Shown: one piece after another, positions 1-64,000 of the stretch
Layout: every line of letters starts with the position of its first letter
How positions within the stretch are numbered: position 1 is the stretch's first letter
Sequence record: OP555982.1
DNA: 64,000 nucleotides
Source of the DNA: Escherichia phage vB_EcoM-UFV11
Reading direction: 5' to 3' (one strand)
Translations under genes and position numbers: made by a program
Notes under the pieces: model-generated
Told to the model about the DNA's origin: nothing
Seen by the model: the letters and a program-made list of their open reading frames with translations, nothing else
Database searches by the model: none

Positions 1-10
1 ATTTTCCTTA

Positions 11-2188
11 TTAGGCCGCAAGGGCCTTCATAGTTTTAGCGATTTGGGAAACTTCATCATCACTTAAAGAGTTGCGATAACCGATGAAGTCGGAAACAAT
101 ACGGAATTTCTTGGTAAACTCAGCAACCATTTTATCACTATTTTTTGAAGCATTACGTGATAATTCATCAAAGAGATTAGTTACTGTCCAGATATCATGA
201 CCGATGGTATCTTTTCCACCGTTGAAGTATACACCCTGTAATGAACTAACCATATTAGCGAGTCGTGTATATTCTTCAGAAACTTCATCTACACTGAAGT
301 ACTTCATCATAAAATCTAATTCAGGATACTTGATAATTTTATCAATATATCGTTTAGCTGAACTTGAATAACCTACATACTTATCATAATCTACATCATC
401 AAAAGCATCTACATATAAATCACGCAAAGCTTCAAAAATACATTGGCACTGACCGAGTTCTTTTACCTTTTTCTGTAAAAGCGGACGAATAACATAAAAT
501 TCATTAATGCCAATAAGATTAGCCATACGAATCAAAATATTCATAGATGGATGACAAAGCGATGTAGTACCATCCATAGAGAAAATATCAGAACGATGCA
601 TATACGCTACATAACCAGTAATTTCATCTGCTTCTGATGTGAGCGTAAATAGTTCCTCTTTTTCCCAGCGCCCGTCTTTAATTTCAAACTTAAATGCTGT
701 AGCAGCTTTAGGACGAGGAGCTTTACTTTTAACTACCTTTGGAATATAGCTTTTAACTAAAGCTTCAATTTCTGACAAATAATGAATGTTAACTTCATCA
801 CTTTCAAACATTGCCATAATATCAGGTAGTAAATCAATCTGCGATTCTACTTCCGGATTAATAAACAGAAGGCGTTCGTTATGATGAATATTCAAAGTGT
901 TATTAAATTCACTATCATCTAACGCTCGTGCTAATCCACGAACAATATTAACACGATTTTTAATATTATCAATAACGATATTAATTTTTGTTGTATTAAT
1001 ACCAAACAGACGATAACTTGATGCAACGGCTGAAGTTTCATGACTTTGCTTAATGCGCTTCAGTCGAGGGTCAAGATTTACTTCATACACAACTCCTGCA
1101 TTGCATAACTTACTGTCAGGTTCAAACATGCTCTGCATCTTCTTATATGACAGATTTTTAGTCGTGAATTTGACTGAATTACTAATCATATAATCTCGAG
1201 CAGAATACCCCATCTTCATCAATTCACGGTATGTGTGACGAGGAGATGTAGATTCTTTAAATCGTTTTACATCTTCATTAAATGCTTTCTCACTAAGCTC
1301 TTTAACTCGTTCAATAATATTTTTACGAGTGCGATCATCTAATGAAAGAGCTTCGCGTGATGGAGCAATATCCAGTGAACCCATTGGAAATTTAATGTAA
1401 TTCACTTCATTGCGAATGCTTAACCAGTTACGGTCTCTAATAACACCATCGATAGGATAAACAATACCGCCATAGATAGCGTACAATCCACCACGATCAG
1501 GCCAGTATCTTTCTGGATTTACACCGTAATAGTCATCAAAATCCGGAAAATAATCAATTTCGCGGTCAAGACCATTAATGATAGCCAAATCTTTGAATGG
1601 TCGCATGATATAAGAAACTTCATAAGCAAAGTTTCTAAAGTCTTTTTCTTCAACTGGAACTACGATTTCAATACCAGTTTTATCATTTGGACCCATTTCT
1701 TTTACGAATGTAGGTTTAATTTGTGGACCATCGCCATCCATGTAAGCTACATAACCACGAATTTCACCTTTATGATATGAAGTAATACTAAATGTATCAG
1801 TATAACTAAACGGAGATTTAGAACCTAAACCAAATCCACCAATGAAATCATTAGATTCAGCCTTAGATGAACTAAAGTATGAATTATACAACCCAGGAGA
1901 ATTATCATCACCCTGAATATCAAAATCACTCATACCCGGACCAAAATCTCGACAAACAAATCGTGGATCTAAACGTCCAGGAACTTGAATGATAAATTTT
2001 TCAGGATTTCCATTGAGAGCATGGGCATCAATCATGTTAGTAATCAATTCACGGACTACTGCGCGAATCTTGTTTGTATACAAATCAGATGACAGAATTT
2101 TAAATACTTTAGGAGATGCTGTGATGCTAAATGCTTTTGATTTAGAACCATTACCAAGAATTGTTTCTTTTTCAGTGGTGATAATCAT
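11..2188 (-). CDS. rIIA: rIIA protein (725 aa)
   Basis: 725-aa ORF, ATG at 2186-2188; N-terminus [16 protein letters not shown] and length match T-even rIIA as recalled. Confidence 0.93.
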
Positions 2189-2198
2189 AATTTCCTCA

Positions 2199-2402
2199 TT
2201 AATTCATATTACGCTTAATAACTTCGGCAACTTCTAGTAGTTCATCTTTAGTTGCGGTGTCGGATTGAATTTTATCTCTAATATCCTTAAAGCGGTTTTT
2301 AAATTCTTCGGCTTCTCCCATATCGAAAAAGCGTTGAATGATTCTATATTCTCGATGAACTGCTTTATCAAAAAGTTCTAAATTTACTTTATATGATTTC
2401 AT
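2199..2402 (-). CDS. hypothetical small protein (rIIA.1 position)
   Basis: 67-aa ORF after early promoter, SD GAGGA upstream of ATG. Confidence 0.6.
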
Positions 2403-2427
2403 TTCAATATCCTCATTTGCCCAATTA

Positions 2428-2458
2428 ATTATACCACATCCTTGTGGTAAAGTAAACT
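2428..2458 (-). promoter_or_regulatory. T4-type early promoter (GTTTAC-N17-TATAAT)
   Basis: minus strand GTTTACTTTACCACAAGGATGTGGTATAAT upstream of 2402 start. Confidence 0.6.
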
Positions 2459-4274
2459 ACTGGCTCATCCATTCTTTACGAAGGTCAGCATTATCTCCCA
2501 TGAGCATTTCAAAAAGCTCTTTCCAATTCTCAGGAAGTTTAACAACATCATATACTGGGTTTTGAATCATCTCACGATATTCAGATTTTTCCAAAGAGCC
2601 AAGTCCTTTAATATAACGGATGCTATGTTTAGGTAGAGCATCTTTGGCACTCTCATATTCAGCGACTGTATAAAACCATTCTTGTTTTTTACCGACCTGA
2701 GCGATGATTACAGGAGTTTTGACAAAGCGAATTCGTCCTTGCTCAAACAATTCTGGCCAATTACTAAAAAATCCGAGCAGAGAAGGATAAATGCTTCCTA
2801 AACCATCATGGTCAGCATCGGTCATAATAGCAATATTATGATAATTCAAGTTTTCAGCTTTTTCACCAAGAACTAATCCAGTGATTGCGCAAATATCAAA
2901 CAGTTCTTTGTTTTTAAGCATATCAGCATATGACATACCCCAGCTATTAAGAACTTTACCACGCAATGGATAACCACCGTGAAGTTCTTTATCACGAACA
3001 TCAATAAGATATCCGATAGCAGAATCACCCTCAGTCAAGAAAAGAGTAGTGTCAGCATCTTTACCACAAAGATTCGCTTTGATATGTTTATGAACCTTAG
3101 CTTTAGAAGCCTTTTTAGCTGCTTTAGTTTCTGCTGCTTTTTCTGCCGCCAATTTACGAGCAAGGGCAGCTTCAATGATTGGCATTAAAATTGCTTCATT
3201 ATTTAGAATAGCGCGTGAAATCTTTTTAGCATCAAGTTGAATATGACTACGAATTTCGCCAAATGGAGAAGTCAAACGCTCTTTAGTTTGAGAATCAAAT
3301 CGCATGTTTTTCATATCACGGACAAACATAACGATAGTCAAACATTCTTTGACACGTGCTTTAGTCACATCAATTTTGAACTTACGTTTGATTTGTGGAA
3401 TAAGGTCTTCACAAATATCATCCATAACACAGTCAATGTGATGGCCACCATTCTTAGTGTGAATGTTATTCACATAAGTTAATTGACGAAATCCATCCGG
3501 TGAACGACCAACAGCAATAGAACAATTTTCTTGTTCTTGAACAATAGCATGTTCATCATACTGTCGTGCATATTTCTTAAAATTGCCCTGAACCTTTTTA
3601 CCATTAAAGGTAAATTGAATATCAGGATAAACAACAGCAAGTGTCTGGAGACGATCTAGTGTAATGTCAAGATAAACTTGGGACAGCTCATTAGTTTCAA
3701 ATGACATAAAATCTGGAATGAAAGTAACACGAGTTCCTTTCCATTTTCCAGGAATAGTTTCCCAGGATTTATTTTCCATGCCATTTGAACAACGAACTAC
3801 AATATTATTTTGACCATCGCCAGTTTCACCGACAAACATCACAGAAAAAATGTTAGTTAAACTAGAACCAACACCATTCATACCACCGGTGACGCGTTCT
3901 TTATCATCACCAAAGTTACCACCCGCTTTTGGAATAGTCCATGCAGCAACAGGACCAGGAATTTCTTCACCGGTAGGTGTTTTAACCATCGCTTGCGGAA
4001 TACCGCGACCGTTATCTTCAACTGTCACCTGATTATTTTTAATGGTAACATTAATTTTATTCGCGAATTTAAACTTAGTACGAATACCTTCATCGACTGA
4101 GTTATCGATAATTTCATCAATAAGCTTAACAAGACCAGGTACATACTGAACACTTTCCCATTTACCAAACAGAAAGCGCTCATGCATTTCATTAGCAGAA
4201 GAGCCAATGTACATGCCACTACGCTTTTTGATATGTTCAATATCGCTCAGAATTTTAATTTCATTCTTAATCAT
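2457..4274 (-). CDS. 39: DNA topoisomerase II large subunit, uninterrupted gene 39 form (605 aa)
   Basis: 606-codon ORF; first in-frame codon is GTG, ATG at 4272-4274 with SD GAGGA 6 nt upstream; N-term MIKNEIKILSDIEHIKKRSGMYIGS; GyrB-like motifs. Confidence 0.9.
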   Translation of the reverse strand: MIKNEIKILSDIEHIKKRSGMYIGSSANEMHERFLFGKWESVQYVPGLVKLIDEIIDNSVDEGIRTKFKFANKINVTIKNNQVTVEDNGRGIPQAMVKTPTGEEIPGPVAAWTIPKAGGNFGDDKERVTGGMNGVGSSLTNIFSVMFVGETGDGQNNIVVRCSNGMENKSWETIPGKWKGTRVTFIPDFMSFETNELSQVYLDITLDRLQTLAVVYPDIQFTFNGKKVQGNFKKYARQYDEHAIVQEQENCSIAVGRSPDGFRQLTYVNNIHTKNGGHHIDCVMDDICEDLIPQIKRKFKIDVTKARVKECLTIVMFVRDMKNMRFDSQTKERLTSPFGEIRSHIQLDAKKISRAILNNEAILMPIIEAALARKLAAEKAAETKAAKKASKAKVHKHIKANLCGKDADTTLFLTEGDSAIGYLIDVRDKELHGGYPLRGKVLNSWGMSYADMLKNKELFDICAITGLVLGEKAENLNYHNIAIMTDADHDGLGSIYPSLLGFFSNWPELFEQGRIRFVKTPVIIAQVGKKQEWFYTVAEYESAKDALPKHSIRYIKGLGSLEKSEYREMIQNPVYDVVKLPENWKELFEMLMGDNADLRKEWMSQ

Positions 4275-4326
4275 CACTTATCCTCGTTTGGTTTCGGGAA
4301 TATTATACTCCGGCAATCATAAAGCT

Positions 4327-4344
4327 AAAGGCCCGAAGGCCTTT
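4327..4344 (-). terminator. hairpin terminator AAAGGCC-UUCG-GGCCUUU
   Basis: perfect stem with UUCG tetraloop on minus strand just downstream of 4344 gene. Confidence 0.5.
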
Positions 4345-4613
4345 TATTTAAAACGAATAGTTGAATCCTTAAAGAACAGCCCAGAACATACTGTTCCTTC
4401 TACTTTCTGCCCGGTAGGTCCAATAGCACGAAATCCAGTATGCTGGAAATCATTTTCAGAGCAACCGAACCAATTGTATCCAGTGATTTCAATATTCGTA
4501 AAACCACTTGATGATAAAATTTTAGTTGCATTATCAGCATCAGTACATCCTACTAAAGATACTGCTAATACTAATGCTGCGATAGAACGATTAACATATT
4601 TCATAATTTTCAC
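4344..4613 (-). CDS. putative lipoprotein
   Basis: 89-aa ORF; signal peptide with lipobox LVGC. Confidence 0.6.
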   Translation of the reverse strand: MKIMKYVNRSIAALVLAVSLVGCTDADNATKILSSSGFTNIEITGYNWFGCSENDFQHTGFRAIGPTGQKVEGTVCSGLFFKDSTIRFK

Positions 4614-4984
4614 TTAAATTTAATGGCTTGAAGGAGACTAATAATTCTCAAACGGCTTCTTTCATCTTTAACTGTAAAAGAAAGAGGGTCGCCAGATTTC
4701 ATGGTAATAGTGCATTCAAAATCAAAATCTTCAGTGACTTCTTCGAAGAAGTCAAATTCTTCATCATAAATTAGAACACTACTTTGCAGACTGTGAAGAG
4801 TTTTTCCAGCATTTCTGCTAACTGCTGTACTAATCATTGTAACATTATGACCTTTCATATCTTCAACGATAAATTCACTAGTCAATATTACAGCATTAAT
4901 AGAACTATTCCTATTACTAACAGAAAGTAGAAATTTCTGTTCTTCACCTTCACGAATACGATATTTCTTACCAATTTTAAACAT
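4610..4984 (-). CDS. hypothetical protein
   Basis: 124-aa ORF, start overlaps stop of downstream gene. Confidence 0.55.
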   Translation of the reverse strand: MFKIGKKYRIREGEEQKFLLSVSNRNSSINAVILTSEFIVEDMKGHNVTMISTAVSRNAGKTLHSLQSSVLIYDEEFDFFEEVTEDFDFECTITMKSGDPLSFTVKDERSRLRIISLLQAIKFK

Positions 4985-4986
4985 AA

Positions 4987-5163
4987 TTACCCTTTAAGTA
5001 AATCGTAAAATCCACCATTCACATGCTTAGGAGCAGAAGGCCGACGAGTAGACAAACGATGACATTTAGGACAAACATCATTTTCTCGTTCAGAAATCTT
5101 TTTAATTTTTTCATATTCATGCCCGCAATCTTCGGATTGGCATTTATAATCATACATTGGCAT
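4987..5163 (-). CDS. small zinc-ribbon protein (FmdB-like CxxC...CPxC)
   Basis: 58-aa ORF MPMYDYKCQSEDCGHEYEK...CPKCH; ATG 3 nt after upstream stop. Confidence 0.45.
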   Translation of the reverse strand: MPMYDYKCQSEDCGHEYEKIKKISERENDVCPKCHRLSTRRPSAPKHVNGGFYDLLKG

Positions 5164-5165
5164 AA

Positions 5166-5591
5166 TTATTCCTTAAAATGGGCTTTCAGCATCTGATACA
5201 AAGACCACGCCTGTTCATTATTTTCAATAGTAACTTTCATGACCGGGAATTCTGTGAAATCTTCTATCTGTTCTTGCTCTTTCTCTTCCTGCTCTTGCTC
5301 TTCGGCTGCCTGGTATGGATTTTCCACTTCATCAAAGAACACAGCTTCGCTCGTTGAAAGCCAGATAAAATCTTCATCCAAAATATCTTTACCAGAAGAT
5401 AACGCCAATTTTCCACTAGATGTCACAAGTTTAGTAGGACGACCAAGATAGTCAATATCTGTAACTCTAAAAGGTTCCATACCAAGACGACGTGCATAAA
5501 TTCCGTTTTCAGTATGGTCCTTGATAAAATCTTCTTGAGCTTGTTTATTTTTAAATTGATACCATTTATTAACTTCAAATTTAATAGCCAT
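5166..5591 (-). CDS. hypothetical acidic protein
   Basis: 141-aa ORF with [12 protein letters not shown] acidic stretch. Confidence 0.55.
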
Positions 5592-5806
5592 TAATAAGTT
5601 TCCTTCCAGTAAGTTGTGCCATCTTCAGTAATTTCACGAAACACACCATAAATTGGTTGTTTATCACCAACTTTTTCGTACACATAAACCGAAGTCAAGT
5701 GAGTAAACTTAACGGTATGTTCCTTTTGAACCACTACCAAATCTGGATCAAATAATACATCTTCAAATTCGTCATTAGTGCAATTCTGAACAATTTTACG
5801 TTTCAT
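5591..5806 (-). CDS. hypothetical protein
   Basis: 71-aa ORF, translationally coupled. Confidence 0.5.
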
Positions 5807-5819
5807 TACAATTTCCTCA

Positions 5820-6089
5820 TTAATTGAACAGTGGAGCGATGCGTTTCAGAAGAGTAGCAGCACCTTTAGCGAATTTTACATCATGAAAAACAGTTTCTTC
5901 TTCCGTTACAACACGAGCTTTAATGTTTTCACAATCCCAATTTTTGCGAACAATCTTCAAAAGCTGCAGTAAATCTTTACATTCAACAATATCGATAACA
6001 CATCCACGAGAATCTTCCATTATCGCACGATAACCGTAAGCCATACCATAATCGTTGAAAGATTGCTCGATGATAATTAAGTTTTCCAT
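5820..6089 (-). CDS. hypothetical protein
   Basis: ORF track starts at TTG; ATG at 6089 preceded by conserved leader TTGGAGAATAAAATG. Confidence 0.5.
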   Translation of the reverse strand: MENLIIIEQSFNDYGMAYGYRAIMEDSRGCVIDIVECKDLLQLLKIVRKNWDCENIKARVVTEEETVFHDVKFAKGAATLLKRIAPLFN

Positions 6090-6186
6090 TTTATTCTCCA
6101 AGTTATTTTCTGTATCAGTAGTTGATATTGATATAGTACCATAATCAACTACTGATGTATATAGTTTTATGAAAAAATTTTAAACT

Positions 6187-6678
6187 TTATGCATAGCGAG
6201 CTTTGCTATAGTGTTTAATCCAACTTTCAGGAATGACTTTGTATGTTCCTAAATATACCGCGTTGTACAGCTTAACACCGTCTTCTACCCACTGATCAGT
6301 AATGTATGCACACATAGCGCGAGTACGGTTAACAACACCTTCCTCACCTTCAGTAAATTCGAATTCATAAGGAGCAACGAACTTGATAGCTTGACCGAGT
6401 TTCCACTTAAAGTCTACACCTACATGTGAAGTATCAATCGTTTCAATTCCTTTAGCAGGAACAGCTTTCAAAAACGCAGACTCAAGAAATTTCGCACGAA
6501 CATAGCCAAACTGAGGTTTAGACTTTCCATCTTTAGGAATGATACGCACTTTTACTTCAGAATCTTCATCTTTAACACCATGTTTAAGCTGAATGCTTAC
6601 AATTTCGACCAATTTTCCTGCTGCTTTAGAGCGGGATTTATCAGATACACGAGCTAATTCACCAATATTAATAATCAT
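6187..6678 (-). CDS. hypothetical early protein (MotB-like position), paralog of 6752-7186
   Basis: 163-aa ORF; C-terminal motif TDQWVEDGVKLYNAVY shared with next gene. Confidence 0.5.
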   Translation of the reverse strand: MIINIGELARVSDKSRSKAAGKLVEIVSIQLKHGVKDEDSEVKVRIIPKDGKSKPQFGYVRAKFLESAFLKAVPAKGIETIDTSHVGVDFKWKLGQAIKFVAPYEFEFTEGEEGVVNRTRAMCAYITDQWVEDGVKLYNAVYLGTYKVIPESWIKHYSKARYA

Positions 6679-6722
6679 AGTTATCTCTCACTTGTTAAAA
6701 AGATTTTATACTCCACGGGACC

Positions 6723-6752
6723 ATTATACTCTGGTCCCAAGAGTTTGTAAAC
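6723..6752 (-). promoter_or_regulatory. T4-type early promoter
   Basis: minus strand GTTTACAAACTCTTGGGACCAGAGTATAAT. Confidence 0.55.
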
Positions 6753-7186
6753 TAGCTTACACGAACATTAATCACTGCGCTACGAGGAACTACAGAGTAT
6801 TCTCCAGCATGAACTACGTTCAGAAGTTCAACGCCATCTTCAATCCACTGGTCAGTTACCCAACCGCCGACCGGATTCGCGAATGGACGACGAATGTAAA
6901 CCGCCTTACACAACAAATCAGTCGGATCTTCAGGTTTTTCAATTTCTGTCAATAGATTAAAATCTTCTTCATAGATGATGAATGATGATACCCTTCCATA
7001 ATAGTTTCTAATTTCCATGTACACTGTACCAATGAGAATTCCGCTATTAACCCTAATAACAGTAAAAGGATATCCGCCAGTTGTACCAAGAAGTTCCCAA
7101 AACTTGCTATCAGTCGTATTCGACATTGTCTGGAAATCAATTTCAGATGGTTTTTTCATTTGATACGCAGTATTAATTTTAATCAT
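6752..7186 (-). CDS. hypothetical protein, paralog of 6187-6678
   Basis: 144-aa ORF; shares TDQWIEDGVELLNVVH motif. Confidence 0.5.
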   Translation of the reverse strand: MIKINTAYQMKKPSEIDFQTMSNTTDSKFWELLGTTGGYPFTVIRVNSGILIGTVYMEIRNYYGRVSSFIIYEEDFNLLTEIEKPEDPTDLLCKAVYIRRPFANPVGGWVTDQWIEDGVELLNVVHAGEYSVVPRSAVINVRVS

Positions 7187-7195
7187 AATTTTCCT

Positions 7196-7708
7196 TTAAT
7201 CTAAGGTAATAAAGCCTTTTAATTCGGCATGCGATTTGCGGAACATTACTTGGTGACCGCCAATGATAACTTGGTCATCAGGAACTTCATAAATCGCAAT
7301 GTACATTCCACGATCTTTTAAGTCTTCACGCTCTTCTCGAGTAAACCATCTCATTATATCATATTCACTAGCGAAAGCAAAATGATATAATGCAATAAAC
7401 CACAATGGAATATAATTTTCAATTCGTGAATAATCTTTATTCCATTTAGTTTTAATAGCATCATTAGCATTTTCAACTAATAACTTATCATCGTGTGGAA
7501 TAGGAATACTTTCATGACTTTCATAATCATTGCTATGATGATGAAATGACGATGAATTAATACCGCAAAATTTTAGCCAAGTTCGAGTTTTCATAGAATC
7601 AAATCCACGATAAGGAGTTGATTGAACGCATAACTCTTGCCTAATTTTCACTATACCACTATCATCATTTAATGCGCTAAACGATGATTCAACACGATAA
7701 ATTTTCAT
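7196..7708 (-). CDS. hypothetical protein
   Basis: 170-aa ORF downstream of early promoter at 7736-7765. Confidence 0.55.
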   Translation of the reverse strand: MKIYRVESSFSALNDDSGIVKIRQELCVQSTPYRGFDSMKTRTWLKFCGINSSSFHHHSNDYESHESIPIPHDDKLLVENANDAIKTKWNKDYSRIENYIPLWFIALYHFAFASEYDIMRWFTREEREDLKDRGMYIAIYEVPDDQVIIGGHQVMFRKSHAELKGFITLD

Positions 7709-7735
7709 TTTATTATCCTCAGTAGCTATGGTGTT

Positions 7736-7765
7736 ATAATACCATAACTAACCGAGGAAGTAAAC
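7736..7765 (-). promoter_or_regulatory. T4-type early promoter
   Basis: minus strand GTTTAC-N18-TATTAT upstream of 7708. Confidence 0.45.
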
Positions 7766-7771
7766 AACTTT

Positions 7772-8455
7772 TTATCGTTTTGTTGGAAGAGATAGAGGAT
7801 CACACTCTTCCTCTGATGGAGCGTCTTCAAGACCCATAGCATAGCGCAAAGCATACTTCATCATCAGGATGTCTTTCGCACAGTCATGAATAGAATCATG
7901 CGCAACGAATCCATCTAAAGTTCCTTTTGGAAGAGGACACGTGGTCATATCACGAACAAGGAGAAGTGCTTCAATTCTGGTACGAATATCACGCTGATTC
8001 CAAAATTTACAAGGTTCTAACTTAAATGTATCAAGCTCATTCTCGGAAACGCCGTTAAAACGTTGAATATCGCGAATGAGATCGACTAAAATTGGAAAAT
8101 CAAACGACATTCCACGGCACCAGCCTTGAGATTTCCAAGGATCGATATTATGCGCATTGATGTAATCATTAAATTTTGCAATACCATCGATAGTGCTTAC
8201 ATCTTCATCTGATGGCGCAATATTTTTTCGAGCTTCAGGAGATTGATTCTTCCACCATTCAATAGTGCTTTTAGTAAAAAGACGGTGTCCTTTTTGACTT
8301 TTTAAGTCAAATTTAATTTTAATGCCACGTGAAACTAGTTCATCGAATGTTTCAACAACTTCTGGGTTAGGGTCAAAAGCAATTACAGCCAAATCAATAA
8401 CAGCTGCTTTTTCACCACTTCCCATCGTTTCAAAATCTATAATAAAATCAAACAT
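7772..8455 (-). CDS. dexA: exonuclease A (DexA, 227 aa)
   Basis: 227-aa ORF MFDFIIDFETMGSGEK; DEDD-type exonuclease motifs; T4 order. Confidence 0.88.
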   Translation of the reverse strand: MFDFIIDFETMGSGEKAAVIDLAVIAFDPNPEVVETFDELVSRGIKIKFDLKSQKGHRLFTKSTIEWWKNQSPEARKNIAPSDEDVSTIDGIAKFNDYINAHNIDPWKSQGWCRGMSFDFPILVDLIRDIQRFNGVSENELDTFKLEPCKFWNQRDIRTRIEALLLVRDMTTCPLPKGTLDGFVAHDSIHDCAKDILMMKYALRYAMGLEDAPSEEECDPLSLPTKR

Positions 8456-8745
8456 TAAACTTTCCTCGCTAAATCGCGAATTTGACCTACAGTATAATCT
8501 TGGATATAAACTTTATTAATAGGCTCATCAATAAATTTTGCCATAGATTCAATATCTTTTTGCATCTCTTCAAGACTGTATACTATCTTTGAAGCTTTTT
8601 CACGAATAGTTGCATTTTCAGGTCCTGGATTTTCTTCAATGACAGCTTTAACATTTGCCATAAGAGATTTAAACTGATACCAACTTAATTCAATCATTAA
8701 TAACCGCCTTATAAAGATGGTTAATTTCACCCAAAACATAATCAC
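8455..8745 (-). CDS. hypothetical protein
   Basis: 96-aa ORF. Confidence 0.5.
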   Translation of the reverse strand: MIMFWVKLTIFIRRLLMIELSWYQFKSLMANVKAVIEENPGPENATIREKASKIVYSLEEMQKDIESMAKFIDEPINKVYIQDYTVGQIRDLARKV

Positions 8746-8950
8746 TGATTGTGACAGTTTTCACTTCGCCGCAAAAGAATTCTAACGCAATTAAATCTCG
8801 TTCAATTTCTTCTAATTGAAGCATTAACTTGCCAGATTCAATTTTTACATTTCTACGATTTTTACTATAAGCTATTTCATAAATTTCGCTCACTTTATCT
8901 TGAAGCAGATAAAACTGGTCTTTAGTTATTTCCACGAATAGCTTCCTCAA
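8690..8950 (-). CDS. hypothetical protein
   Basis: 86-aa ORF; true start may be internal. Confidence 0.4.
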   Translation of the reverse strand: MRKLFVEITKDQFYLLQDKVSEIYEIAYSKNRRNVKIESGKLMLQLEEIERDLIALEFFCGEVKTVTISDYVLGEINHLYKAVIND

Positions 8951-9182
8951 ATTTAATTAGTAATTTACAGACACTTTCATCTAGTGTAATTACCGTATCT
9001 GTATTACTGTGATATGATTGTTTTTCAATTCGTTTAATTGCTAATATAGTATCACTTATAAGATAAAGCTTATGAAGGAGCTCAGCTCCTGTTACCATAA
9101 CATCGAGATTATCTTGCTTATTAGTATGCTTCCTTATACCATCTATTAGACGATTTAAATATTTTGAATTGATGTTAATCAT
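8922..9182 (-). CDS. hypothetical protein
   Basis: 86-aa ORF. Confidence 0.45.
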   Translation of the reverse strand: MININSKYLNRLIDGIRKHTNKQDNLDVMVTGAELLHKLYLISDTILAIKRIEKQSYHSNTDTVITLDESVCKLLIKFEEAIRGNN

Positions 9183-9188
9183 ATATCC

Positions 9189-10508
9189 TCACACATAAAA
9201 TACGTCATAACGACCACGGGTAACACCAACATAAAGAAGTTGTTGAGCCAATTCAGCATCTGCATAATGAATACAAGGCGTATAAATGAAAGCACGGTCT
9301 ACAGACATACCCTGAGCTTTATGGAATGTTGATGCAGGAAGTGCTTTCACTTTACTAAACTGTGATTTAGCATCCCAAAAATCACTCCATGGAGCTTTTC
9401 CGCCTTTGTTCCAATTTTTATAAGTTTCTGCCGTTTTACCTAAAAATAAGTTAAACTTATACAGCTCTTCATCAGATGAAATTATTTTAATCTTTTCACG
9501 ATAATATTCATCATCGCCGTAAGTTTCTACTGTTAAATCCCAATGACGAATTAGATATTCTCCAGGAACACCACGAGCTTTAACAAATGTTGATGTATAT
9601 TCTGCTTCTATAATACGAACTAATTGTCCGTTATTAAAAATAATTTCTGACACAGGCTTTCCATCAATTTTATATGTTTTAATTAATGGTTCCTGCATTA
9701 CAATAATTTCACCGACAATAAAATCTTTATCAGTTTCAAAAATCTTTTTACGAATAATGCTATTTAACTTGTCAACAGATTTATTCGTAAATGCCATTAC
9801 GCGATTTTCAAACAAATCATCTAGTGATTTGACGATTGAAAAATAATTTACCATAAAATCGCGTAAAGCGGTATCACCAGTAAATCCACGTACTCCATGC
9901 CCGTCAACAACTTTATCATAAATCCACTTACCGTTGCGAACATCAGTAGCTACATCAATAATAGGAGCATTACTGCGTTTAACTTCAGTGAGTTCACACT
10001 GATAAAAATCTTTGTGTGTAAAAAATGGACTGATATAAGCAGTGTTTTCTCCTGGGTCAACAGGTCTAATTTGCTTATTATCACCTATTCCAATTATAGT
10101 ACACCACGGCGGGATAGTTGAAAGCAGAATTTTAAATAGCTTTCTATCATACATTGACACTTCGTCGCAGATTAATACCCTGCATTTAGCTAAATCTGGT
10201 ACTTCCTTCTGTTCAAAAAGAACGTTTTCTTCATATGTTACGGGGTTAATTTTAAGAATACTGTGAATAGTACTCGCTTCTTTCCCCGACAGTTTTGAAA
10301 GAATCTTTTTAGCTGCATGTGTAGGAGCTGCCAAAATGATACCAGTTTCGCCCGTAGATATTAAAGCTTCAATGATGAACTTAGTAAGAGTAGTCTTACC
10401 AGTACCAGCAGGTCCATTAATAGTTACATGATGTTTCTTTTCTTTAATAGCCCTCATAACGATGTTAAAGGCATTTTTCTGACCTTCGGTCAAATCATCA
10501 AATGTCAT
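9189..10508 (-). CDS. dda: Dda DNA helicase (439 aa, SF1)
   Basis: 439-aa ORF; Walker A GPAGTGKTT; matches recalled T4 Dda sequence. Confidence 0.95.
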   Translation of the reverse strand: MTFDDLTEGQKNAFNIVMRAIKEKKHHVTINGPAGTGKTTLTKFIIEALISTGETGIILAAPTHAAKKILSKLSGKEASTIHSILKINPVTYEENVLFEQKEVPDLAKCRVLICDEVSMYDRKLFKILLSTIPPWCTIIGIGDNKQIRPVDPGENTAYISPFFTHKDFYQCELTEVKRSNAPIIDVATDVRNGKWIYDKVVDGHGVRGFTGDTALRDFMVNYFSIVKSLDDLFENRVMAFTNKSVDKLNSIIRKKIFETDKDFIVGEIIVMQEPLIKTYKIDGKPVSEIIFNNGQLVRIIEAEYTSTFVKARGVPGEYLIRHWDLTVETYGDDEYYREKIKIISSDEELYKFNLFLGKTAETYKNWNKGGKAPWSDFWDAKSQFSKVKALPASTFHKAQGMSVDRAFIYTPCIHYADAELAQQLLYVGVTRGRYDVFYV

Positions 10509-10816
10509 CGTAAATTCCCTGCAATTGGTATACTAACAATACGCCCAGTATCTAAAATTCGCCGATATAATCTTTGTGTGTCTACATCAGGCTTAACGTG
10601 TTTAACTTCTATTTTATTAAACCAAAACTTGCGTGGAGTCTCAACTAGTCTTGGAATTCCCATACCTAAAGCTAGTTTATATTGGTCTTTGAGAGTAGTA
10701 AAAACTCTATCAGCAATCTCTCTTTCAAAAAACACAGCAGGACGATGTTCATCAAGAGGAACTGGCGCAGTAAATCCATCTTTGTCTCGGTAAACTATCG
10801 CATATACATAAACCAT
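10505..10816 (-). CDS. hypothetical protein (dda.1 position)
   Basis: 103-aa ORF. Confidence 0.55.
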   Translation of the reverse strand: MVYVYAIVYRDKDGFTAPVPLDEHRPAVFFEREIADRVFTTLKDQYKLALGMGIPRLVETPRKFWFNKIEVKHVKPDVDTQRLYRRILDTGRIVSIPIAGNLR

Positions 10817-10817
10817 A

Positions 10818-11573
10818 TTATCCTCGGATAAGTTTAAAAATTGAACAATTTAGCGGGTATCCTCTTTTCAGTTTAAGTTTATCAATAAAAGACAAGTTTT
10901 GATACCGCTCTACACCTTGAATAATTTTATCACACATATCATATTGCATTTCTGCTTCTGACAACTTTTTCACAATTTTCCAATCCGAGCCTTTAAGAAG
11001 AACGTTCAGTTTAACAACTTCAGCGCCTTCTGCTATGCGAGAACCATCAATACGAGCTTTAAGTGCTATAATCCTTAGCTTAATGTCAGAGGTCTGTTTT
11101 GATTTAGAAAGCTGAGAAATGTGTTCAATTCGATTTTCACGCTTTTTCTGTATAGCTTTAATTTGATTATAAGTCTTTTTGATTTTAGCCCATTTCTTTT
11201 CATCTAAATTTAGTTTATGAACTTTTTTCGCAGATGAACGACCAATTCGCAAAGCAAATAAATCACGCTTTTCAATCAACTCTTCTAAAGTATAATCAGA
11301 ACGAAATGTATTATACTTTTTCTTTACTGCAATAACGTTCCCTTTAATGTATCCAACGTTATTATCAAAACGTTCTAATGATAATTTCTCTCCTTCAATA
11401 CGATTATCAAAAGGTTCTCCTGAATAGGCACAAACTTTTTGATCTAAAATGTTCTTAATGTAATTGAAGTCTAAGTTAAAATCTTTAGAACGTCTTTTTG
11501 CAGATGCCTGAGTGTGCTCTAAACGACGTTTAATTTTACGAATTTGATTATTAGACATATTATGCAGTTTCAT
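10818..11573 (-). CDS. hypothetical basic protein (Srd-like position)
   Basis: 251-aa ORF between dda.1 and modA. Confidence 0.5.
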   Translation of the reverse strand: MKLHNMSNNQIRKIKRRLEHTQASAKRRSKDFNLDFNYIKNILDQKVCAYSGEPFDNRIEGEKLSLERFDNNVGYIKGNVIAVKKKYNTFRSDYTLEELIEKRDLFALRIGRSSAKKVHKLNLDEKKWAKIKKTYNQIKAIQKKRENRIEHISQLSKSKQTSDIKLRIIALKARIDGSRIAEGAEVVKLNVLLKGSDWKIVKKLSEAEMQYDMCDKIIQGVERYQNLSFIDKLKLKRGYPLNCSIFKLIRG

Positions 11574-11602
11574 ATTTTTCTCACATCTTACGGACGGTTG
11601 AC

Positions 11603-11637
11603 TACTATACTATAACATTTTTACCTTAGCTTGTAAA
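11603..11637 (-). promoter_or_regulatory. T4-type early promoter
   Basis: minus strand GTTTACAAGCTAAGGTAAAAATGTTATAGTAT. Confidence 0.5.
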
Positions 11638-11695
11638 CAACTTTATGCAAAAATGCTTTAAAAATTTCATGGTATAATGAATCTAAGTCCTTCCA

Positions 11696-12298
11696 TTATA
11701 GATTAAATCCTTCAAAATCAAGAGTATAGATAGTGTATGTTGAATACTTTTTATACTCATATCTATCTGCAATTCTAAATACACTTCCAGCTGGTATCAT
11801 TACTTCTTGTTCATCTGAAACTAATTCCATATTACGATAACGATGGCTATCCGGAAACTTAAAGTTTGGATTGTATTCTTTACAGCGTAGAGCTTTTATA
11901 GCATACTCCTGGAAATTGAATACCATAGGAGCTTTGAATTCAAAAATAACCTGTGTGTTATACTCTAAACCAGAAGCAAAATGTAGAGCTATATTTTTAT
12001 CATATGAAGCTGATACGACTTTATCAAATGTAATAATATCAATTCCTTGATTTAACACCTGCTTAGTCTCAGCTGGAACACCTCTCCAAAGAGGTTTATC
12101 GTTTGGAACCAAACGAGATTTGATTATTTCATTTAACCAAGTATGGTCATCTGGTTTGTTGGTAATACAATGAATTAAAAGTTCAATTTCAGATAAATTA
12201 AACCCTTCAGAAAGTAATTCTTCACGAATAGAAGCACGCACCGATGCATCCATTGATTTTATTTTAAAATCTTTTAGTTGCATTACTGAGTATTTCAT
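11696..12298 (-). CDS. modA: ADP-ribosyltransferase ModA (200 aa)
   Basis: 200-aa ORF MKYSVMQLKDFKIKSMDASVRAS; T4 order. Confidence 0.8.
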   Translation of the reverse strand: MKYSVMQLKDFKIKSMDASVRASIREELLSEGFNLSEIELLIHCITNKPDDHTWLNEIIKSRLVPNDKPLWRGVPAETKQVLNQGIDIITFDKVVSASYDKNIALHFASGLEYNTQVIFEFKAPMVFNFQEYAIKALRCKEYNPNFKFPDSHRYRNMELVSDEQEVMIPAGSVFRIADRYEYKKYSTYTIYTLDFEGFNL

Positions 12299-12918
12299 TC
12301 AACTACCTCAATATCATAAACTTTAAATGTTCCAAATGAATCGTGTAATTTTTCTTTTGAAATAGAAGTTATTCTATACTTTCCAATTGGAATCATCCAT
12401 TCTTGTTCACGCACAATCATCATTAAGTTATCAGTACGCTCTGAATCTAACCCATCAGTATCTTCATATGTATACTTAAACTCAGTATTAGGAGAAGAAA
12501 GTATAATATCGCTGATATGGTCAGAGTAATTAAAAGCTTTATCAGTTTTTAAGCGAAGTATTGTTTCAGTGAAATATTCAGCATAAGAAAAAGAACACGC
12601 TGTATGCAAACTAGTAGTAAATGAATCTACCCTGTTCGTTGAAAACACTTCTCCAACTTGTAAATCTTTAATGAGTTCTTTTGTCGATTTTGATATACCA
12701 CGATATAATTGATAAGGCGATTTAGTTAAATGCTTTTTAATGATTTTATTCAACTGTCTGTGAAGAGCTTCATTCTTTTTGGCTTCCATACATTGCCAAA
12801 GAATTGACTGTTCAAAGTCAGTAAATTTTTCACAGACCTTTTTATACATATCATATTGAAAATCAACGCTTTCGGCTTTTATAGATAACTGTTCAACATC
12901 TGCAAGATTAATAATCAT
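12295..12918 (-). CDS. modB: ADP-ribosyltransferase ModB (207 aa)
   Basis: 207-aa ORF adjacent to and similar in architecture to modA; SD GGAGG. Confidence 0.75.
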   Translation of the reverse strand: MIINLADVEQLSIKAESVDFQYDMYKKVCEKFTDFEQSILWQCMEAKKNEALHRQLNKIIKKHLTKSPYQLYRGISKSTKELIKDLQVGEVFSTNRVDSFTTSLHTACSFSYAEYFTETILRLKTDKAFNYSDHISDIILSSPNTEFKYTYEDTDGLDSERTDNLMMIVREQEWMIPIGKYRITSISKEKLHDSFGTFKVYDIEVVE

Positions 12919-12944
12919 GATAGCCTCCGTATACTTCAGAAGCT

Positions 12945-12975
12945 ATCATATCATCGTTAGAAAGGAAAGTAAACA
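12945..12975 (-). promoter_or_regulatory. T4-type early promoter
   Basis: minus strand GTTTAC ... TATGAT upstream of modB. Confidence 0.45.
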
Positions 12976-12985
12976 ACTTTTTGAA

Positions 12986-13168
12986 TTATTTTGCCCAGGG
13001 AGCCCAAGGCGGAGGGTCAAGATGGTATGAAGCTAGTTCTTCTAGAAGAGCATCTGGGGCTTCAATTCCATAATTCTGTAATACTATACGGTACTCTTTC
13101 TTATAATCACTAGAATCATTCTGGATATTCGTAGAATGATTATCTTCTAACATCTCAAATAAATCCAT
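12986..13168 (-). CDS. hypothetical protein
   Basis: 60-aa ORF. Confidence 0.45.
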   Translation of the reverse strand: MDLFEMLEDNHSTNIQNDSSDYKKEYRIVLQNYGIEAPDALLEELASYHLDPPPWAPWAK

Positions 13169-13176
13169 ACTAATTC

Positions 13177-13647
13177 CTAGCGATAAAAACCAAATTGACG
13201 ATTAGCTTCAATAATCTTTCTTTCTTCTTCGGACATTCTCCAGCGTAGTCCAACATCAAAATGAGCCCAGACCATCTTAACAAATGCATTTATATCTTTA
13301 ATATCTTCAATAATGAATGTTTTACTTTTAGAAGGTTGACTCGCTAATTTAACTTTATCGTCTTCAAACAGGTCAAAAAGACTATATTCATGAGCTCTTT
13401 TATAGCCTTTAATAGTTAAAGCTTCGGAAGAAGAAAACGGCGAATCAGTATTCTGCAAAATATCTTCAGTATGCTTTATAATTAGAATAACATTTTCTGG
13501 ATATTTTCTTTCTTTTATATCTTTAATTAAAATATCCGGATTTTCTGCTAAAGGAATAATTAATGAGCACTTTTTATCAAGTGTATTTACTGATTTACCT
13601 TCTTTAGACATAAATTCTATTGAATAATGTTTTGCTACTTCAATCAT
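13177..13647 (-). CDS. hypothetical protein
   Basis: 156-aa ORF. Confidence 0.55.
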
Positions 13648-13800
13648 GTGATTTCCTTTTGCCTACTAATGGACCGTCAGGAATTTTATTTTCCTGAATG
13701 TATTTCTCATTTTCTTCCATCATTTTACTGCCAATTTTAAGAAGCAAATCCATTGCTTCATTTGCTTTAGCCTTGGCCTCTTCCAGCGTCATATCTTTGT

Positions 13801-14004
13801 TCATGATTTATCACCATAGATGTCTCTCATCAATTTAAGCGCTGAGCGTTCTAATTTCTTTTCTTTCTCAGCACTAATCATTGATTTCATCCATTCTTCT
13901 GATTCGTTCTGCATTTCTTTATTTGCTTGTTCAACCCAACCATCATCAATATACATTGAGTTTGGTCTATTAAACCATTCAAGAATCTTCTTGAGAGCTT
14001 TCAT
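13801..14004 (-). CDS. hypothetical protein
   Basis: 67-aa ORF. Confidence 0.45.
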
Positions 14005-14464
14005 TTATTTTACCTAAAACAATAGTATGGACACCGTCAAATTTATGAATTTTTAGCAAATTAGGATTTAAATTATTCCATAAAGAGGTAATAAAATATG
14101 ATAGCGCACTTTCGTCCGTAATTATAAATTTATTTCCCTTATCAATTTTCCAGTCATATATTGAATCATATGAATAGAAGGATAACGGTTTATTGTTATA
14201 GTATGCTTTAGCAACATCAATATAGTTAGATTTAGTAAATGCTTGAATTGCCATAAATGGAGAATTTTGTACAGTTTCAATAATTCCGATCTTTTTAAGT
14301 TTTATTTCAACATCTTCTGGAACTGGCATTGAAATAAAATCTTCTACTAGATACATGTTATTGTCATATCTTTTATCAATCATTACTGCTACGGTAATTG
14401 GAACATCCTTGACAAACGCCATACTAATACTATTGATAGACATTTCAAACAAAATCGCTTCCAT
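13979..14464 (-). CDS. hypothetical protein
   Basis: start moved to ATG at 14464 with SD GAGGA 4 nt upstream. Confidence 0.5.
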
Positions 14465-14472
14465 AATTTTCC

Positions 14473-14814
14473 TCAATCGCAAGATGTAGATGAACAACTA
14501 GAATCACAAGAACTTCCACATGAATCGCCCGTCCATACATGAACAGGAACATTAGTATCATATGAATCAGAACTAGACTGTGTATTCTGTGCATTAGATG
14601 ATGTAGTAGGTGTTGACCAGCGCCAAGGATTTTTATAATATTCTTGGGCTTCTTCATAAGTCATAGTAACTGCTTCTACTGTTCCATCTCCCATATAAAC
14701 ATATTCAACTACAGTTAAAGGAAGATAGTCATTTGAAATAGGAACTACACCTTCTCCGGGAGTTGTAGAGAAAAAATCTGTAAAGAAATTTTTAAACCAA
14801 TTAAAGATAAACAT
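14473..14814 (-). CDS. hypothetical protein with Ser/Cys-rich C-terminal tail
   Basis: 113-aa ORF ending [18 protein letters not shown]. Confidence 0.5.
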
Positions 14815-15020
14815 TACAAAAAGCCTCTTTTGAATTCGACTTGTTTATCGCCATAATCATATCGAATCTCTGCGTTAAATTCAACAGAACCATCTGCGTA
14901 CATCATAAATGAATGCACAACAACTTCTGTAGACCATGGTTGCAATTCATATTTCTTCATTACATGCCGTGAAATGATAATATCTAAATCTTCATTTGGT
15001 TTAATCCAACGATTTAACAT
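14814..15020 (-). CDS. hypothetical protein
   Basis: 68-aa ORF, SD AGAGGAG, downstream of early promoter. Confidence 0.5.
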   Translation of the reverse strand: MLNRWIKPNEDLDIIISRHVMKKYELQPWSTEVVVHSFMMYADGSVEFNAEIRYDYGDKQVEFKRGFL

Positions 15021-15046
15021 AGTGCTCTCCTCTATAAGATAATTCT

Positions 15047-15076
15047 ATTATACCATACTCATTTTGGAAAGTAAAC
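15047..15076 (-). promoter_or_regulatory. T4-type early promoter
   Basis: minus strand GTTTACTTTCCAAAATGAGTATGGTATAAT. Confidence 0.6.
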
Positions 15077-15090
15077 CGGTAAAATGAAAA

Positions 15091-15112
15091 AAGGACTCCC
15101 GAAGGAGTCCTT
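15091..15112 (-). terminator. hairpin terminator GGACUCC-UUCG-GGAGUCC plus U-run
   Basis: perfect 7-bp stem with UUCG loop after soc. Confidence 0.6.
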
Positions 15113-15118
15113 GAATTA

Positions 15119-15355
15119 TTAACCACCTATTTCTGTGGGTGTAAACATTGCAGCATTCTTAGTTTTCCAGTCAGCTGCATCAGAAACTACAGTAGAATAT
15201 GCCGCCTTTTCAGAAGGAAAGGTCTGATAATGAGAATCTGCAATACGATGCTCGTTAGAATAAATTTCAAACGGAACAGAAACTTCCATACCTTTAACTT
15301 CTTTGCCTTCACCTGTTGGATGAGTAAAGGTCTTGATGTTAACGAAACCACCCAT
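15119..15355 (-). CDS. soc: small outer capsid protein Soc
   Basis: 78-aa ORF with HYQTFPSEKAAYSTV motif; late promoter upstream. Confidence 0.8.
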   Translation of the reverse strand: MGGFVNIKTFTHPTGEGKEVKGMEVSVPFEIYSNEHRIADSHYQTFPSEKAAYSTVVSDAADWKTKNAAMFTPTEIGG

Positions 15356-15386
15356 AATAAACTCCTTTATTGTTTAATTACAGGTG

Positions 15387-15394
15387 TATTTATA
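15387..15394 (-). promoter_or_regulatory. T4 late promoter TATAAATA
   Basis: exact TATAAATA on minus strand ~32 nt upstream of soc ATG. Confidence 0.6.
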
Positions 15395-15536
15395 ACTTAC
15401 AATTTAGCGGCTTTCCAGAGTTGTTCAATAATCTCTTGGTCTATTTCTTTAGTTATTTCATTACGTAATAAAGCAGTAAGGGCTTTCGCCCTTTTCTTAT
15501 TCAACTTTTTGAGTTGGCGTTTATTTAAACGGGACA

Positions 15537-16055
15537 TTAATAACCTCGGTCTTGACGTGCGAAATTTTCAGCATTTTTCAGATAATAAAGTTTAAAGATT
15601 TCTTCTGCTGTAAGACCAAGACCCTGGAACATATTCAGAACGAAATGAAGAATATCAATCATTTCAAATTTAATTTCTAACTGGTCTTGTGGAGACAAAT
15701 CAGTAATCAGAGTTTCACGACGTTCACCATGCTGCGACTTCCAAGGTTTCCATACAGCAGATGCGTCTTTTTCACCATTACTCATACCACCAAGAGAAGT
15801 CAGAAGTTCACGGAATTCATCGTCAATATAATCTTTCTGATTACGCAACCAATCAACAACTTCACCGGCAGTAGCTAAGTCATCAGGATGACGATTATAT
15901 TCAGGTTTATCTTTAGCTAAACGAACCTGCAAAGATTTCTGCATATCAAGCATTACCTGCAGCGGGTCTTTTTCATCGCCGAGAATATCCCAATATTCAT
16001 TTTGAGCTTTATCAGCGCCTTCAATCAGTTGTGAACATTCGTTAAAGTAAGCCAT
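15537..16055 (-). CDS. 56: dCTPase/dUTPase gp56 (172 aa)
   Basis: ORF track begins at upstream GTG; ATG at 16053-16055 gives MAYFNECSQLIEGADKAQNEYWDILGD, T4 gp56-like. Confidence 0.85.
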   Translation of the reverse strand: MAYFNECSQLIEGADKAQNEYWDILGDEKDPLQVMLDMQKSLQVRLAKDKPEYNRHPDDLATAGEVVDWLRNQKDYIDDEFRELLTSLGGMSNGEKDASAVWKPWKSQHGERRETLITDLSPQDQLEIKFEMIDILHFVLNMFQGLGLTAEEIFKLYYLKNAENFARQDRGY

Positions 16056-16126
16056 TATTTTTCCTTTCAATTCATGGGTTAGTAGATTAATTATACAATA
16101 AATATATAAAGCAATAAGGAGGACAT

Positions 16127-16327
16127 ATGGTACAAAAATTAATGGCACTTGTTAATGCCATCAAAGGTAATAAGAAACGTATAGCTTTTACTATTTCTGC
16201 TATGGTAGGAATTTTACTCTGGAACTTTATTTTATCACCAATTGCAATTGCGCATGGTGTTAATATTCCAGTAGTTACTCTTGATACATTCGTAGATCTA
16301 GCATTTGCTTTAGTTGGGTTGATTTAA
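16127..16327 (+). CDS. hypothetical small membrane protein (plus strand)
   Basis: 66-aa hydrophobic ORF; strong SD AAGGAGG 5 nt before ATG; between 56 and 61. Confidence 0.5.
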   Translation: MVQKLMALVNAIKGNKKRIAFTISAMVGILLWNFILSPIAIAHGVNIPVVTLDTFVDLAFALVGLI

Positions 16328-17352
16328 ATCTTAGCATATTTAGATAGCCGCATTTTAGCCATCAACCCCTGGGCAATATTATTTTTCATATATTCCATAA
16401 TTTGTTCAGGGGTTGCACCTTCCTTTCTAATCATATCATTAACATCTTTAGATTTCCAGGGAGATTTATCCCAAAACATAACCCTTTCTCCTGCATCAAC
16501 TAATTTAGTCATTCGTTTGATAGTGTCAGGGTGACGAGGTTCATTATCTAAAACCCACACTCGTCTATCTTTAAATGGAACAATTTCTAGGTCTAATTGA
16601 CCACCCGTAATAGCTATACCATTTTCAATAAAAAGTGAATCTATAGGTCCTTCTAGAACATATACATCGCCATCTTTAACTCGTTCGACTCCATAGATTT
16701 TTGTTGCCTCAGGATAAGCTTTAATGGTGATATATTTTTGAGGAGCATTTTTCTTTAATGCACGCCCTTGAAACGACTCGGCTTTTCCGTTAGCATTATA
16801 AATTGGAATAACAAGACGAGGCTCAGGTATTTCCTTTTTATATGTTCCCGGTGCTATGCTATTAACCAATTTAGGCCATTCGGTTGTAAACCAAAGATAT
16901 TTCCATTTATCCTTTGGAATACAACGAGCTTTTACGTATTTTATAATTGGATGGTCTTCCGCCAGTTTATCTAATCTAACACATGACGGAAGAGATTTAA
17001 TTATTTTCTTCTCAGGTTGTTTAGGAAGTTCTTTAGGTTTTTCTACTGGACGACTTTTACCTTTTTCTTTTCTTATTTCAAAGATATACTCACGATATAA
17101 ATCAGGTTCAAACTCCTTTAAATATATTCCGATTGGTGCGTGATAGTTACAGTTATAACAATGAATATTTCCTTCATTATTATCACCATAATACCATCCA
17201 CGAGCTTTATTCTGGTCGGTTTTTGAATCTCCACAAACGGGGCATCTAAACCGCAATTTAAAAGTTGAACTATTATTTACTTGTGTGAATTTAGGTAAAT
17301 GAGCCAATGCACGATACGCAAACTCATTATCAATCCAAGGTATTGATGACAT
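16324..17352 (-). CDS. 61: DNA primase gp61 (342 aa)
   Basis: 342-aa ORF; zinc-ribbon CPVCGDSK...CYNCNYH and TOPRIM-like region. Confidence 0.93.
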   Translation of the reverse strand: MSSIPWIDNEFAYRALAHLPKFTQVNNSSTFKLRFRCPVCGDSKTDQNKARGWYYGDNNEGNIHCYNCNYHAPIGIYLKEFEPDLYREYIFEIRKEKGKSRPVEKPKELPKQPEKKIIKSLPSCVRLDKLAEDHPIIKYVKARCIPKDKWKYLWFTTEWPKLVNSIAPGTYKKEIPEPRLVIPIYNANGKAESFQGRALKKNAPQKYITIKAYPEATKIYGVERVKDGDVYVLEGPIDSLFIENGIAITGGQLDLEIVPFKDRRVWVLDNEPRHPDTIKRMTKLVDAGERVMFWDKSPWKSKDVNDMIRKEGATPEQIMEYMKNNIAQGLMAKMRLSKYAKI

Positions 17353-17354
17353 TT

Positions 17355-17519
17355 TTACTCTTCTTTTTCTTTAGATTCCTCTTTTTTCTTTTTAGGAATC
17401 TGTTCAGGACCTTTATTTACTACAGCACCTGATGTTGTTCCAGTAGAGATATTTTCAGGATTACCACCTGAATCTCCAGCAACCATATCTTCTTTAATAA
17501 ATTCTTTATATGTTTTCAT
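17355..17519 (-). CDS. small protein with internal-protein-like N-terminus MKTYKEFIKE
   Basis: 55-aa ORF, Lys/Glu-rich tail, stop 3 nt before gene 61 ATG. Confidence 0.45.
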   Translation of the reverse strand: MKTYKEFIKEDMVAGDSGGNPENISTGTTSGAVVNKGPEQIPKKKKEESKEKEE

Positions 17520-17520
17520 A

Positions 17521-17877
17521 TTAACCTCTATTCATAAAAGCATTAAAAATTTGGTCATCAATCGATGGAATAGCAACTTTTTCTGCATCATTTAGCAAAT
17601 CATTAATTTCATCAGATAGCATAACACATGTACCTTTATTTCCTGTAATTGTTACTGCACAATTACGAACGTTTTCTTTATTAAATTTTAGGTTAATATT
17701 TTCGTAATGAAAATCCTTTAATGCTGAATATATTTTTAAAATAAAATTGTCTTTTACTACAATAAACCCAACCTCACTATTAAAACGTGGTTCATGGAAA
17801 CTGTAATAAACCTTTTCATCTATAAAATCGTATGAAATTTTTTCCATTTTTAAATATGAAAATTCAGAACTATACAT
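17521..17877 (-). CDS. hypothetical protein, paralog of 17879-18520
   Basis: 118-aa ORF; C-terminus SIDDQIFNAFMNRG shared with neighbour. Confidence 0.55.
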   Translation of the reverse strand: MYSSEFSYLKMEKISYDFIDEKVYYSFHEPRFNSEVGFIVVKDNFILKIYSALKDFHYENINLKFNKENVRNCAVTITGNKGTCVMLSDEINDLLNDAEKVAIPSIDDQIFNAFMNRG

Positions 17878-17878
17878 A

Positions 17879-18520
17879 TTAACCTTTATTCATAAAAGCA
17901 TTAAAAATTTGATCGTCAATAGAAACTTTTACTTTAGGATGTTCTTCAAACGGTAATTCATATCCACATATTACAATTTTGTGATCGATACCAAAATACA
18001 CAGAAGCAATATGATTAATATTATTTTCAGTGAAATCTAAATCAACATCAATATCTTTTTGACTAACGCTCAAAGGATAATTAATACGAATAATTCGATT
18101 ATCTTTAACAAAGATTCCACCGACATACTCTGTGTTGCGTTTAAAGTTTACACGTTTCCTAAATGAAAAATATTCAGGTTCTTTATGAGCCCGACTCATA
18201 GGACACAATGAGTAGCTAGAATAAGAGATGTCAAATCCTACACCTTCAATATGAGCCAACGTGTCATGATTAAACCAATTATAATCATACGCCAAATCCA
18301 TTATATTGTAATATGTGAAAGGCACCGGATTAACATCATATATTGTACCTTTAAAATCTGCCCAGGCAACGATTTCATTATCTTTAACAATTACAAAAAT
18401 TGTGCCAATAAGATATCCACGGTTATTTTCATCAGGCGTTATATTATAACATTGTGCATCAGGAAATTTACCGTATTTAAACGGTGGATTTTTGTGCATA
18501 TAATAAATCATATTATTCAC
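17879..18520 (-). CDS. hypothetical protein
   Basis: 213-aa ORF; C-terminus VSIDDQIFNAFMNKG. Confidence 0.55.
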   Translation of the reverse strand: MNNMIYYMHKNPPFKYGKFPDAQCYNITPDENNRGYLIGTIFVIVKDNEIVAWADFKGTIYDVNPVPFTYYNIMDLAYDYNWFNHDTLAHIEGVGFDISYSSYSLCPMSRAHKEPEYFSFRKRVNFKRNTEYVGGIFVKDNRIIRINYPLSVSQKDIDVDLDFTENNINHIASVYFGIDHKIVICGYELPFEEHPKVKVSIDDQIFNAFMNKG

Positions 18521-18806
18521 CTGTGATTTCGGTTACGATATCTTTGTTATCAAAATTAGGGTCACAATACAAAACATAGTTATACTGCATCACACCACCT
18601 GATTTAAGCTGTTTTTGTACTTCAACTTTCATATTGGGACGATCACGCTCAACGATATTCATAATATCCGCTTCAATTTGAGTTTCAACTTCAGTCTGAT
18701 CTGCAGTCATAGACCATTCACACAAATCTTTATCATAACCTGCCATAGCAGGCTGAGCAGCACAAGAAGCTAAAGCAAAAATTGCAGCAAAGATAAATTT
18801 TTTCAT
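18513..18806 (-). CDS. sp: Spackle periplasmic protein Sp (97 aa)
   Basis: 97-aa ORF with signal peptide MKKFIFAAIFALASCAAQPAMA. Confidence 0.75.
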   Translation of the reverse strand: MKKFIFAAIFALASCAAQPAMAGYDKDLCEWSMTADQTEVETQIEADIMNIVERDRPNMKVEVQKQLKSGGVMQYNYVLYCDPNFDNKDIVTEITGE

Positions 18807-18832
18807 GATAATCTCCTCAGTAGTTTATGTTT

Positions 18833-18864
18833 ATATAGTATCTCAATTTCCAACAAAAGTAAAC
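18833..18864 (-). promoter_or_regulatory. T4-type early promoter
   Basis: minus strand GTTTAC ... TACTATATAA upstream of sp. Confidence 0.45.
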
Positions 18865-18866
18865 AG

Positions 18867-19124
18867 CTATTTTAAAACTTCTGCATAATCACATGTTACA
18901 AACTGTTTCTCTAACTTGACGATTTTACGAAAATACCTTTTACACTGACGAATCTGTCGCTTCGTAGGACGTACAGCAAACTTAATAAATTCCACTCGAC
19001 CAAATGGAGGACTTTCTTCTGCTGGAATATCTAGCACCAATTCCCACGTATCTGCAATAAGTGCTTTGAATTGCGTATTTTTCCTGACGTTATACGGAGT
19101 AGGTTTAAATAAAACAATATGCAT
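18867..19124 (-). CDS. hypothetical protein
   Basis: start moved to ATG at 19124 with SD GAGGA; avoids overlap with dmd. Confidence 0.5.
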   Translation of the reverse strand: MHIVLFKPTPYNVRKNTQFKALIADTWELVLDIPAEESPPFGRVEFIKFAVRPTKRQIRQCKRYFRKIVKLEKQFVTCDYAEVLK

Positions 19125-19125
19125 A

Positions 19126-19308
19126 TTATCCTCGGCAATCCACTTCGCACACTTTCTTGTCATCAATGAAAGCTTCAACTAATGCTTTATTAACTTCAGC
19201 ATATTGAGTAGTAGCCCATTGAACGTCATCTTTCATCATTGTGGTTTCTTTAGTAAACATGCTTTCATTCTTAAACCACCCCATAAAAACTACCTTTACC
19301 AATTCCAT
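19126..19308 (-). CDS. dmd: Dmd, discriminator of mRNA degradation (60 aa)
   Basis: 60-aa ORF MELVKVVFMGWFKNESMFTKE; T4 order. Confidence 0.8.
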   Translation of the reverse strand: MELVKVVFMGWFKNESMFTKETTMMKDDVQWATTQYAEVNKALVEAFIDDKKVCEVDCRG

Positions 19309-19337
19309 AACAATCTCCTCATTTAACCAACAAAACT

Positions 19338-19367
19338 ACTATACCATAGTCTTGTCAGCTTGTAAAC
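19338..19367 (-). promoter_or_regulatory. T4-type early promoter
   Basis: minus strand GTTTACAAGCTGACAAGACTATGGTATAGT. Confidence 0.5.
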
Positions 19368-20794
19368 TAAAATTTTAATTCATTTGCCAAAGCATCTAAC
19401 TGAGCTCGAGCTGATTCGTTTCTTTGATAGCGATTCTGTTCAGCCTGAATCTGCTGTGAACCTGCTACTTCACTCACTTCGGTTGGAGTAGAATCTTGTT
19501 CAATTTCTACCCATTTTTGATTTCCTTTTTGAACACCCATCAAAAACTTATTCCACTTATTCTTATCACCATATCGTGATTTGATTTGCTTAATGAGTTG
19601 TTGTTCAGCAGCTGCTAGCTCCTCGGTTTCAATGACCGCAAGCATAAAATCAGCTGTTGCTGGAAGACCAGCAGATTCTGCAATATCGCTCATGTTAACA
19701 TCGGAAGAGTCCCAAGCTTGTTTACCGACCTGTGCTGCAGTCCAAAGAACAGTTTCTGTTTCAACAGCCAGAGCACGTAATTCCTCTGCAATAGCTTTAA
19801 CAGTGGTGTAACTATTTTCTGAATAAACTCTAATGCGGCAAGATTTACAAATACCTAGATAGTCGACAATAATGATTGTTGGAACAAAATTCTTTTTGAG
19901 CTTCAATTCATTCAAGAGAGACCTGAATGTGTTAGCGTCTGCTCCACCAGTAGGATATTGCTTAACGATTAAACGACCGAGAGTAGATTTCTCACGCCAT
20001 TTTTCCATTTTTCCTTTATACTCGGCATAAGAAATATGTCCATCATCAATATCGTCAAGAGAAACATCGAGCATGTTAGCATCAATACGTTTAGCACAGA
20101 CTTCTTCTGCCATTTCCATGGAGATATAAAGAACGTTATGACCAAGCTGCAAATAATCTGCTGCTAATGAACAAAGTCCTAATGATTTACCAACGTTAAC
20201 GCCAGCCATTAAAACGTTCAGTGTTCCAGTCTCAGCTCCGCCTTTAGTAATTTTGTTTAGAATTCTGAGTTTAAATGGAACCTTACGAGCTTTATTCATA
20301 TAAGATAGCCAACGCGCTTCATAGTCATCCATCCAATCATGACCAACGTAGCTATCAAATGAAATTGATAATGCTTGGCGCATGATGTCAGGAATAGCAC
20401 CTACATCTGGCATTTTCTTATTTCGTTTTTCCGGAGGAAGCTCAGCATTAGTTTGAATTTCAATTATTTTAGATGTGGCGTTAAACATCGCCCTTTGCTG
20501 AACATATTTTTCTGTTTCTTTTACTAACCAGCTATGGTCTTCCGGAGAATCGGCCAGTTTTGAAATAAGTGTTTTTACACCAGAATATTCTGTTTCAGTA
20601 AATGAACTATTTTCTAATGCAACATTTAACGCATTAATAGATGGAACGTTATGGTATTCATTAACATGAGATTTAATTAATTTGAATGTATTTTTAGCTG
20701 GACCACTTTCAAAATATTCTGAATCCATATATGGCCAAACTTTTGAAAAATAAGCTTGATCAAATATGAGATGAGAAAGAATAATTTCTACCAC
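19367..20794 (-). CDS. 41: replicative DNA helicase gp41 (475 aa)
   Basis: DnaB-family motifs; GTG start at 20794 with SD AAGGAG. Confidence 0.93.
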   Translation of the reverse strand: MVEIILSHLIFDQAYFSKVWPYMDSEYFESGPAKNTFKLIKSHVNEYHNVPSINALNVALENSSFTETEYSGVKTLISKLADSPEDHSWLVKETEKYVQQRAMFNATSKIIEIQTNAELPPEKRNKKMPDVGAIPDIMRQALSISFDSYVGHDWMDDYEARWLSYMNKARKVPFKLRILNKITKGGAETGTLNVLMAGVNVGKSLGLCSLAADYLQLGHNVLYISMEMAEEVCAKRIDANMLDVSLDDIDDGHISYAEYKGKMEKWREKSTLGRLIVKQYPTGGADANTFRSLLNELKLKKNFVPTIIIVDYLGICKSCRIRVYSENSYTTVKAIAEELRALAVETETVLWTAAQVGKQAWDSSDVNMSDIAESAGLPATADFMLAVIETEELAAAEQQLIKQIKSRYGDKNKWNKFLMGVQKGNQKWVEIEQDSTPTEVSEVAGSQQIQAEQNRYQRNESARAQLDALANELKF

Positions 20795-20803
20795 ACTTAC
20801 TCC

Positions 20804-21166
20804 TTAAAAGAATTTAAATTTTTTCTTTGACCTTTTATTAAATGCATCTTGTAGTTGCATTGTAATACATTTTTCTACATGAGGAGCTAACTCAGCTTTT
20901 CTTTCTTGGTCAAGAACAGCAAAGTCCATTACGACTTTTCCATCAACCCAATCTAATTTTGTCACATACACAATGTGTGTAGAACCGTCTTCTAGTTTAA
21001 TGACAATCTCCTGGATAACATTTTCCATGGCAGATTTAATTATCTTAAGAGATTCATTAAAAAGACGTTCTTTTCTTTCTTCTTCCCCCTCCGAAGAGGG
21101 GGATTCATCGATAATTTTTAGATCTAAATCTAAATCATCTTTATTCATTAAATTCTTCCATATCAC
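20804..21166 (-). CDS. 40: gp40-like protein
   Basis: 120-aa ORF between uvsX and 41. Confidence 0.55.
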   Translation of the reverse strand: MIWKNLMNKDDLDLDLKIIDESPSSEGEEERKERLFNESLKIIKSAMENVIQEIVIKLEDGSTHIVYVTKLDWVDGKVVMDFAVLDQERKAELAPHVEKCITMQLQDAFNKRSKKKFKFF

Positions 21167-22322
21167 TTAACTGATCTAGGTCAGTTTCTAAATCAGCTGC
21201 TGATTTACTTTTACTTTCTGGAGATTTAAATTTTTCAACCTTTGAGTTAATCAATTCATCAACTTCAGCTTCAACAATTTCATTACTATCAATAGCACCT
21301 AACTGATAAGCACGTTTAATAGCATCTCGGAACGGTTGATGCTTAAATAAAGGACCCCAGAATGTAGTGCAATTGGTATCTTTTGCACGCCAAGATTTTT
21401 CTTCGCGAATCATCTCGCCGGTTTCTTCGTCAAGAAATTCACGAGCATACCAGCCATTTTTAGGTTTTACCACAAATCCTAATTCTAAAGCCATATCTAA
21501 CAATCCAGAATAAGGATCGATGCCACCGTCAAATTTAACATCAATAAAGAATTTACTTTTTTCTTTGACGGTACGAGATTTTTCTACATTTAGAACAAAT
21601 TGATACCCCTGAAGATCAGAACCATCTTTAATCTGGCGCTTACCGATAATGAATACGGTATCAGCCGAATACATTACACCTGTACCACCTGTCATCACGG
21701 TTTTACTAAACATTTCAATTGTTTCAATTGTGTGGTTAACCGCAACACATGGAATATTTTTAATACTAAAATAAGGAGTAACAATACGGAATAATGACTT
21801 CAGTGATTTAGCACGAGTCATATCTGCCACAGATTTTTCATTCAAGGCATCTTCCGTTTCTTTCTTAGAAGCCATATTACCGATTGAGTCGATGAATACA
21901 ATAACTTTTTCACCACGCTCAATAGCTTCAAGCTGATTCACCATATCAATTTTCAGCTGTTCAACTGACTGAATTGGTGTATGAATTACTCGTTCCGGAT
22001 CAACTCCCATGGATCGCAAATAAGCTGGAGTAATACCAAATTCGCTATCATAGAATAGACACACCGCGTCAGGATATTTGTTCAAATACGCCGCAACCAT
22101 AGTCAAAGACATATTTGATTTAAAGTGTTTAGAAGGACCTGCAAAAATGGTTAAACCAGACTGCATACCACCATCAATCGCACCTGAAATAGCGATATTA
22201 AGCATTGGGATTTTTGTACGGATTACATCCTTTTCATTAAAGAATTTAGATGTAGTCAGTTCAGCAGTCATTTTAGAAGTGGAAGCTTTAATCAAACGGG
22301 ATTTTAAATCTGCAATAGACAT
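21141..22322 (-). CDS. uvsX: UvsX recombinase (RecA-like)
   Basis: 393-aa ORF; Walker A GPSKHFKS; matches recalled T4 UvsX. Confidence 0.95.
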   Translation of the reverse strand: MSIADLKSRLIKASTSKMTAELTTSKFFNEKDVIRTKIPMLNIAISGAIDGGMQSGLTIFAGPSKHFKSNMSLTMVAAYLNKYPDAVCLFYDSEFGITPAYLRSMGVDPERVIHTPIQSVEQLKIDMVNQLEAIERGEKVIVFIDSIGNMASKKETEDALNEKSVADMTRAKSLKSLFRIVTPYFSIKNIPCVAVNHTIETIEMFSKTVMTGGTGVMYSADTVFIIGKRQIKDGSDLQGYQFVLNVEKSRTVKEKSKFFIDVKFDGGIDPYSGLLDMALELGFVVKPKNGWYAREFLDEETGEMIREEKSWRAKDTNCTTFWGPLFKHQPFRDAIKRAYQLGAIDSNEIVEAEVDELINSKVEKFKSPESKSKSAADLETDLDQLSDMEEFNE

Positions 22323-22375
22323 TCATTTTTTCCATAGGCATCATTATATTTTCCTCACTGGTTAAAGATAAAGTA

Positions 22376-22402
22376 ATTATAACACAATAAATTTAGGCAT
22401 TA
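22376..22402 (-). promoter_or_regulatory. MotA-dependent middle promoter
   Basis: minus strand TAATGCCTAAA then 12 nt then TATAAT upstream of uvsX. Confidence 0.5.
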
Positions 22403-23248
22403 ATCAACTGCTATTGGATGAATAGCATTAAACTTATGAAACGCTTCTGATTTTTCTTTGCGCGAAACACACATGCGAAGAACCTTTAATGGCTCGTCTT
22501 CTTCACCCAACGATTTTCTCTTTTCAATATTAGAAGTTTTCCAACGAGCTTGCTCTGGAAACTCTCTATTGATTTGCTCAAGAGCTCTATTATGTTTTGA
22601 ATTACTACGAATTGAACTACATCCGCCTGGAGCTTGTGCTTTTCCAGATACAACCAGATATTTGAACAAGGCCAAATGCGGATAACCTTGATTAATTAAA
22701 TTGAGAAATGCATACATATCTTCGCATAAATCAATTTTTCCATACCCAATTTGTTCTGTTGTAAGTTTCCCGAGGTCATACCAAGTATTCGTGAATCCAT
22801 ATGAATTTTCACGATAATTACCCCAAGATGAAGTAATTTTAAAAATTGGTAAACGAGCATGGCCATGATAATACCCGCAATCCATGGCATCTTCAACGTA
22901 TTGAATCAATTCATAGAACTGTTCACGAGTTAACTGATTAATTTTATCTACGCAGCGACGGTCATCTTTCTTTCGCATTGAACTCATACGAATAGTAGTA
23001 TCATCGTCAATCATCCAAATTCGTTGACCTGCATACATATCAGTAATTGCTTTACGAGTACCAGCAATTCCGTTAACATCATCAGGAATAGTTATAATTT
23101 TAGCTCTAGACCCGTAAGCGTCATAATAAGCTTTTTCTTCGTGTTCACGTACTACAATATGTGGTTCATAATCAGTCGGAAACATATCAAGGGCAGAAAC
23201 TGCCCCTACGCGTTGATAGCTTGGAATTACGAATTGAATCATTTCCAC
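22400..23248 (-). CDS. putative GT-A fold glycosyltransferase (candidate hmC-DNA sugar transferase)
   Basis: 282-aa ORF; VIPSYQR and DXD (IWMIDDDTT) motifs; sits where T4 has beta-gt. Confidence 0.5.
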   Translation of the reverse strand: MEMIQFVIPSYQRVGAVSALDMFPTDYEPHIVVREHEEKAYYDAYGSRAKIITIPDDVNGIAGTRKAITDMYAGQRIWMIDDDTTIRMSSMRKKDDRRCVDKINQLTREQFYELIQYVEDAMDCGYYHGHARLPIFKITSSWGNYRENSYGFTNTWYDLGKLTTEQIGYGKIDLCEDMYAFLNLINQGYPHLALFKYLVVSGKAQAPGGCSSIRSNSKHNRALEQINREFPEQARWKTSNIEKRKSLGEEDEPLKVLRMCVSRKEKSEAFHKFNAIHPIAVD

Positions 23249-23979
23249 TCACCGTTATAATCTTTTTTCGCAATATGAGTTTCGCCAGTTTTCCACCAAT
23301 GGTCAACCAAATAAAAATGACGGGAATACACATGAAGGCTCCCGACATTCCATATAATGGAACCTGCTTTATACTGACGGGTTGAATCACCTGCATTCAA
23401 ATCAGATACTAATTTATCTAGTACGTATTTTTGCCATGCATAATCATTACGGAATCCGAAGACCACGTCATTTGAACGCATGCTTACTACTGCATTGACT
23501 TTCTTATCACGAATCAGGTACTGTACTGTATTCGTACACATGAAATCTGACATACCATCTTTATTGTAGTCAAACTGCATGGATGGACGAGTATAAATCA
23601 TGATACCACGCCGAGAATCAGGATTTTGACCAAGTTCAGCTAAACACATATCATACTGAGCATAGTTATCTTCTGACCAAATAGCCCAACCATAATTCGA
23701 GTTAATTTCGCCTTTAGAAGATGCTACCTGTTGCCAAATCTTCGGTGTTTCACCTGGAATATCTTTAACAAACAGGCTTTGAGACTTATACCATTCAAGT
23801 TCACGCTGAATGTATTCATCATTAAGAGCGCCAAAAATAAAAGGTTCATCTGCTACAAATGATGCACCAATAATTTCAATAGTTTTAACACCAGTTTTAT
23901 CAATTACGAAATCTTTTTCCTTTAATGCAAGACCCAAATCAAGACGGATTTCTTCAACTGTCATATAATCGTTAATCAT
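23239..23979 (-). CDS. 42: dCMP hydroxymethylase gp42 (246 aa)
   Basis: 246-aa ORF matching recalled T4 gp42. Confidence 0.95.
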   Translation of the reverse strand: MINDYMTVEEIRLDLGLALKEKDFVIDKTGVKTIEIIGASFVADEPFIFGALNDEYIQRELEWYKSQSLFVKDIPGETPKIWQQVASSKGEINSNYGWAIWSEDNYAQYDMCLAELGQNPDSRRGIMIYTRPSMQFDYNKDGMSDFMCTNTVQYLIRDKKVNAVVSMRSNDVVFGFRNDYAWQKYVLDKLVSDLNAGDSTRQYKAGSIIWNVGSLHVYSRHFYLVDHWWKTGETHIAKKDYNGEWK

Positions 23980-23986
23980 TTAAACC

Positions 23987-24136
23987 TCAATTGATGCATT
24001 CATATTTAATTTGTAACAGTAATAAACCCCAACCTATAATAAGTGTCGGAATCATACAAGGAACCGTTACGCTATAGTATATACTTATTATAATCATCAA
24101 GATTAAAAGCAATACTGCTAAAATTTTGCTTTTCAT
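23987..24136 (-). CDS. small hydrophobic membrane protein
   Basis: 49-aa ORF; ATG overlaps imm stop (ATGA). Confidence 0.35.
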   Translation of the reverse strand: MKSKILAVLLLILMIIISIYYSVTVPCMIPTLIIGWGLLLLQIKYECIN

Positions 24137-24384
24137 TCCTTCTCTCTGATGATAATTACTTGATTTGGTTGTACAGATTTTTTAGTTTCACCTGCAATTG
24201 ACCAAATAAATGTAATAAACCAACCAATGATTGACCAGTTAAACAGTAAAGATGTGAAAAAGATTCCTACTGTCGATTTTGACCCACGCATCAAGGCGAT
24301 GAACCATGGAAGCATGTATATAATAATAGCCAACACGCCTGAAACTAAAACCATAAAAATTGAACCTGCTACTAAAGTTTCCAT
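24133..24384 (-). CDS. imm: immunity to superinfection protein Imm (83 aa)
   Basis: 83-aa two-TM membrane protein. Confidence 0.85.
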   Translation of the reverse strand: METLVAGSIFMVLVSGVLAIIIYMLPWFIALMRGSKSTVGIFFTSLLFNWSIIGWFITFIWSIAGETKKSVQPNQVIIIREKE

Positions 24385-24391
24385 ATTTTCC

Positions 24392-24772
24392 TCACTTAGT
24401 CAAATTTTTTACGCATGAATTATAAGAATTCACTACATACTCCATCGGAGCATTTTTACCTGTACGCCATTGGTAATTATTAGCCCAATTAGCCCAAAGC
24501 TCAGCGCAGTAGTTTTCAATTTTTTCTTCGCGTGTAATTACATCTGAATTACGATATGCTTGAGCAGATTCATCTGGGCGAATAGCTTCGTCAAAATTCG
24601 CCTGCATCTGTTCTACTGTCTGTTTTGGAGCTTCTTTATAACACTTAACATTAGGATTATAAAATTTGCTTGAACAGTTTACAATTTTTCCTACATCAGA
24701 TTGATTTACTACCGGTCCTTGAGCTACACAGCCAGTAAGACCTAATGCAATAACCAAAATAGCGATTTTCAT
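24392..24772 (-). CDS. putative lipoprotein (imm.1 position)
   Basis: 126-aa ORF, signal peptide with lipobox LTGC. Confidence 0.6.
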   Translation of the reverse strand: MKIAILVIALGLTGCVAQGPVVNQSDVGKIVNCSSKFYNPNVKCYKEAPKQTVEQMQANFDEAIRPDESAQAYRNSDVITREEKIENYCAELWANWANNYQWRTGKNAPMEYVVNSYNSCVKNLTK

Positions 24773-24782
24773 AATAATTTCC

Positions 24783-25019
24783 TCAAATACAAGTAGTAAT
24801 TACTCCAGTAGTGCTTACACAGGTATTACCTAATTGAACACCCAACGTTCCATTAGTATTCATATGAAGATTATCATCAATTTTTGTTGATACTTTACCA
24901 TTCATGTGAATAATAGTATTAGATTCAATCACATTCTGAGTGTCATTTTCAATATCAATAAATGGAACAGTTGCTAATGCAACTAAACACACTGCTAAAC
25001 AACCATAAACAATTTTCAT
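24783..25019 (-). CDS. hypothetical secreted/membrane protein
   Basis: ATG at 25019 after conserved leader GGAGAATAAAATG; N-terminal hydrophobic segment. Confidence 0.5.
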   Translation of the reverse strand: MKIVYGCLAVCLVALATVPFIDIENDTQNVIESNTIIHMNGKVSTKIDDNLHMNTNGTLGVQLGNTCVSTTGVITTCI

Positions 25020-25053
25020 TTTATTCTCCAAATCCGTATCAGTTGATAGTTGT

Positions 25054-25083
25054 ATAGTACCATGGAAGAACGGGGATGTAAAT
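25054..25083 (-). promoter_or_regulatory. T4-type early promoter with conserved leader
   Basis: minus strand ATTTACATCCCCGTTCTTCCATGGTACTAT; 42-bp leader identical to 52671-52712. Confidence 0.5.
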
Positions 25084-25170
25084 AGTTTTGTGAAAAAATT
25101 TTTAATGAATTTACAGGACCTAGAATCATCTATTTTTCCTAAGTATAGATTTATATTACTTGTATGAAAA

Positions 25171-25188
25171 AGGGACCCGGAGGTCCCT
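25171..25188 (-). terminator. hairpin GGGACC-UCCG-GGUCCC
   Basis: perfect 6-bp stem downstream of gene 43 stop. Confidence 0.5.
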
Positions 25189-25200
25189 AGATTTATTCTA

Positions 25201-27897
25201 TCAGCCAAACAGGAAGTCTAACGAAGCTTTTTCCTCATAGTCCATACCTGCCGATTCACACATGCCCGCAAGCGGTTTAACAAACGATTTTTGGAACAAA
25301 GTTGAGTAGTCAATCCAAGATAGTACGTCAGAACGAATTTCTTTTGGAAGTTCCGTACCCGATGGCCAAGCAATGCACTTGTCACCAAATGGATTTCCCT
25401 CACGTAACGGAAGAACCATTACCTTATTTCCATCCAAAATTGGAGCTACACCTAAACCGCTAACAGCTCGACGATAAGTTAGCACCCCACGAATATGGAA
25501 CGGGCATTTAAACCCTGGCCAACCTTTATCGTCATATTTCGCTATATCGTTCGCGGTTTTTACTTCAGCAATAACTTTATAGTCAAGTTGACGGTATTCT
25601 TTCTCAAAGTTCTTATAGTATTCTTGGACAGACTCTTCGCCTTCCTGAAGAATACGACGAATACTTTCTTCGAGAGCTTCTTGCACTGCTTTTGGTGTTG
25701 AACTCTGCTGAGTTTCCATACCCATGATTTTTAGATGTGGTTCAGCGAATCGCTTATCTTCCATATCATAAACGTTCAGAGCATAACGCTTTTTCGCTTT
25801 CCAAAATCCACCAACGCCCTTTGAACCAAGTGGAGGGCAAGAAATAGCTTCACGGTCCATATGCATCAGATGCTCGCGGTTATTCATATAATCACATAAC
25901 TCACGATATGCAACATCAATCATAGGTTCCATCTTTTTCTTACCGAACTGATTCATGAATTCAACTAAATCGTTCTGCTCTTTGAATCGGTCAAGACCAA
26001 CTTTTTCAATAACTTTATCTACACAAACATATACCGAATCAGTATCACCTGCTGCAATGAAATCTTCGCCATTAGTTCCGCACACTTTATTCAGATACTC
26101 ATTAATTTTACGAGCAATCCACTGAATACCAACTTGGCCGAAAATTGTGATAGCAGTAGCATTTCGCAAATCATAGTAACGGAAATGAATATTACCAAGA
26201 GCACCATAAAGACTGTTAATAAGAATTTTACGGTTCAGCTGATTTGTGTTAGCAAGTGTAGCTGCTTTTTCACATTCTTCAATCAAACTATTGAGAACAG
26301 ATTCAGTGTAATTCGATAATTCATTTAAGAAATCATCGCTGAACTTAACATATCGTTCAACTTCTGGTTTAGTTGAACAAGACCCTGCACCTTTCATAAT
26401 AATCTTTTTAATAGCTTCGGCATTCATTTCTTCAGCGAACATTTTCTTTTTCCAATCTTTACGCTGGAAAAATACTTTAGCGATTTCCTTTGGAATGATA
26501 CCTTCTTGATGCTTATCATACATCCATCCATTCGGAGAACAAGAATATTCATCACTTGGCTTAGGAGCTGTTCCTGCGATATATTCATGAATTGGATGAA
26601 CTTTAAACTGACCACGAATAGTTTCAGGACTAATGTTAACCTGGCGAATAATGCTCGGATACAGAGACGTCAAGTCAAAACTCATAATATATCGACGAGC
26701 AATTGGTTTAGGTTCAAACACAAATGCACCCGGAAAACTCTGTTTAACGTGTGAACCTTGTTGAGGAATAACCTTATGTTCACCTTTCAATGAGTTAAAA
26801 ATAATAGCATCCCAAGTTTTAATAGGACTCATTACACCAGAAAAAGGCATTTTAGCGTAATAAGACATACTTAAAACTAGATCAATAAACCCACGAATTT
26901 TATCAATTGCTTGAACTGATTCTACGTCAATGATGTTATAACTAATGTATCGTTGATGATTAGTCTCACGAAGTTTATTAATAGGACCGTCGTATGGTAA
27001 TTTACCTTTTTTGGTTTCATGCTGAGCAACTGATTCCAAAGAGAATGACGGCAAATTAGTAAATGCGAATTTCTTATACAAATCTAAATAATCAAGAATA
27101 GATACGCCATCAATAGAATAAATTTCTTTGCTACCGTACATATTTTGGATAAGTTTAGATTTTACTCGACCGATTGGAGAGAAGCGTTTCATACTGCGTT
27201 CACCAAGAACCATTTTAACGCGATTCATGATATACGGAACGTCAAATCCCTCAATATTCCAACCAGTAAAAATAGCAGGTCGTTTCTGTTCCCAGAGATT
27301 GATATATTCCATGAGCATATCACGCTCATTATCGAATGGCATATAAATTACTCGGTCAAGAATTTCTTGAGGAACTTCATCACCACCTTCACAGTCAAGC
27401 TTAGCAGCTAACTTTGCATCCCATTTTGATACTGAACCGTACATTGAATTCAAAAGGTCGAAAACATAAAAACGATCATCAATTGAATCATAATGAGTGA
27501 TAGCATCAATTTCATATTCTGCTTTCATTGGGTCAGGAAATTTATCACCAGTAACCTCAATGTCACAGTTAGCTACACGAACAAATTTTCGGTCATAAAC
27601 AATTTCTGAACCGTATGTATCACTGATATAAGCGAGTTTAAAATCGTTCATACCGAGAGCTTCGAGACCGATGTCTTCCATTCGCTTCATCCAATCTCGA
27701 GCATCTTTCATTGATGGAAATTTTTGAGGAGCGCAATTTTTACCATAGATGTCTTTGTATTTTGACTCTTCCTTACAATGCCTAAACATAGTTGGAAGAT
27801 ATTCTACTTCACGAGTACGTTCCTTTCCGTTTTCATCAATATAACGTTCAACAATGTTATTTCCGACTGTTTCAATAGAGATATAAAATTCTTTCAT
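25201..27897 (-). CDS. 43: DNA polymerase gp43 (898 aa, family B)
   Basis: 898-aa ORF; exonuclease and polymerase motifs (YGDTDS). Confidence 0.97.
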   Translation of the reverse strand: MKEFYISIETVGNNIVERYIDENGKERTREVEYLPTMFRHCKEESKYKDIYGKNCAPQKFPSMKDARDWMKRMEDIGLEALGMNDFKLAYISDTYGSEIVYDRKFVRVANCDIEVTGDKFPDPMKAEYEIDAITHYDSIDDRFYVFDLLNSMYGSVSKWDAKLAAKLDCEGGDEVPQEILDRVIYMPFDNERDMLMEYINLWEQKRPAIFTGWNIEGFDVPYIMNRVKMVLGERSMKRFSPIGRVKSKLIQNMYGSKEIYSIDGVSILDYLDLYKKFAFTNLPSFSLESVAQHETKKGKLPYDGPINKLRETNHQRYISYNIIDVESVQAIDKIRGFIDLVLSMSYYAKMPFSGVMSPIKTWDAIIFNSLKGEHKVIPQQGSHVKQSFPGAFVFEPKPIARRYIMSFDLTSLYPSIIRQVNISPETIRGQFKVHPIHEYIAGTAPKPSDEYSCSPNGWMYDKHQEGIIPKEIAKVFFQRKDWKKKMFAEEMNAEAIKKIIMKGAGSCSTKPEVERYVKFSDDFLNELSNYTESVLNSLIEECEKAATLANTNQLNRKILINSLYGALGNIHFRYYDLRNATAITIFGQVGIQWIARKINEYLNKVCGTNGEDFIAAGDTDSVYVCVDKVIEKVGLDRFKEQNDLVEFMNQFGKKKMEPMIDVAYRELCDYMNNREHLMHMDREAISCPPLGSKGVGGFWKAKKRYALNVYDMEDKRFAEPHLKIMGMETQQSSTPKAVQEALEESIRRILQEGEESVQEYYKNFEKEYRQLDYKVIAEVKTANDIAKYDDKGWPGFKCPFHIRGVLTYRRAVSGLGVAPILDGNKVMVLPLREGNPFGDKCIAWPSGTELPKEIRSDVLSWIDYSTLFQKSFVKPLAGMCESAGMDYEEKASLDFLFG

Positions 27898-27955
27898 AGA
27901 TATTCCTTAGTTTATAGCCCGAGTTATTAGGCTCTTGATATATTATACTCCAAAT

Positions 27956-27974
27956 AAGGGGCCGAAGCCCCTTT
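27956..27974 (-). terminator. hairpin GGGGC-UUCG-GCCCC
   Basis: UUCG tetraloop hairpin between upstream gene and gene 43. Confidence 0.45.
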
Positions 27975-27978
27975 GCTT

Positions 27979-28215
27979 TTAAATTTCTATTGTATGACGC
28001 GATATAACGGACTTGCCATCTTTATTTGTGGTTTTGATAATCGCATGAAATACGCGTTGGCGTGGGTAAACTAATCGTTGGAATTCTTTTTGGAATTCTA
28101 TTTGTTTATCTTCTGGGAGGTCAAAAACCAGTTGGGTAGAAGACAGACCATATGTTTGTTTTAGATTTTCGAATATTAGAAAAGCTTCGGTAAACTGAAT
28201 CTTTGATTGTGTCAT
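27979..28215 (-). CDS. hypothetical protein
   Basis: internal ATG at 28215 with SD AAGG; avoids overlap with regA. Confidence 0.45.
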   Translation of the reverse strand: MTQSKIQFTEAFLIFENLKQTYGLSSTQLVFDLPEDKQIEFQKEFQRLVYPRQRVFHAIIKTTNKDGKSVISRHTIEI

Positions 28216-28225
28216 ATAATTTACC

Positions 28226-28594
28226 TTAATTACCAATCGTATATTTAGGAACGAGTTTCCATTCATGTTTTTGTTTAAAAGAAATAACTCGGAAGTTATT
28301 AGTTAAATCTTTCATAAAAGTTCTTTGACCAGGAACGATTTCAATCAGTCCCCAATCTTCTAACAGCCATGCAATCGAATCACGACGAACTTCATCTTCT
28401 TCTGTCATTTCAACTTGACGGCCATCCATACGAAGCATTTCTTTAAAATGAACGATATAGTATAGTCCTTTTTTCTGGAGAATGTGGCAGGACTGATACA
28501 GAACTTTATCTTTATTATTAGCAATTCCCATACGAGTCAAAGTTTCTTTTACTTTCAGAAAATCTTCAGGTTTTTTAAGAGTAATTTCAATCAT
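28226..28594 (-). CDS. regA: translational repressor RegA (122 aa)
   Basis: 122-aa ORF MIEITLKKPEDFLKVKETLTRMGIANN. Confidence 0.88.
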   Translation of the reverse strand: MIEITLKKPEDFLKVKETLTRMGIANNKDKVLYQSCHILQKKGLYYIVHFKEMLRMDGRQVEMTEEDEVRRDSIAWLLEDWGLIEIVPGQRTFMKDLTNNFRVISFKQKHEWKLVPKYTIGN

Positions 28595-28595
28595 T

Positions 28596-29159
28596 TTACC
28601 ATTCCAATGCTAGTTTTTTGAGTTGTTTCTGTTCTTTTACATTCTTAGTCACTTCTTTTAAAAAATCATCCGTGACTAAACCTTTTAGTTCTTTTAATAC
28701 TAAAGGAAGTTTTCCATTTTTAGTAAGAATTGATTTATAGTTAATTGCATCATTTGTATTAACTTGATACCGCTTAGCAAGTAACTTAATAATCAATACT
28801 TCAGTAGAATCTTCGACCAGTTTTGCCCATTTACCATATCTTTTACCCCGAGGAACAGCAGCCATCAGGTAATTAAAATGGGCTTCATCGCTTAAACCTG
28901 ATCCAATTAAATTCATAGCATATACAGCTGGCATGCATTCAGGAAATTGTGATAATGCATTCTCAACCATGTATTTTGAATAATCTTTTTGAGCAATAGA
29001 GCATTTAGTTTTATTATTAATAGCTCCAATTATTTCAAAAAACTCATTTTCAGCTTTTTCTTTAAAAGAATCAGCAGCAGATTGGACAGCTGTCCAATCT
29101 TTTGAATACCAAGCAACTTGATGCTCGTTTAATTGAATATCATCTTCAAATAAGCTCAT
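28596..29159 (-). CDS. 62: clamp loader small subunit gp62 (187 aa)
   Basis: ATG at 29159 (MSLFEDDIQ) overlaps gp44 stop; T4 order. Confidence 0.85.
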
Positions 29160-29160
29160 A

Positions 29161-30120
29161 TCACTTCCACTGCATTTCACATGCTAACTGAATGAAAAGA
29201 TAAACTAGATGCAATTCAGTATTAGCTGCAATACCATGATACTGATTATTTTCGCCGACAATTTCGTACATACGAATAATACTCTGTGGAGTTACACGTG
29301 AATAGATTTCTTCGGCAAGTTTACCCACGAACCACGAATAATCGGCTGCATATTTTGGCGCTAAAGCTCTGAGTTGTTTAACATCTTTATTTTTGAGAGA
29401 CTCAAGAACATCATCAATAGCACCACGATCGTTAGTAACCAGTGATAAAATACCAGCATCCAAAACACCTTTAGATGAATAACTATCGAGCTCGCCAATA
29501 GTTTTACGAAAATCAGGAAAATTCTTTTTAACCAAAGCTGCTACAACTTTCATATCAGCTATAGCAATTCCTTCATGCTTACAGATTTCAGTCAACCGAC
29601 GAATCATCTGCTTCATCATTTCAATTTTATCTTCATCGGTCGGTTGACCGAATGTGATAACTCGGCAGCGTGACTGAAGCGGTTTAATAATACCATCAAT
29701 ATTGTTAGCAGTAATAATAATACTACAGTTTGAGCTGTAAGCTTCCATAAAGGAACGAAGATGTCGCTGAGACTCTGCTAATCCTGAACGGTCAAATTCA
29801 TCAATAACGATTACTTTTTGACGACCGTCAAATGAAGCTGCGCTAGCAAAATTAGTCAAAGGACCACGAACGAAATCAATTTTACAATCTGATCCATTCA
29901 CAAACATCATATCAGCATTTACATCATGGCACAATGCTTTTGCTACAGTTGTTTTACCTGTTCCTGGAGAAGGAGAATGAAGAATAATATGTGGAATCTT
30001 ACCTTTACTTGTAATAGATTTAAAGGTTTCTTTATCAAAGGCGGGAAGAATACATTCATCGATAGTAGATGGACGATATTTCTGTTCAAGAATGTGTTCT
30101 TTTTCATTTACGGTAATCAT
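29161..30120 (-). CDS. 44: clamp loader large subunit gp44 (319 aa, AAA+)
   Basis: ATG at 30120 ([17 protein letters not shown]); Walker A GTGKTT. Confidence 0.9.
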
Positions 30121-30155
30121 AATTTCCTCATTCAAGTTTTAGTGTAAATTATAAA

Positions 30156-30169
30156 GGGCCGAAGCCCTC
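30156..30169 (-). terminator. hairpin AGGGC-UUCG-GCCCU
   Basis: UUCG hairpin downstream of gene 45. Confidence 0.45.
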
Positions 30170-30171
30170 TA

Positions 30172-30858
30172 TTAAAAATCGTGGGTAGAATCAGCTTCAA
30201 GAGCTACTACATAATTCGCGTGTTCACCTTCAAATTTAGCAGCACCTTGTTTACCTTTTGCCCAGAGCAGAAGTTTATAATTTCCTGGTTGCATTTTCAT
30301 ATTTGCCATATTGATAATGAAATTAAATGTATTTTCACCATCATAATCACCAAGAGTCAAAGAATATTTAACACGGGTCAGAGCAGAATCTTCTACTTTA
30401 TTAAAACCGTTAATTACGATTTTACCTTCTTTTACCGTGATAGCAATTGTATCAATCTGCAGACCACGAGATACACGCAACAGTTGTTGAAGGTCTTCAG
30501 CTTTAATTTCAGTAACAACAGATGCTACCGGGAATGGAATTGGTTTATTAGGAGCAACTACTGTACTCGGATCGGCTGCTGGCCAAAAAATTGTTGAACG
30601 GGCATCAGCAATTTTAATATTTCCATCTTCTGACTGGGAAATTTCTGCATCATCATTAACTAGAGACAGAATACCGAGAAAACCGTTCAAATCGTAAATT
30701 GCTACATCAAAATCAATAACGTCAGAAATATTTGCTTCCGCATAAGTTGTACCATTAACTGCGCGAGTCATAATAAATTGACCGGATTTAAGCATAATAC
30801 CAGAGTTAATAGTAGCGAAATTTTTAAGCAGAGCAGTAGTATCTTTAGACAGTTTCAT
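30172..30858 (-). CDS. 45: sliding clamp gp45 (228 aa)
   Basis: 228-aa ORF MKLSKDTTALLKNFATINSGI. Confidence 0.93.
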   Translation of the reverse strand: MKLSKDTTALLKNFATINSGIMLKSGQFIMTRAVNGTTYAEANISDVIDFDVAIYDLNGFLGILSLVNDDAEISQSEDGNIKIADARSTIFWPAADPSTVVAPNKPIPFPVASVVTEIKAEDLQQLLRVSRGLQIDTIAITVKEGKIVINGFNKVEDSALTRVKYSLTLGDYDGENTFNFIINMANMKMQPGNYKLLLWAKGKQGAAKFEGEHANYVVALEADSTHDF

Positions 30859-30913
30859 GTAATTTCCTTCAATTCAAATGAGATTTAATTTTATAACTAA
30901 TTTAATAAAGCAA

Positions 30914-31303
30914 TTAACGATTAAAATCAGCCGCAATTGTTTCCACAACAATTTGAGCAGCAACAATTAGACGTTCATCTGCATTACCACAATAATCATC
31001 TTCAAGGCGTTCACCGCATGAAGTCATAATAAATTTAGCACCGGCGTTTAGGGATTCTGTAGTATGTTTGCGCATTAGTTCAATCCATTTATTACTTACT
31101 TCACGATCGATAGCTTCATAATACGCATGACGAGCAGGTGCAGATTTAATTTTGTTCTGAATAACTTCCATTGCGTTATCAGAAAGAGACAAAACCCATG
31201 CTCGACGAATTTTATTTTGGTTTTGTGGATTTGATTCAGAACGCACGTGTTTTGGCTGAATATCTTTTACGTCAACAGTATAATTCACAGTAATTTTAGT
31301 CAT
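30914..31303 (-). CDS. rpbA: RNA polymerase binding protein RpbA-like (129 aa)
   Basis: 129-aa ORF directly upstream of 45. Confidence 0.6.
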
Positions 31304-31312
31304 AATACACCT

Positions 31313-31504
31313 TTAGTCATAATAATCAGTAACAGTCCAAGCTTCATTTCTATTGGACATTATTTTTGTATATTCTGCTTTAAATGCATTCCTAAGCATA
31401 GATTCAGTAACTATATGCTCTTCATTAGAAAAATTATTTCTCAGAATATATCGTTTTATTTCAGGAATAGTTAATAGATGCTGTCCAGTTGAATATTCTG
31501 CCAC
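31313..31504 (-). CDS. hypothetical protein
   Basis: 63-aa ORF. Confidence 0.5.
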   Translation of the reverse strand: MAEYSTGQHLLTIPEIKRYILRNNFSNEEHIVTESMLRNAFKAEYTKIMSNRNEAWTVTDYYD

Positions 31505-31514
31505 AGTTCCTCCG

Positions 31515-31522
31515 TATAAATA
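31515..31522 (+). promoter_or_regulatory. T4 late promoter TATAAATA (plus strand)
   Basis: exact TATAAATA ~34 nt upstream of HNH gene ATG. Confidence 0.5.
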
Positions 31523-31555
31523 TGTTTATCACTCGCTGTATCAAAAGGATATGTT

Positions 31556-32272
31556 ATGAATTATAAACTAATTTATGAAAAGTTAATCTCTAATGCTAAA
31601 TCTCGAAAACTTGATTGCTATACTGAATCTCATCACATTATACCGCGCTGTTTAAATGGAAGTGATGATGCTTCAAACTTAGTAGATTTAACACCAGAAG
31701 AGCACTATGTAGCTCATCAACTTTTAGTAAAAATTTATCCTTCTGAACCAAAATTAGTCTATGCTGCTAACATGATGACAGTTTCTACGAAATACGCTAA
31801 ACGCAACAATAAAACTTTCGGTTGGATTCGTCGTAAACTCTGGGAAATAGAAAAGAACAAAGAATTCTCCCAGGAGACACGAAAGAAAATGTCTGATGCA
31901 GTAGCTAATAAAGCAAGATTAACTTGTCCTCATTGCGGTAAGTCTGGATTAAGCGGAAATATGAATCGTTGGCATTTTGATAACTGCCCAAATCACCCTA
32001 ATCCTAAAATTAGACCACCAATGTCTAAAGAACACAGAAATAATATCTCAAACGGGCTTAAAGCAATCGTTCTTGAAGAAACATCCTGCGAATTCTGCGG
32101 AATGATAGGCAAGAAATGCGTTATCGCAGCGCATAGAAATTTCTGCAAGAAAAATCCAAATGGACGCAAGAAAACTGAAAAGACTGGTACTTGCGTCCAT
32201 TGTGGTAAAGTTACCACTTTCGGAAATTTATCAAGATGGCATAATGATAACTGTAAATATAAACTTAGCTAA
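31556..32272 (+). CDS. HNH homing endonuclease with three C-terminal Cys-His zinc-finger repeats
   Basis: 238-aa plus-strand ORF; HNH motif ESHHIIPRCLNGSDDASNLVDLTPEEHYVAH; three CxxCGK...RWHxDNC repeats. Confidence 0.8.
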   Translation: MNYKLIYEKLISNAKSRKLDCYTESHHIIPRCLNGSDDASNLVDLTPEEHYVAHQLLVKIYPSEPKLVYAANMMTVSTKYAKRNNKTFGWIRRKLWEIEKNKEFSQETRKKMSDAVANKARLTCPHCGKSGLSGNMNRWHFDNCPNHPNPKIRPPMSKEHRNNISNGLKAIVLEETSCEFCGMIGKKCVIAAHRNFCKKNPNGRKKTEKTGTCVHCGKVTTFGNLSRWHNDNCKYKLS

Positions 32273-33953
32273 TCTTAGCTAAACTAAATCTACCAACTTT
32301 TTCCATCTGAATATGCTGACCATATTCTTGTGGGTCATGGTCTTTATGTGAAATTATGAAGAAGTTGGTATCCTTCAAACCATCTAAAATTTTAGCTACA
32401 TTTTTAATACCTTCAGCATCAAATGCACCGTCATACACTTCATCAAGAAATAAACAACTTATTTTAACACCTGAAACTTTTTCAGCAATATCACGCCAAG
32501 TAAATAAAAGAGCAATATCAATTCGCGCTTTTTCACCTTGACTGAATGAAGCATAACTAAAATCTTCACGACCACGGGATTTAATTGTCTCATTAAATTC
32601 TTCATCTAATGTAAACACATAATCCGCTTCCATTATTTTAAGATAATGGTTAATCTGCTTATTAAATAATGGAATGTACTTTTTAATAATAGCACCTTTA
32701 ATACCAGAATCTTTGAGCATATCAGTCAAAATTCCTCGGTGGTATTTTTCCATTACTAAATTAGTTTTTGTCTTAACAATTTTATCAAGTTCTTCTTGAA
32801 GCAGTGCTATTTCATCAGCATGGTCAATAAACTCAGAAGATGCTTTTTCTATAGCCGCTTTAACCTTTTTAGCTTTATCTACTGCTGCGATCAGAGATTG
32901 CTTTTTATTGCGAATATCATTTGCCAACGACTGCTGGGTTTTAATATTATCTCGGTATTCATCAACAAGAACTTTTAAATTATCACGATGTGTTGAAAGA
33001 TGTTCAAACGAATGCGTGCATTCAGAAACTTTATCTTTAATTTTAGAAACAACTTTATCACCGGAACTTAATTGTGACAAACAGGTTGGACATAATCCAC
33101 CTTCGTGATACATATTAATGACTTTATTATACGAGTCAATTTTTGATTTAATTAAAACTGCTTCTTGACCGATTTTATTAAATGCATCAGTCGGGTCTTC
33201 ATCTAAAACAATATTAACTAATCTTTCATTAGCTTCTTCTATTTCCGATTTTAGCGTTCTAGCTTCTTTTGCCAAATCATCATACATATTTTGAAGACGA
33301 GTAAGGTTGTCACCCGTTAATTTTTTCTGGCGTTCAACGTTATCATTATATATTTTAATTTGTTGGATAATACTATCTTTTTTAACATCAAGCACTTGGT
33401 TTTGTGAATTTAATTCACGTATTAGTGCTTTATTAAGCTTATCCATTTCAGCTAATGTTCCTACCTCGAGCAGGTCTTCCACAAGCTTTCTTCGCGCAGG
33501 GGTCGACAAACCCATGAAAGGGGTATACCCTGCTGTACCAAGGACAACAATCTGCTTGAAACTGGCATATGACATTCCGATAAGCTGTTCAAATTCTGCT
33601 TGGAAATCTTTACTGCTGGCAGATTCATTAAGACGTGTACCGTTAACGGTGATTTCGAAAACGTTTGGTTTTTGTCCTCTTTTGATATAATACTTTTTCT
33701 CATCATATTCCATCCACAGTTCAACTAAAAGTTCTTTCTTATTTGTGCTGTTTATTAATTGACCTTTCTTTACATCACGAAATGGCTTGCCAAAAAGCCC
33801 AAATGTGATGGCTTCTAACATAGTAGACTTACCACCGCCATTTCGTCCAGTAATAAGAGTTTTTTGAACCTTATCTAATTGAATGTCAATAGGATTTCCA
33901 CCTACTGACATTATATTTTGATACCTAACTCGGTTTAGTTTAAAATTCTTCAC
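32265..33953 (-). CDS. 46: recombination endonuclease subunit gp46 (Rad50/SbcC-like)
   Basis: 562-aa ORF; Walker A GRNGGGKST, coiled coil with CPTC hook, signature SQGEKA. Confidence 0.93.
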   Translation of the reverse strand: MKNFKLNRVRYQNIMSVGGNPIDIQLDKVQKTLITGRNGGGKSTMLEAITFGLFGKPFRDVKKGQLINSTNKKELLVELWMEYDEKKYYIKRGQKPNVFEITVNGTRLNESASSKDFQAEFEQLIGMSYASFKQIVVLGTAGYTPFMGLSTPARRKLVEDLLEVGTLAEMDKLNKALIRELNSQNQVLDVKKDSIIQQIKIYNDNVERQKKLTGDNLTRLQNMYDDLAKEARTLKSEIEEANERLVNIVLDEDPTDAFNKIGQEAVLIKSKIDSYNKVINMYHEGGLCPTCLSQLSSGDKVVSKIKDKVSECTHSFEHLSTHRDNLKVLVDEYRDNIKTQQSLANDIRNKKQSLIAAVDKAKKVKAAIEKASSEFIDHADEIALLQEELDKIVKTKTNLVMEKYHRGILTDMLKDSGIKGAIIKKYIPLFNKQINHYLKIMEADYVFTLDEEFNETIKSRGREDFSYASFSQGEKARIDIALLFTWRDIAEKVSGVKISCLFLDEVYDGAFDAEGIKNVAKILDGLKDTNFFIISHKDHDPQEYGQHIQMEKVGRFSLAKIS

Positions 33954-34213
33954 AAAAGATTCCTTTTAATGTATCTTTTAGACCATTCTATCATATCATC
34001 ATAATCTAAAAAGTATTCATCAAATTCAGCCATGCAAACAACACCTTGTGCTGCTTTTGATGTGATATAAATTATTCCAACATATCTAGAATCTTCTTCG
34101 GTATAATCAATATTTGCTATGAATTCATCATTAATGTCAAATGTCGAAAACTTCACAGTATGCATCCTTAATACAAGATACAGCCATATCTTGTAATGAT
34201 TTAGGTGTATCAT
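33950..34213 (-). CDS. hypothetical protein
   Basis: 87-aa ORF. Confidence 0.45.
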   Translation of the reverse strand: MIHLNHYKIWLYLVLRMHTVKFSTFDINDEFIANIDYTEEDSRYVGIIYITSKAAQGVVCMAEFDEYFLDYDDMIEWSKRYIKRNLL

Positions 34214-34400
34214 TATCTAAAATGTTGAAGTTAAAAGATACAGCCCAATCTGTACAGACCGTAACCTTTTTAATACAATTATCTTCAACCTCTAACGGTT
34301 CAAACCAATATTCAATAATTTCTTTATGCCCAATATCATCTTTTACTTCGCATTCAAAATGCTGACTCATCATAACATTTTTAAATTCATCAAAAGTCAT
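34137..34400 (-). CDS. hypothetical protein
   Basis: 87-aa ORF, overlaps neighbour. Confidence 0.45.
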   Translation of the reverse strand: MTFDEFKNVMMSQHFECEVKDDIGHKEIIEYWFEPLEVEDNCIKKVTVCTDWAVSFNFNILDNDTPKSLQDMAVSCIKDAYCEVFDI

Positions 34401-35416
34401 TGTGTTGCCTCTACATATAGCTGGTTTGCATATTGAATAAGTGCTTCACGATCAGAATCAGTGATGTCTGGAATTGCATTAATGTATTCTTCCATCAACG
34501 TCTGAAGAGATTGAACTTCAACTTCTTCACTGTCATCTGACTCGACAGAGTTATCAATTTTTGACACAACTCGTAATGAATGCACAACTTTTTCTAGTTC
34601 AGATTCGAACTTCGTCAGATTTTTGTCTACTTCAGTTACTATAACACGTACTGATAGATTTGTAAAATCTTTATAGTCAATTTTTCCTTTAAATGGATAA
34701 TGAATTCTACGATGCCAGGTAGTATTGTTTGGAATAAATTCCATTCGTTCTGTTTCTGTATCAAACATCCAGAACCCACGAGGGTCATTCTCGTCACCTG
34801 CAGTTAGTGTCCATGGTGTCCCAATATATCTGACGTTAGCAGCCTCAGAGATAGTATGGAAGTGACCAGACCACACTTCTTTATAAGTCTTAAGGAAATC
34901 AGGTTCAAGACCATGAGATTTCATTCCTTTATAAAAATAAAATCCGTTCAGTTCCCAGTGACCGACGCAAAAAGAAGCAGATGAAGTTTTGATGTGCTCA
35001 AGAATTTCACCAGTATTTTCTTCACACATCCAAGGAATTAAATCAATTAAACATCCGTCAAAATCTACTGTAGTAGGCTTATCATATACTTTAACATTAG
35101 GATATTTAGCCAAAAGCTCAGTAGAAGCATTTGGATGCATTACATTTTTATAGTGGAGATCGTGATTTCCTACAATAGTATGTAGGGTAATACCAGCATC
35201 ATCAAGCATTTGAACTATTTCACGGGCAAACTCCATAGTTTTATGCGTGATCGCTTTTCGCACATCAAAAATATCACCGTATTGAATCCAAGTAGTAATT
35301 CCATTTTTCTTAGAATATTCTATCGCTTGCTTAATTCCATCAATTTGAATACCGCGAATCCACTCATCATCGGCTTTAACGCCTAAATGCCAATCACCTA
35401 AATTTAAAATTTTCAT
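34397..35416 (-). CDS. 47: recombination nuclease subunit gp47 (Mre11/SbcD-like)
   Basis: 339-aa ORF; phosphoesterase motifs GDWHLG, GNHD, GHFH. Confidence 0.93.
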   Translation of the reverse strand: MKILNLGDWHLGVKADDEWIRGIQIDGIKQAIEYSKKNGITTWIQYGDIFDVRKAITHKTMEFAREIVQMLDDAGITLHTIVGNHDLHYKNVMHPNASTELLAKYPNVKVYDKPTTVDFDGCLIDLIPWMCEENTGEILEHIKTSSASFCVGHWELNGFYFYKGMKSHGLEPDFLKTYKEVWSGHFHTISEAANVRYIGTPWTLTAGDENDPRGFWMFDTETERMEFIPNNTTWHRRIHYPFKGKIDYKDFTNLSVRVIVTEVDKNLTKFESELEKVVHSLRVVSKIDNSVESDDSEEVEVQSLQTLMEEYINAIPDITDSDREALIQYANQLYVEATQ

Positions 35417-35568
35417 ATATCAAGAACCGTCATTGAAATGCAAAATAAAATTATTGAAATAAAACCATCTGGAGTACTAAAGAATCCAACCCAACACGCT
35501 CTAGTGAAAAGATAAAACGCGAGAAAAAGTATCACATATCCAAGAAATATCATTATATCAAACTCCAT
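35413..35568 (-). CDS. small hydrophobic membrane protein
   Basis: 51-aa ORF; stop overlaps gene 47 ATG (ATGA). Confidence 0.35.
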   Translation of the reverse strand: MEFDIMIFLGYVILFLAFYLFTRACWVGFFSTPDGFISIILFCISMTVLDI

Positions 35569-35576
35569 ATAAAGCT

Positions 35577-35594
35577 AAAGGGCCGAAGCCCTTT
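35577..35594 (-). terminator. hairpin AAAGGGC-UUCG-GCCCUUU
   Basis: UUCG hairpin immediately after a-gt stop. Confidence 0.5.
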
Positions 35595-36795
35595 ATTTTG
35601 TAATAATGTCAAACTGCTCTTTAAAGCAGAAGCTTGAATCTTGGTGCTGATACAAAAATTCATAAGCTTTTTCGCGTTCACGGTCATAAAGAGTTCGGTC
35701 AGATGACAGTTCTTTAATACGTTCAAATGTTGATTCCATGTCATTTTCATCAAACCAAATGATACCGCTATCATGCGAGGTCAAAGGAGTATTATCAACA
35801 CGGAATTTTAAATTTTCGCCTGTAGATTTCCAAAATACCGGAATTGTTCCACATGCACCAAGCTCGAGATGAGTATATTCTAAAGAACGTTGTAGATATT
35901 TTTTGTCCAACTTACTCAGCTGATAACCAAATCCGGATTTACTCATGCGTTCAAGCATTTCGCTATTTACATAACGGTCAAGAATTTGCGTTGGCAAATT
36001 AGGAGCAATTTTAATTTGGTCTACTTGATGAAGACGATAATACTCGTATGGAATTCCTTTTTCTTTAATAGGAATGAACGCTGGAGAACGTTCCAGACCT
36101 TCCATAATAGTACTTAGTCCTGCAGGTTTAAGATGTTTTTCATGAAAATCAAACATCTGATAAAAACCTTTCCACGTAGTAGTACGACCAATCCAACGAT
36201 TGATATTCATGTTAATTTCAGAAACATCTTTCCAGTAGGTTGATCGAACCTTTGCAATATCCATCGGAGGCTGAAAGTTATATACTGTCGGTGCTTCTTC
36301 AATATCATCAAACAGAGAAACTGTTTCAGGATACCATTCTTTCATCAGAACTTTATTAAAATCGCCATTATCAGAATGGCTAAAAATAACATCAGCTCGA
36401 CGAACAGTTTCTTCTAATCCCAAATTTCGACGCAAAGAAAGAGAAGAATGGTCATGTTGATAAACTACAACACGAACAGAAGGTTTAATGTTATCAATAA
36501 TTTTTTTATAGTTATTAATAGTGTCTTCTTCAACTGAAGTAGCAGGAACTGAATTGATAATTAGAATATCACAATCATTTACCAGCTTAAGTGTTTTATC
36601 GTATTCTTTTGCCAATAAAACCGGAATTGAAAATGATTTATAATCATGCGCGCAATTACGAGTAAATGATTTATCTTTAGCATAAACCAAAGTTACTTCA
36701 TGACCATTTTTAATAAACCAATCACGTTGCTCAAGAGAAAATTTAGTTACACCACAACCTTCAAGACCTCGAGCCATAAAAATACATACTTTCAT
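35593..36795 (-). CDS. a-gt: DNA alpha-glucosyltransferase (400 aa)
   Basis: 400-aa ORF matching recalled T4 alpha-gt. Confidence 0.88.
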   Translation of the reverse strand: MKVCIFMARGLEGCGVTKFSLEQRDWFIKNGHEVTLVYAKDKSFTRNCAHDYKSFSIPVLLAKEYDKTLKLVNDCDILIINSVPATSVEEDTINNYKKIIDNIKPSVRVVVYQHDHSSLSLRRNLGLEETVRRADVIFSHSDNGDFNKVLMKEWYPETVSLFDDIEEAPTVYNFQPPMDIAKVRSTYWKDVSEINMNINRWIGRTTTWKGFYQMFDFHEKHLKPAGLSTIMEGLERSPAFIPIKEKGIPYEYYRLHQVDQIKIAPNLPTQILDRYVNSEMLERMSKSGFGYQLSKLDKKYLQRSLEYTHLELGACGTIPVFWKSTGENLKFRVDNTPLTSHDSGIIWFDENDMESTFERIKELSSDRTLYDREREKAYEFLYQHQDSSFCFKEQFDIITK

Positions 36796-36845
36796 TTAAT
36801 ATCCTCTTTGTTTTGGTTTATTTTACCAAAAATTTATAAAGCAAT

Positions 36846-36865
36846 ATAGGAGCCGAAGCTCCTAT
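36846..36865 (-). terminator. hairpin GGAGC-UUCG-GCUCC
   Basis: UUCG hairpin overlapping stop of small ORF. Confidence 0.4.
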
Positions 36866-37032
36866 CCGCATAATACACCATACAAAGGCTCATTAGAGCT
36901 TCTAAATTTTATGCGCTTATATGTTATAGTTCCTTCTGCTTTAGCTTTATCATGAGACTCTTTAAAGCGTCTCATCATTTCCTTTTTAGAGGAACGAATT
37001 TTATAATCTATTTCAGAAGTCTGGGTGTTCAT
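36862..37032 (-). CDS. hypothetical small protein
   Basis: 56-aa ORF between 37036 gene and a-gt. Confidence 0.35.
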   Translation of the reverse strand: MNTQTSEIDYKIRSSKKEMMRRFKESHDKAKAEGTITYKRIKFRSSNEPLYGVLCG

Positions 37033-37035
37033 CTT

Positions 37036-37242
37036 TCATAACTGCCACCATTTTTTGACTTGATAAGAATCAACCCACACTTTCATATTAGGGTCTGCTC
37101 TTACAATAGGAGGATTAACTTCTTTAATTGAACTATCATGGTATTCTTTTTCAGAAATTTTCACACAAAGATGACCATTCAAAGATTCAGTAAATCCTGC
37201 ATTAATTTTAAGACGCTTGAATTTTACGTGTGTAAGCATCAA
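37036..37242 (-). CDS. hypothetical protein
   Basis: 68-aa ORF. Confidence 0.5.
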   Translation of the reverse strand: MMLTHVKFKRLKINAGFTESLNGHLCVKISEKEYHDSSIKEVNPPIVRADPNMKVWVDSYQVKKWWQL

Positions 37243-37525
37243 TCATATCCTCAATCTGCGATCTAGTAGTCTTCCAAAGAATACTAATGAGTTCATCGTT
37301 ATATGGCTGTTTTAGAATATCCCGACTTTTCTTGATAGCATATTCGTATTGAGCAAAATTATTATTTTCAGCTGCAATCTGAGCGTGCTTATAAAGACGA
37401 TTCAGTTCGCGTTTGTTTTTAGACAATAACTTATTTGCTTTTCTTTCTGCTTCAAGACGGTTCTTTTCTTCAATAGAAGAAATAAGCTTTTCCACTTCAT
37501 CATTAATTTCGGGTTTATCAGTCAT
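37208..37525 (-). CDS. hypothetical protein
   Basis: 105-aa ORF, predicted helical. Confidence 0.5.
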   Translation of the reverse strand: MTDKPEINDEVEKLISSIEEKNRLEAERKANKLLSKNKRELNRLYKHAQIAAENNNFAQYEYAIKKSRDILKQPYNDELISILWKTTRSQIEDMIDAYTRKIQAS

Positions 37526-37526
37526 A

Positions 37527-37745
37527 TTATTTCTCTAATATAAAATAAAAATCATCATCTGTTAAATGATACCGATAGTTTAATTCTACACCATTAGATT
37601 TAAAAGCGGTATCATACGGATTTTCTGGATCAATATCAATGTCAAGAGCTAAAACTTCCCTGAGATACATTTTAAGTAAATAGGGAATAGCTTCAACTTC
37701 AGGTATTTCTTCCAAGAATCCGGAGAGGTTAATCGTTAGCCTCAT
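37527..37745 (-). CDS. hypothetical protein
   Basis: 72-aa ORF. Confidence 0.5.
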
Positions 37746-38286
37746 ATAAAAAATCCAAACTAGGAGAATCGTCTACAACACTTTTCTTTTCAGCCCCCGG
37801 TGTTCTATAGGTTGATTCTTCGTAATGCGTCATTTTATCGTAGATGTCTTGAATAAAAGTTTCATCTACTAACGCAACCATATCGTCGTCACGGCTGTCA
37901 TAGACATTGTGAACGAAGTAACTATATTTCTTTGCAACTTCCTTACGTTCTTTTTTAATACGTTGGACGAATGCATTAAAACAAGCTTGAGTTATATACG
38001 CATGTGGGTTTTTATATTTCGTTTCATCAAAATTATGAAGCCCCTTAATAGAAGCTTCTATACCATCTGCAATCATTTCTTGTTTCCAAGATTGGGTGTA
38101 TCCTGAAAAGTTGAAACGTTTAGATAAGCCTTCTGCAATAAGCATAATGGCTAATCCGATAGTATCATTCTGACGAACTACTTTATTTGGGTCTTTATTA
38201 TTTGCTAATTCTGTTTTCCAATCAATAATAGCTTGTAAAAGCTCTTTATTGTTTACGTAATTATATTTAGGCTTAGTTTCTGACAT
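37729..38286 (-). CDS. 55: late transcription sigma factor gp55 (185 aa)
   Basis: ATG at 38286 gives [24 protein letters not shown]4 gp55-like. Confidence 0.88.
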
Positions 38287-38364
38287 TTTCACCTCTTAGC
38301 TCAATTCATAGATCTATTATATCATAATATTTGAAGATCTATCTTAAAGCATAGAGGATATCAG

Positions 38365-38634
38365 TTATCTAAGTAAACAGTATGCTTGGAACACTTTCTC
38401 CATCATCTTTTTAAATTCATGAATATCTATATAATGACTAGTTAGATCAGCATGATATAAAAAGTCTAAAAACTTTTCATGTGTACTAACATATTCGCTT
38501 TCATTTAATTCAGAAACATGGCTTTCCCAATATCCAACACCAGTCTTATTTGGGAAAAATGAAATTTTCATGTATTGGTCAACATAGAAAATGCCATAAT
38601 TTTCAATAGTAATAGAAATATTAATAAATTTCAT
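38365..38634 (-). CDS. hypothetical protein
   Basis: 89-aa ORF. Confidence 0.5.
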   Translation of the reverse strand: MKFINISITIENYGIFYVDQYMKISFFPNKTGVGYWESHVSELNESEYVSTHEKFLDFLYHADLTSHYIDIHEFKKMMEKVFQAYCLLR

Positions 38635-38846
38635 ACATTCATCAACTTAGCCGCTTCAAGAGCTGCATCTAGTGAATCAAATTGGTCAACATATTCAATC
38701 AATTCGCCGTAATTAGCGTATAACCACCATTGACTGAATTCATATTCAAGGATAAATCCATTTCCCTCAATTTGAGTTAAACCATTGCCGTTTGTATTTA
38801 CTTCATATCCGGCAAGACGCAAATCGTTAATAAGAGCTTCGTTCAT
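38631..38846 (-). CDS. hypothetical protein
   Basis: 71-aa ORF. Confidence 0.5.
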   Translation of the reverse strand: MNEALINDLRLAGYEVNTNGNGLTQIEGNGFILEYEFSQWWLYANYGELIEYVDQFDSLDAALEAAKLMNV

Positions 38847-38848
38847 AA

Positions 38849-39175
38849 TTATACCTTAGTAATTTTCAGGTCTGCAAATTTTTTCTTGCGTTGATTTTTC
38901 ATGCGACGAATAGTTTTATCGGAAATTTCATGCTTTTGATAAGCTTTAGATTCTACACCGAAAGCTTTAACATCAAATTCTGACAAGATATATTGAACCA
39001 ACAATTCGCGGATAGTGTTGCGTCCAATCTTCTGATCATTCTGTTTCATCGTCTGATGAAGCTCTTTTTCCCATTTATCCAAAATTTGAGGAGTTACAAT
39101 ATCGCCTTTTTCTAACAAAGAAACTACTTTATCATATGCGTAAGAATTGATGGCGTTTTTAATTTGAATAGTCAT
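38849..39175 (-). CDS. hypothetical protein
   Basis: 108-aa ORF. Confidence 0.5.
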   Translation of the reverse strand: MTIQIKNAINSYAYDKVVSLLEKGDIVTPQILDKWEKELHQTMKQNDQKIGRNTIRELLVQYILSEFDVKAFGVESKAYQKHEISDKTIRRMKNQRKKKFADLKITKV

Positions 39176-39214
39176 ACATTATCCTCAATTGCATTAAAAT
39201 TTTATTATCCAAAA

Positions 39215-39230
39215 AAGGGCCGAAGCCCTT
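39215..39230 (-). terminator. hairpin AAGGGC-UUCG-GCCCUU plus U-run
   Basis: UUCG hairpin followed by T-run on minus strand. Confidence 0.55.
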
Positions 39231-39429
39231 AGCTAAACTTTTTGGCACCCTTCCAGCCTTCGTACATCATTGCGGCTGATATTAATATTGCTCCTGAGCA
39301 ACTTGAATATTTGTGATTCCAAAACCAGTTTAGAAAAACTTCGTCATCAATACCTTGGGCTATCATATTTTCAAAGAACTGACGACGAGATTCGGCAATT
39401 CGTTGCGATAATTTAGATTCAGGATTCAT
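39229..39429 (-). CDS. hypothetical protein
   Basis: 66-aa ORF. Confidence 0.45.
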   Translation of the reverse strand: MNPESKLSQRIAESRRQFFENMIAQGIDDEVFLNWFWNHKYSSCSGAILISAAMMYEGWKGAKKFS

Positions 39430-39561
39430 TTAAATTTTCCAGTTACCATTTTCATCAATAAATTTAATCCAGTCATTTACTGACCACTTAGTTGTATCAC
39501 CTTTTGGAGTAACATTTAAAGTATATAACCCCTGCTTAAAAAGCATTCGTTTGATATTCAT
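39430..39561 (-). CDS. hypothetical small protein
   Basis: ATG at 39561 with SD GAGGA; longer ORF-track start overlaps upstream gene. Confidence 0.35.
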   Translation of the reverse strand: MNIKRMLFKQGLYTLNVTPKGDTTKWSVNDWIKFIDENGNWKI

Positions 39562-39568
39562 ATTTTCC

Positions 39569-39862
39569 TCAGCTGTAACGATAACACTCGTTTGATTTAC
39601 GTTTAGCAACTCGTTGAGAAGTATTATAATCAAAATCATCGTCAATGTAAACTGATTTTTTCAACTTTCTTACTTCACCACGCAGTTGACGATTTAACTC
39701 ATCTTTAACTTCTGAATCAATACCTTTCATTCTACGCCATTTATCTGAGCGAAAAATGTTTTCAACCATATCTTTATGACTTACACCATCAGGAGCTTTA
39801 CGCTTTCCGAAATAGTCATAATCACGTACTTTTAAATCTCTACGACGATACGTTTTACCCAT
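39569..39862 (-). CDS. hypothetical basic protein
   Basis: ATG at 39862 with SD AAGGA; Arg/Lys-rich. Confidence 0.45.
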   Translation of the reverse strand: MGKTYRRRDLKVRDYDYFGKRKAPDGVSHKDMVENIFRSDKWRRMKGIDSEVKDELNRQLRGEVRKLKKSVYIDDDFDYNTSQRVAKRKSNECYRYS

Positions 39863-40171
39863 GGAGTTTAATTTCCTTAGCAACTGAACTAAATACAGCA
39901 CGGTCACAAATCATACGTTTGTTCCATTTAATCACGGTATAATGAACATCTAAATCATCGACTGCTGTGACAATAACGATATGTCCGTTAACACGATAGT
40001 ACTGGTCAATTTTAATCTCTTTATCAACCATATCAATTCCTCAAAGGTAATTCATATGTTAATAATACCACGGTTTGAACTTGTTGTAAACAACTTTGTG
40101 AAAAATATTTTATGGAATGATAAGAAAGGAACGATAGCTTACAATGGTAATATACAGAATGTGAGAAAGAA

Positions 40172-40186
40172 GGGCCCAGAGGGCCC
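40172..40186 (-). terminator. hairpin GGGCCC-UCU-GGGCCC
   Basis: perfect 6-bp GC stem after NrdH-like gene. Confidence 0.4.
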
Positions 40187-40189
40187 GTC

Positions 40190-40513
40190 TTAGTCTTCTA
40201 TGATATCTCTATCATATCCAAGTGAAATGAGAGTTTCTTTGAAGTGTTTAATGTTCTTTTGTCTAGAATCATTAATGAAAATGACAGGATACCGAATATT
40301 AAGAGATGTGAATCCGGCGCGTTTGGCAAGAGATACAATCAGTGGACGATCATACTCAATCTTACCATTATTAGTAAGAACTTTATAGAAAGTAAAAGGA
40401 GCATTGAGCTCCTTTAGAAGTTTTGTAACTGATTGACATCCAGGACAACGACCTACTTCATCTGGAATTCCATAGACTTCAATCTTATTCTTTAAGTTCG
40501 AGTTTTGTTCCAC
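40190..40513 (-). CDS. glutaredoxin/NrdH-like redoxin (CPGC active site)
   Basis: thioredoxin-fold ORF with RCPGCQ; no in-frame ATG after upstream stop; candidate GTG start at 40513 with SD AAGGA; alternative start at 40642. Confidence 0.45.
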   Translation of the reverse strand: MEQNSNLKNKIEVYGIPDEVGRCPGCQSVTKLLKELNAPFTFYKVLTNNGKIEYDRPLIVSLAKRAGFTSLNIRYPVIFINDSRQKNIKHFKETLISLGYDRDIIED

Positions 40514-40796
40514 GAGAAATAATTCCTTGGTAAGCCCAATAAGGAGGATTAACAGAATCCTCACCAGAGTTTTCTTCAGGAAAATAAACCTGGATAACGA
40601 AGCCGGATTCATCAAAGGTGAAATAAGTAGTAGGCAGTTCACCTAACAAATCGGCACGAGCATTAATTTCTTCGAGGTCTTGTTCACGTCCAACCCAGAA
40701 GCTTGGGTTCAGACTACATTCATAGAAATAATAGTCATTACCGAACATATCAAAACCATTCCAACTCTCTACTACATACCGCTCAAAACTAATCAT
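40485..40796 (-). CDS. hypothetical protein
   Basis: 103-aa ORF. Confidence 0.5.
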   Translation of the reverse strand: MISFERYVVESWNGFDMFGNDYYFYECSLNPSFWVGREQDLEEINARADLLGELPTTYFTFDESGFVIQVYFPEENSGEDSVNPPYWAYQGIISRGTKLELKE

Positions 40797-40798
40797 AA

Positions 40799-41014
40799 TT
40801 AAGCCTTTTTATCAAGAACAGCATTCAGCTTGTTAGTAATTTTATCCAGACGCTCATTGAACTCACTAGAAGATAAGCCCTTTTCTGGAGAAATTAAACT
40901 AATAACGAAAAATACAACAATAAAAGGAATAAGGAAAATAGCTCCAACTGCCATAAACAGAAAGAATGTTACAGTTGTAAGAAAATCAGCTAAACCTTTA
41001 CGAAATTTATACAT
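40799..41014 (-). CDS. hypothetical membrane protein
   Basis: 71-aa ORF with one long hydrophobic segment. Confidence 0.5.
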   Translation of the reverse strand: MYKFRKGLADFLTTVTFFLFMAVGAIFLIPFIVVFFVISLISPEKGLSSSEFNERLDKITNKLNAVLDKKA

Positions 41015-41129
41015 ATTTTACCCTTAATTGATTAACCAAGCATTGATAAACACTAAACTATATTGGGAATAAAATTCTGGACCAAAATGAAAAATCATAT
41101 CATTTATAGTATCCATAATGTAATTCAAT

Positions 41130-41600
41130 TTAATCATGTTTCCACACCCCATCGGTATTTGACCAAAGTCGCTGATTATCTGATCCTCGCCACAGCTTTT
41201 TAGTCGGAAGATTTTTCTCATACTTCCCATCAATAATAACATCAACATATTTAAGCATTTCTAGTTGTTTAATATCTTCAAACTTATATCCTGTCCACAA
41301 CCAAATGCTTTTATTAGGATAAAGATTTTTAATAGTTTGAACCACAGAGTGAATCACGTCTCTGTTATCAGGATAGAGAGGGTCACCTCCAGTTATAGTT
41401 AATCCTTCTATATAATCATTATTCAAACATTCAATTAATTGTTCTAGTGTTTCACCAGTGAATGGAACGCCATTTCTAGCATTCCATGTTGATTTATTAT
41501 AACACCCTTCACATTTATGCAAACAACCTGTAACGAAAAGAACGACCCTGCATCCAGGGCCATTCACAAAATCACAGGGATAAAATCTATCGTAATTCAT
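41130..41600 (-). CDS. nrdG: anaerobic ribonucleotide reductase activase NrdG (radical SAM)
   Basis: 156-aa ORF; CxxxCxxC cluster GCLHKCEGC. Confidence 0.9.
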   Translation of the reverse strand: MNYDRFYPCDFVNGPGCRVVLFVTGCLHKCEGCYNKSTWNARNGVPFTGETLEQLIECLNNDYIEGLTITGGDPLYPDNRDVIHSVVQTIKNLYPNKSIWLWTGYKFEDIKQLEMLKYVDVIIDGKYEKNLPTKKLWRGSDNQRLWSNTDGVWKHD

Positions 41601-43414
41601 TGGTGTTTAACCCTATGCATGATTTCTTTATTTTTGCCGAGATTAAATCCGCGTTCGTTCGGATTTCCCAAATAACCACATGTTCTTCTTATTGTGTTCA
41701 TCTTTTTAGGATCAGTTTCTCCACAAATAGAACAAACAAATCCGTTTTCAGTAGGAGTCATTTCATGGGTACTTCCACATGTAAAACATTTATCTACTGG
41801 CATATTAACACCAAAATAATCTAAATGTTGTGCAGCATAATCCCATACGGCCTCAAGACCCTTTAAGTTATTTTTCATATCAGGAAGTTCAACATAAGAA
41901 ATGTGGCCGCCTGTCGCAATGAAATGATATGGTGCTTCGCGAGAAATCTTTTCAAACGGAGTAATATTTTCTTCTACTGAAACATGGAAACTGTTAGTGT
42001 ACCAACCTTTATCGGTAACATCCTTTACACTTCCATATTTTTCGGTATCAAGTTTACAGAAGCGATAACAAAGGTTTTCAGCAGGAGTAGAATACAAACT
42101 AAAAGCAAACCCAGTTCTTTCAGTCCACTGTTTAAGACGAGCATTCATTTTAGTTAAAATTTCCTGTCCAATATCACGACCGACAAGAATATTCAATTCG
42201 TGAATACCAATGTATCCTAGAGACACTGAACTTCTGCCATTTTTAAATAACTCAATTATATCGTCATCAGGTTTAAGACGAACCCCGAATGCACCTTCTT
42301 GATAAAGAATAGGAGCAACAGTCGCTTTAACTCCTTTTAAGGAACTAATTCTACACATCAAAGCTTCAAAACATAAATCCATTCGTTCATTGAATAATTC
42401 AACAAATTTCTGTTCATTGAACTGTGTTCCAATATAAGAATCTAATGCGATACGAGGAAGATTCAGTGTTACAACACCGAGATTATTACGTCCATCAAGA
42501 ATTTCATTGCCAGTCGAATCTTTCCATACGCTCAAGAAACTACGACAACCCATTGGAGAAACAGGAATAGATGAGCCGGTGATAGCTTTATTGTTCTTAG
42601 CCGAAATAATATCAGGATACATTCTTTTGCTTGCGCACTCTAGAGCAAGCTGTTTAATATCATAGTTCGGATCGTCTTTATAAAGATTAACACCTTCTTC
42701 AACGAACATAACAAGCTTAGGGAAAATAGGAGTTATCCCATCACGACCAAGACCTTTAATACGATTTTTCAGAATTGCTTTCTGAATCATTCGTTCAGTC
42801 CAGTCAGTTCCTGTACCAAATGTAATTGTTACAAAAGGTGTTTGTCCGTTTGAGCTAAAGAGAGTATTTACTTCATATTCATAAGCTTGGAATGCATCGT
42901 ATACATCTTTTTCTGTTTTAGATTGAGCATAATTCAACGCATCAGCGATTTGCCATTTTTCTGCATCCTCAATATGTTTTGCATAGGTGCGTTTAACATA
43001 AGGAGAAAGTACTTTATCTACATTAGCAAAAGTCGTTCCGCCGTATTGATGGGAAGCAACCTGTGCAGTAATTTGTGCCATAATTGCAGTAGCAACACCG
43101 ATTGATTTAGGAGTTTCAATCTGTGCATTACCAAGCTTAAATCCGTTCTCAAGCATTCCTTTTAAATCTACTAAACAACAATTAGTAAATGGAAGAGCAG
43201 GGGAATAATCAATATCGTGGAAATGAATAATTCCGCTTTCATGCGCTTTCATAATAAAAGACGGGACCATATTTTTGGCAATGTGTTTAGACACAATACC
43301 AGCCATAAGGTCCCGTTGAGTTGGAAAAACACGAGAATCTTTATTAGCATTCTCGTTTAAAAGGTCTTTATTAGTTTTATGAATCAATCCTTCAATTTCT
43401 TTTTCAATTGTCAT
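41597..43414 (-). CDS. nrdD: anaerobic ribonucleotide reductase NrdD (605 aa), uninterrupted
   Basis: single 605-aa ORF; C-terminal zinc ribbon and glycyl-radical region RRTCGYLG. Confidence 0.95.
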   Translation of the reverse strand: MTIEKEIEGLIHKTNKDLLNENANKDSRVFPTQRDLMAGIVSKHIAKNMVPSFIMKAHESGIIHFHDIDYSPALPFTNCCLVDLKGMLENGFKLGNAQIETPKSIGVATAIMAQITAQVASHQYGGTTFANVDKVLSPYVKRTYAKHIEDAEKWQIADALNYAQSKTEKDVYDAFQAYEYEVNTLFSSNGQTPFVTITFGTGTDWTERMIQKAILKNRIKGLGRDGITPIFPKLVMFVEEGVNLYKDDPNYDIKQLALECASKRMYPDIISAKNNKAITGSSIPVSPMGCRSFLSVWKDSTGNEILDGRNNLGVVTLNLPRIALDSYIGTQFNEQKFVELFNERMDLCFEALMCRISSLKGVKATVAPILYQEGAFGVRLKPDDDIIELFKNGRSSVSLGYIGIHELNILVGRDIGQEILTKMNARLKQWTERTGFAFSLYSTPAENLCYRFCKLDTEKYGSVKDVTDKGWYTNSFHVSVEENITPFEKISREAPYHFIATGGHISYVELPDMKNNLKGLEAVWDYAAQHLDYFGVNMPVDKCFTCGSTHEMTPTENGFVCSICGETDPKKMNTIRRTCGYLGNPNERGFNLGKNKEIMHRVKHQ

Positions 43415-43884
43415 TTTAAACTCTTTCTAAGCTGCTTCTTAAATGAAGCTATTAATTGTGTTTTAGTGTCAGATTCATTATATTCAAATCCTCTTTGAAG
43501 CATCTCGGCCATCATTTCCTCTTTTCCCAAACGAGAAAATTCCTTTGATTTATCTCCAACAAAGTTAGGGTGAATATTATTTTGGGTGTAATCGGATTTT
43601 AAATAAGTAAGTAAATTTTCTAACCATTCAAGATAATCAACACCTTGTCCCTTTAAGCCAGAACGATTAAATTTATGCTTCATTTGACCTTCTGCGGCAT
43701 TACAGAGATTACAAAGCAATCCACGCACCTTTCCTGCTTTCGGTCCATTTAATTCATGGTCATGGTCGAGGTGATTAGCTTGAACATCAGGATTTAGTTC
43801 TCGTTGGCAAATTAAACATTTACCATTTTGTGCATCATAAAATTTCTGTTTTTCTTCTTTGTATAATTTGCCAGTCAATAACAT
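43411..43884 (-). CDS. 49: endonuclease VII gp49 (157 aa)
   Basis: 157-aa ORF MLLTGKLYKEEKQKFYDAQNGKCLICQRELNP. Confidence 0.93.
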   Translation of the reverse strand: MLLTGKLYKEEKQKFYDAQNGKCLICQRELNPDVQANHLDHDHELNGPKAGKVRGLLCNLCNAAEGQMKHKFNRSGLKGQGVDYLEWLENLLTYLKSDYTQNNIHPNFVGDKSKEFSRLGKEEMMAEMLQRGFEYNESDTKTQLIASFKKQLRKSLK

Positions 43885-43925
43885 AATAAACCCTTACCTT
43901 AAATAGATAAGGGTATTTATTATTT

Positions 43926-44102
43926 TCAAGTATTGTAAAAGGCTCGATGCAATCGCTTATACTGCCGAATCATCTTTTTAGTAGGACGAGAATAAGTTCC
44001 TACACAAGTGGTCATATTAGGGTCGGTAGGACTTCCTTTAATAAAAAGTTTCCAAACCTTACCACCATTTAACTTTTCAGTATAAATCAATTCAGTTTTC
44101 AT
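43926..44102 (-). CDS. hypothetical small protein
   Basis: 58-aa ORF; ATG overlaps upstream stop (TAATG). Confidence 0.35.
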   Translation of the reverse strand: MKTELIYTEKLNGGKVWKLFIKGSPTDPNMTTCVGTYSRPTKKMIRQYKRLHRAFYNT

Positions 44103-44566
44103 TAAAACGCTCGGTCAGAAAAAGATTTTTGGGTTTCAAGCCATTCAATATATTCTGCCGCAGCTTGCATCAAATTTCCTTCATAGCCATCGTTATTTTC
44201 TTGTGCAGCTAATTTAGCCAATGCGTATGAAATACGTTCACCTTGAAAATCAGCTTTAGGCTTCTGGACAACTTGATTAGTTCGCTCTACAACTTCTTCA
44301 ATTTCGCCATTTTCGACTGATTCAGTATTCCACAAGCACCAATACGTAATTGGCTTATCGTAGATGTTAATAATCTTTCCATCAGAAAGTTCAATTTCAA
44401 TAATTCCAGTGTCAGGCTCTATATCATCTTCACATTCTTTTGCAAGTTCACGAACTTTAAAGACAGTACCTGCACTAAGTTCCGGCCAGTAATTACATAG
44501 CCCTGTATCAGCACGATTAATTCTAAACCACTTATCTACTGTAATCATGTCCCATCTCCATATCAA
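44102..44566 (-). CDS. hypothetical protein (Pin-like position)
   Basis: 154-aa ORF between nrdC-side genes and 49. Confidence 0.5.
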   Translation of the reverse strand: MIWRWDMITVDKWFRINRADTGLCNYWPELSAGTVFKVRELAKECEDDIEPDTGIIEIELSDGKIINIYDKPITYWCLWNTESVENGEIEEVVERTNQVVQKPKADFQGERISYALAKLAAQENNDGYEGNLMQAAAEYIEWLETQKSFSDRAF

Positions 44567-44671
44567 TTAAGTCATTTATCGTTGGTTCATTATATACTGT
44601 TTCTTCATCAGTGTAAACCGGTTCTTCCGGCTCTGGCTCTACAGTTTCCCATCTAGCCGCCCACCAAGGTT

Positions 44672-44992
44672 TTATAGCGTAATCCATTCTCGTACTATCT
44701 GAGTTACTACACGTTCACGGGGCTCGACTAGTTCAACAGTCGGAACTGCATAATACCAGTCAGAATGATAGGAACCTGACCGAGATTCATTTACAGCCAC
44801 ATGTACATTATGTTTTGGACTAAAGTAAACACACTGACGATATTGGCATTTACCATCTTGCACCCAGTCTTCTATTTCGATAGGTTTAAGATAATCGGAA
44901 AAATCGAAATCATAGTTTTCCGAAAATGCATCATGGTCTTCAATGATTTCGCTCAGAACTGCATCAACATCTAATTTATTTTCAATAGTCAT
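44672..44992 (-). CDS. hypothetical protein
   Basis: 106-aa ORF. Confidence 0.5.
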   Translation of the reverse strand: MTIENKLDVDAVLSEIIEDHDAFSENYDFDFSDYLKPIEIEDWVQDGKCQYRQCVYFSPKHNVHVAVNESRSGSYHSDWYYAVPTVELVEPRERVVTQIVREWITL

Positions 44993-45175
44993 TTTTCACC
45001 AATTAATTTCGCAATTTATTAAGTTCTTCATCATCAATCCAGGATTCTAATCCTGATGGCAGGGCACATTCAATTTCCCAAAGAAGTTCTTCAATTTTCT
45101 GAAGACGATCTAGTTCTTCGGCTGGAATAGTAACCATTGACGGAGCTCGTGATACATTAATATCGTAAATCATAT

Positions 45176-45391
45176 TTACCCCAATTTAACCATACAATCG
45201 CCGTATTTCCACTTAGAAATAGACTTTTCACCATTAGAATAATAAACTTCGAGTTTAGCACGATTATTTTTAATTTGAATAACCTTTGCTGTCATCAAAG
45301 TTCCATACCCATAATAAACTGCAACTTCATCACCTACATATACCGCGCTTCCGCGGTAATCATGGATATAATCAGTTCCTTCGAGAATCAT
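45176..45391 (-). CDS. hypothetical protein
   Basis: 71-aa ORF. Confidence 0.5.
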   Translation of the reverse strand: MILEGTDYIHDYRGSAVYVGDEVAVYYGYGTLMTAKVIQIKNNRAKLEVYYSNGEKSISKWKYGDCMVKLG

Positions 45392-45651
45392 TTAAAGTAT
45401 TCTCGCAGTTGGTCAAATCCACCAATATGACTTCCATCAGGAGCAAATACCTGAGGCATTGTCAAGCCGATTTGAGTATCACGACTTAGTTTAGTCAGAA
45501 GCTCAGCGATTTTCTCATCATCAAAAACACCTTTTTCCGGCATAATGTTGATAAATTCAAACGGCTGTTTCTTCACGGTCAAAAGACGTTTTGCATTATC
45601 ACAATACACACATTTATGGATGTTGCTATCATAACCATATAATTTAAACAT
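45388..45651 (-). CDS. nrdC: thioredoxin/glutaredoxin NrdC (87 aa)
   Basis: 87-aa ORF with CVYC active site; matches recalled T4 thioredoxin. Confidence 0.9.
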   Translation of the reverse strand: MFKLYGYDSNIHKCVYCDNAKRLLTVKKQPFEFINIMPEKGVFDDEKIAELLTKLSRDTQIGLTMPQVFAPDGSHIGGFDQLREYFK

Positions 45652-45652
45652 A

Positions 45653-45895
45653 TTATTCCTTAATTCCTAGTACTTGTTTAAAAGTCTCGTCGTAATCAAG
45701 ACTTTGGCCCGTTTGTTCTTTATGTTTGTATATAATATCACTTACTTCTGATAGCATATTTTTATATGAACGAGTTAAAGCAGATTTAAGCACGCTGTAT
45801 CTATCAGGAAATTTACCGTGTTCATTATAATAAGCTATTGCTAATTCACGGACTGCCTTTTCAGCAGCCTCCATATATTCTTTACGCTTGGTCAT
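45653..45895 (-). CDS. hypothetical protein
   Basis: ATG at 45895 ([13 protein letters not shown]). Confidence 0.5.
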
Positions 45896-45896
45896 T

Positions 45897-46286
45897 TTAA
45901 TCCAAAATATTATTAGGCATTGGTTGAACACTCACAAGTTCTTTAAAGAACTCAGTAGAGTCAGGCAATTTAACCATTTCCGGAGCATGCTTACTGAATT
46001 TATGTTTACATTGACGGCATTTATATTCAAGCTCTGGTTTACGCCAGTTAATCAATTGAACTTGTTCAGTACCGCATTCAGGGCAATTAGGAACGTTTTT
46101 AGAAGCTCTTTCACGTCGTTCAACCATAGCCATAATAGCATCCCATGCTGGAGGTTTAAAATCTAAATCGTCGCAGCCGTGAATCTTTCCACGCATTTCC
46201 ATATCATCTTCCTCACCAGCCATAATAATTTTAATTAGACTAGAATTACTTGAAGCTGCAATGTCTTCTAATAAACGCTTTTTCAT
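45897..46286 (-). CDS. hypothetical zinc-ribbon protein
   Basis: 129-aa ORF with CPECG...CRQCKHKF. Confidence 0.5.
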
Positions 46287-47209
46287 TTCAATACCTCAAT
46301 AGCATTACGTAAACCATTTGCTTTTGCGTTAAGAGATTTTAACAATTTGGTGTGTTCTGCAATTTGGGCTTCAACTTCAATCAAACGGGCATTGAGATAT
46401 TCGCGTTCTTCTTTCATAGTATCATTCCCATGATTGGGTTTTGGTGCAGATTTAAATTCACTAGGGTCCTTTAACTTAATAACAAATTTAGTTTCAAACA
46501 GTGAAAGACCATAATTCGTATTATCATCAAAGGATTTAACTACATCCATATTAGATAATAACTCATGCAAATTATAAGACAAAGAACTAATAGTTTCATT
46601 GTGTTTATTAGCTTCGCGTGGTTTCATATACGGAAGATTTTTATATATCTCATGCGGAGCACAAATGATAATTGACAATTCAAATTGTCCATTCTGGGAC
46701 GATGGAGTGAATTTAGCCGTAACCCAGTCTTTTACATTCACATTAATAGTACGGTTATCACCATGACAAAACAATCTACGAGAATGCTTAAAAAGCATAT
46801 TCACGTTATTATTGAATTCGTGTGAAAATTCACTGGCAAATTTTTCTTTACTATCTTTAGAAAACCATTCTTCTAAATAAGTTCTTTTCACGTCGTTAAT
46901 AATATTAAATGTAACAACATTAGCATTTGATACATTAGTCTCAATGTAGCTTGGATACATAAATTTTTTAACATTATTAACAGCTATCACAGAAGATAGT
47001 AATCGGGAACGTTTGAACCACTCGAGCAAAGAACCAAGAGAATGTGAATACGCGTTTTGCGTATCTTTACAAATATGGTTTTCCCATCCAATATAGTCTA
47101 AAAAATCACGAAGAATATTATTGATTACTGCTCTGTGTCCTATCTGATAATTACGATGTTTAGTAATAAGACTGTCAAAATAATCAATATAATGTTTACG
47201 AGTTTTCAT
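46283..47209 (-). CDS. hypothetical protein, C-terminal coiled coil (tandem set 1 of 4)
   Basis: 308-aa ORF ending in heptad-rich tail. Confidence 0.55.
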   Translation of the reverse strand: MKTRKHYIDYFDSLITKHRNYQIGHRAVINNILRDFLDYIGWENHICKDTQNAYSHSLGSLLEWFKRSRLLSSVIAVNNVKKFMYPSYIETNVSNANVVTFNIINDVKRTYLEEWFSKDSKEKFASEFSHEFNNNVNMLFKHSRRLFCHGDNRTINVNVKDWVTAKFTPSSQNGQFELSIIICAPHEIYKNLPYMKPREANKHNETISSLSYNLHELLSNMDVVKSFDDNTNYGLSLFETKFVIKLKDPSEFKSAPKPNHGNDTMKEEREYLNARLIEVEAQIAEHTKLLKSLNAKANGLRNAIEVLK

Positions 47210-47263
47210 GTTCTTCTCACTTGGTTAATGATTTATACTCCGAGCCATCCTTGGCTTTAAATT

Positions 47264-48265
47264 TTACTTAATTAACTGTAAAGCTTGTTCAAGACGATCA
47301 AGACGATTAACGGATTCTTCCCAAATCTTTTTAGCCTTCTCATATTCTTTCTGTGCTTTATTAGAAATTTCTAGAGCTCCTTTATAAGCTTTTTCTAATG
47401 CAATAATTTCTGGACGAATTTCTACCGGTTCAGGCGAATCATCAAGATTATCCATTAGTTCCTCAAGGGTAGTTTCTTCTTTAGGGGTATTCACAATTTC
47501 TTCGCATTTTTGTTGGTAAATTTCTTTATCAGTCGGTGAATACGCACATTTCACTTCACGAAGACTAACTACAATTTTGTATCCTTCCCAACCACACATA
47601 TTCTTAAAAGGATATGTATGAATATTTTCTACTGTTTCCATACAAAGTAATGCAGTCTCTAACTGACGAGTTATAGTGCTAGCAATTGAGAAAAATTTAT
47701 TAATATTCTTTTGGTTAGCGTTTGGTGTAAAAAATCCATAATTCACAAAAATAGCTACTTTATTTTCGTCAAGCTCATATTCTTTTACGATAATCATATC
47801 AGAAGCCAAAGGATGAATTTGACGATAATCGCCATAACATAATTTAGAAGCTGATTTTAGAATTTGTCCTTTGAAAAGTCTGAAATTACTAATCCAACGA
47901 CGAGTAAAAATATTCTCAGGGTCTTCTTTATTATTAAGATGATAAGAATTAACATCACCGAACCAATTGTATCCTACTACATTTTTAGTTCGTTTAATTT
48001 CTTTCCCAAATTTACCAAGAATATCTCTGTTAACTAAATATGAAAGAAGACGAGACCCTTTAAAGGTTTCCTTAATATCATCTTTATCTGCACGACTAGA
48101 AATTTTATGAACTTCATGAATAAATTTGCTGGAAGAAACAATGCTTGCATCAGTATTATTGAGCCATTGATTGATAATAGAAATAACACTATTCTGACTA
48201 GACATAGGTTTAACTTTATCATCAATAACGCTATTGAATGATTTGATATATTCGTTGCGAGTCAT
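47264..48265 (-). CDS. hypothetical protein, C-terminal coiled coil (set 2 of 4)
   Basis: ATG at 48265 with SD GAGGAG; the ATG at 48295 lies within the promoter -10 box. Confidence 0.55.
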   Translation of the reverse strand: MTRNEYIKSFNSVIDDKVKPMSSQNSVISIINQWLNNTDASIVSSSKFIHEVHKISSRADKDDIKETFKGSRLLSYLVNRDILGKFGKEIKRTKNVVGYNWFGDVNSYHLNNKEDPENIFTRRWISNFRLFKGQILKSASKLCYGDYRQIHPLASDMIIVKEYELDENKVAIFVNYGFFTPNANQKNINKFFSIASTITRQLETALLCMETVENIHTYPFKNMCGWEGYKIVVSLREVKCAYSPTDKEIYQQKCEEIVNTPKEETTLEELMDNLDDSPEPVEIRPEIIALEKAYKGALEISNKAQKEYEKAKKIWEESVNRLDRLEQALQLIK

Positions 48266-48293
48266 ATTAATCTCCTCAGTAGAAAGTAAGAAC

Positions 48294-48323
48294 ATTATAC
48301 CACATCCTTGTGGCGAAGTAAAC
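48294..48323 (-). promoter_or_regulatory. T4-type early promoter
   Basis: minus strand GTTTACTTCGCCACAAGGATGTGGTATAAT, near-identical to the promoter at 2428-2458. Confidence 0.6.
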
Positions 48324-49342
48324 TAGTTTAGTGCATTTAGTGCATTGTTCAATTTAGAACGTTGCTTTGTCAGATTTTGAACCCTTGACTGAGCTTGTTC
48401 TAACACCTTTTCAGCTTCTAGCACTTCATTGGTCGCTTTAATGAGTTCAGCATCTACTGCCTTAAGAGACTTCTCAATCGCGTCAGCGTGCCATTTTTCT
48501 ACAGGTTTAAAATTTGAATTTTCAGTAGGAAGAAAATTCACTTTATTAAATTTCCATGCATCTTTATTACCTGAGCTATACATCCAAAATTTAGGATCGT
48601 TTGATGAGCAATTAGATAAATTTAAGTTATCTTGTACTTCCTGCTTTTTCTCTTGCGGGACTTCATCCTTTCTCAAAAAATCGTATTTAAATGAAACGAT
48701 CATATCAAGTTCATACGTTGTTGTATGTTCCCAATTTCGCTCAAAATGAGGTAAAATCTTAGACTGAACAGCGGCAACAACATCCATATACTTAAATGCT
48801 TCTGTCAACTGTGATTTAAGGCATTCACAAATTGAAAGAGAATTTTTTGTATTAGGCTTAAAGCTAATTCGTGCAGTTCTATTATTTTCTTTTAACGGTC
48901 TTACTTCCATCTGAAGAGTATAACCATCAAATTTCAGGTTCTTTAAGTTAATGTCAGAACCTTTTAATCGACTAGCAGTAGACAAAATTTGCTTTAATTG
49001 TTTACGGAATAAAGCAATAAATCTCCATTCAAGACGATAATGATTTGGATTAAAAAATCCTGTTGATAAATCAACCTTACTCTGACCAACGCCTTGAACA
49101 AATAGAGGATTTTTATAATCAATAGTTTTACAGAAATCGGTGAGCTGCTCACGAGCAGTCATTTGTGTAATATATCCCGCTTTACTAAAATGACGTAACC
49201 ATTCACTGCTATTCATATACTTAAAGTGAATGGAACTATTAACTCTATCAGGGTCTAAATTATTTTGGCACAAAAATGTCATAACATTACGGGTATAGCT
49301 AGCATTACGAACCATATCTTCAATTTGAGAACGAGTTTTCAT
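48323..49342 (-). CDS. hypothetical protein, C-terminal coiled coil (set 3 of 4)
   Basis: 339-aa ORF. Confidence 0.55.
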   Translation of the reverse strand: MKTRSQIEDMVRNASYTRNVMTFLCQNNLDPDRVNSSIHFKYMNSSEWLRHFSKAGYITQMTAREQLTDFCKTIDYKNPLFVQGVGQSKVDLSTGFFNPNHYRLEWRFIALFRKQLKQILSTASRLKGSDINLKNLKFDGYTLQMEVRPLKENNRTARISFKPNTKNSLSICECLKSQLTEAFKYMDVVAAVQSKILPHFERNWEHTTTYELDMIVSFKYDFLRKDEVPQEKKQEVQDNLNLSNCSSNDPKFWMYSSGNKDAWKFNKVNFLPTENSNFKPVEKWHADAIEKSLKAVDAELIKATNEVLEAEKVLEQAQSRVQNLTKQRSKLNNALNALN

Positions 49343-49350
49343 AGTGTTCC

Positions 49351-50259
49351 TTAAGATTTAAGTAAATCAACAATTTTAATTAATTTTTCACGCTCAGATT
49401 TAGCTTTACTACTCAATCCAGATAGTCTGAAAATTTCATCGTCATACTGTTGAATAGAAATATTTAGCTCTTCAATTTGCTTATTAAAATAATCAATTTG
49501 CTCAGAATGTTTTTCATTACTGCGAACTGGTATAGGGTTTGTAGGCAATTTAGTTGAACTAGATTCATCCGGGCGATAAATTAAAATACAACTTGAACCA
49601 ATTGGACATTTTGCACCAGATGAATATTCTAATGTTCCGGCTTCTTTTAAAACTTCAAAAGCTAAACAGAGATGATGCCCCATATTAACATAATCTGTAG
49701 AGCGAGCTCTGATGTAATAATCATCTCCGCGAATACTAAATTTAAAGCATTTAAGGTCTTCTGTATTATTGGTCTTAAAAATCATTTGTTTATCTAGACC
49801 TTTAGCTAATCGAGCGCCTAATGCTAATAATCGTCGTTGATTTTCCCACAAATCTGCGATCATTTGGTCAAATGATAATTTCGGCATTAGTCGACCATAA
49901 AGGTCATATCCTTTATTATAATTACGAAGGATTTCACTCGCGTTAATACGAGACAATGCTCCAATTTTATTAAGGGCTTTCATAATGCGATTAGATAAAC
50001 CCATTCCAGACCCGTTTGTTCGCTGCAAATGTTTTTCTAATCCAAATCCAATATCAACTTTAAACTTATCTAAAATTTCTGCATGAACATCTCTGTCAAT
50101 AACATTCAAATCCAAAGTTGGGTTAAATCTATGAAAAAATTTATCTGGCTCTCCACGACGAAGTACAGTCCATTCATTCATTTTTTTATTAACTAAAGAT
50201 TTAATTACTGTATTGACATTATTAATTACTACTGACATATTTTCCTCACTCAATTTCAA
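49351..50259 (-). CDS. hypothetical protein, C-terminal coiled coil (set 4 of 4)
   Basis: 302-aa ORF. Confidence 0.55.
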   Translation of the reverse strand: MKLSEENMSVVINNVNTVIKSLVNKKMNEWTVLRRGEPDKFFHRFNPTLDLNVIDRDVHAEILDKFKVDIGFGLEKHLQRTNGSGMGLSNRIMKALNKIGALSRINASEILRNYNKGYDLYGRLMPKLSFDQMIADLWENQRRLLALGARLAKGLDKQMIFKTNNTEDLKCFKFSIRGDDYYIRARSTDYVNMGHHLCLAFEVLKEAGTLEYSSGAKCPIGSSCILIYRPDESSSTKLPTNPIPVRSNEKHSEQIDYFNKQIEELNISIQQYDDEIFRLSGLSSKAKSEREKLIKIVDLLKS

Positions 50260-50653
50260 TTTTACTAAATATACAGAATATGATGGAAAAGACTATATAA
50301 GCACCACAAACAGATTGAACTAATACCATTCCAAAGAACCAAACAATATTATCAAACCATGTCTGTTTTACGTCGAAAGGACGTAAACTTACAGTAATAT
50401 TATCACCTTTTTCTATTGAAGAATACATCTCTGGGGAAATATATTCACTAAATCTATAACCGTCTTTGAGTTCATATACAGCAATAAACGATAAACTAGA
50501 CCCCTTTCCTTGTGTTCCTGTAATAGTATTAACTACAGTAACATCATAATCTTTATAATGCATATAATCATTAATTGCGTAATAACCATATGCAACTACT
50601 ACACATAAACAACATATCAATAAATTCAATCTTTTAATTATCAACTGTTTCAT
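50246..50653 (-). CDS. hypothetical membrane protein
   Basis: 135-aa ORF with N- and C-terminal TM segments. Confidence 0.5.
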   Translation of the reverse strand: MKQLIIKRLNLLICCLCVVVAYGYYAINDYMHYKDYDVTVVNTITGTQGKGSSLSFIAVYELKDGYRFSEYISPEMYSSIEKGDNITVSLRPFDVKQTWFDNIVWFFGMVLVQSVCGAYIVFSIIFCIFSKIEIE

Positions 50654-50708
50654 AATAATCTCAATTAAAAGGGCTTAGAACCATTATACCATCCTTGGTA
50701 TAAAGCGG

Positions 50709-51236
50709 TTATGCGAGTACCGTCTTTAACCGTTCTTCAAACTTCCGAAGAGTATTCTGGCGTTCAGCTCTTTGCTTTTTGTAAGTTTCAATACGCTCTG
50801 AAATGAGAGTGTATCGTTCATTTACTGATTCTTTCATAAAATCAGGAATTTCACGAGAAGCTTTAATCTCGTCAAATTTATCAATAACAGCTTGCTCTTC
50901 AGCAATTAAGTTATCATACATCAAAATATCTTTCTTGATGAACTCAATATCTTCTTGAGTTACACGAGATAATTTAAATGCTTTATCCTTTTTGTACTGT
51001 TCGTTAGTATCACGAGACCAGTGTAATGTACGATTTTTATTCGTATTCTTATAAATTTCTACAATACCAATATCATCAATAATAACGATCCAATTCCAAC
51101 GGGATTTGTAAATTTGTCCTCCATCAACTGTGATTTCACCTCCGATTGAGATGTCATTAAAGAACTTGCTTTGTGCTTCTGATTTAAATTTACCATCGTT
51201 GTAATTTACCAAGTTGAAAATATCTTTAGCGTTCAT
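50709..51236 (-). CDS. hypothetical protein
   Basis: ATG at 51236 downstream of promoter; ORF-track start is inside the promoter leader. Confidence 0.5.
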   Translation of the reverse strand: MNAKDIFNLVNYNDGKFKSEAQSKFFNDISIGGEITVDGGQIYKSRWNWIVIIDDIGIVEIYKNTNKNRTLHWSRDTNEQYKKDKAFKLSRVTQEDIEFIKKDILMYDNLIAEEQAVIDKFDEIKASREIPDFMKESVNERYTLISERIETYKKQRAERQNTLRKFEERLKTVLA

Positions 51237-51265
51237 TTTCTGTTCCTCCGTAGTTGATAGTTGTA

Positions 51266-51295
51266 TAGTACCACAGAGGAACAGTCTTGTAAACA
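51266..51295 (-). promoter_or_regulatory. T4-type early promoter
   Basis: minus strand GTTTACAAGACTGTTCCTCTGTGGTACTAT. Confidence 0.5.
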
Positions 51296-51296
51296 A

Positions 51297-51599
51297 CTAA
51301 AAGAAACTTCTTTCACAATTTTTTCCACTGAACCACGCGCTCACTGCTTTCTTAGTCTCAGGAGCAGTGTTATCCATAAACCATTCAAAGGCAGCCTTTT
51401 TATGATTCTGGAGGGCTTCTCGGGCTTTAATCTGCTCACGGTCTATTAACACTAACATATGAGCCTTTCTTGTCACCATGGGCTTCTTATGATTTTTTGA
51501 ATATTCCCAATCATTTGTCCATCGCATCGTTGTTGCGAATTGAAGTACAGCTTCTTTAATTTTAGTTTCGTAAATTTCACGAGCCTTTGAGTATAACAT
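51297..51599 (-). CDS. hypothetical protein
   Basis: ATG at 51599 with SD GGAGG. Confidence 0.5.
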   Translation of the reverse strand: MLYSKAREIYETKIKEAVLQFATTMRWTNDWEYSKNHKKPMVTRKAHMLVLIDREQIKAREALQNHKKAAFEWFMDNTAPETKKAVSAWFSGKNCERSFF

Positions 51600-51700
51600 T
51601 ACTACCTCCATTTACCAGTTTAATTCTAGTCATCTTTTTGATGGCAGTCCATATAATCTATTTCTGAACTGCCTTTTTATCTTAGAAGGCCTCTTATGAA

Positions 51701-52669
51701 TTATTTCAGAAGAGTAACCTCAGCGATTTCTTCCCAACCGTTTTTGTCGGTCATAATAAAGTCAGCAAGATAAAGAGCAGTACGCAGTGAAACATTGCGT
51801 AAACGATTAACATTGACTTTCATCCATGATAATGCTTTATAAGTTTCTTCATCAGAAAGACCGCGCTTTTGCATCATGTCAGTTGAAAGAATAACATCTT
51901 CAACCCTGACCATAATTTCTTCATTAGTGTGAACACCCAAATCCAAATAAACTGAGCGGGACACTAATGCTTGTAAATGTGGAGCAAGTTTAGTACCACG
52001 GTCTAATTCGCGGTCAATGTCAACGTTTGTGATAAAAACAATCGTTCCTTTAAATTCAAACTCACGCTCAATGCCTTTTTCTTCTAAGTAAGAAGATGCA
52101 GTGCTCCAGCAGACTTTACGGGTCTCTCCAGTGTCCAGAGCAGCTTTCAGAAGATTAAGAATGTCCATATCAGAGAAAACATCCACATCATCAATCAAAA
52201 GGACAGAATTCTCTTCACGATTATTCCAAAGCTGCTCATAAAGACCAATACCAGAGATTTTACCATTAATGCTTTTATATTCAATGTATCCAATATCATT
52301 TGCTTTATTTAAAGCTTTATCTAAAGAATACGTTTTACCAATACCCGCCGCACCAGAGATAATTAATGAACGAATGTTTCCGTTAATAATACCATTCGTC
52401 ATCATTCCCATAACATTAAATCTTTTATTAATGCGGGTTTTCATATCTTCATATGATTCTTTAACTTCTTCAACTTTTACACCATCATATGAAATGTCTG
52501 ATTTGTAAACCCAAACACCGCGACGTTTACCGTCAATTTCAACAAAAACTTTACCATCTCCTTGTGCATCTACTGGGGCATTATCAGGGAACCACTCACC
52601 TAAGAGTTCAAAAGTTCCAGAGATTTCTTTGCCAAAGTAGATACCCTTATTGATAGTTACAGTTTTCAT
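51701..52669 (-). CDS. P-loop NTPase (AAA-like)
   Basis: ATG at 52669 after leader GGAGAATAAAATG; Walker A GAAGIGKT, Walker B VLLIDDVD. Confidence 0.6.
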   Translation of the reverse strand: MKTVTINKGIYFGKEISGTFELLGEWFPDNAPVDAQGDGKVFVEIDGKRRGVWVYKSDISYDGVKVEEVKESYEDMKTRINKRFNVMGMMTNGIINGNIRSLIISGAAGIGKTYSLDKALNKANDIGYIEYKSINGKISGIGLYEQLWNNREENSVLLIDDVDVFSDMDILNLLKAALDTGETRKVCWSTASSYLEEKGIEREFEFKGTIVFITNVDIDRELDRGTKLAPHLQALVSRSVYLDLGVHTNEEIMVRVEDVILSTDMMQKRGLSDEETYKALSWMKVNVNRLRNVSLRTALYLADFIMTDKNGWEEIAEVTLLK

Positions 52670-52703
52670 TTTATTCTCCAAATCCGTATCAGTTGATAGT
52701 TGT

Positions 52704-52733
52704 ATAGTACCATAAAGCTTTATGCTTGTAAAC
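52704..52733 (-). promoter_or_regulatory. T4-type early promoter with conserved leader
   Basis: minus strand GTTTACAAGCATAAAGCTTTATGGTACTAT. Confidence 0.55.
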
Positions 52734-52764
52734 TGTTTTGTGAAAAAATTTTTGAAATAAAAAA

Positions 52765-52782
52765 GGGAGCCCGAAGGCTCCC
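52765..52782 (-). terminator. hairpin GGGAGCC-UUCG-GGCUCCC plus U-run
   Basis: 7-bp stem, UUCG loop, TTTTTT after it on minus strand. Confidence 0.6.
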
Positions 52783-52784
52783 TA

Positions 52785-53798
52785 TCATTTATAATAACTT
52801 CGGTGGTTTTCAAGATAGACCTTCTCAAGGAAGTCATCCCAGAAACCCATGTCTACTTTTTGCTGCATACCGTTCTTAGAAGCTTCAGTAGATGCTGCTT
52901 CTACTTGATCGACCACATCTTCCAAAAACTCTTGAACTGTTTTAAATGGATGTTTACCCAACTTCACGTCGAGAATAAATGGAGCGTCTTGAAGTGGATA
53001 AACTAAGTCACCAGTTTTGTAAATTTCCAATAGTTGAAGTCCACCACGACAGGCATGGCTCAGAGCTTTCCAGTCAATACCTTCATTGGCTTCGGCCTTA
53101 CGAGCACGTTCACCATATTCAGCATCTAATTTGTTCAGTGACTGCTTAAGCTCAATAAGAGAAAGCGTTGTCTGATATTTACGACCCAACACAGTGTAGA
53201 ACGTTTGTGGGCCTGTTTTCTCATGATTATGGAACACCCATTCACAGAATTCGTTTTCTGGAAGACGATGCTTAATATCTTCAATTTTAGTGCGACGTTG
53301 TCCTTGTGTTCCATCTTCTCGGTAGACATTCCGTTGATCAGGAATTTGATTAACTACTTTCAACACATCACGTAATGCAGCCAAACGAGAACCCTTGACA
53401 CCGTATTTAGAAGCTTGCTTGCGAACATATCCTAAATAGGATTTCATGTTAGTCGTATAAAAACGAGAACGATTGTCTTGAATAAACTTCCACACATCAG
53501 GCAAATCAGATTTAACCACTAGTTCAGGTGGAGTGTGAAGCATATCCAATGCTACAGTTTCACCATCTGCTGCTAATTTAAAGAAATACTTAAGACTATA
53601 CAATTCGTGGTCAATATCATCTTTAGTGTTTTTAGATGATGTGTTGTTAGTGTTTTTACTCATGTGCTCTTTGACATTTCCAATAAGAATATCGCGAGCA
53701 GGAGGAACAAAGATTTCTTTAAAATCTACATCAGATTCTGGAGTAGAAGTTCCATAAAGATGACTACCAAAATAGCTTTTCATTACTGTTTTCATCAT
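52785..53798 (-). CDS. putative polymerase-beta-type nucleotidyltransferase
   Basis: 337-aa ORF; N-terminal GS-x11-DVD motif (GSHLYGTSTPESDVDF), later acidic residue near LDMLH, helical C-terminal domain. Confidence 0.5.
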   Translation of the reverse strand: MMKTVMKSYFGSHLYGTSTPESDVDFKEIFVPPARDILIGNVKEHMSKNTNNTSSKNTKDDIDHELYSLKYFFKLAADGETVALDMLHTPPELVVKSDLPDVWKFIQDNRSRFYTTNMKSYLGYVRKQASKYGVKGSRLAALRDVLKVVNQIPDQRNVYREDGTQGQRRTKIEDIKHRLPENEFCEWVFHNHEKTGPQTFYTVLGRKYQTTLSLIELKQSLNKLDAEYGERARKAEANEGIDWKALSHACRGGLQLLEIYKTGDLVYPLQDAPFILDVKLGKHPFKTVQEFLEDVVDQVEAASTEASKNGMQQKVDMGFWDDFLEKVYLENHRSYYK

Positions 53799-54256
53799 TC
53801 AGCCTTATATTCAATAACAGGACATACTTTAGCTTTACGGGCTTTTAAAAATTCGACGATAATAGATTTCTTGGGTTGAATAGGAGGTAAACCTTTATAC
53901 GCCCTATCAATATTTTCTACATGTAAAGCATAATCCTTTTTCCATTTATAATCTTTATATTTTTCATGCAGTTGTGCAGGAATAACAAATGAACCAATAA
54001 TAAGTAAAACAAGCAAAATGGCAAGTATAAATGCCGATGGAATAAGAGTCCATAAACTACCAAAAATAAGCCATTTCTGTATGATTTCTGCGCAGATAAT
54101 AGTTAGACCTGCGAGTATAGTACATCCGAAAAAAGAAACGAAAAATGTAGGGATAACAATAGACCAAAAGTATGCACACAGTGTCTTAGGTCGTTTCCAT
54201 TCGTCGTTAAACAGTTTGAATAATTTATAGTGCCAAGAGTTTTCATTAATAATCAT
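53795..54256 (-). CDS. hypothetical multi-pass membrane protein
   Basis: 153-aa ORF with ~3 TM segments; stop overlaps nucleotidyltransferase ATG (ATGA). Confidence 0.55.
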   Translation of the reverse strand: MIINENSWHYKLFKLFNDEWKRPKTLCAYFWSIVIPTFFVSFFGCTILAGLTIICAEIIQKWLIFGSLWTLIPSAFILAILLVLLIIGSFVIPAQLHEKYKDYKWKKDYALHVENIDRAYKGLPPIQPKKSIIVEFLKARKAKVCPVIEYKAE

Positions 54257-54258
54257 AA

Positions 54259-54780
54259 TTATCCTTTCATTGAAGGTGTAACAGTTGTTAAATACTTAAT
54301 CATAGCTTCAGCTTCTGATTTTGATAATGAAATTTCTCCATTGTTTTGACGAATAGAAATAAAATCCGGATGACGGTCACCACCAGCTTTTAAAACACAC
54401 ATATAAGTATCAGTTTCATCTTCAATATCTGAAATGATTGAAGCAGTTCCGCATGAATGTGGTTTTTGATAAATCAATACAGCTTTTCTTCCACCATTTG
54501 ACTGTTCATAGGCTTTTAATACATCAAACAAATCAGTTCTTTTATCAATAGCTAAAATGTTATTTTCATCTTCAATGTTAAATCCTTCGGATACTTCATA
54601 AAGTGTTACCCATAAATCACCGATGTCAATAACAGCATTTCCTTTTCCACGACTTTCAAGAATATGACAAATTTTCTTTATTTCGTCATAACTCATTTTA
54701 ATAATATCATCTCCTTGAATAAGGAAGATGTCATTTTTAAATTTAACGCGAATTAAACCGCTTTCACTAGAAATAAACAT
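54259..54780 (-). CDS. hypothetical protein, paralog of 54787-55344
   Basis: 173-aa ORF; C-terminal SIRQ...EAEAMIKYLTTVTPSM matches neighbour. Confidence 0.5.
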   Translation of the reverse strand: MFISSESGLIRVKFKNDIFLIQGDDIIKMSYDEIKKICHILESRGKGNAVIDIGDLWVTLYEVSEGFNIEDENNILAIDKRTDLFDVLKAYEQSNGGRKAVLIYQKPHSCGTASIISDIEDETDTYMCVLKAGGDRHPDFISIRQNNGEISLSKSEAEAMIKYLTTVTPSMKG

Positions 54781-54786
54781 ATTTCC

Positions 54787-55344
54787 TCACTTTGAAATCA
54801 TAGTTGGAATAACAGAATCAAGATAAGTTTTTAGTGCAATAGCTTCGTCTTTGTTTAATGTAATGATATGTGATCGAAAATCGTCAATTTGACGAATAGA
54901 TACTACATCTCCCTCTTCATAGCATTTTGAAACATTTAAAATAGTTTCATCATTCTGATTACAGGAGTTAGTAATAATAGCATTACATTTTTTAAACCAT
55001 TTTAAATTATGTTTTCTTTTAGTAGAATCATAAAAATATTTAATGTTAGTTATAAAATTATCCCAATTATTAATTGATAAGCACATTGACTCGCTTTTAA
55101 TATTAAATCCTGGGCATGAAGAATAAAAATGAATTTTATGCTCATCATTAATGCTTACAATTTTATCAGTGTAAGCATATTCAATTTGGGTTAAACGAAC
55201 AATTTCACTAGGCGTAAAATATAACATGTCGTCTTCTTGCGTCAAACGATACATGTTATTTACTTTTTCGATCGCTAATTCACCAAAAAGCACACTATCT
55301 TCTAATACTAATCGTTTCATATTGATTCTCTTCGACTCACTCAC
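54787..55344 (-). CDS. hypothetical protein, paralog of 54259-54780
   Basis: 185-aa ORF; GTG start with SD GAGGAG. Confidence 0.5.
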   Translation of the reverse strand: MSESKRINMKRLVLEDSVLFGELAIEKVNNMYRLTQEDDMLYFTPSEIVRLTQIEYAYTDKIVSINDEHKIHFYSSCPGFNIKSESMCLSINNWDNFITNIKYFYDSTKRKHNLKWFKKCNAIITNSCNQNDETILNVSKCYEEGDVVSIRQIDDFRSHIITLNKDEAIALKTYLDSVIPTMISK

Positions 55345-55478
55345 AATTACATACTCCTCTGAATCATATCAATAATGTTGTTCACCAGATTATAAGTAAA
55401 CATTGGGTAATTATATTGAATCATCACATACACAACAAACAAAACTTTCATTCTCTTCTCCTTGGCAGTTGACAAGAT

Positions 55479-55509
55479 TACTATACCATAACCTTGCCAA
55501 CTTGTAAAC
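55479..55509 (-). promoter_or_regulatory. T4-type early promoter
   Basis: minus strand GTTTACAAGTTGGCAAGGTTATGGTATAGT. Confidence 0.5.
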
Positions 55510-55511
55510 CA

Positions 55512-55784
55512 TTAAATGACGTTTTCAATAAAATTCTGAAGCTTTGTGTGAGCATCAACCATGATTTTCATTTCTTCTTTGGCGAAAGCTGTACCTCTTT
55601 CCCGAGAAGAACACTCATAGTCAGAAACTGCATTAGCATATTCTTCAATTAGTTTCATTAAAAACATCTGCTTTTCAGTTTTCATTATTCCACCTAATCC
55701 CCGAGAAGAACACTCATAGTCAGAAACTGCATTAGCATATTCTTCAATTAGTTTCATTAAAAACATCTGCTTTTCAGTTTTCAT
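55512..55784 (-). CDS. hypothetical protein with internal 33-aa tandem duplication
   Basis: 90-aa ORF; MKTEKQMFLMKLIEEYANAVSDYECSSR occurs twice. Confidence 0.5.
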   Translation of the reverse strand: MKTEKQMFLMKLIEEYANAVSDYECSSRGLGGIMKTEKQMFLMKLIEEYANAVSDYECSSRERGTAFAKEEMKIMVDAHTKLQNFIENVI

Positions 55785-55798
55785 TATTCCACCTAATC
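55601..55798 (-). repeat. perfect 99-bp tandem direct duplication (2 copies)
   Basis: 55601-55699 identical to 55700-55798; each copy carries SD GGTGGA plus ATG. Confidence 0.85.
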
Positions 55799-55968
55799 AT
55801 TTCAAGATATTGAACTAACTTAGCTTTAGATTTATCCAAATCCTTTTTAGCTGCTTCTATACCGTCGTATGAATATCCTTCACAATGCTCAACTGCTAAT
55901 TGATATGAATCTATTTCAACATCACGTGCTAATTTAATGATTTTTTCAAACTGTTCGTGTGTCAGCAT
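55774..55968 (-). CDS. hypothetical protein
   Basis: 64-aa ORF. Confidence 0.45.
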   Translation of the reverse strand: MLTHEQFEKIIKLARDVEIDSYQLAVEHCEGYSYDGIEAAKKDLDKSKAKLVQYLEMIRWNNEN

Positions 55969-55970
55969 AC

Positions 55971-56174
55971 TTAAACTCTCGTATTGTGATCGATAATTTC
56001 ATCAAGAAACATATCTAAAGCTTCCACAGCATTATCAACTTTAGCTTCAAGTTCATCAATACCTTTATTTGCAATGCCTGACGAAAACCAAGCAAAGTCG
56101 CTAAGTTCCTCATCTGCTTTACGAATTAAAGCTACCAATTCCTTAATTTTATCCGCTTGTTCGATACTAATCAT
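55971..56174 (-). CDS. hypothetical protein
   Basis: ATG at 56174 with SD GGTGGA, overlaps upstream stop. Confidence 0.45.
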   Translation of the reverse strand: MISIEQADKIKELVALIRKADEELSDFAWFSSGIANKGIDELEAKVDNAVEALDMFLDEIIDHNTRV

Positions 56175-56362
56175 TATTCCACCACATATGAAAGAGAGAA
56201 TATTGCACATGCCATGTGAGTTGCAACTTCATCACACATATTATAACGTTTCTTAAGAAGTTCTACAAGTTTTTCACTAGTAACTTCATCCATGTTGACG
56301 AAAAAATCACCATTAATGATGACGTAGATATTTCCTTCTTGATTGAGTGCTTCAATTTTCAT
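56174..56362 (-). CDS. hypothetical protein
   Basis: ATG at 56362 with SD GAGGAG; ORF-track start lies within promoter. Confidence 0.45.
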
Positions 56363-56390
56363 GATGTTCTCCTCTTTATCCGATAGTTGT

Positions 56391-56420
56391 ATAGTATAAC
56401 AGCTCAAACGGAAAGTAAAC
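56391..56420 (-). promoter_or_regulatory. T4-type early promoter
   Basis: minus strand GTTTACTTTCCGTTTGAGCTGTTATACTAT. Confidence 0.5.
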
Positions 56421-56435
56421 CGGTAAAATGAAAAA

Positions 56436-56453
56436 AGTCTCCCGAAGGAGACT
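56436..56453 (-). terminator. hairpin AGUCUCC-UUCG-GGAGACU plus U-run
   Basis: 7-bp stem with UUCG loop; same cassette layout as 15047-15112. Confidence 0.6.
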
Positions 56454-56457
56454 AATG

Positions 56458-56844
56458 TTATTCGAGGGAAAGAAGATACTTACTCTGGTAAAACATCCCA
56501 GTAATATCATCTATCGTGCTTTGGATGGCTGGAGGCATTTCTTTATAAATGCTGTTAGATTGGTCTAGTATGCGATCAATCATTTTAATTGTGTCGGTAG
56601 GAAGTTTACTGGCATCTGGAATTGAAGGCGTGTATTTTCTACCAGAATACCCCAAATATTGCTCACCAAATTTATCAATCAAATCTGGCAACTCGGAAAA
56701 AATAAAATCGTATGCTTTGTGTCTAGCATAACTTTTAGTTTCAAAATGTGCAGAATGAAAATAAGCTTGTGCAGCCATTAATAAACCTAAGTATTCATCT
56801 GCCTTTGAAGGTTTTCCACTTTGTGAAAAGTCGCTGAATTTCAT
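56458..56844 (-). CDS. hypothetical protein (rI.-1 position)
   Basis: 128-aa ORF translationally coupled to rI. Confidence 0.55.
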
Positions 56845-57134
56845 TCAGTCTCCAATTTAATGTTCATAATTCTAGCGTATGATTGTGCCATCTCCGCGCC
56901 TCGTTCTATACATTCAAAATCAGAAGAGCACGGGTCATTTTTATAGGTCGTTCTCATAAAACTATAGAATTGTTCAGACGATTCTACGCTTTTATTTTCA
57001 AAAAGTGTATAAACGTGCCTAATACCAGATTCCATAAATTTATCAAAATGAGGATCGACATTCGCTTCAATTGATGGAGATAAAACAAATGACAATCCTA
57101 GCATGGCAAAAAGTGCCGTTGCTTTTAAGGCCAT
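56841..57134 (-). CDS. rI: lysis inhibition regulator RI (97 aa)
   Basis: 97-aa ORF MALKATALFAMLGLSFVLSPSIEA with N-terminal signal-anchor. Confidence 0.9.
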   Translation of the reverse strand: MALKATALFAMLGLSFVLSPSIEANVDPHFDKFMESGIRHVYTLFENKSVESSEQFYSFMRTTYKNDPCSSDFECIERGAEMAQSYARIMNIKLETE

Positions 57135-57146
57135 AAAGGCCTCCTA

Positions 57147-57359
57147 TCATTTTTGTCCTGTATTTACTTTATGCCGATGCACGGCCTTAACTTTATCAAG
57201 GTATTTTTCAAAATTTCGCAATCTAGTATAGTCTGCCGGAGATTGGTTGAGTGATACTTCTCGACGCAAAGCTGAAATGATATTTCCAACTTCCCTACGA
57301 ATTTCATCTAATTGAAGCACAGTAAGATTGCGAAGTTGCTTTTCAGTTAATTGTAGCAT
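57147..57359 (-). CDS. hypothetical protein (rI.1 position)
   Basis: 70-aa ORF. Confidence 0.5.
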
Positions 57360-57401
57360 ATATACCCCTTTAGTTAGATAAACCTATTTATAACTTTTGC
57401 A

Positions 57402-57983
57402 CTAACCGAGCTTTTTAGTTAATTCATTCCAATGTTTTCTACACAAAGAAACATAAATTTCATCACCAATACAGATTTGATTACCTTCTTTAACTGGTGT
57501 TCCATCTTCCATTAATCGAGCTGTCATAATCGCTTTTTTACCGCAATGACAAACTGCCTTTAGTTCAATAAGTTTATCTGCAATCGCTAAAAGTTCTTTA
57601 GAACCTTCAAACAATTTTCCAGCGAAATCAGTCCTTAATCCATAAGCCATAACAGGAACATTATATGTATCAACAATTCGACTTAATTGATGCACCTGTT
57701 CAGTTTTTAAAAACTGAGCTTCATCTACAAATACGCAATGAATATCTTTTTGTGCTTCAGCCCATTTATAGAACTCGAAAATATCCATATCATCTGTAAT
57801 AATATTCGCTTCCTGTTTAATTCCAATGCGAGAAACAACTTCACAGACAGAATCGCGAGTATCAATAGCAGGCTTAAGAACTAATACACTCATTCCACGT
57901 TCTTTATAATTATGTGCAGCAGTCAAAAGAGAAGCAGATTTTCCAGCATTCATTGCTGCATAAGTAAAAATTAAACTCGCCAT
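57402..57983 (-). CDS. tk: thymidine kinase (193 aa)
   Basis: 193-aa ORF; P-loop NAGKSAS and zinc site CHCGKKA. Confidence 0.93.
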   Translation of the reverse strand: MASLIFTYAAMNAGKSASLLTAAHNYKERGMSVLVLKPAIDTRDSVCEVVSRIGIKQEANIITDDMDIFEFYKWAEAQKDIHCVFVDEAQFLKTEQVHQLSRIVDTYNVPVMAYGLRTDFAGKLFEGSKELLAIADKLIELKAVCHCGKKAIMTARLMEDGTPVKEGNQICIGDEIYVSLCRKHWNELTKKLG

Positions 57984-57992
57984 ATCACCTTC

Positions 57993-58178
57993 TTAAAGCG
58001 TATTCACATAAGCTATTAATTCATTTTCTTTCTTATCAAACCGATCAGCAAATTCTTCCTGCTGCTCGGGAGATAGCGGGCCGTATTCATCATAAAAGGT
58101 GTTTGCTTCTATATGCTCATCTAGAAGTTCATGGATAAGCTCAAACAATTTATCTTTTTGTTCTTTGCTTAGACTCAT
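57993..58178 (-). CDS. hypothetical acidic protein
   Basis: 61-aa ORF. Confidence 0.5.
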   Translation of the reverse strand: MSLSKEQKDKLFELIHELLDEHIEANTFYDEYGPLSPEQQEEFADRFDKKENELIAYVNTL

Positions 58179-58348
58179 ATATTAATTTCCAGGAGTTTTA
58201 AAATAATTCGCTTTTGCTTAAATATTTCCATAGTTAAATGACCAGTATCTTTTTGACCGATTCCAATGGCAAAACCTTTATTAACAGCGAGTTCAATTAA
58301 ATTATCAAGCTCACGTAACACTTCGTATTGTAACTCAAAACTATTCAT
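58175..58348 (-). CDS. hypothetical small protein
   Basis: 57-aa ORF coupled at both ends (ATGA overlaps). Confidence 0.35.
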   Translation of the reverse strand: MNSFELQYEVLRELDNLIELAVNKGFAIGIGQKDTGHLTMEIFKQKRIILKLLEINI

Positions 58349-58557
58349 TTTGGTTTACCTTCTTTAACGAAATCAGGATAAGGGTAAAATCCTGAATAAA
58401 ATCCTTCACCTTTATGATTGATGCATCCTTTATTAGAACAATAGCACCAATAATCGAAATCACAAGCCATTTCATCGTTGCATAAAGCAAAAACAACCGG
58501 CCACTTACACTTTTCACAGTGGGCATTTTTAAGAATACTAGTTTGGCTCATAACCAT
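58345..58557 (-). CDS. hypothetical Cys-rich protein
   Basis: ATG at 58557; CEKCKW...CNDEMAC...CYCSNKGC. Confidence 0.45.
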   Translation of the reverse strand: MVMSQTSILKNAHCEKCKWPVVFALCNDEMACDFDYWCYCSNKGCINHKGEGFYSGFYPYPDFVKEGKPK

Positions 58558-58760
58558 GTAACCTTTAAGCAATATTCTTCTACATGTTGTTTACGACCTT
58601 TCTTATCAATAAAGGTATATTCAACGAATGTTCCAATGTAGTCTTTATCTACATCATGTGGACTATTAATTGGACATTTAGTACGGCAAATGCGTTCCCA
58701 TTGACGAATAATTTCCACTTTGTTTTTAGGATCAAACGGATGTGGGTAATGTACTTTCAT
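58548..58760 (-). CDS. hypothetical protein
   Basis: 70-aa ORF. Confidence 0.45.
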   Translation of the reverse strand: MKVHYPHPFDPKNKVEIIRQWERICRTKCPINSPHDVDKDYIGTFVEYTFIDKKGRKQHVEEYCLKVTWL

Positions 58761-59211
58761 AATCCACCACTATTAAATCAATATCAGGAGTAAACATGTC
58801 GATTAATTTAGAAACCTTATCCCAATCGCCGCCAGCAATACCACAACCTATGCGTGGAATGTAAATTACTGGTTTAAACAAAAGGGTTTCTGCCTGTAGA
58901 TTTAATTCTATCATGCAGTTTACTAAAGCACCATAATCAAGATTAGGACCTGGTTCGTATTGCGTATACAAGTTATAACATATGCCAAAACCATTAGGTT
59001 TATGTTTAAAAACAATAGACATATCGCCTAATTTATCACGAGAACCGTACTCGGTAGTGGTTTTATCTATTTCTAAAATTTTGGGATAGGCTCTTGCTAA
59101 TTGACCAGCTACACCACTGCCCATTGTATGAAAACAATTGCACCCGTGCGCAATAATATTACCTTCAAGAAAGAGGGCGACAATATCGCCCTTGATATAT
59201 TTTACAATCAT
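58732..59211 (-). CDS. putative macro-domain protein (ADP-ribose binding/processing)
   Basis: 159-aa ORF; HGCNCFHTMGSGVAGQLA and IGCGIAGGDW motifs resemble macro domains. Confidence 0.5.
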   Translation of the reverse strand: MIVKYIKGDIVALFLEGNIIAHGCNCFHTMGSGVAGQLARAYPKILEIDKTTTEYGSRDKLGDMSIVFKHKPNGFGICYNLYTQYEPGPNLDYGALVNCMIELNLQAETLLFKPVIYIPRIGCGIAGGDWDKVSKLIDMFTPDIDLIVVDYESTLPTSV

Positions 59212-59555
59212 CTAGTACTCAATCCTCGATTATAAGAATCTACCAAACGGTCAACCATTGAATGACAAGCGGCTTTATCTTTCTCCTCCGCAACTGAACA
59301 TTCTAAGGTATTCCACTTTTTAGCATATCGTTTTAATAATGTATCGTTTTTGTATCTGCTTGATTTATCTCTTTCTCCGTCTTTATATGCATATATTAAT
59401 TTCTGCGCAAATTCAGCTTGGCATGCTTTATTTTTCCCACAATAATCTGCCGCAGTGCGGTTCACATACTCCCTAATTTCAGTATATGATGTATCTGCTG
59501 ACGCATAAGCAGAAAATGAAATTAATCCTATACATAAAACCAAAATTTTAGTCAT
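59208..59555 (-). CDS. hypothetical secreted protein
   Basis: 115-aa ORF with signal peptide MTKILVLCIGLISFSAYASA. Confidence 0.5.
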   Translation of the reverse strand: MTKILVLCIGLISFSAYASADTSYTEIREYVNRTAADYCGKNKACQAEFAQKLIYAYKDGERDKSSRYKNDTLLKRYAKKWNTLECSVAEEKDKAACHSMVDRLVDSYNRGLSTR

Positions 59556-60093
59556 TTACTATTTCCAAAAGTTTATTATTTTTAAGGTAGTTAGCCTTTT
59601 CTAGGACTTCAGAAGCATATTTAGAACCTGCTTTAACATTCCATCCCGAATTATAAGAGGATATTGCTTTTCTTATATCGCCCTTATGTATATTTAACCA
59701 ATAAGAAAGTTCAATGTACGCCCAGGAAGCTGAATTGGATCGTTTATTCAACATTCTTTTTATTTCAGCATCGGTCATATTATAACCAAGTTCCTTAACT
59801 CTTGCTCGCATAGTAGGCAAATAATTTTGGAACATTCCATAAGCGTGATGCTTTGGTTTAGATTTTAAATTAACTCCGCCAGAGCTTTCTTGCCATAAAA
59901 TAGCAGCCATTATATGACCTAATCCGCTCTTGTGGATATTTTTATGTGTTTTATATTTTCCATCCTTAGAAAACTGTTCCCCGAATTGATACGCGTAACG
60001 CATGTTATCGAGTTGGACATTACTGAAAGTATGCTCGGAGCTATGTGCCATCATTGAAATGGCCAATAGACCAGCGAGTAGTGCTTTTCTCAT
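59548..60093 (-). CDS. putative secreted lytic transglycosylase-like protein
   Basis: 181-aa ORF; signal peptide; WQESSGG...YGMFQ resembles SLT catalytic motif. Confidence 0.5.
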   Translation of the reverse strand: MRKALLAGLLAISMMAHSSEHTFSNVQLDNMRYAYQFGEQFSKDGKYKTHKNIHKSGLGHIMAAILWQESSGGVNLKSKPKHHAYGMFQNYLPTMRARVKELGYNMTDAEIKRMLNKRSNSASWAYIELSYWLNIHKGDIRKAISSYNSGWNVKAGSKYASEVLEKANYLKNNKLLEIVND

Positions 60094-60100
60094 GCTTACC

Positions 60101-60562
60101 TCATTGAGTTTTAATTACTGCTTTAGAAGCCTTTCCTGGTAAACGACGACTGTTAATAATTGCCATCCTGCATTGAAGCGACGGGTCTTTGAACTTCGCA
60201 TTAGGTTTACAAACTGTAAATCCAAGCCAAAGATTTCCATCTGTGATTTCTAAACGTCCAGGACGATATTCAACCCCATCAATAAAATCCTCGTCAATGT
60301 CAGGACGCGGAGGCATACTCAGGAATTCATTAACTTCTAAAACATGGTCTTTTATTTTATGGAATAATTCAAAAACGTATGTCTCATCAATCTCCCGTTG
60401 AATTGCGCGATCAAGAAGATGTTGAGAATATTTTAGATGAAACGATGAGACCCCTGCTGCTTTTGATGCCTCACGAATCTCATTGTTAATTTGACGAAAC
60501 TCCGACTCAAAGTGACGACGAAGCTTATTTCGACGGATAAAAACTTCTGTGTTGATAGTCAT
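60101..60562 (-). CDS. regB: endoribonuclease RegB (153 aa)
   Basis: 153-aa ORF MTINTEVFIRRNKLRRHFESEFRQINNEIREASK. Confidence 0.9.
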   Translation of the reverse strand: MTINTEVFIRRNKLRRHFESEFRQINNEIREASKAAGVSSFHLKYSQHLLDRAIQREIDETYVFELFHKIKDHVLEVNEFLSMPPRPDIDEDFIDGVEYRPGRLEITDGNLWLGFTVCKPNAKFKDPSLQCRMAIINSRRLPGKASKAVIKTQ

Positions 60563-60589
60563 GTTATTCTCCTCTTAACTGATAGAAAA

Positions 60590-60619
60590 ATTATACCACA
60601 GTCAAGAGGAAAAGTAAAC
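60590..60619 (-). promoter_or_regulatory. T4-type early promoter
   Basis: minus strand GTTTACTTTTCCTCTTGACTGTGGTATAAT upstream of regB. Confidence 0.55.
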
Positions 60620-60621
60620 AG

Positions 60622-60942
60622 TTATTCTTTAAATCTAATCAATTTATTCATAGACTTTGAAACTTCTGTACGAACCTCATGTAGATTTTTGAGTTGTTCA
60701 AGACGCTGCGTATAGTAAGCAATTTCATCTTCTTCGAGACAGTCCTGTGAATCTTCTTTAAGATAGCGTGCATAGTCCTGGAAAGCGTTACGGATTACTT
60801 CCTGGAAATCATCAAGACTTTGAATTTTCTTAGGAGCAGCAGATACACGACGAGGGGCAGTATAATACTCATAACCAAACCCTGCGCTTAATTGAGCCAT
60901 TAGTATTTTTCCTCTGGTTGGAACACAGCACGACAAGCCCAC
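60622..60942 (-). CDS. hypothetical protein
   Basis: 106-aa ORF. Confidence 0.5.
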
Positions 60943-61202
60943 ATACTGGCTTCTTTGAGTTTCGTTTTAGCAATAGTTAACTGATCGAGGCTTTCGGCGT
61001 AATTCTTCGCGAGTTCATCATCTTCACAGCTATCAAATGCTTCCCAAAATTCATCGTATAAAGCATCAAAGATAAGTCCTAAACGAACTTCAGCGTCTTT
61101 AATAGCATTTACTTTACCGATTTTTTCGTCGGTATGTGGCTTATAACCTTTAATATCTTCAATCATATTTGACTTCCTCACCAGTACATAAATCGTATTC
61201 AA
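60900..61202 (-). CDS. hypothetical acidic protein
   Basis: 100-aa ORF. Confidence 0.5.
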
Positions 61203-61380
61203 CTAAACGAATAGGTTCATGAATGCCATATCCCTGAACAGAAATTTCTGTCGTAGGATAAATTCCATCAATATCACCCATATTCCAGGCTTCGTTAAAT
61301 TGCTGTTCGCCTGAATTACTAAACCACTCGGCGAAAGCATTTAGCACATCTTTAGAACCTTCAATAATTATCTTTGCCAT
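61159..61380 (-). CDS. hypothetical protein
   Basis: 73-aa ORF. Confidence 0.45.
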   Translation of the reverse strand: MAKIIIEGSKDVLNAFAEWFSNSGEQQFNEAWNMGDIDGIYPTTEISVQGYGIHEPIRLVEYDLCTGEEVKYD

Positions 61381-61742
61381 TACAAACTCTCGGTAAAGGT
61401 ACGAGCGATAACGTCGCGCTGCTGTTCCGGAGTCAGAGAGTTAAAGCGAACTGCATAACCGGATACACGGATGGTCAGCTGCGGATATTTTTCCGGATGC
61501 TTAACTGCATCTTCCAGAGTTTCACGACGCAGAACGTTAACGTTCAGGTGTTGACCACCTTCAATTTTAACTGTAGGCTGTTGCTCAATTTCAATTTCAC
61601 GGGCATGCAAACCGTAGAAAATTTCTGGGTCTACAAAAGAGTCCTCTTTAAAAGTTTTAGAGACAATAATTCGTGCTTGAATACCATCTTCAAAATAAAT
61701 AGTACCTTTATGCGTGCCTTCAAGAATTTGATATGCTTTCAT
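61380..61742 (-). CDS. autonomous glycyl radical cofactor (GrcA/YfiD-like)
   Basis: 120-aa ORF; glycyl-radical motif [13 protein letters not shown]; GC-rich 3' half. Confidence 0.85.
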
Positions 61743-61749
61743 ATAAACC

Positions 61750-62079
61750 TCAATTAGAAAATAAATTTATCCAAGATTGTTCTTTAATTAAAAATGGCTC
61801 AGAATCATATGCCATTAAACTCTGCGTGATTAGTCCTTTAAAAGGTCCATCAATAAATTCCATGGTAAAATATGGAATTTTATTCATTAGCCGTGCGTTA
61901 GGAGCAGTACATAAAACTCTGCATCCTTTGAATACGCCTTTTTGTAATTTGTATTGCTTAGGATAAAATTCGCTCAAGACGTTGTTATTTGCCAAAATTT
62001 CAAAATGATTCACCAATTTATTTTTAATAGTTTTTGGCGAAAAATAAAGATATTCGAAAAGTTGCGTGTCTGTCATCAT
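61750..62079 (-). CDS. hypothetical protein
   Basis: ATG at 62079 overlaps upstream stop (ATGA). Confidence 0.45.
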
Positions 62080-62615
62080 TGCATTCCGATTATGAAAAAC
62101 TGTGGACGAGTAATACCACCAATGCAACATTTAATATTACAGCAGCAGTGTACAGTTTCAATATGGACACTATAAATCTTATCCATATCAGGAGATTTGA
62201 CAGGTTCATCAATTATATACAAAATTCGCGAAAGCGATAAACCTCTGAACTTGCTTCCTTTATTACCAATAAAACTGCGCACAGAATCAGCAAATAAACG
62301 AAAACGTATATCATCATTAGAATAACGCGAAAATTCCTTTTTAATGTTATTTGAAGAAATTTTAGCGTAAGCTGAAGTATTAGAAAGAACAATAACTGTT
62401 CCGCCATCATACAACCAATTAGCGGCAAAATTAGTTACTGCAGTTGATTTACCGGATTGACGTCCACCATCTAGTCGAAGTGTGCAATACTGCTTAAGTA
62501 AGTCTTCAAATGGTGGGATATAATCGTTTTTACAAATTTCTTCTACTCTAGCGTCAGAATGGTGTGTAAAAGCATTCATCAGGGATAGATAAGGACCAGT
62601 TAAAAATGTTCTCAT
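62076..62615 (-). CDS. small P-loop NTPase
   Basis: Walker A GGRQSGKST, Walker B ILYIIDEP; start set at ATG 62615 with SD AGAGAGAA. Confidence 0.45.
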   Translation of the reverse strand: MRTFLTGPYLSLMNAFTHHSDARVEEICKNDYIPPFEDLLKQYCTLRLDGGRQSGKSTAVTNFAANWLYDGGTVIVLSNTSAYAKISSNNIKKEFSRYSNDDIRFRLFADSVRSFIGNKGSKFRGLSLSRILYIIDEPVKSPDMDKIYSVHIETVHCCCNIKCCIGGITRPQFFIIGMQ

Positions 62616-62768
62616 TTTATTCTCTCTAAATTTGGGCCATTCCATGGCGCATGAATTGTCCATTTCTGTATTTACCCATTACCGCACTTGGGCTCGACCT
62701 TATTACAGGTTGGCGGGAATCCCTCACAGAATCATGAGGTCCAGCTTGTTCCCATATTTCTTATTTGC

Positions 62769-63242
62769 TTATTTGAATGATTTAACGTACTGAATAGAAC
62801 CTTTACTATTCACAAAGGCAATTTTACCATTTTTGTTATACATAGTAGCAGTACGTTGATAGCCATAAGTTTGTTTACCAGATTGATAACCAACTAATGC
62901 GAAATTATCTTCACCCATTTTATTCTGTTTAGCGCGAATGCGTTCATGACCATGTGCCATAAGAACCTTAGCATCACCAGTTGCAATGGACCGACGAGTT
63001 TTTTCATCTTCAACTGTATTAACAAAGTCGTCAAATGAATCAAATTTAGCATGAGATTTATTATACAGTTTTCCATCTACTGCATAATTATATCCTTGTA
63101 CATCCATCTCAACTTCTGTACCATCATCTAATACCGCAGTAATTTTCTGTCCTTTTTTAAATTTCAAAAGATCAGTAAAAGATTCAGCAATAATTTGAGA
63201 ATTAATAGCTGCTTCAGTAATAAATTCTTTATACGTTTTCAT
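62769..63242 (-). CDS. capsid internal protein (IPIII-like)
   Basis: 157-aa ORF; N-terminal MKTYKEFITEA as in T4 internal-protein targeting sequences. Confidence 0.65.
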   Translation of the reverse strand: MKTYKEFITEAAINSQIIAESFTDLLKFKKGQKITAVLDDGTEVEMDVQGYNYAVDGKLYNKSHAKFDSFDDFVNTVEDEKTRRSIATGDAKVLMAHGHERIRAKQNKMGEDNFALVGYQSGKQTYGYQRTATMYNKNGKIAFVNSKGSIQYVKSFK

Positions 63243-63258
63243 GTGTATCCTTTAATTT

Positions 63259-63576
63259 TTATTCTTTAGGGAAGTTTTTAGAATATGCATCATAAAGCTT
63301 ATTTCCAATACGGCGGAAAACTCTAGCCGCAAAACGATTTTCTGGGTTTTTAATCATGATTTGCATCATATAAGTACCCGCGTCAGAAAGAGCTTCTTCA
63401 TAGTACCCGTTAATTTCTTTAAGAGTCCTACGTTTACCACCAGGACCATCAACAGTGATTTTCCATTTACCTGTAGAAGTGCGACTTGGCGGTTCAACTT
63501 GTTCAATCCAGATATAACCGCCTTCTACACGCTGTCCTGCAACAGATTCTGCAATAAATTCTTTATACGTTTTCAT
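63259..63576 (-). CDS. capsid internal protein (IPII-like)
   Basis: 105-aa ORF; N-terminal MKTYKEFIAES; 5' DNA near-identical to neighbour. Confidence 0.65.
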   Translation of the reverse strand: MKTYKEFIAESVAGQRVEGGYIWIEQVEPPSRTSTGKWKITVDGPGGKRRTLKEINGYYEEALSDAGTYMMQIMIKNPENRFAARVFRRIGNKLYDAYSKNFPKE

Positions 63577-63612
63577 GTGTTTCCTTTAAATATTTTAATT
63601 AGTAACTGTGAA

Positions 63613-63643
63613 TATACTATCACAGTTTTAGGAGAAAGTAAAC
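63613..63643 (-). promoter_or_regulatory. T4-type early promoter
   Basis: minus strand GTTTACTTTCTCCTAAAACTGTGATAGTAT. Confidence 0.45.
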
Positions 63644-63647
63644 AACT

Positions 63648-64000
<353 letters not shown>

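Follow-up and report, generated by a model that had tools for sequence, protein, structure and literature searches.

To our knowledge, MobE is the only Mob endonuclease of phage T4 that has been studied. Membership in the T4 Mob group is defined by a common N-terminal HNH domain, with C-terminal regions specific to each protein, and MobE has been shown genetically to be a mobile HNH nicking enzyme, which nicks the non-coding strand of T2 nrdB (PMC2790892). It is free-standing and sporadic, with a target in a neighbouring essential gene, and its gene, located at nrdA/nrdB, lacks a promoter, contains an internal terminator, and is oriented and transcribed together with nrdA (PMC2790892). The gene described here, located at gene 46/45.2, resembles MobE in being free-standing and sporadic, with a predicted target in a neighbouring gene, but it is antisense to its neighbours and appears to have a late promoter of its own. 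Two further phage enzymes offer partial parallels. I-HmuI, the intron-encoded HNH nicking enzyme of Bacillus phage SPO1, is likewise an extended protein in which an HNH domain is joined to a modular DNA-binding region (PMC2790892). However, it is intron-encoded and has no zinc-finger array, whereas the present gene is free-standing and encodes three fingers, and PDB sequence and fold searches returned no significant sequence or fold match between I-HmuI and our protein. I-TevI also contains a zinc finger within its DNA-binding part (PMC2988022), but it is a GIY-YIG enzyme in which a single finger acts as a distance determinant, as opposed to an HNH protein with three.

The gene lies on the plus strand at positions 31556-32272 of the window (the whole stretch of 64,000 nucleotides that was analysed), with its ATG at 31556 and its stop codon at 32270-32272, and encodes 238 amino acids. 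Between 30900 and 33000 the sequence is 100% identical to Escherichia phage vB_EcoM-UFV09 (MZ291552.2, Tequatrovirus; record coordinates offset by +1), where the protein is QWT76980.1 and carries the label "homing endonuclease". The genes around it are on the minus strand, in the order 47, 46.2, 46.1, 46 (32265-33953), 45.2 (31313-31504), rpbA, 45 and 44, and the endonuclease ORF is flanked by 46 and 45.2. The first-pass annotation had counted it as one of only two credible plus-strand genes; the deposited annotation lists four plus-strand CDSs, although the other three are hypothetical proteins of 40-66 aa. The convergent overlap with the 3' end of gene 46 that had been proposed is present, at 8 nt (32265-32272). 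The overlap octamer, TTAGCTAA, is palindromic and lies within a 10-nt tandem duplication at 32264-32283. RB32ORF054w of phage RB32 and RB51ORF057 of phage RB51 are the same gene at the same junction, with proteins 98-99% identical to ours, and their entries read 'similar to mobB, putative site-specific intron-like DNA endonuclease'; further GenBank entries for the gene carry either the latter name or 'homing endonuclease'. The junction in RB51 and REP2 is unlike that of UFV09, with an endonuclease of 237 aa, an overlap of 4 nt and a gp46 tail ending in ..FSVATIN*. The gene thus represents a kind of element that is catalogued and annotated already, and within its known family it is uncharacterised; our literature search found no paper naming or testing the 45.2-46 endonuclease gene, and no cleavage, nicking or homing study.

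The N-terminal 100 residues (31556-31855, plus strand) form an HNH (beta-beta-alpha-metal) nuclease domain, as judged from invariant residues, an AlphaFold2 model and Pfam-positive homologues. H26, H27, N41, H50 and H54 are invariant in 19 orthologues of 42-99% identity, and also in 80 homologues. In the model, strands 24-27 and 42-45 are followed by a helix at 47-60, with a pLDDT of about 97, and the hallmarks of an HNH endonuclease are thus all found: a conserved His serving as general base, an Asn, and a metal ligand that is His or Asn, placed on a beta-beta-alpha core. The Pfam HNH score of this protein is 16.9 bits against a gathering cut-off of 21.4, a cut-off that is exceeded in homologues (P0075, 25.1 bits; P0120, 22.4 bits). 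The protein matches PHROG 655 'homing endonuclease' at E=8.6e-69; together with the invariant residues, this bears out the HNH core read earlier from the sequence. A PDB sequence search with the protein gave no match, and the sole NCBIfam match was a weak one to an IscB HNH region (23 bits vs a 175-bit cut-off).

The remainder of the protein is a tail of helices and fingers. The modelled string of modules runs from the HNH core through helix 106-117, finger 1, helix 158-170 and finger 2 to finger 3, in a model with an overall pLDDT of 93 and a pTM of 0.59. The two helices, FSQETRKKMSDAVAN (31862-31906, plus strand) and MSKEHRNNISNGLKA (32021-32065, plus strand; the motif was read from the sequence), are NUMOD3-like. 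Pfam NUMOD3 (PF07460) scores 12.6 bits for this protein vs a cut-off of 20.4, and PF07460 is precomputed for many homologues. Finger 1, CPHCGKSGLSGNMNRWHFDNC (31925-31987, plus strand), has the ligands C124, C127, H140 and C144; finger 2, CEFCGMIGKKCVIAAHRNFC (32087-32146, plus strand), has C178, C181, H193 and C197; and finger 3, CVHCGKVTTFGNLSRWHNDNC (32192-32254, plus strand), which is the finger shared with T4 MobE, has C213, C216, H229 and C233. Each modelled finger consists of a beta-hairpin and a helix in a beta-beta-alpha arrangement, and a tail-only model agrees. The finger spacing fits the C-x2-4-C-x12-H-x3-5-(H/C) pattern, with x12 in fingers 1 and 3 and the form C-x2-C-x11-H-x3-C in finger 2. 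Of the three CxxCGK...RWHxDNC repeats originally described, fingers 1 and 3 fit the description and are identical to each other at 13 of 21 positions, but finger 2 is a divergent CCHC finger. All 12 zinc ligands are invariant in the 19 orthologues, and those of finger 3 are invariant in the 80 homologues as well. No Pfam zinc-finger model scored above threshold for this protein or for the homologues searched.

The protein belongs to a large family, with 2299 homologues, many of which carry Pfam HNH or NUMOD3. Over its first 94-106 residues, it shares 58-69% identity with endonucleases that are found at other sites and have different tails, such as one adjoining a 'DNA end protector' gene. This combination of similar HNH domains with different tails fits a model in which the choice of target resides in the tail. 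The Mob family is distinguished by a common HNH domain at the N-terminus and a DNA-binding region at the C-terminus that varies, and sequence comparison thus supports the assignment of this protein as a Mob-family HNH endonuclease. The closest characterized relative is T4 MobE, at 30-36% identity (34% over the full length). Both proteins show the HNH pattern MNY..IY..L...A......Y.E.HHIIPRC.GGSDD..NLV.LT..EH..AH, as well as NUMOD3-type helices and a C-terminal CCHC finger of the form CPHCGK...N..RWH.D.C, and the C-terminal end of MobE, translated from the nrdA-nrdB spacer, reads CPHCGKKVNKGNALRWHYDKC. The tails nevertheless differ in composition, with three NUMOD3-like repeats and one finger in MobE as compared to two helices and three fingers here. 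RB32 has been listed with two mob-like HNH genes (PMC2993671). A scan of IMG/VR with the endonuclease alignment found distant paralogues only.

A comparison of the 45.2-46 junction with relatives, which had been put forward as a check, shows that the gene is present in about 59 of 500-600 Tequatrovirus records. The number of carriers derives from 59 records covering at least 80% of a 2.1-kb query, 59 tblastn matches of at least 95% identity and 58 full-length matches to the junction query. About 440 Tequatrovirus records match only the gene-46 part of the junction query and have an empty 45.2-46 junction; T4 itself has a 55-nt spacer with a 9-bp inverted repeat and no endonuclease gene. Outside this genus, orthologues with 42-64% identity are found at this junction, again convergent with gene 46, in Dhakavirus (MX01), Mosigvirus (348Ecol098PP, F2), Slopekvirus (phT4A, Lemur), Pseudotevenvirus (EC-F1, leB) and Klebsiella phage Roth78. 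With a Mosigvirus junction query, 13 of 260 matched records reach the coverage of at least 80% that marks a carrier, and with a Slopekvirus junction query, the gene is found in 66 of 149 matched records. Empty sites are seen in T4, RB69, KMB38, PhiK2046 and HK6, and among the enterobacterial phages, a scan of IMG/VR with gp46 found no loci other than insert-less ones, which served as our insert-less panel. Sporadic presence between conserved genes in close relatives is the hallmark of a free-standing homing endonuclease, and it is what we observe; universal presence at this site, the outcome that the first-pass annotation had named as speaking against its proposal, is not. Its central proposal, of a free-standing homing endonuclease inserted between conserved genes, is upheld by this sporadic presence together with the Mob family assignment, the intact residues and the boundaries of the inserted cassette.

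These boundaries are sharp. Relative to T4, local alignments delimit a cassette at 31499-32284, where 786 nt stand in place of 72 nt of T4; the left flank is identical to T4 at 299/299 nt up to 31498, and homology on the right restarts at 32285. The cassette rewrites the ends of both neighbouring genes. The start of 45.2 is recoded at 31499-31504 (minus strand) with a GTG and an extra Ala codon, giving MAEYS vs MEYS in T4, and the extra Ala codon is also found in insert-bearing alleles from Mosigvirus. A new C-terminal tail of gp46 is supplied at 32265-32285 (minus strand), a segment that includes the 8-nt stop overlap and the 10-nt duplication, and the protein ends in ..GRFSLAKIS* here, in ..GRFSVATIN* in RB51 and REP2, and in ..GRFTVMV* in T4. 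Beyond the cassette, a 260-nt tract of gene 46 (32285-32544, minus strand) is about 18% different from T4-type alleles. It encodes the ABC signature motif, Walker B, D-loop, H-loop and C-terminus of gp46, and has 42 mismatches to T4 in its first 200 nt and 19 amino-acid changes, as against 0-2 mismatches per 50 nt in the remainder of the gene. Identity to the tract is bimodal across the phage collection, with 59 records at 95% or above, none at 90-95% and the others at 84% or below, a flank polymorphism of the kind expected from co-conversion, although its linkage to the gene is not absolute, as KMB22, JK45 and OZ035759 show. A strict linkage of tract and gene, which the counts (59 vs 59 records) might suggest, is ruled out by KMB22, which has no gene, a T4-type junction and a CTC codon, yet carries the insert-type tract from about 32331 onward. 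Taken by analogy, the recoded gene ends and the travelling flank of gene 46 match the co-conversion described for the free-standing endonucleases of T4 (PMC2790892, PMC2988022).

Insert-linked polymorphisms are confined to the gene-46 side of the junction, with none on the 45.2 side, which leads us to place the probable target at the 3' end of gene 46. A hot spot of polymorphism at the gp46 codons H-(L/I)-(Q/K)-M-(K/E) (32301-32315, minus strand) is a candidate for part of the recognition or cleavage site. In Mosigvirus, alleles with and without the insert share 97-98% identity along gene 46, and apart from the tail, the only consistent difference is one Leu codon, CTT vs TTG, a synonymous change of two bases. 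The corresponding codon in other carriers is ATT in Tequatrovirus and Slopekvirus, TTA in MX01 and Roth78, and ATC in Pseudotevenvirus. CTN is found at this codon in 24 of 33 insert-less loci and in 0 of 8 insert-bearing loci. In Slopekvirus, a carrier differs from PhiK2046 only in the first ~80 nt inside gene 46. The idea that the change of the Leu codon from CTT to TTG/ATT determines immunity is weakened by JK45, which is without the gene and has the insert-type codon TTG at an empty junction, and by OZ035759, which has a different allele of the gene with the empty-site-type codon CTT. Natural recombinants have their breakpoints within 70 nt of the junction. Based on these alleles, recognition and cleavage most likely involve a region made up of the final ~50 nt of gene 46 together with the junction, and the insertion is probably the main source of carrier immunity.

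The exact late-promoter sequence described upstream of the gene is likewise confirmed, in that a T4-type late promoter -10 element, TATAAATA, is present at 31515-31522 (plus strand), 41 nt upstream of the ATG, and is conserved in three genera. This -10 element, upstream of a gene and on its coding strand, is the mark of a T4 late gene, and suggests that the endonuclease would be expressed late. TATAAATA occurs only 3 times in the window vs 10.6 +/- 3.0 expected from shuffles, and the copy at 31515-31522 is the single one on the plus strand; the element is thus depleted in this early region rather than enriched, and its count alone is not above chance. Its relevance as a promoter comes instead from position and conservation. 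From the density in shuffles, the chance of a match within 60 nt upstream of the gene is about 0.005, and the element precedes the orthologues in Tequatrovirus, Dhakavirus and Mosigvirus by 41, 44 and 53 nt, respectively; Slopekvirus and Pseudotevenvirus orthologues have the one-mismatch versions CTTAAATA / CCTAAATA. The leader that follows the promoter, GCTGTATCAAA..AAGGA, is likewise kept in Tequatrovirus, Dhakavirus and Mosigvirus, and its AAGGA (31545-31549, plus strand), 6 nt before the ATG, reads as a Shine-Dalgarno sequence. We considered two forms of control known from related elements. A hairpin sequestering the ribosome-binding site, in the style of mobE and I-TevI, can be set aside, as the fold of 31480-31580 is no better than that of shuffles (z = -0.8) and the pairing is not conserved in Mosigvirus. 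An autorepressor operator in the style of I-TevI can be set aside as well, because, when the late-promoter region is compared with the T4 target region, 68-98% of shuffles give ungapped matches as good as the best ones. No terminator was detected within or just after the insert on either strand, and the nearest terminator-like site on the plus strand is at 32887. Hence early and middle read-through from 46 to 45.2 is not obviously blocked, and late transcription of the endonuclease gene would continue into gene 46, giving antisense RNA. Antisense transcripts of this type can be generated when an invading endonuclease gene is oriented opposite to its neighbours (PMC2988022).

On the strength of these sequence comparisons, we consider it likely that this free-standing ORF encodes an active homing endonuclease, of the T4 Mob (HNH) type, that targets the gene 46/45.2 junction. 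Late in infection, its own TATAAATA promoter would drive transcription of the gene, which is antisense to the early and middle genes around it, and the product would be an N-terminal HNH nuclease tethered to an extended tail, in which two NUMOD3-like helices and three CCHC beta-beta-alpha fingers may bind DNA. In a co-infecting phage that has no copy of the gene, the enzyme would act at the 46/45.2 junction, binding to the 3' end of gene 46 and nicking or cutting the DNA there, and recombinational repair from an insert-bearing genome would copy the whole cassette, consisting of the promoter, the gene, the new gp46 tail and the recoded 45.2 start, into the broken genome. A variable stretch of the donor's gene 46 would often be copied along with it, and the carrier genome would be protected because the insertion and the nearby substitutions destroy the site.

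One alternative is that the benefit to the phage lies mainly in competition, such that cutting a competitor's gene 46 leads to marker exclusion and the copying of the endonuclease gene is a by-product. The predicted target is in an important gene for recombination and host-DNA degradation, a diverged tract of this gene is carried along with the endonuclease, and partial conversions without the gene, in KMB22 and JK45, resemble the localized marker exclusion of the SegG type (PMC2993671, PMC2988022). However, such exclusion would involve the same enzyme and the same repair pathway as homing, so that the two are inseparable by sequence data, and it is the gene itself that is sporadically distributed. 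We thus regard exclusion as the main benefit as unlikely. A further alternative, that the ORF is a decaying or inactive remnant which hitch-hikes with gene 46 or is mobilized in trans, as for I-TevIII and MobE, could draw on the defunct endonucleases known in T4 (PMC2790892) and on the sub-threshold Pfam HNH score of this protein. It appears highly improbable, as no orthologue examined has lost a catalytic residue or a zinc ligand, the endonuclease ORFs are full length in all loci retrieved, and pN/pS, at 0.03-0.14 in five within-genus pairs, is far below 1.

These same pN/pS values indicate strong purifying selection on the protein, which could also be expected if an HNH/zinc-finger protein had become domesticated and were kept at this site for regulation rather than for homing. 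Such a protein might, for instance, benefit the phage by acting on the gp46/gp47 nuclease, on late DNA processing, or on transcription in the vicinity of gene 46. The gene's occurrence at one site and in one orientation across at least five genera, the conserved late promoter and 5' UTR, and the alteration of the gp46 C-terminus by the cassette would be in line with such a role. Yet the gene is missing from about 90% of Tequatrovirus records, including T4, where the flanks are otherwise near-identical (left 299/299 nt), and is therefore dispensable; its presence or absence amounts to a clean swap of a cassette, and its family is large, modular and site-hopping. Domestication is quite unlikely in light of these observations, and an active homing endonuclease remains our preferred reading.

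These findings leave the current understanding of homing endonucleases unchanged. What is added here is a set of cassette boundaries, the conservation of the site across genera, the evidence for selection, the block of gene 46 that travels with the element, and a bounded hypothesis for the target, and with these a well-defined and, as predicted, apparently active member of the T4 Mob endonucleases. In moving between phages, the element alters the ends of two host genes and takes with it 260 nt of gene 46, an important gene for recombination; the transfer of this block is relevant to mosaicism in therapeutic T4-like phages. Natural test substrates are available, with empty sites in T4, RB69 and PhiK2046 and carriers such as UFV09, RB32 and 348Ecol098PP.

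What is most notable about the element is its three zinc fingers and its occupation of the same spot in several phage genera. With their C-x2-C-x12-H-x3-C spacing and predicted beta-beta-alpha fold, the fingers resemble those of classical C2H2 proteins, but C2H2 arrays have short canonical linkers, whereas the fingers here are 15-33 residues apart; the top Foldseek matches, to the CTCF, TFIIIA and ZFP568 arrays, are not significant (E >= 0.013). It is conceivable, though rather unlikely, that the fingers form a modular base-reading array, such that the clade would be a natural 'zinc-finger nuclease' aimed at a conserved stretch of the Rad50-like gene 46 and the number of fingers (1, 2 or 3) would retarget Mob endonucleases. 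The N..RWH.DNC helix motif is common to paralogues at different sites, which argues against base-specific reading by this helix, and the motif probably carries no sequence specificity. The expansion from one finger to three is nonetheless a tidy case of the evolution of a modular DNA-binding tail. Among the best 120 homologues, one finger is found in 86, two in 7 and three in 25, and the three-finger proteins among them are essentially the clade associated with gene 46.

The endonuclease gene (31556-32272, plus strand), a free-standing HNH homing endonuclease ORF between 45.2 and gene 46, is usually accompanied by a diverged, insert-type gene-46 stretch, and three loci of other phages depart from this linkage. 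Escherichia phage vB-Eco-KMB22 (OR539217.1, locus L008, 2431-2750) is a natural recombinant that is without the endonuclease gene and whose spacer and last ~50 nt of gene 46 are of the T4 type; its insert-type gene-46 tract starts at the equivalent of window position 32331, with 2 differences in ~215 nt. Shigella phage JK45 (L181) has an empty junction, yet carries TTG, the insert-type form of the hot-spot Leu codon of gp46, while the Mosigvirus mar005p1 assembly OZ035759.1 (L182) combines the endonuclease gene with the empty-site-type codon CTT, its endonuclease being a different allele that is 59% identical to the window protein. Given JK45 and OZ035759.1, all four of the four possible pairings of gene and codon therefore exist.

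At the boundary between the endonuclease gene and gene 46 (32265-33953, minus strand), a 10-nt tandem duplication, CTTAGCTAAT / CTTAGCTAAA, lies at window 32264-32283. The two convergent genes share an 8-nt overlap, TTAGCTAA, which is a perfect palindrome, and it is because of this symmetry that both end in AGC TAA. The tandem duplication or the palindromic overlap may be a repair footprint; in RB51 and REP2 the junction is unlike that of the window. The 45.2-46 spacer of T4 (L002) contains a 9-bp inverted repeat, AGAGATTAT and ATAATCTCT (9261-9269 and 9288-9296), around an 18-nt loop, and this repeat is deleted in the insert-bearing phages.

Far from the insert, at the 5' end of gene 46, a second small patch of divergence from T4 is seen (33885-33934), with 12 mismatches in 50 nt altering gp46 residues 10-21. 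The record of Escherichia phage vB_EcoM-UFV09, which the window matches, annotates the start of gene 46 at an internal ATG (record 33912); the GTG at which the T4 annotation starts the gene is conserved at window 33953, and from it the product has 562 aa. Escherichia phage F2 (L013) has a second CDS annotated as "HNH endonuclease" immediately upstream of gene 46 (3490-3901), and thus endonuclease genes on both sides of it.

As judged from sequence patterns, viral HNH endonucleases very often carry a putative, uncurated CCHC finger. Among the matches listed in an IMG/VR scan of viral contigs, the peptide pattern RWHFDNC / RWH[FN][DN]NC occurred in more than 600 stretches, at least 450 of which encode relatives; no Pfam model passed for the RWH[FN][DN]NC finger.

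Across the whole window, the late-promoter octamer TATAAATA occurs at 15387, 31515 and 57385. For this stretch of early genes that is a strong depletion: shuffles gave 10.6 +/- 3.0 copies against the 3 here, and all 100 of them held at least 3. Besides the endonuclease gene, the UFV09 record annotates three small plus-strand CDSs, each a "hypothetical protein" (16128-16328, 66 aa; 40057-40194, 45 aa; 40681-40803, 40 aa), in a 64-kb window whose other genes all lie on the minus strand.

Follow-up and report, generated by a model that had tools for sequence, protein, structure and literature searches.

An early gene cluster of a T4-like phage encodes NrdC.11, an RlaP-family nucleotidyltransferase with a possible role in RNA repair

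The phage T4 protein NrdC.11 has been named as a member of the RlaP family, in network cluster 5, in a recent preprint (Carruthers, Fatma and Huang 2025, PMC12776372). The same study showed that the RlaPs of Pseudomonas fluorescens and P. aeruginosa add one to two NMPs to the 3'-OH of RNA, while being inactive on DNA and on E. coli proteins. Given total RNA and any NTP, the bacterial enzymes label rRNA as well as tRNA, both full-length and cleaved, and on a mimic of cleaved tRNA they favour the broken end (PMC12776372). The PfRlaP crystal structure revealed an N-terminal nucleotidyltransferase domain and a C-terminal helical domain with a basic RNA cleft, in which the C-terminal helix packs onto the N-domain (PMC12776372). 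Phage RlaPs have also been predicted to restore RloC-removed nucleotides before ligation (Iyer et al. 2021, PMC7824862), and an RNA-repair role for these proteins has already been proposed by others. T4 tolerates a deletion spanning nrdC.11-mobD.3 on laboratory hosts (PMC9825161), which fits an accessory role without proving it. Otherwise, the papers that our literature search found on nrdC.11 and mobD.1 all deal with genome annotation, homing endonucleases or genome reduction, and no functional study was among them.

Here, we analysed the nrdC.11 region of Escherichia phage vB_EcoM-UFV11 (OP555982.1) within a window of 64,000 nucleotides, meaning the whole stretch of DNA under study. The region has 100% DNA identity to Escherichia phage vB_EcoM-UFV09 (Tequatrovirus), and it is the early transcription unit of this Tequatrovirus in which mobD.2, mobD.1, a mobD.1 paralog, a membrane-protein gene and nrdC.11 follow one another on the minus strand (Table 1). 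It is an ordinary T4-like early gene cluster whose identity and family are already known. A previous reading of the sequence alone had described four genes bracketed by an early promoter and a terminator. All of these elements were recovered where that reading had placed them, on the minus strand; to the four genes we add a fifth, the 34-residue mobD.2, which comes after the promoter and ahead of the first paralog. Plus-strand open reading frames here are short and overlap the minus-strand genes, and were taken as spurious.

Table 1 Features of the nrdC.11 transcription unit, in window coordinates.
Feature	Position	Strand	Remarks
T4 early-type promoter (putative)	55480..55509	-	GTTTACA-17-TATAGT + TG extension
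mobD.2 ortholog, 34 aa, first gene of the unit	55347..55451	-	AAGGAG RBS upstream
MobD.1 ortholog	54787..55344	-	185 aa from GTG, or 177 aa from ATG at 55320
Divergent MobD.1 paralog, 173 aa	54259..54780	-	26% identity to MobD.1, same two Pfam domains
Small inner-membrane protein (predicted), 153 aa	53795..54256	-	Hydropathy; phrog_944 'membrane protein', 4.7e-50
nrdC.11 ortholog, 337 aa, RlaP-family pol-beta nucleotidyltransferase	52785..53798	-	95.5% identity to T4 NrdC.11
Intrinsic terminator	52764..52783	-	UUCG tetraloop, 8-bp stem with 6 GC pairs, T-run

The unit is tightly packed, with an ATGA overlap between the membrane gene stop and the nrdC.11 start, followed by gaps of 2 nt and 6 nt at the next junctions. 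The promoter-like site (55508-55480; TTTACA-17-TATAGT, TG extension) scored 10/12, the joint top score in a 5.5-kb scan, and it starts with GTTTAC, the T4 early-promoter signature, in agreement with the early character assigned previously. Its function as a T4 early promoter is predicted from sequence. At the other end, the terminator (52783-52764) consists of the stem followed by TTTTTTATTT, and the stop codon of nrdC.11 immediately precedes it. Another group annotated a T4 early promoter and a terminator at the homologous sites of phage SA21RB, which is 96% identical. A motif scan found neither MotA-box (T4 middle) nor TATAAATA (T4 late) promoter motifs within the unit, internal sigma-70-like sites occurred at chance level (27 observed versus 21.7 +/- 4.4 expected), and Rfam gave no match above gathering score between 52000 and 56500.

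The nrdC.11 product matches T4 NrdC.11 (NP_049709, 'nucleotidyltransferase') over 337 residues, and its gene occupies the same position upstream of nrdC.10, with the same terminator and promoter layout. It is found in 1564 phage records and is conserved in T-even and many other T4-like phages. In Pfam, the protein matches PF10127 (RlaP) with 44.1 bits (E 2.7e-11; gathering score 23), in an alignment limited to residues 7-135, which correspond to positions 23-142 of the 249 in the model; the other nucleotidyltransferase family matched, NTP_transf_2, stayed below threshold. It also belongs to phrog_388, 'nucleotidyltransferase' (3.6e-136), and all homologs listed carry a precomputed PF10127 match. 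The sequence-only reading had offered, as an outcome that would speak against its proposal, that these are conserved T-even genes of unrelated function; for the enzyme this is largely what we see, since nrdC.11 is conserved and assigned to a family.

Across 108 homologs of 27-97% identity, residues G11, S22, D23 and D25 are invariant, and S12, D61, D63 and D85 are at least 90% conserved. The active-site residues are therefore intact, and an AlphaFold2 model (pLDDT 92) shows an alpha/beta N-domain, a beta-rich insert (residues ~152-212) and a helical C-terminal half, bearing out the assignment to the pol-beta superfamily. The nucleotidyltransferase motif is present as had been described, with a spacing of ten residues rather than eleven (G11-S12-x10-D23-V24-D25). 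Profile-profile alignment (hhalign) pairs the GS, D23, D25 and D63 of NrdC.11 with G27-S28, D39, D41 and D72, which are invariant in canonical RlaPs, over 92 columns at 60% probability and in the N-terminal catalytic core only. The further acidic residue suspected about 60 positions downstream can be identified as the well-conserved D85; in this alignment, however, D85 pairs with a conserved Glu, and the third catalytic aspartate is D63. Judged by its conserved residues, this member of the RlaP (PF10127) branch is catalytically intact.

Within that branch, NrdC.11 resembles canonical RlaPs in passing the family model, in its alignable GS, DxD and D core, and, in its predicted structure, in combining an N-terminal nucleotidyltransferase with a helical C-terminal domain. 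Basic positions are conserved in this helical half (K131, K135, R138, R231, K244, H248 and R251), consistent with a positively charged RNA cleft like that of PfRlaP. It differs in clade, the T4-type proteins forming cluster 5 as opposed to cluster 1a for the Pseudomonas RlaP (PMC12776372), and in length, being ~70-80 residues longer than the canonical RlaPs (254-268 aa) that adjoin its bacterial homologs. The beta-rich insert sets it apart as well. Since its C-terminal half is not alignable to canonical RlaP at the profile level, and since a phmmer search with NrdC.11 did not detect the neighbouring canonical RlaPs, the link being visible by profile methods only, its substrate specificity could differ from theirs.

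Searches against known structures returned little. The NrdC.11 sequence had no match among all solved structures, and a profile of the 108 homologs gave only non-significant matches of ribosomal protein S6 to the insert (E 0.03 or worse). Foldseek of the model against a PDB set that did not include the PfRlaP structure yielded nothing better than E ~1e-2. Kanamycin nucleotidyltransferase, ANT(4') and 3c18-type nucleotidyltransferases are among the closest known systems. One alternative is that NrdC.11 transfers a nucleotide to a small molecule or protein, in the manner of the ANT, KNTase and LinB antibiotic nucleotidyltransferases or the DrrA and GlnE AMPylases. We consider this very improbable: the fold scores are moderate and of a generic pol-beta kind, by sequence the family is RlaP, the characterised RlaPs left E. 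coli proteins and DNA unmodified, and the bacterial homologs have RNA-repair genes rather than resistance genes as neighbours.

The helical C-terminal domain had also suggested a likeness to OAS, cGAS and CD-NTase enzymes, which did not hold up. PADLOC, including its CBASS cyclase models, matched none of the five proteins, with nothing for NrdC.11 at E up to 1; Pfam SMODS, Mab-21 and OAS1_C did not match NrdC.11; and no cGAS-, DncV- or OAS-like fold was among the listed fold matches of its model. NCBIfam likewise gave nothing above threshold. Hailong HalB (PDB 9dbh), which synthesises oligodeoxyadenylate and is paired with the HalA channel, has no sequence-level relationship to NrdC.11, and at 217 aa it is without most of the C-terminal domain.

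The gene directly upstream, which could encode the membrane partner of such a signalling enzyme, specifies a 153-residue protein whose homologs occur in 931 phage records at identities down to ~24%. That it is a membrane protein agrees with the previous description, although hydropathy favours two rather than about three transmembrane segments. Because the protein has two long hydrophobic segments (~26-56 and 63-93) and basic N- and C-termini, two transmembrane helices with both ends inside are favoured, possibly three. The invariant motifs of the family, SWH..K, P..LC.YFW and KA.K.K.CP, are placed at the predicted cytoplasmic ends, and no family was matched in Pfam, PADLOC or NCBIfam. HalA, in contrast, is a tetrameric channel with a cytoplasmic crown and an obligate partner of its enzyme, whereas the ~two-helix protein described here appears dispensable in T4 and T2.

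Comparison across phages shows how loosely this gene is tied to nrdC.11. The unit lies in the nrdC-rI region, where the previous reading had placed mobD of T4, and indeed this HNH homing endonuclease gene of T4 sits directly upstream of nrdC.11, in place of the membrane protein preceded by the MobD.1 paralog that we find here. What T4 has exchanged for mobD is precisely the paralog plus the membrane gene, and the breakpoints, at 53799 and 54762, are clean. The arrangement with paralog and membrane protein is the common Tequatrovirus state, and that of T4 is a rare state, most likely derived. T2 has an intact nrdC.11, but the three genes upstream of it read as broken into fragments. The membrane gene directly adjoins nrdC.11 in Tequatrovirus, Mosigvirus and Dhakavirus, but the two are one to three unrelated genes apart in Jiaodavirus, Winklervirus and 21 of 34 IMG/VR loci. 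At about ten divergent loci, the membrane gene has no nucleotidyltransferase or nrdC.11 detectable within 5 kb (neighbouring ORFs were Pfam-checked in two), and the nrdC.11 homologs of phiKp_32 and phiM7 are preceded by acidic soluble proteins.

These patterns bear on the proposal that NrdC.11 and the membrane protein form a nucleotide or oligonucleotide signalling pair, as in CBASS or Hailong HalB/HalA, with a cyclic or linear oligonucleotide from the enzyme gating or activating the membrane protein, or that NrdC.11 mimics HalB and keeps a host Hailong channel closed. The overlap of the two genes argues for a pair, as does their direct adjacency in three genera at a membrane-protein identity of only 31-51%. 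Adjacency alone is nonetheless weak evidence, because T4-like genomes generally share their gene order. The enzyme has no sequence similarity to HalB or to any CD-NTase (PADLOC; profile against solved structures), and the obligate pairing with a signal-sensing effector that marks CD-NTases is not seen, the membrane gene being replaced, fragmented, separated or found alone. We therefore regard a signalling pair as very improbable. The related suggestion of a signalling or abortive-infection module, made from the sequence alone, finds little support, as nrdC.11 is intact in T4 and T2, the pair is separated in several genera and the membrane family also occurs without nearby nrdC.11. For the same reasons, the membrane gene, although syntenic with nrdC.11, is no obligate partner of it.

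The two proteins encoded upstream of the membrane gene belong to the MobD.1/T4_y05I family (PF24449 and PF24448), labelled 'y05I-like putative transcription factor' in Pfam. The longer one, the ortholog, is 98% identical to T4 MobD.1, belongs to phrog_1502, and matches T4_y05I_N (1.2e-41, 141.8 bits) and T4_y05I_C (6.9e-21, 74.8 bits); its shorter relative scores 109.3 and 82.7 bits, so that both exceed both cutoffs (24.9 and 27). Their paralogy had been noticed from a shared C-terminus, and the homology in fact spans the full length, the identity extending over 164 columns (E 1e-9). The second copy, absent from T4, is present in 468 phage records, nearly all Tequatrovirus-like. Its AlphaFold2 model is poor (pLDDT 60, with moderate confidence at residues 10-100 only), and a fold search with it gave no significant match, only DUF and SsgA-like proteins at E 0.08-0.18. 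The mobD.2 product is 94% identical to that of T4 and 100% identical to that of T2. In Jiaodavirus and Winklervirus, only a ~75-aa homolog of the T4_y05I C-terminal domain precedes the membrane gene. One could imagine that a gene for the MobD.1 C-domain, the membrane protein and NrdC.11 form a real functional unit, either a membrane-anchored module for RNA repair or oligonucleotide synthesis or a HalB mimic whose oligonucleotides keep Hailong-type channels of the host closed, and that its membrane part was lost secondarily in the T4 and T2 laboratory lineages. Such a unit, which we judge highly improbable, would be suggested by the conserved order, by coupled translation in three Tevenvirinae genera and by HalB being the nearest fold among solved structures. 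The four genes upstream of nrdC.11 are better described as co-transcribed accessory genes, syntenic with it and probably not obligate partners.

A different context emerges from bacteria. Full-length bacterial homologs of NrdC.11 (33-54% identity) have as direct neighbours genes for Pnkp (locus L146), a kinase-phosphatase-Rnl1-type ligase fusion (L116), RtcB (L143), Hen1 (L098) and a Ro/TROVE protein (L078), and RtcA, RtcB, Pnkp-ligase and Hen1 recur among the 280 neighbours of the bacterial homologs, although the majority of these homologs lie in unrelated contexts. In a 437-kb phage-like contig, an RNA ligase is encoded 6 kb upstream of an nrdC.11 homolog. Unlike the RlaPs associated with ligase genes, nrdC.11 has no operon link to a ligase in UFV11, where pseT and an RNA ligase of T4 rnlA length lie ~79-81 kb away.

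The separation from pseT and rnlA would also suit an RNA 3'-tailing enzyme used in host takeover, one that tags host tRNAs or mRNAs or rebuilds damaged tRNA 3'-CCA ends. The chemistry would be the same as that of RlaP, the bacterial enzymes accept the varied RNAs and nucleotides described above, and early expression is predicted from the T4 early-type promoter. We nevertheless consider tailing rather unlikely, as RNA-repair genes recur beside the bacterial homologs, the bacterial enzyme acts preferentially at the broken end when given a cleaved-tRNA mimic, and we found no data in favour of a tailing or decay role.

Taken together, NrdC.11 is probably a T4-type RlaP RNA 3'-end nucleotidyltransferase that serves in accessory counter-defence RNA repair. 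We base this reading on the identity of the genes, on membership of the family as seen in the sequence, on the conservation of catalytic residues, on patterns of synteny and on the RNA-repair genes beside bacterial homologs. Anticodon nucleases of the host, RloC for example, would cut tRNA and trim the ends of the 5' halves; NrdC.11 may then act on these trimmed halves, its likely substrates, by adding nucleotides to the RNA 3' end, after which the phage Pnkp (pseT) and RNA ligase 1 (rnlA) would reseal a functional tRNA. On this view, the T4-type clade would have RNA 3'-end-adding activity, with tRNA as a substrate and in cooperation with Pnkp and Rnl1. The anti-defence or RNA-modification role entertained from the sequence alone comes close to this predicted function.

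Our analysis adds that it is not only canonical RlaPs that adjoin repair genes, as the bacterial full-length homologs of the T4-type clade also have RtcB, Pnkp, Hen1 and Rnl1-type ligase genes beside them. If the RNA-repair reading is true, NrdC.11 would take the place of a missing third enzyme in the classic tRNA-repair pathway of T4, beside Pnkp and Rnl1, and this would explain how T-even phages could counter RloC-like nucleases, which excise a nucleotide to defeat simple religation.

The source is a T4-like coliphage. DNA comparison over 52700-55600 gave 100% identity with Escherichia phage vB_EcoM-UFV09 and with three sister isolates, and ~95-97% with many other Tequatrovirus genomes. An ORF scan recovered all four genes that a sequence-only reading had listed here, on the minus strand and with unchanged coordinates. 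The early promoter and UUCG terminator claimed to flank them are both present, and in phage SA21RB (96% identical) an independent annotation has a T4 early promoter and a rho-independent terminator at the same two sites. Adjoining genes either share an ATGA overlap or are set apart by 2 or 6 nt, and a motif scan revealed no middle or late promoter motifs within the unit. The four coupled genes are in fact five, since the short mobD.2 ortholog had been missed. Immediately past the nrdC.11 terminator, nrdC.10 has its own T4 early-type promoter; its product gave only sub-threshold matches to AAA/STAND NTPases (AAA_14, nSTAND3, AAA_22).

Features of the mobD.2-nrdC.11 unit and its surroundings, in window coordinates
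Feature	Position	Strand	Details
MobD.2a ORF	55512-55784	minus	90 aa
99-bp tandem duplication	55601-55798		2.0 copies, 100% match
T4 early-type promoter	55509-55480	minus	GTTTACA-17-TATAGT with TG extension; joint top score in scan
mobD.2 ortholog	55347-55451	minus	34 aa; AAGGAG ribosome-binding site; 94% identity to T4
mobD.1	54787-55344	minus	185 aa
mobD.1 paralog	54259-54780	minus	173 aa
Membrane-protein gene	53795-54256	minus	153 aa
nrdC.11	52785-53798	minus	337 aa
NrdC.11 beta-rich insert	53163-53345		residues ~152-212
Terminator	52783-52764	minus	8-bp GC-rich hairpin, UUCG loop, T-run; immediately past last stop codon
nrdC.10 promoter-like site	52733-52704	minus
nrdC.10	51701-52669	minus	322 aa

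Sequence comparison places the enzyme gene as the known T4 nrdC.11 (95.5% identity), in the RlaP RNA-repair family. The nucleotidyltransferase call was correct at superfamily level, with matches to Pfam PF10127 (RlaP; 44.1 bits, gathering score 23) and PHROG 388 (3.6e-136); nrdC.11 had been recognised as a nucleotidyltransferase back in 2006, and RefSeq annotates the T4 gene as such. Annotation errors have spread by gene name in many GenBank records, MZ291552.2 among them: nrdC.3 to nrdC.11 are called ‘thioredoxin’ in RAST-annotated records, and mobD.4 in RefSeq is a ‘molybdopterin-guanine dinucleotide biosynthesis protein MobD’. NrdC.11 occurs in 1564 phage records, spanning Escherichia, Klebsiella, Aeromonas, Acinetobacter, Vibrio and Sinorhizobium phages, and its homologs comprise 3443 representatives of 50%-identity clusters (E 0.001 or better).

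Across an alignment of 108 NrdC.11 homologs (27-97% identity), residues G11, S22, D23 and D25 are invariant, and conservation reaches at least 90% at S12, D61, D63, D85 and a number of basic positions of the C-terminal half. Profile-profile alignment with canonical RlaPs of 254-268 aa spans the N-terminal core only, where D23, D25 and D63 align with invariant Asp residues. D85 is paired with a conserved Glu. On these pairings the third catalytic carboxylate is probably D63, and not the acidic residue about 60 positions downstream of the motif that had been singled out. The AlphaFold model, predicted with confidence (pLDDT 92.2), shows an alpha/beta N-terminal domain, a beta-rich insert and a helical C-terminal half. 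The insert lies between helical segments, and the sole hint to its nature came from a profile search, in which it matched ribosomal protein S6 below significance (E 0.03). Canonical RlaPs appear to lack it, because they are 70-80 residues shorter and do not align past the N-terminal core.

A resemblance to OAS/cGAS/CD-NTase or poly(A)-polymerase-like enzymes had also been proposed, and is unsupported by sequence and fold comparisons. A PADLOC search returned no match, and cGAS, DncV, OAS, CCA-adding enzyme and canonical poly(A) polymerase are all absent from the listed fold matches of NrdC.11, for which every Foldseek value is weaker than 1e-3; the terminal uridylyltransferase TUT7 matched with a probability of only 0.11. 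HalB, the nucleotidyltransferase of the Hailong system, has a membrane channel as its own partner, but is like NrdC.11 at the fold level only.

The suggested paralog pair comprises MobD.1 (98% identity to T4) and a divergent paralog, for which structure prediction was too poor for use. They are indeed paralogs; the homology, however, is not confined to a shared C-terminus but spans their full length (26% identity), with each protein matching both T4_y05I_N and T4_y05I_C in Pfam. A metagenomic protein, P0381 (179 aa), is a natural chimera with a MobD.1-like N-terminal half and a C-terminal half resembling the paralog, which suggests recombination or deletion between tandem paralogs. In Jiaodavirus and Winklervirus loci (L008 2774-2998; L009 2777-3001), a ~75-aa protein with homology to MobD.1 and its paralog in the C-terminal domain only is encoded immediately 5' of the membrane-protein gene, an adjacency more tightly conserved than that of the membrane gene and nrdC.11. 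Through a perfect in-frame duplication, the MobD.2a ORF has its first 33 codons twice. MZ291552.2, otherwise identical, lacks this duplication, as do 12/12 best public relatives (a 551-nt query maps to 452 nt); it could be a real recent event or an assembly or version difference.

The 153-aa product had been called a membrane protein, and its assignment to PHROG 944 (‘membrane protein’) agrees. Rather than about three transmembrane segments, hydropathy favours two: basic termini flank two long hydrophobic stretches (~26-56 and ~63-93), most simply read as a pair of helices with the N- and C-terminus inside. Motifs at the N-terminus (SWH..K, P..LC.YFW) and the C-terminus (KA.K.K.CP) are invariant among homologs from four other genera. 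The membrane gene and nrdC.11 are immediate neighbours in RB69 and IME08. Full-length homologs of the membrane protein are encoded at 45 IMG/VR loci; the two genes are directly adjacent in 13 and 0.4-1.25 kb apart in 21, and nrdC.11 was not detectable within 5 kb in about 10; in two such loci checked, the ORFs neighbouring the membrane gene gave no Pfam nucleotidyltransferase match. Three genes separate the pair in annotated Jiaodavirus and Winklervirus genomes, and the upstream neighbours of distant nrdC.11 homologs are acidic and soluble.

In T4, the HNH homing-endonuclease gene mobD sits between mobD.1 and nrdC.11 (Edgell et al. 2010). Homology between the window and T4 breaks off at 53799, precisely where nrdC.11 starts, and picks up again at 54762, so that an 808-bp mobD cassette stands in place of the 962 bp holding the paralog and membrane gene, a clean exchange against T4 56449-57258. 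The window's arrangement is the common state: the paralog (at least 80% identity) occurs in 433 phage records and the membrane protein in 931, while mobD (at least 95%) occurs in ~47, a state roughly nine-fold less frequent in sequenced phages. In T2 (NC_054931, 3093-3578 and 4716-6257), the genes for MobD.1, its paralog and the membrane protein are each split across frames and are likely pseudogenes, with nrdC.11 intact (97%). T2 also has, between nrdC.11 and nrdC.10, a gene annotated ‘RNA polymerase ADP-ribosylase’ that the window lacks. Together with T4 and T2, the variable spacing and neighbours point to conserved synteny and not an obligate pair, which argues against the supposed nucleotidyltransferase-membrane protein signalling module. 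The novel reading that is left, in which the conserved gene order would reflect a functional unit, is of low probability.

The RlaP name was reportedly given by Burroughs and Aravind for linkage to RNA ligases. We checked this association for the T4-type clade by scanning the genomes of bacteria and archaea (80 loci; full-length homologs, 33-54% identity). Genes for Pnkp (locus L146), a kinase-phosphatase-Rnl1-type ligase fusion (L116), RtcB (L143), Hen1 (L098) and a Ro/TROVE protein (L078) lie directly beside NrdC.11 homologs, and the 280 nearest neighbours repeatedly include RtcA, RtcB, Pnkp-ligase and Hen1. At most loci the neighbours are unrelated, so the association, though real, is only partial. 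A second, canonical RlaP makes up 10/144 immediate neighbours of bacterial NrdC.11-like genes, and lies directly downstream in the four identified loci (L072, L087, L123, L137). That the two clades often form a tandem pair hints at distinct, complementary roles.

Phage RlaPs have been predicted to replace nucleotides lost to RloC-type nucleases before ligation (Iyer et al. 2021, PMC7824862). Two Pseudomonas RlaPs extend RNA 3'-OH ends by one or two NMPs, are inactive on DNA and protein, prefer Mn2+, act preferentially on a cleaved-tRNA mimic at its broken end, and partly recover aminoacylation of a tRNA short of one anticodon-loop nucleotide; the same study counts T4 NrdC.11 among the RlaPs and puts it in a different network cluster (Carruthers, Fatma and Huang, bioRxiv 2025, PMC12776372). 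In the UFV09 genome, pseT and the gene for an RNA ligase with the length of rnlA lie ~79-81 kb from nrdC.11. The most likely mechanism is that NrdC.11 would add 1-2 untemplated nucleotides to damaged RNA 3' ends, a step that would precede repair by Pnkp and Rnl1.

Follow-up and report, generated by a model that had tools for sequence, protein, structure and literature searches.

T4 is known for generating tandem duplications, and the classical examples from its rII region are much longer (kilobases), were genetically selected and are unstable. Repeats in phage sequence records can also be introduced by the assembly. De Bruijn contigs may carry a terminal overlap of k-mer length, described as '127 bp artificial overlaps' (PMC5923482), and in another work 127-bp terminal repeats were taken off before the genome was reopened (PMC8104045). 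Furthermore, when genomes were assembled by Shovill/SPAdes from short reads only, seven out of ten phages showed repeats of about 79 bp, and Sanger sequencing identified them as artefacts in most of these phages (PMC10438801). The Phage Annotation Guide advises the use of SPAdes and the re-opening of T4-like genomes after rIIB, with k-mer overlaps left unmentioned (PMC8785237).

The DNA analyzed here is a stretch of 64,000 nt from the record of Escherichia phage vB_EcoM-UFV11 (OP555982.1), referred to as the window in the following. It belongs to a Tequatrovirus (T4-like), is opened at the T4 convention and includes the mobD.1-mobD.5 / rI / tk region; both the window and the record of the sibling phage UFV09 begin with rIIA, a minus-strand gene at 12..2189. 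A preliminary description had reported a perfect 99-bp tandem duplication in this window, which is borne out by Tandem Repeats Finder as well as by direct string comparison. Positions 55601-55798 consist of two head-to-tail copies of 99 nt, set together with no spacer and identical in 99 of 99 bases. Tandem Repeats Finder returned a single array for this interval, with a period of 99, 2.0 copies, 100% matches, 0 indels and a score of 396. In the sense of the minus-strand gene, copy 1 (55601-55699) is the downstream one and copy 2 (55700-55798) the upstream one. The identity of the copies ends exactly at 198 nt, with T at base 55600 versus C at 55699 on one side and A at 55799 versus C at 55700 on the other. 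Ninety-nine adjacent identical bases cannot have arisen by chance, and an exhaustive scan of the 64-kb window at periods of 15-599 detected no second perfect tandem duplication. The novel junction between 55699 and 55700 reads ...TTCCACCTAATC up to the boundary and CCCGAGAAGAAC... beyond it, also written as ...TTTCATTATTCCACCTAATC followed by CCCGAGAAGAACACTCATAG.... Microhomology at the boundaries of the repeat amounts to 0 nt, and the only shared letters in their vicinity are ACCT, located 5-8 nt upstream of both ends.

On the minus strand, the 99-nt unit reads GATTAGGTGGAATA-ATG-AAAACTGAA...TCTCGGG. Each copy contains one Shine-Dalgarno sequence GGTGGA (55788-55793 and 55689-55694) and one ATG (55782-55784 and 55683-55685), and the coordinates in the preliminary description as well as its statement on these two elements are correct. 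The unit does not consist of 33 codons, as had been stated there, and is instead composed of a 14-nt leader with the Shine-Dalgarno sequence, followed by mobD.2a sequence for 28 codons and one further nucleotide. In each copy, the 14-nt leader also serves as the 3' terminus of mobD.3, the gene located upstream (55774..55968, minus strand; 64 aa, DUF7438 by Pfam). The last 25 nt of mobD.3, including its stop, lie inside copy 2 and are therefore also repeated in copy 1. Its TGA stop is found at 55774-55776, with a counterpart TGA in copy 1 at 55675-55677.

The duplication affects the annotation of mobD.2a. The genuine gene, with its own Shine-Dalgarno sequence and ATG, covers 55512..55685 on the minus strand and encodes 57 aa. 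An exact look-up found the identical 57-aa protein on 529 contigs under the names mobD.2a or DUF7438, and the protein matches the Pfam profile PF24219 (DUF7438) with E = 3.7e-15 and 56.5 bits over profile positions 1-56 of 57, the gathering cut-off of this profile being 25 bits. In UFV09, UFV10 and UFV06, mobD.2a is annotated as a CDS of 174 nt, compared to 273 nt in UFV11. The longer version is a chimeric open reading frame of 90 aa (55512..55784, minus strand), deposited as UYL84536.1, and the record can indeed be read, as the preliminary description did, as one gene with a second in-frame start inside it. This open reading frame translates as MKTEKQ...CSSR-GLGGI-MKTEKQ...CSSR-ERGTAF.... The N-terminal repeat is exact for 28 residues and not for the 33 that had been claimed: 29 of 33 positions are identical, with residues 29-33 (GLGGI) being the translated leader and residues 62-66 reading ERGTA. 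DUF7438 matches the 90-aa open reading frame in two stretches, and the full-length match at residues 34-88 corresponds to the ordinary protein. Among about 15 billion proteins, the exact look-up found the 90-aa form on 1 contig. Since this form is assigned to UFV11, the idea that the window could represent version 1 of the UFV09 record MZ291552 was dropped. Thus, the open reading frame at 55512..55784 is very probably a spurious product of the duplication. With regards to the sibling records described below and to this single occurrence, the protein with a repeated N-terminus that the preliminary description implied is very probably not real.

A comparison with related phages was carried out with the 1.5 kb around the repeat (55000-56500) as query, which matched 501 phage records. 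The listed records span 99 bases less than the query, save those with extra unrelated indels (e.g., T2). With the extra copy set aside, vB_EcoM-UFV05, 06, 09 and 10 show 100% identity to the query. The junction 55699/55700 was present in none of about 490 related Tequatrovirus records, all of which are single copy. A 100-nt query centered on the junction was never aligned as one piece among related phage records, and all twelve matches at 100% identity and coverage were composed of two pieces spanning 99 bases. Likewise, the 40-nt junction sequence gave no exact match in IMG/VR and none in the metagenome collection. Across its entire length, the window equals positions 2-63,902 of UFV09 (MZ291552.2) with 0 mismatches in 63.9 kb, save the extra 99-bp copy and a start shifted by 1 base.

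Taken literally, the record would describe a genuine and very recent in-frame duplication in the UFV11 stock, formed by replication slippage or illegitimate recombination in the course of T4-type recombination-dependent replication. By capturing a ribosome-binding site and a start codon, the locus would then keep its internal start for the 57-aa DUF7438 protein and, in addition, give rise to a 90-aa version in which the N-terminal helix is repeated. The preserved frame and the two intact Shine-Dalgarno and ATG sites are compatible with a viable variant, the locus is an array of DUF7438 paralogues (mobD.2a, mobD.3, mobD.4) with a history of duplication, and T4 is known to produce tandem duplications. 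Like the genuine T4 duplications of the rII region, the repeat in UFV11 is arranged head to tail in a T4-type genome. If true, it would represent a snapshot of the growth of the mobD.2a/.3/.4 array. However, homology at the end points, which is usual although not obligatory for such events, is 0 nt at the UFV11 junction, and this junction occurs in none of the about 490 related phage records, nor in IMG/VR or the metagenome collection, with the product limited to 1 contig.

The sibling records bear on this reading more directly, starting with their lengths: UFV11, UFV09 and UFV10 each comprise 165,859 bp, and UFV06 comprises 165,858 bp. UFV09 does not contain the extra copy found in the window and is yet as long as UFV11, therefore 99 extra bases had to be located elsewhere in UFV09. 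The complete UFV09 record was assembled from five stretches and scanned for perfect tandem duplications, which yielded exactly one on the genome-wide level, again with a period of 99. It is located at 148775-148972 within the gene of the long tail fibre gp34 (UXR08759.1, CDS of 3969 nt). A terminal overlap as the source of the extra bases in UFV09 was rejected, as these bases sit internally in gp34 and no terminal direct overlap of 10-399 nt was found at the ends of the record. The duplication in gp34 is private to UFV09, since the matching region comprises 702 nt in UFV05, UFV06, UFV10 and the other phages listed, compared to the 801 nt of the query.

For the two remaining siblings, the position of a duplication could be predicted from the coordinate offsets at the 55-kb and 148-kb sites. 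UFV10 is offset by +88 at both sites, therefore a 99-bp duplication was predicted before 55 kb, and UFV06 is offset by -11 and then by +87, which therefore placed the predicted duplication between 55 and 148 kb. Both predictions proved correct. UFV10 carries its 99-bp duplication at 11793-11990 in the gene of an ADP-ribosyltransferase (UYL84162.1), where the CDS has 702 nt instead of 603 nt, and that of UFV06 is found at 83384-83581 in the gene of the baseplate wedge protein gp8 (UYL84018.1), with a CDS of 1104 nt instead of 1005 nt. The gp8 site is single copy in UFV09, the one sibling compared. In UFV11, the corresponding position is 55,601 at the mobD.2a / mobD.3 junction, and the site 55601-55798 of the window holds one copy in all siblings. 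Offsets and record lengths leave no room for a further copy in UFV06, UFV09, UFV10 or UFV11.

Apart from the duplications, these genomes are virtually identical. After the duplications were collapsed, the window and UFV10 differed by 1 mismatch in 56.4 kb, and over 94.3 kb, UFV06 deviated from UFV09 by 4 mismatches and a single 1-nt gap. The unit length of the genome is 165,760 bp, and 165,859 bp is equivalent to 165,760 + 99, as read directly for UFV09; UFV06 has 165,858 bp with the one 1-nt gap. By the length arithmetic, the part of UFV11 beyond 64 kb should not contain the duplications of the other siblings. All four duplications are in frame, and each of the affected proteins is 33 residues longer. 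Shared bases at the duplication junctions are absent in three of the four records and amount to 1 nt in the fourth. The records of UFV06, UFV09, UFV10 and UFV11 come from one submitting laboratory and the same annotation pipeline.

In light of these data, a genuine duplication would require that four virtually identical phages had each independently gained a perfect 99 bp at four unrelated loci, or alternatively that the duplications of three siblings are coincidences or artefacts while the one in UFV11 alone is real. Moreover, two of the four lie in the structural genes of gp34 and gp8, which are single copy in the compared relatives, and all records would also have needed to keep an equal total length. 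From the classical T4 duplications, one would not expect repeats of one and the same length, 99 bp, at an unrelated site in each of four siblings. We consider a genuine duplication in UFV11 to be exceedingly improbable. Among the three readings offered in the preliminary description, the sibling records thus strongly favor the assembly artefact and speak against both a very recent duplication and an amplification intermediate.

Because four near-identical genomes carry one 99-bp duplication each, at unrelated positions and with a constant total length, the duplication in the window is almost certainly an artefact that arose when a de novo assembly was finished, rather than a part of the phage DNA itself. 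Since T4-type genomes are circularly permuted, a de Bruijn-graph assembler would close such a genome into a cycle and return it as a linear contig in which the first k bases recur at the end, with k = 99 in this case. This value is odd and is included in the standard SPAdes k series (21, 33, 55, 77, 99, 127). The contig would break at an arbitrary point, which for UFV11 may have fallen by chance within the mobD.3/mobD.2a junction, and copy 1 (55601-55699) would then represent the final 99 nt of the contig before its rotation and copy 2 (55700-55798) its first 99 nt. If the submitters cut this contig at the T4 start (rIIA end) and joined the old ends with the 99-nt overlap untrimmed, the joining would have set both copies head to tail at 55601-55798. 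A simulated rotation of the collapsed window with k = 99, a break at 55,600 and no trimming regenerates the window exactly.

The same sequence of steps would also explain the extended gene. As 99 is divisible by 3, the gene caller could stretch mobD.2a from 57 aa to 90 aa by using the upstream copy of the start. The in-frame property is not a sign of selection, because 99 = 33 x 3 and any insertion of 99 nt would share it. For these records, we infer which assembler was used, at which k it was run and that the contig was rotated by hand. A literature search found no paper describing the assembly methods for UFV05, 06, 09, 10 or 11, and neither the only paper that names UFV09 (PMC8468216) nor a Heliyon article on UFV13 (PMC11425119) contains assembly methods.

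Another step of the process could have added the 99 bases as well, such as circularization, scaffolding, a polishing tool or a slip during manual re-opening. The UFV09 record MZ291552 is at version 2 with many replaced protein ids, which indicates that records were reworked by hand, and the excess of UFV05 is a different one (+16 bp). However, exactly 99 bases in four records at four arbitrary positions are what is expected of a fixed k, and 99 is a standard setting of SPAdes. The literature describes this phenomenon for k = 127 and for repeats of about 79 bp (PMC5923482, PMC8104045, PMC10438801). A contribution of another step is therefore very unlikely in our view, and it would leave the verdict unchanged that the duplication is not biological.

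When compared to these published cases, the untrimmed contig overlap proposed for UFV11 agrees in several respects. As with the 127-bp SPAdes overlaps, the repeat is perfect and direct, its length would be equal to the k of the assembler (k = 99 as we infer it here), and its position bears no relation to the genes and changes whenever the same genome is assembled anew (PMC5923482, PMC8104045). Unlike these overlaps, the repeat in UFV11 is an internal tandem one and not situated at the contig ends, and its length is 99 rather than the commoner 127. The internal position would be due to the proposed rotation of the contig to the T4 start before trimming. The about 79-bp repeats of przondoviruses are likewise short perfect repeats that were introduced by assembly and lie inside deposited or draft phage genomes; they had no read support and were removed after validation (PMC10438801). 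Whereas those repeats lie in or close to the direct terminal repeats of T7-like genomes, the genome of UFV11 is circularly permuted and its repeat would mark the contig break.

Most likely, the 99-bp duplication is not a biological feature of UFV11. Its biological importance is nil, while its practical importance is modest but real and of a curatorial kind. The GenBank records of UFV06, UFV09, UFV10 and UFV11 need to be corrected for 99 spurious bases and one protein with 33 additional residues each, and the affected proteins (tail fibre, baseplate, ADP-ribosyltransferase and the 90-aa mobD.2a fusion) are already contained in protein databases. As a screening rule, a perfect tandem duplication that lies inside a rotated circular or permuted genome and has the length of a common assembler k (55, 77, 99, 127) should be regarded, by presumption, as a contig overlap left untrimmed. 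A comparison of sibling assemblies and record lengths can settle such cases without reads.

Several further observations were made on the surroundings of the repeat. On the minus strand at 55512-56174, mobD.2a (57 aa), mobD.3 (64 aa) and mobD.4 (67 aa) each give a full-length Pfam match to DUF7438, and being consecutive members of one family, they therefore form a tandem paralogue array. The next gene after mobD.4, mobD.5 (62 aa), has no Pfam match. A start context is common to mobD.2a and mobD.4, reading TCATTATTCCACC on the plus strand at 55682/55781 and 56171. Recombination between the DUF7438 paralogues or at this shared start motif was considered as a source of the repeat and rejected, as the repeat boundaries match neither the motif nor any homology; recombination at regulatory cassettes or paralogues also fails to explain the sibling records. 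A second tandem paralogue pair is located at 54259-55320 on the minus strand, in the place of the mobD homing-endonuclease region of T4. It consists of adjacent genes for a 173-aa protein and the 177-aa mobD.1, both with the N- and C-terminal domains of a y05I-like putative transcription factor (PF24449 + PF24448).

The records themselves showed additional anomalies. UFV05 (OP572230.1) comprises 165,776 bp, equivalent to 165,760 + 16, and stands outside the +99 scheme. Compared to UFV09, it is shifted by +7 at 55 kb and by +15 at 148 kb, and its rIIA CDS has been annotated only at 12..1385, while that of UFV09 extends over 12..2189. Such deviations suggest that UFV05 was assembled or finished by another route, which left small indels or frameshift errors. 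In MZ291552.2, the protein ids of the first version descend from QWT77034 to QWT76770 along version 2, therefore the orientation of version 1 was the reverse of the present one. Furthermore, new ids (UXR08726-UXR08762) were assigned to 37 proteins of this record. Among them is gp34, in which the 99-bp duplication is now found, and the artefact in UFV09 may therefore have originated, or changed its position, when the record was revised.

Finally, product names in this region deserve attention. In several RefSeq records, the open reading frames of T4 mobD.1/.4/.5 are named 'molybdopterin-guanine dinucleotide biosynthesis protein MobD', which looks like a collision of gene symbols (mobD of T4 being a mobile endonuclease locus) that has spread as a functional misannotation. 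One open reading frame of the region is named 'starvation-inducible transcriptional regulator' in RefSeq relatives, and in the UFV records, runs of nrdC.x open reading frames are all named 'thioredoxin'.

Follow-up and report, generated by a model that had tools for sequence, protein, structure and literature searches.

What does a small macrodomain-like protein do in a phage that also encodes two ADP-ribosyltransferases of its own? The question is raised by an open reading frame (ORF) in a 64,000-nt stretch of phage DNA (hereafter the window). An initial annotation had noted glycine-rich motifs of the macrodomain kind in its product and had proposed a phage-encoded reader or eraser of ADP-ribose, one that could either tune the phage's own modification of its host or counter host defences that act by ADP-ribosylation. 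The ORF is present at the proposed position: it opens with ATG, encodes 159 aa and lies on the minus strand, which the annotation had left unstated, and the same interval read on the plus strand is stop-rich throughout. Both quoted motifs are found in the product: residues 22-39 read HGCNCFHTMGSGVAGQLA, and residues 121-130 read IGCGIAGGDW. The gene and its immediate neighbours are as follows:

59208..59555, minus strand: vs, valyl-tRNA synthetase modifier, directly upstream; product 99.1% identical to T4 Vs
58732..59211, minus strand: tk.4/adfM, 159-aa stand-alone macrodomain protein of the TARG1/DarG/SCO6735 (ALC1-like) class
58548..58760, minus strand: tk.3 (DUF7202), directly downstream; Pfam DUF7202 at E 1.2e-37, product 92.9% identical to T4 Tk.3

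The source of the window is a Tequatrovirus, a T4-like phage: the 3.4 kb surrounding the ORF show 100% identity to vB_EcoM-UFV09, an Escherichia phage, and to its relatives, and 95-99% identity to several hundred Tequatrovirus genomes. Local gene order (rI, rI.1, tk, small ORFs, tk.3, tk.4, vs, vs.1, regB) is identical to that of T4, and because this order is kept and the ORF falls between tk.3 and vs, we identify it as tk.4. Its product is 58% identical to T4 Tk.4 across all 155 aa of the T4 protein (E 4e-70); with the phage JS98 tk.4 product, the identity is 94%. Full-length similarity and the conserved order tk.3, tk.4, vs, vs.1, regB make it an ortholog of the T-even AdfM (T4 Tk.4), which it resembles in its place between tk.3 and vs, in size (159 versus 155 aa) and in sharing H22, G23, N25, Q84, G122 and G124; the phosphate loops of the two proteins read GCGIAGGDW in the window and GAGIGKGNW in T4. 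Homologs were found in 2773 of 50,697 phage records, from phages whose hosts span many genera (Escherichia, Klebsiella, Salmonella, Pseudomonas, Vibrio, Acinetobacter and others).

The feature is thus real and already known: it is tk.4 (AdfM), the macrodomain gene of the T4 family. GenBank records label it variously as 'putative macro domain protein', 'phosphatase' or 'Appr-1-p processing domain protein', and the T4 reference record has 'phosphatase; contains A1pp phosphatase motif'. With an A1pp or macrodomain label already in place in the T4 reference and in many GenBank records, and with the role of the T4 gene published in 2025, the value of the gene as a discovery is small.

The fold was assigned by several routes. 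Tk.4 matches the Pfam Macro family (PF01661) over profile positions 2-117 of 118 with an E of 6.2e-8 and a score of 33.1 bits (gathering score, 22 bits), and its match to PHROG 335 ('phosphatase') has an E of 1.6e-71. A profile of 100 Tk.4 homologs, compared with PDB sequences, recovered BT1257 (E 1.5e-18) and TARG1 (E 1.8e-16). AlphaFold2 run on the single sequence gave an unusable model (pLDDT 37); the model that we used instead, based on an alignment of the 100 homologs, reached a pLDDT of 94.2 and a pTM of 0.89 and has the three-layer α/β/α architecture of a macrodomain. When this model was compared with the PDB using Foldseek, TARG1 ranked at the top (E 2e-9, TM 0.72-0.82), followed by Poa1p, BT1257 and DarG macrodomains. 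The glycine-rich loops for the ADP-ribose diphosphate are also in place, with M30-G31-S-G33 and I121-G122-C-G124 aligning with their counterparts in TARG1, DarG and SCO6735, and with G31, G33, P119 and G122 invariant in the eight-sequence alignment described below. Matches of this quality to macrodomains lie far outside what chance would produce. Pfam, the homolog profile and AlphaFold2 all agree with the initial description of a macrodomain-like protein, and structure prediction with Foldseek, which the annotation had suggested as a check, returned the macrodomain fold.

The closest structural and sequence neighbours of Tk.4 are members of the ALC1-like/TARG1-like class (TARG1, DarG, SCO6735 and Poa1p). 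The sole PADLOC match was to DarG (4.3e-7), and the best NCBIfam match was antitoxin_DarG (1.4e-6), through its macrodomain part only. From the Foldseek, PADLOC and NCBIfam results we therefore place Tk.4 as a stand-alone macrodomain of the ALC1-like class rather than as a DarG antitoxin. The possibility that it is the DarG antitoxin of a DarTG2 system was rejected: the match to the NCBIfam DarG model (NF048014) scored 27.8 bits over model positions 2-142 of 338, the macrodomain only and far below the cut-off of 250 bits; no darT lies next to tk.4, an orphan whose neighbours are vs and tk.3; and Q84 stands in place of DarG K80.

The active site separates Tk.4 further from DarG. We aligned eight sequences (window Tk.4, T4 Tk.4, BT1257, SCO6735, TARG1, the DarG proteins of Mtb and T. 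aquaticus, and PhiKZ AdfM), with the PDB sequences as given in HMMER alignments and that of PhiKZ AdfM as published in its paper. The key residues of the window protein are H22, G23, N25, Q84, G122 and G124, with loops G31-x-G33 and G122-C-G124. Lys-type macrodomains carry a catalytic lysine after a β-strand, in a 'PTK' or 'ITK' motif; in the column of that lysine (TARG1 K84, DarG K80, FPTK in PhiKZ AdfM), Tk.4 has Q84. Glutamine occupies the same column in both T-even proteins (NLYTQ) and also in BT1257 and SCO6735 (NMIGQ, Q85), and the catalytic dyad of TARG1, K84/D125, reads Q84/A126 in window Tk.4. Among the 100 closest homologs Q84 is invariant, as are H22, G23, N25, C26, G33, A35, D49, N80, Y82, P119 and W130, and the set of H22, N25, G122 and G124 is invariant or nearly so. 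Window residues H22/G23/N25/Q84/G122/G124 correspond to H24/V25/N27/Q85/G126/G128 of SCO6735; Tk.4 thereby has the residues of the Gln-type subclass (SCO6735/BT1257), namely the glutamine, a positioning asparagine, a conserved histidine and two glycines.

The resemblance to this subclass is incomplete. SCO6735 (Streptomyces coelicolor) and BT1257 (Bacteroides) are 26-27% identical to window Tk.4, and both are cellular rather than phage proteins. Their mobile loop is 5-6 residues longer and bears lysines, whereas Tk.4 is without this loop and shows a six-column gap opposite it; K34 of SCO6735, which like the loop supports DNA binding, is S32 in the window protein. In the comparison with Poa1p, in which H23, S30 and F152 have been probed by mutation, H22 falls opposite H23 and T29 opposite S30, while the C-terminal part aligns weakly.

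Among Gln-type members, the biochemistry is that of SCO6735 only (PMC9411070). This enzyme takes thymidine-linked ADP-ribose off DNA more efficiently than DarG or TARG1, and it rescues both E. coli and S. coelicolor from DarT; its Q85A mutant is inactive and N27S nearly so, and the chemistry proposed for it is lysine-independent, with a water molecule held by the V25 backbone (PMC9411070). By analogy, catalysis by Tk.4 is probably of this lysine-independent type.

The idea that the phage protein counters host ADP-ribosylating defences matches what was found for the T4 ortholog. Transposon sequencing of a T4 library propagated on a host expressing DarTG2 singled out one gene as significantly conditionally essential, tk.4, and T4 became sensitive to DarTG2 once this gene had been cleanly deleted (bioRxiv 10.1101/2025.11.20.689424). 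The authors noted a structural likeness between T4 Tk.4 and Mtb DarG, inferred that T4 Tk.4 removes ADP-ribose from DNA, and named the gene adfM, for anti-DarT factor macrodomain (bioRxiv 10.1101/2025.11.20.689424). Their analogy with Mtb DarG is inexact, because Tk.4 is without the DarG catalytic lysine. T4 without adfA and adfN had been found to remain fully resistant to DarTG2, and because resistance was kept a further anti-DarT factor was predicted (PMC11825919); the tk.4 finding filled this gap. AdfA, the product of gene 61.2, represents another anti-DarT factor family of T-even phages (PMC11825919), and the window holds a homolog of its gene:

17882..18511, minus strand: homolog of T4 gene 61.2 (adfA); tblastn, 72.9% identity over 210 aa to T4 gp61.2

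With tk.4 and the 61.2 homolog, the window thus has at least two genes from families of known anti-DarT factors. A weaker second match to 61.2 lies just downstream, at 17524-17817 (34% over 103 aa).

On this evidence, the window gene is likely to be the tk.4/adfM ortholog in function as well as in position, an orphan gene whose product, a macrodomain enzyme resembling an antitoxin, would shield the phage against DarTG2-type systems. Judged by its sequence, the window allele would do the same job as the T4 allele, the one for which the genetic requirement is known, and by analogy with SCO6735 that job would be the enzymatic removal of ADP-ribose from thymidine. The active-site match to SCO6735 makes hydrolysis of the ribose-thymine bond without a catalytic lysine, on single-stranded phage DNA modified by DarT2, the best-supported mechanism. 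In such a scheme, host DarT2 would modify thymidines of single-stranded phage DNA with ADP-ribose at N3, and replication would stall. Tk.4/AdfM, probably made early as part of the regB-vs.1-vs-tk.4 string of minus-strand genes, would hold the ADP-ribose moiety in a macrodomain cleft built from the G31-x-G33 and G122-C-G124 loops. The distal ribose would be oriented by Q84, which N25 keeps in place; a water held by the backbone near H22/G23 would initiate the reaction; and hydrolysis of the ribose-thymine bond would restore unmodified DNA. Several points count against this reading. The window allele is only 58% identical to the tested T4 protein, it is without the K34 and lysine-bearing mobile loop of SCO6735, and some members of the class differ in substrate: the PDB entries for Poa1p call it an ADP-ribose-1''-phosphate phosphatase, and proteins are substrates of TARG1.

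A second phage protein bears the same name. AdfM of the jumbo phage PhiKZ, a chimallivirus, is gp104, likewise a phage-encoded stand-alone macrodomain, DarG2-like, that counters DarTG2; it strips DarT2-made ADP-ribose from DNA in vitro and rescues cells from DarT2 (PMC13309987). The asparagine is common to the two proteins (N23 in PhiKZ, N25 in the window). In contrast to window Tk.4, PhiKZ AdfM is Lys-type, with an FPTK motif, and it matches Mtb DarG at E 9e-25. The best BLASTP segment between it and window Tk.4 spans 23 residues (E 0.001), and with alignment limited to that segment and the FPTK lysine on the PhiKZ side, we rejected membership of the two in one family. From the kinship of PhiKZ AdfM with DarG and its poor alignment to window Tk.4, we conclude that the name AdfM spans two independently recruited macrodomain lineages, and the T4 and PhiKZ proteins probably differ in chemistry. 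The PhiKZ paper makes no mention of T4, Tk.4 or a catalytic lysine (PMC13309987).

The alternative raised by the initial annotation, that the protein acts on the phage's own marks, depends on two genes located elsewhere in the window:

11696..12298, minus strand: modA (ADP-ribosyltransferase), 200 aa, 99% identical to T4 ModA; PHROG 832
12295..12918, minus strand: modB (ADP-ribosyltransferase), 207 aa, 97.6% identical to T4 ModB; PHROG 832

Identity to the T4 proteins and membership in PHROG 832 ('RNA polymerase ADP-ribosylase') bear out the naming of both genes at 11696-12918. With ModA and ModB intact in the same genome, Tk.4 could in principle erase or read the marks that ModA, ModB or Alt leave on targets including RNA polymerase alpha, S1 and EF-Tu, and so tune the timing of host takeover; SCO6735 and TARG1, moreover, act on protein substrates too. 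Yet tk.4 lies 46 kb from modA/modB, with no genomic linkage or shared organization, and neither gene position nor macrodomain class revealed a connection between them. Alt and Mod marks are arginine-linked, whereas the substrates on record for the TARG1/DarG/SCO6735 class are thymine- and uracil-linked nucleic-acid ADP-ribose and acidic-residue esters. The tk.4 phenotype in the T4 screen, too, was specifically on DarTG2 (bioRxiv 10.1101/2025.11.20.689424). Macrodomains for arginine-linked ADP-ribose do exist, Legionella MavL being an example, and for this reason we regard tuning of the phage's own modification as very improbable rather than impossible.

Two further readings keep the macrodomain but change what it does. 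Tk.4 might hydrolyse small ADP-ribose derivatives: like Poa1p, it could be a phosphatase for ADP-ribose-1''-phosphate, or it could deacetylate O-acetyl-ADP-ribose, or break down immune signals or toxins derived from ADP-ribose; degradation of immune signals has been argued generally for phage macrodomains (PMC9503650). We think this unlikely, although Tk.4 may have some side activity on small molecules: 'A1pp phosphatase' and similar annotations are homology labels and not tests, the sole experimental phenotype of the ortholog concerns a DNA-modifying system, and the invariant Q84/N25 pair fits an enzyme shown to be active on thymidine-linked DNA marks. Neutralization might instead be non-catalytic, with Tk.4 binding DarT2 directly, or binding ADP-ribosylated DNA or ADP-ribose without hydrolysis. 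The replacement of the DarG/TARG1 catalytic lysine by Q84 speaks for this, as does the strong inhibition of DarT in vitro by the dead Q85A mutant of SCO6735 (PMC9411070), and the sharply bounded divergence of the allele, described next, is the pattern expected if an interface with variable toxins were under selection. But Gln-type SCO6735 is a very efficient hydrolase (PMC9411070), the invariance of the histidine, asparagine, glutamine and two glycines in 100 homologs suggests a conserved active site and not a binding surface alone, and Tk.4 is without the C-terminal DarT-binding domain of DarG, all of which makes binding without hydrolysis quite improbable. The preferred reading is still that of an enzyme that removes ADP-ribose from DNA.

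The window gene departs from T4 within narrow limits. In 60-nt blocks, DNA identity to T4 is 95-100% through vs, falls to 42-83% from about 59195 to 58729 (tk.4), and returns to 85-100% in tk.3. The encoded proteins show the same profile, with 99.5% identity for tk, 92.9% for tk.3, 99.1% for vs and 100% for vs.1, against 58% for Tk.4. At the level of sequence, this is an allele swap at tk.4 with sharp boundaries, of the JS98 type. As a tentative extension, one that we rate as rather unlikely, the divergent allele could be a specificity variant, and not the outcome of a neutral exchange, directed against other ADP-ribosylating toxins than those met by the T4 allele, by direct toxin binding (as seen for dead SCO6735) or by additional removal of uracil-linked ADP-ribose from RNA; T-even phages would then have exchangeable 'AdfM cassettes' matched to variants of host toxins. 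Removal of uracil-linked ADP-ribose from RNA has been reported for TARG1, for TARG1-like macrodomains including SCO6735 and, less efficiently, for DarG.

The tk.1/tk.2 interval of T4 is also replaced in the window (57993-58572, minus strand). It contains a 61-aa ORF just 54% identical to T4 Tk.2, together with a 57-aa ORF (58175-58348, minus strand) and a cysteine-rich 75-aa ORF (58345-58572, minus strand) that had no match among the T4 proteins of the region. The ORF finder gave the 75-aa ORF a TTG start; a related phage record has a shorter CDS of 70 aa.

Genes around tk.4 are tightly packed. The TGA stop of vs overlaps the tk.4 ATG in the sequence ATGA (59208-59211), which suggests co-transcription and translational coupling, and the start of tk.3, the downstream edge of the divergent cassette, overlaps the 3' end of tk.4 by 29 nt. 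Packing of vs, tk.4 and tk.3 in this way is typical of T4 early genes. A promoter and terminator scan of 58400-61300 found 8 promoter-like sites versus 10.9 expected from shuffled sequence; because the scan was uninformative, only gene packing and the overlapping stop and start suggest that tk.4 is transcribed together with regB, vs.1 and vs. The best sigma-70-like promoter in the region lies just upstream of regB (60590-60618, minus strand), where a 17-nt spacer separates TTTACT from a TATAAT that has a TG upstream. An early transcript covering regB, vs.1, vs and tk.4 could start from it, in a region where the count of such sites is not above the shuffled expectation. Within tk.4 itself, codons 7-13 (KGDIVAL; 59174-59192) contain a perfect 8-bp G+C-rich palindromic hairpin, AGGGCGATATTGTCGCCCT, that the scan flagged as terminator-like on both strands.

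In minimal medium, no T4 gene was depleted more strongly than the neighbouring vs (HIDEN-SEQ preprint), and polar effects of insertions in vs and tk.4 may need care in the reading of such screens. Public labels in this part of T4-like genomes also call for attention. In public annotations (JLBYU24, 2750-2962, and T4, NC_000866), Tk.3 (Pfam DUF7202) appears as 'putative ABC transporter ATP-binding protein' and small mobD.x ORFs as 'molybdopterin-guanine dinucleotide biosynthesis protein MobD', and several records give vs as 'valyl-tRNA synthetase'; these are apparent name-driven errors.

For specialists, the residue comparison places the T-even AdfM with SCO6735 as a glutamine-type macrodomain and not with the lysine enzymes of the DarG type. 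The gene tk.4 itself behaves as a swappable, divergent cassette in a backbone that is otherwise nearly identical to that of T4, as would be expected of a gene engaged in an arms race.

Follow-up and report, generated by a model that had tools for sequence, protein, structure and literature searches.

The gene at positions 61380–61742 of the window, a term used here for the whole 64,000-nt stretch of Escherichia phage vB_EcoM-UFV11 (OP555982.1) that was analysed, is a known spare-part gene for pyruvate formate-lyase (PFL). Very probably it is a chimera, in which a 5′ half of phage lineage has been joined to a 172-nt tract copied from E. coli grcA by homologous recombination, a process that would have taken place in at least two independent events and is probably recurrent. 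At the level of sequence comparison, we regard four points as demonstrated: the gene is chimeric, its donor species is identified, the breakpoint is shared, and two events took place independently. The gene and its biochemical role are already known, for T4 at textbook level, and nothing new is claimed in that respect. The features on which the following account draws are listed below.

61380–61742, minus strand: coding sequence of the phage autonomous glycyl radical cofactor, complete, 120 codons plus TAA; ortholog of T4 vs.6 (Y06I).
61748–61751, minus strand: ribosome-binding site GAGG, read from the sequence, 5 nt upstream of the ATG and directly past the stop codon of the vs.7 ortholog.
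61565–61742, minus strand: AT-rich 5′ half of the grcA gene (GC 0.34, GC3 0.22), delimited by alignment to E. coli grcA.
61393–61564, minus strand: host-derived tract, gene nt 179–350, covering residues 61–116 and part of 117; 172/172 nt identical to E. coli grcA.
61458–61460, minus strand: codon for Gly95, the predicted radical site in RVSGYAV, aligned to Gly102 of E. coli GrcA and Gly734 of PflB.
61380–61392, minus strand: phage-type 3′ tail (ACC GAG AGT TTG TAA), the last 13 nt, with four synonymous differences from E. coli.

The gene encodes a small, stand-alone protein of about 14 kDa that consists essentially of one glycyl-radical domain with RVSGY; the motif as a whole, with RVSGYAV, places the putative radical glycine at residue 95 of the 120 amino acids. 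Residues 60–101 match the Pfam family Gly_radical (PF01228, E = 2.5e-18), residues 22–120 match the NMR structure of E. coli GrcA (PDB 6OWR, E = 9e-42), and the radical domain aligns with residues 697–759 of PflB (1CM5/1H16) at E = 5e-26. Against the NCBIfam model for GrcA (TIGR04365) the protein scores 154.9 bits over its residues 20–120 (model positions 25–126), which lies under the equivalog cut-off of 170, a curated annotation threshold and not a biochemical definition; the score falls short because the N-terminal half has diverged. This half is ~33 % identical to that of E. coli GrcA, whereas residues 61–120 are identical to residues 68–127 of the host protein at all 60 positions. An earlier note on this DNA, made without database searches, had proposed a GrcA/YfiD-type stand-alone glycyl-radical protein whose C-terminal ~60 residues match E. 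coli GrcA, and both points are borne out, the former by the motif, Pfam and 6OWR matches, and the latter residue for residue. The identity of the gene with the known T4 gene vs.6 had not been recognised there.

The T4 ortholog, vs.6 (NC_000866, 63557–63919; RefSeq NP_049730, product GrcA), specifies a protein identical to that of the window at 118 of 120 residues, and there is 100 % nucleotide identity to the annotated 'autonomous glycyl radical cofactor' of the Tequatrovirus phage vB_EcoM-UFV09. Close copies of the gene occur in more than 750 phage records, and GrcA-like small proteins are widespread in enterobacterial phages. The surroundings are those of T4 (tk ... vs, vs.1, regB, vs.3–vs.8, internal proteins, e), with the phage grcA forming part of a long leftward gene run, in which position 61380 is both the last base of its TAA stop and the A of the ATG of the vs.5 ortholog (ORF 61159–61380). 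A scan of 60800–63300 for a dedicated promoter or terminator returned nothing above shuffled expectation.

With regard to function, PMC8683613, in its account of Wagner et al. (2001), names YfiD (the GrcA of E. coli) and T4 Y06I as the sole 'spare part' proteins with biochemical validation. As summarized there, once the PFL activating enzyme has put a glycyl radical on YfiD or Y06I, the protein combines with oxygen-cleaved PFL, and activity is restored in the complex. Residues 1–60 of YfiD are described as disordered and as helping to bind cleaved PFL, residues 61–127 as structured and possessing the fold of PFL 693–759, and oxygen cleavage of the same kind is said to hit all glycyl radical enzymes (PMC8683613). 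Given its 118/120 identity to Y06I, the window protein would be expected to repair oxygen-cleaved host PFL, as the T4 protein does in vitro. The host activase PflA would install the radical on Gly95, and the C-terminal domain would dock into host PFL that oxygen has cleaved at Gly734, standing in for the lost radical domain, whereby the conversion of pyruvate to acetyl-CoA and formate would be restored. T4 turns off host gene expression, and a phage-made spare part would therefore maintain PFL activity in an anaerobic or microaerobic host that becomes exposed to oxygen. Infected cells, unable to make host proteins, could thereby keep up fermentative energy and their formate supply, with a working PFL sustaining the supply of acetyl-CoA, ATP and formate. 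Repair of host PFL had been one of two options raised in the earlier note, and it is supported by the biochemistry of T4 Y06I, by the identity of the domain with that of host GrcA and by its alignment to PflB 697–759.

At the DNA level, the gene falls into two parts. Gene nt 179–350 (61393–61564) are identical to E. coli grcA at 172 of 172 positions, after which four synonymous mismatches follow within the last 13 nt, whereas the 5′ half of the gene shows ~50 % DNA identity to its host counterpart. There is likewise a compositional break within the gene, from GC 0.34 and GC3 0.22 in the 5′ part to GC 0.49 and GC3 0.44 in the 3′ part. The tract itself has a GC content of 0.494 against a mean of 0.345 (sd 0.041) for the 64-kb window; segments of 172 nt that are as GC-rich make up 0.02 % of all those in the 64 kb, and the single richest starts at 61391. 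GC-rich, host-like DNA had previously been suspected at about 61380–61560, and the signal proves stronger than supposed, since 61393–61564 is top-ranked in the 64 kb; nucleotide alignment to enterobacterial grcA and composition along the gene, two of the checks that had been suggested, yield the perfect match to E. coli and a non-uniform profile, respectively. Nearly the entire structured glycyl-radical domain lies within the tract. When the window was compared by megablast with 5,426 complete E. coli genomes, positions 1–50000 gave no match and positions 50001–64000 matched through the tract only, which also weakly (80 %) matches pflB. An Rfam scan of 60500–62800 at E ≤ 1 found no structured RNA, ruling this out as the cause of the base-perfect conservation.

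Conservation of this kind might also be sought in a single, ancient capture of the whole gene, after which extreme purifying selection kept the 3′ half host-like and the disordered N-terminal half drifted; the protein sequence of the radical domain is indeed highly conserved in all GrcA and PFL homologs. The identity, however, extends to every synonymous site (172/172), and under phage codon usage, as estimated from 46 long ORFs of the window, this peptide would be encoded by exactly these 56 codons with a probability of ~1e-27. Moreover, Karamvirus, Krischvirus and T5-like phages with the same conserved domain display only 72–78 % DNA identity, the match is to E. coli in E. coli phages and to K. 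pneumoniae in Klebsiella phages, and the breakpoint is sharp. An ancient capture is thus extremely unlikely, being refuted by the identity at synonymous sites.

The chimera accordingly has to be considered with respect to its donor. The 3′ part of the phage gene is identical to E. coli grcA at 181 of 186 positions, with every difference located in the tail. Amongst the grcA genes of 80 other species, the best match is 179/186, for a cryptic Escherichia lineage, with other genera reaching at most 168/186 and Salmonella and Klebsiella falling below this value; the donor is therefore E. coli itself. The grcA of K. aerogenes LR134122 is frameshifted and could not be used for comparison. In that record (LR134122.1, strain NCTC10006), the frameshift lies inside the radical domain and is probably a long-read assembly error.

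Bare identity, taken by itself, would also be compatible with transfer from phage to host, or with a tract that is host-DNA contamination or an assembly chimera, and it is the only observation that favours these options. The composition of the tract stands out from the rest of the phage DNA but is that normally seen in the host gene, which implies transfer from E. coli to phage. Host grcA shows a gradual species-to-species divergence across Enterobacterales and uniform composition in both halves, as in vertical descent. In addition, the chimera is in frame and has phage-specific sequence on both sides, and some 640 phage genomes, each sequenced independently, have it, the T4 reference and T2 among them. 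We consequently give the reverse direction and artefact virtually no weight.

The position of the junction was located by a three-sequence maximum chi-square test, with a Karamvirus copy as the phage parent and E. coli as the host parent, which places the break at alignment columns 198–207 (chi-square 71.3, permutation p ≤ 0.0002). This corresponds to the codon before EGGQHLNV, where conservation across all GrcA homologs begins, and it lies within seven residues of the boundary between the disordered and structured domains of YfiD. The suggestion that the gene had recently recombined with a host gene is strongly supported by this breakpoint together with the 172/172 nt that are specific to E. 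coli grcA.

A counterpart to the E. coli tract exists in phages of Klebsiella. The Jiaodavirus copy L086 combines a phage-type 5′ half with a 3′ part that is 96 % identical to K. pneumoniae grcA, versus 88 % to that of E. coli, and its breakpoint by maximum chi-square is at the same place as in the window gene. Jiaodavirus tracts as a whole show 96–97.6 % identity to K. pneumoniae grcA, with perfect runs of 107 nt (L086) to 140 nt (L119, from IMG/VR), and carry Klebsiella-specific codons for Leu and Glu. With the E. coli tract, 642 phage records share at least 95 % identity (373 at ≥99 % and 269 at 95–99 %), including T2, T4 and isolates made on Shigella, Yersinia, Salmonella, Citrobacter and Serratia, whilst 106 Klebsiella-phage records share 95–99 % with the K. 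pneumoniae tract. Each of the two phage groups is ~86–89 % identical to the host of the other group, the same value as for host versus host; between the two hosts, the GrcA domain differs at two residues. On these alignments, conversion from host to phage took place on at least two independent occasions, with E. coli as the donor in Tequatrovirus and Mosigvirus and K. pneumoniae in Jiaodavirus. Copies from Karamvirus, Slopekvirus-like, Krischvirus, T5-like and jumbo phages display 69–83 % nucleotide identity to host grcA, with longest perfect runs mostly of 20–35 nt and, in several cases, a low 3′ GC3 (down to 0.21); they represent an unconverted or long-ameliorated state.

Other records with grcA-like sequence were also encountered. 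In the T4-like metagenome contigs L112–L117 and L124 (IMG/VR), the grcA-like 3′ part is closest to grcA of Haemophilus/Pasteurellaceae (155/186 at best; L114 has 56 nt of unbroken identity), hinting that Pasteurellaceae phages may show the same host-related pattern. A further IMG/VR contig, L122, which matches a Yersinia grcA at 170/186, was rejected as a third conversion: it aligns to the phage protein as a bacterial GrcA does (residues 24–120, 71 %) and is therefore probably host DNA in a 'viral' contig. Two records labelled as plasmids also surfaced. The K. pneumoniae 'plasmid' CP125156.1 in PLSDB is 5.37 Mb long, contains chromosomal grcA and is evidently a mislabelled chromosome, and a 276-kb Klebsiella sp. 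'plasmid' (NZ_CP170105.1) also has a grcA copy.

The age of the E. coli tract can be gauged by comparing the window with the Mosigvirus-type copy L099. In the 5′ half, the two show 17 differences, of which 11 are synonymous (over 36.7 sites) and six nonsynonymous (over 140 sites), corresponding to a dN/dS of ~0.13 between Tequatrovirus and Mosigvirus-type copies. This half is conserved among T4-like phages, and on these counts the N-terminal region is evidently phage-evolved and under purifying selection. The 172-nt tract is without nucleotide differences between the window and L099, synonymous differences in tract codons amounting to 0–1 over 44 sites (Fisher p = 0.0009 versus the 5′ half). 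Ungapped comparison of the flanks between phages was uninformative because of indels. Those differences from E. coli that do occur in the tract are mostly private singletons of single phages, and no difference is fixed. By contrast, 375G and 378T (grcA numbering), located 4–7 nt past the tract, are common to nearly all compared phage copies from both Tequatrovirus and Mosigvirus. We conclude that the tract postdates the split of the Tequatrovirus and Mosigvirus-type genera, and that it has either been reset repeatedly from the host, or swept through the phages as a converted allele by phage–phage recombination.

The latter course, namely a single conversion from E. coli and subsequent spread through Tequatrovirus, Mosigvirus and relatives by recombination in co-infections, with no ongoing flow from the host, agrees with the presence of the E. 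coli tract in all E. coli T-even-type records (642 at ≥95 %). T-even phages also recombine freely among themselves, which likewise counts in its favour. It is at odds, however, with the zero fixed tract differences from the major E. coli allele when old fixed phage states are found only 4–7 nt away, and with end-points that vary between phages. At grcA positions 372/375/378/379 the tail haplotypes are C,G,T,T in the window, T,A,T,T in T4, T,G,T,C in L095 and T,A,C,C in E. coli, so that T4, the window and L095/L097 differ in the manner that varying conversion end-points would produce. The K. pneumoniae-derived tract of Jiaodavirus shows, furthermore, that the process can recur. One Tequatrovirus record from IMG/VR (L096; IMGVR_UViG_2974787500_000001, 579–750) bears on both readings, as its tract has 213G and 240C relative to the major E. 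coli allele; these are polymorphisms of an O157:H7 allele and of strain H9Ecoli, respectively, and are the two tract polymorphisms in the sampled E. coli alleles. A donor allele with both variants was found in none of the complete E. coli genomes, the best match being 170/172, and L096 is therefore suggestive only and no proof of separate donor alleles; the lack of an exactly matching donor is a point for the single conversion. Taken together, we consider a single conversion possible but unlikely. Since the tract is without fixed divergence whilst adjacent sequence has it, conversion is probably recurrent in E. coli phages. Somewhat more tentatively, it seems likely that the radical-domain half is continually overwritten by the chromosomal grcA of the lineage's host, forming a self-reinforcing gene-conversion hot spot and a record of the natural host.

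Recurrent conversion could proceed as follows. Host DNA fragments would recombine with the phage gene during infection via the conserved radical-domain segment, the ~20–35 nt perfect runs that unconverted copies share with the host being sufficient for rare initiation. Once converted, a copy would have ~175 nt of perfect homology, so that further conversion would be easy and the state self-reinforcing. The ends of the tract would be set where homology ends, at the diverged N-terminal half on one side, and at the stop codon and unrelated flanks on the other. Selection may help, in that the module must fit both host activase and host PFL. As only two residues distinguish the E. coli GrcA domain from that of K. 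pneumoniae, exact host matching would be needed only weakly, and the conversions may be near neutral.

The second option in the earlier note was repair of the phage's own class III ribonucleotide reductase. Its premise, that the phage encodes NrdD and the activase NrdG, is confirmed, with NrdD (41597–43414, minus strand) harbouring a Gly_radical domain and NrdG located at 41130–41600 on the same strand. If GrcA were a spare part for oxygen-cleaved, NrdG-activated NrdD rather than for host PFL, the co-occurrence of these genes in one window and the common oxygen cleavage of all glycyl radical enzymes (PMC8683613) would fit. However, BLASTP of the phage GrcA against the window's own NrdD gave a best E of 2.6, off the radical site, and in the absence of pairwise similarity direct NrdD repair has no sequence support. 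The radical domain is, moreover, identical to that of host GrcA and aligns to PflB 697–759 at E = 5e-26, and for Y06I the account in PMC8683613 gives only PFL rescue as demonstrated. Direct repair of NrdD is accordingly very unlikely. According to PMC11226230, which cites Mulliez et al. (1995) on this point, formate is the overall reductant of this NrdD group, the class III ribonucleotide reductases; phage grcA may therefore feed NrdD/NrdG indirectly. A metabolic link of phage GrcA to NrdD through formate would thus be more likely than a structural one.

Several neighbouring genes merit description in their own right. Two genes downstream of grcA, an 88-aa ORF (60900–61166, minus strand) is 94 % identical to T4 Vs.4 and matches the Pfam Acb2/Tad1 hairpin domain (E = 9e-20), which makes this Vs.4 ortholog a protein of the anti-CBASS cyclic-nucleotide sponge type. 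The vs.8 ortholog (62079–62727, minus strand) is in two pieces, which lie in different frames relative to T4 Vs.8 (residues 1–32 at 62727–62632 and 26–219 at 62663–62079), suggesting a frameshift, another start or a sequencing error; the 195-aa ORF of this region has a weak AAA_14 match only. In T4, denV sits between vs.8 and the internal-protein genes. A tblastn search with T4 DenV found no match anywhere in the 64-kb window, and endonuclease V is therefore absent from the T4 position (62663–63650). Two tandem ORFs (62769–63242 and 63259–63576, both minus strand) start with MKTYKEFI(T/A)E, a shared N-terminal leader like that of T4 internal proteins, with weak (30 %) similarity to T4 IpII in the first of them only; they look like divergent internal-protein alleles.

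No description of the host-identical tract was found in the full-text literature searched, although an earlier remark on the DNA identity (e.g. in Wagner et al. 2001 or the 2003 T4 genome review) is possible; for vs.6, the comparative T4-like genome paper of 2006 gives a Pfam match only. A 172-bp perfect host copy in phages that destroy host DNA, along with its Klebsiella counterpart, demonstrates natural homologous exchange from host to T-even phage, and shows that such exchange can keep a segment of a phage gene locked to the host allele. The tract lends itself to tagging and provides a simple natural assay of gene conversion from host to phage, as well as a ready-made host-identifying signature. 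For BLAST-based host prediction it calls for caution, as the E. coli tract persists in Tequatrovirus isolates from Yersinia, Serratia and Citrobacter. In the protein itself, the catalytic module is locked to the host, whereas the N-terminal region has evolved in the phage, and the role of the latter in binding cleaved PFL is open to probing.

Amongst known systems, T4 Vs.6/Y06I is the closest, sharing the regB–vs–e neighbourhood and the same chimera, with a 3′ part that agrees with E. coli grcA at 182 of 186 positions. The T4 and window proteins differ by two amino acids (Q54 versus P and R73 versus H), and the host-identical tract of T4 extends ~6 nt further 3′ and has one nonsynonymous change. 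E. coli GrcA (YfiD) resembles the phage protein in being a stand-alone protein of ~14 kDa with the same radical motif, and in the identity of its C-terminal 60 residues and of 172 nt. The phage protein departs from it in its ~33 % identical N-terminal half and is 7 residues shorter, whilst the phage gene has an AT-rich 5′ half and a stop codon that overlaps the start of the next phage gene. The GrcA-like genes of T5-like (Tequintavirus), Krischvirus, Karamvirus and jumbo coliphages belong to the same family and have the conserved radical domain, but are without the host-identical tract.

The nearest precedent for the pattern of evolution is provided by psbA and psbD of cyanophages and their hosts, where recombination within the genes was recognised from uneven %G+C and from tests for recombination (Zeidner et al. 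2005; Sullivan et al. 2006, PMC1484495). In both cases a host-derived metabolic gene is carried by a lytic T4-like phage as a patchwork, with statistically supported exchange of segments (PMC1484495), and the phage grcA can be seen as a coliphage counterpart of psbA mosaicism. It is the cleaner of the two, however, in that, unlike psbA and psbD, it contains a single, sharply bounded tract that covers one structural domain and perfectly matches a named donor species, and displays parallel events in phages of two host genera. Its recipients differ too, for they are strictly lytic, hydroxymethylcytosine-modified coliphages that degrade host DNA.
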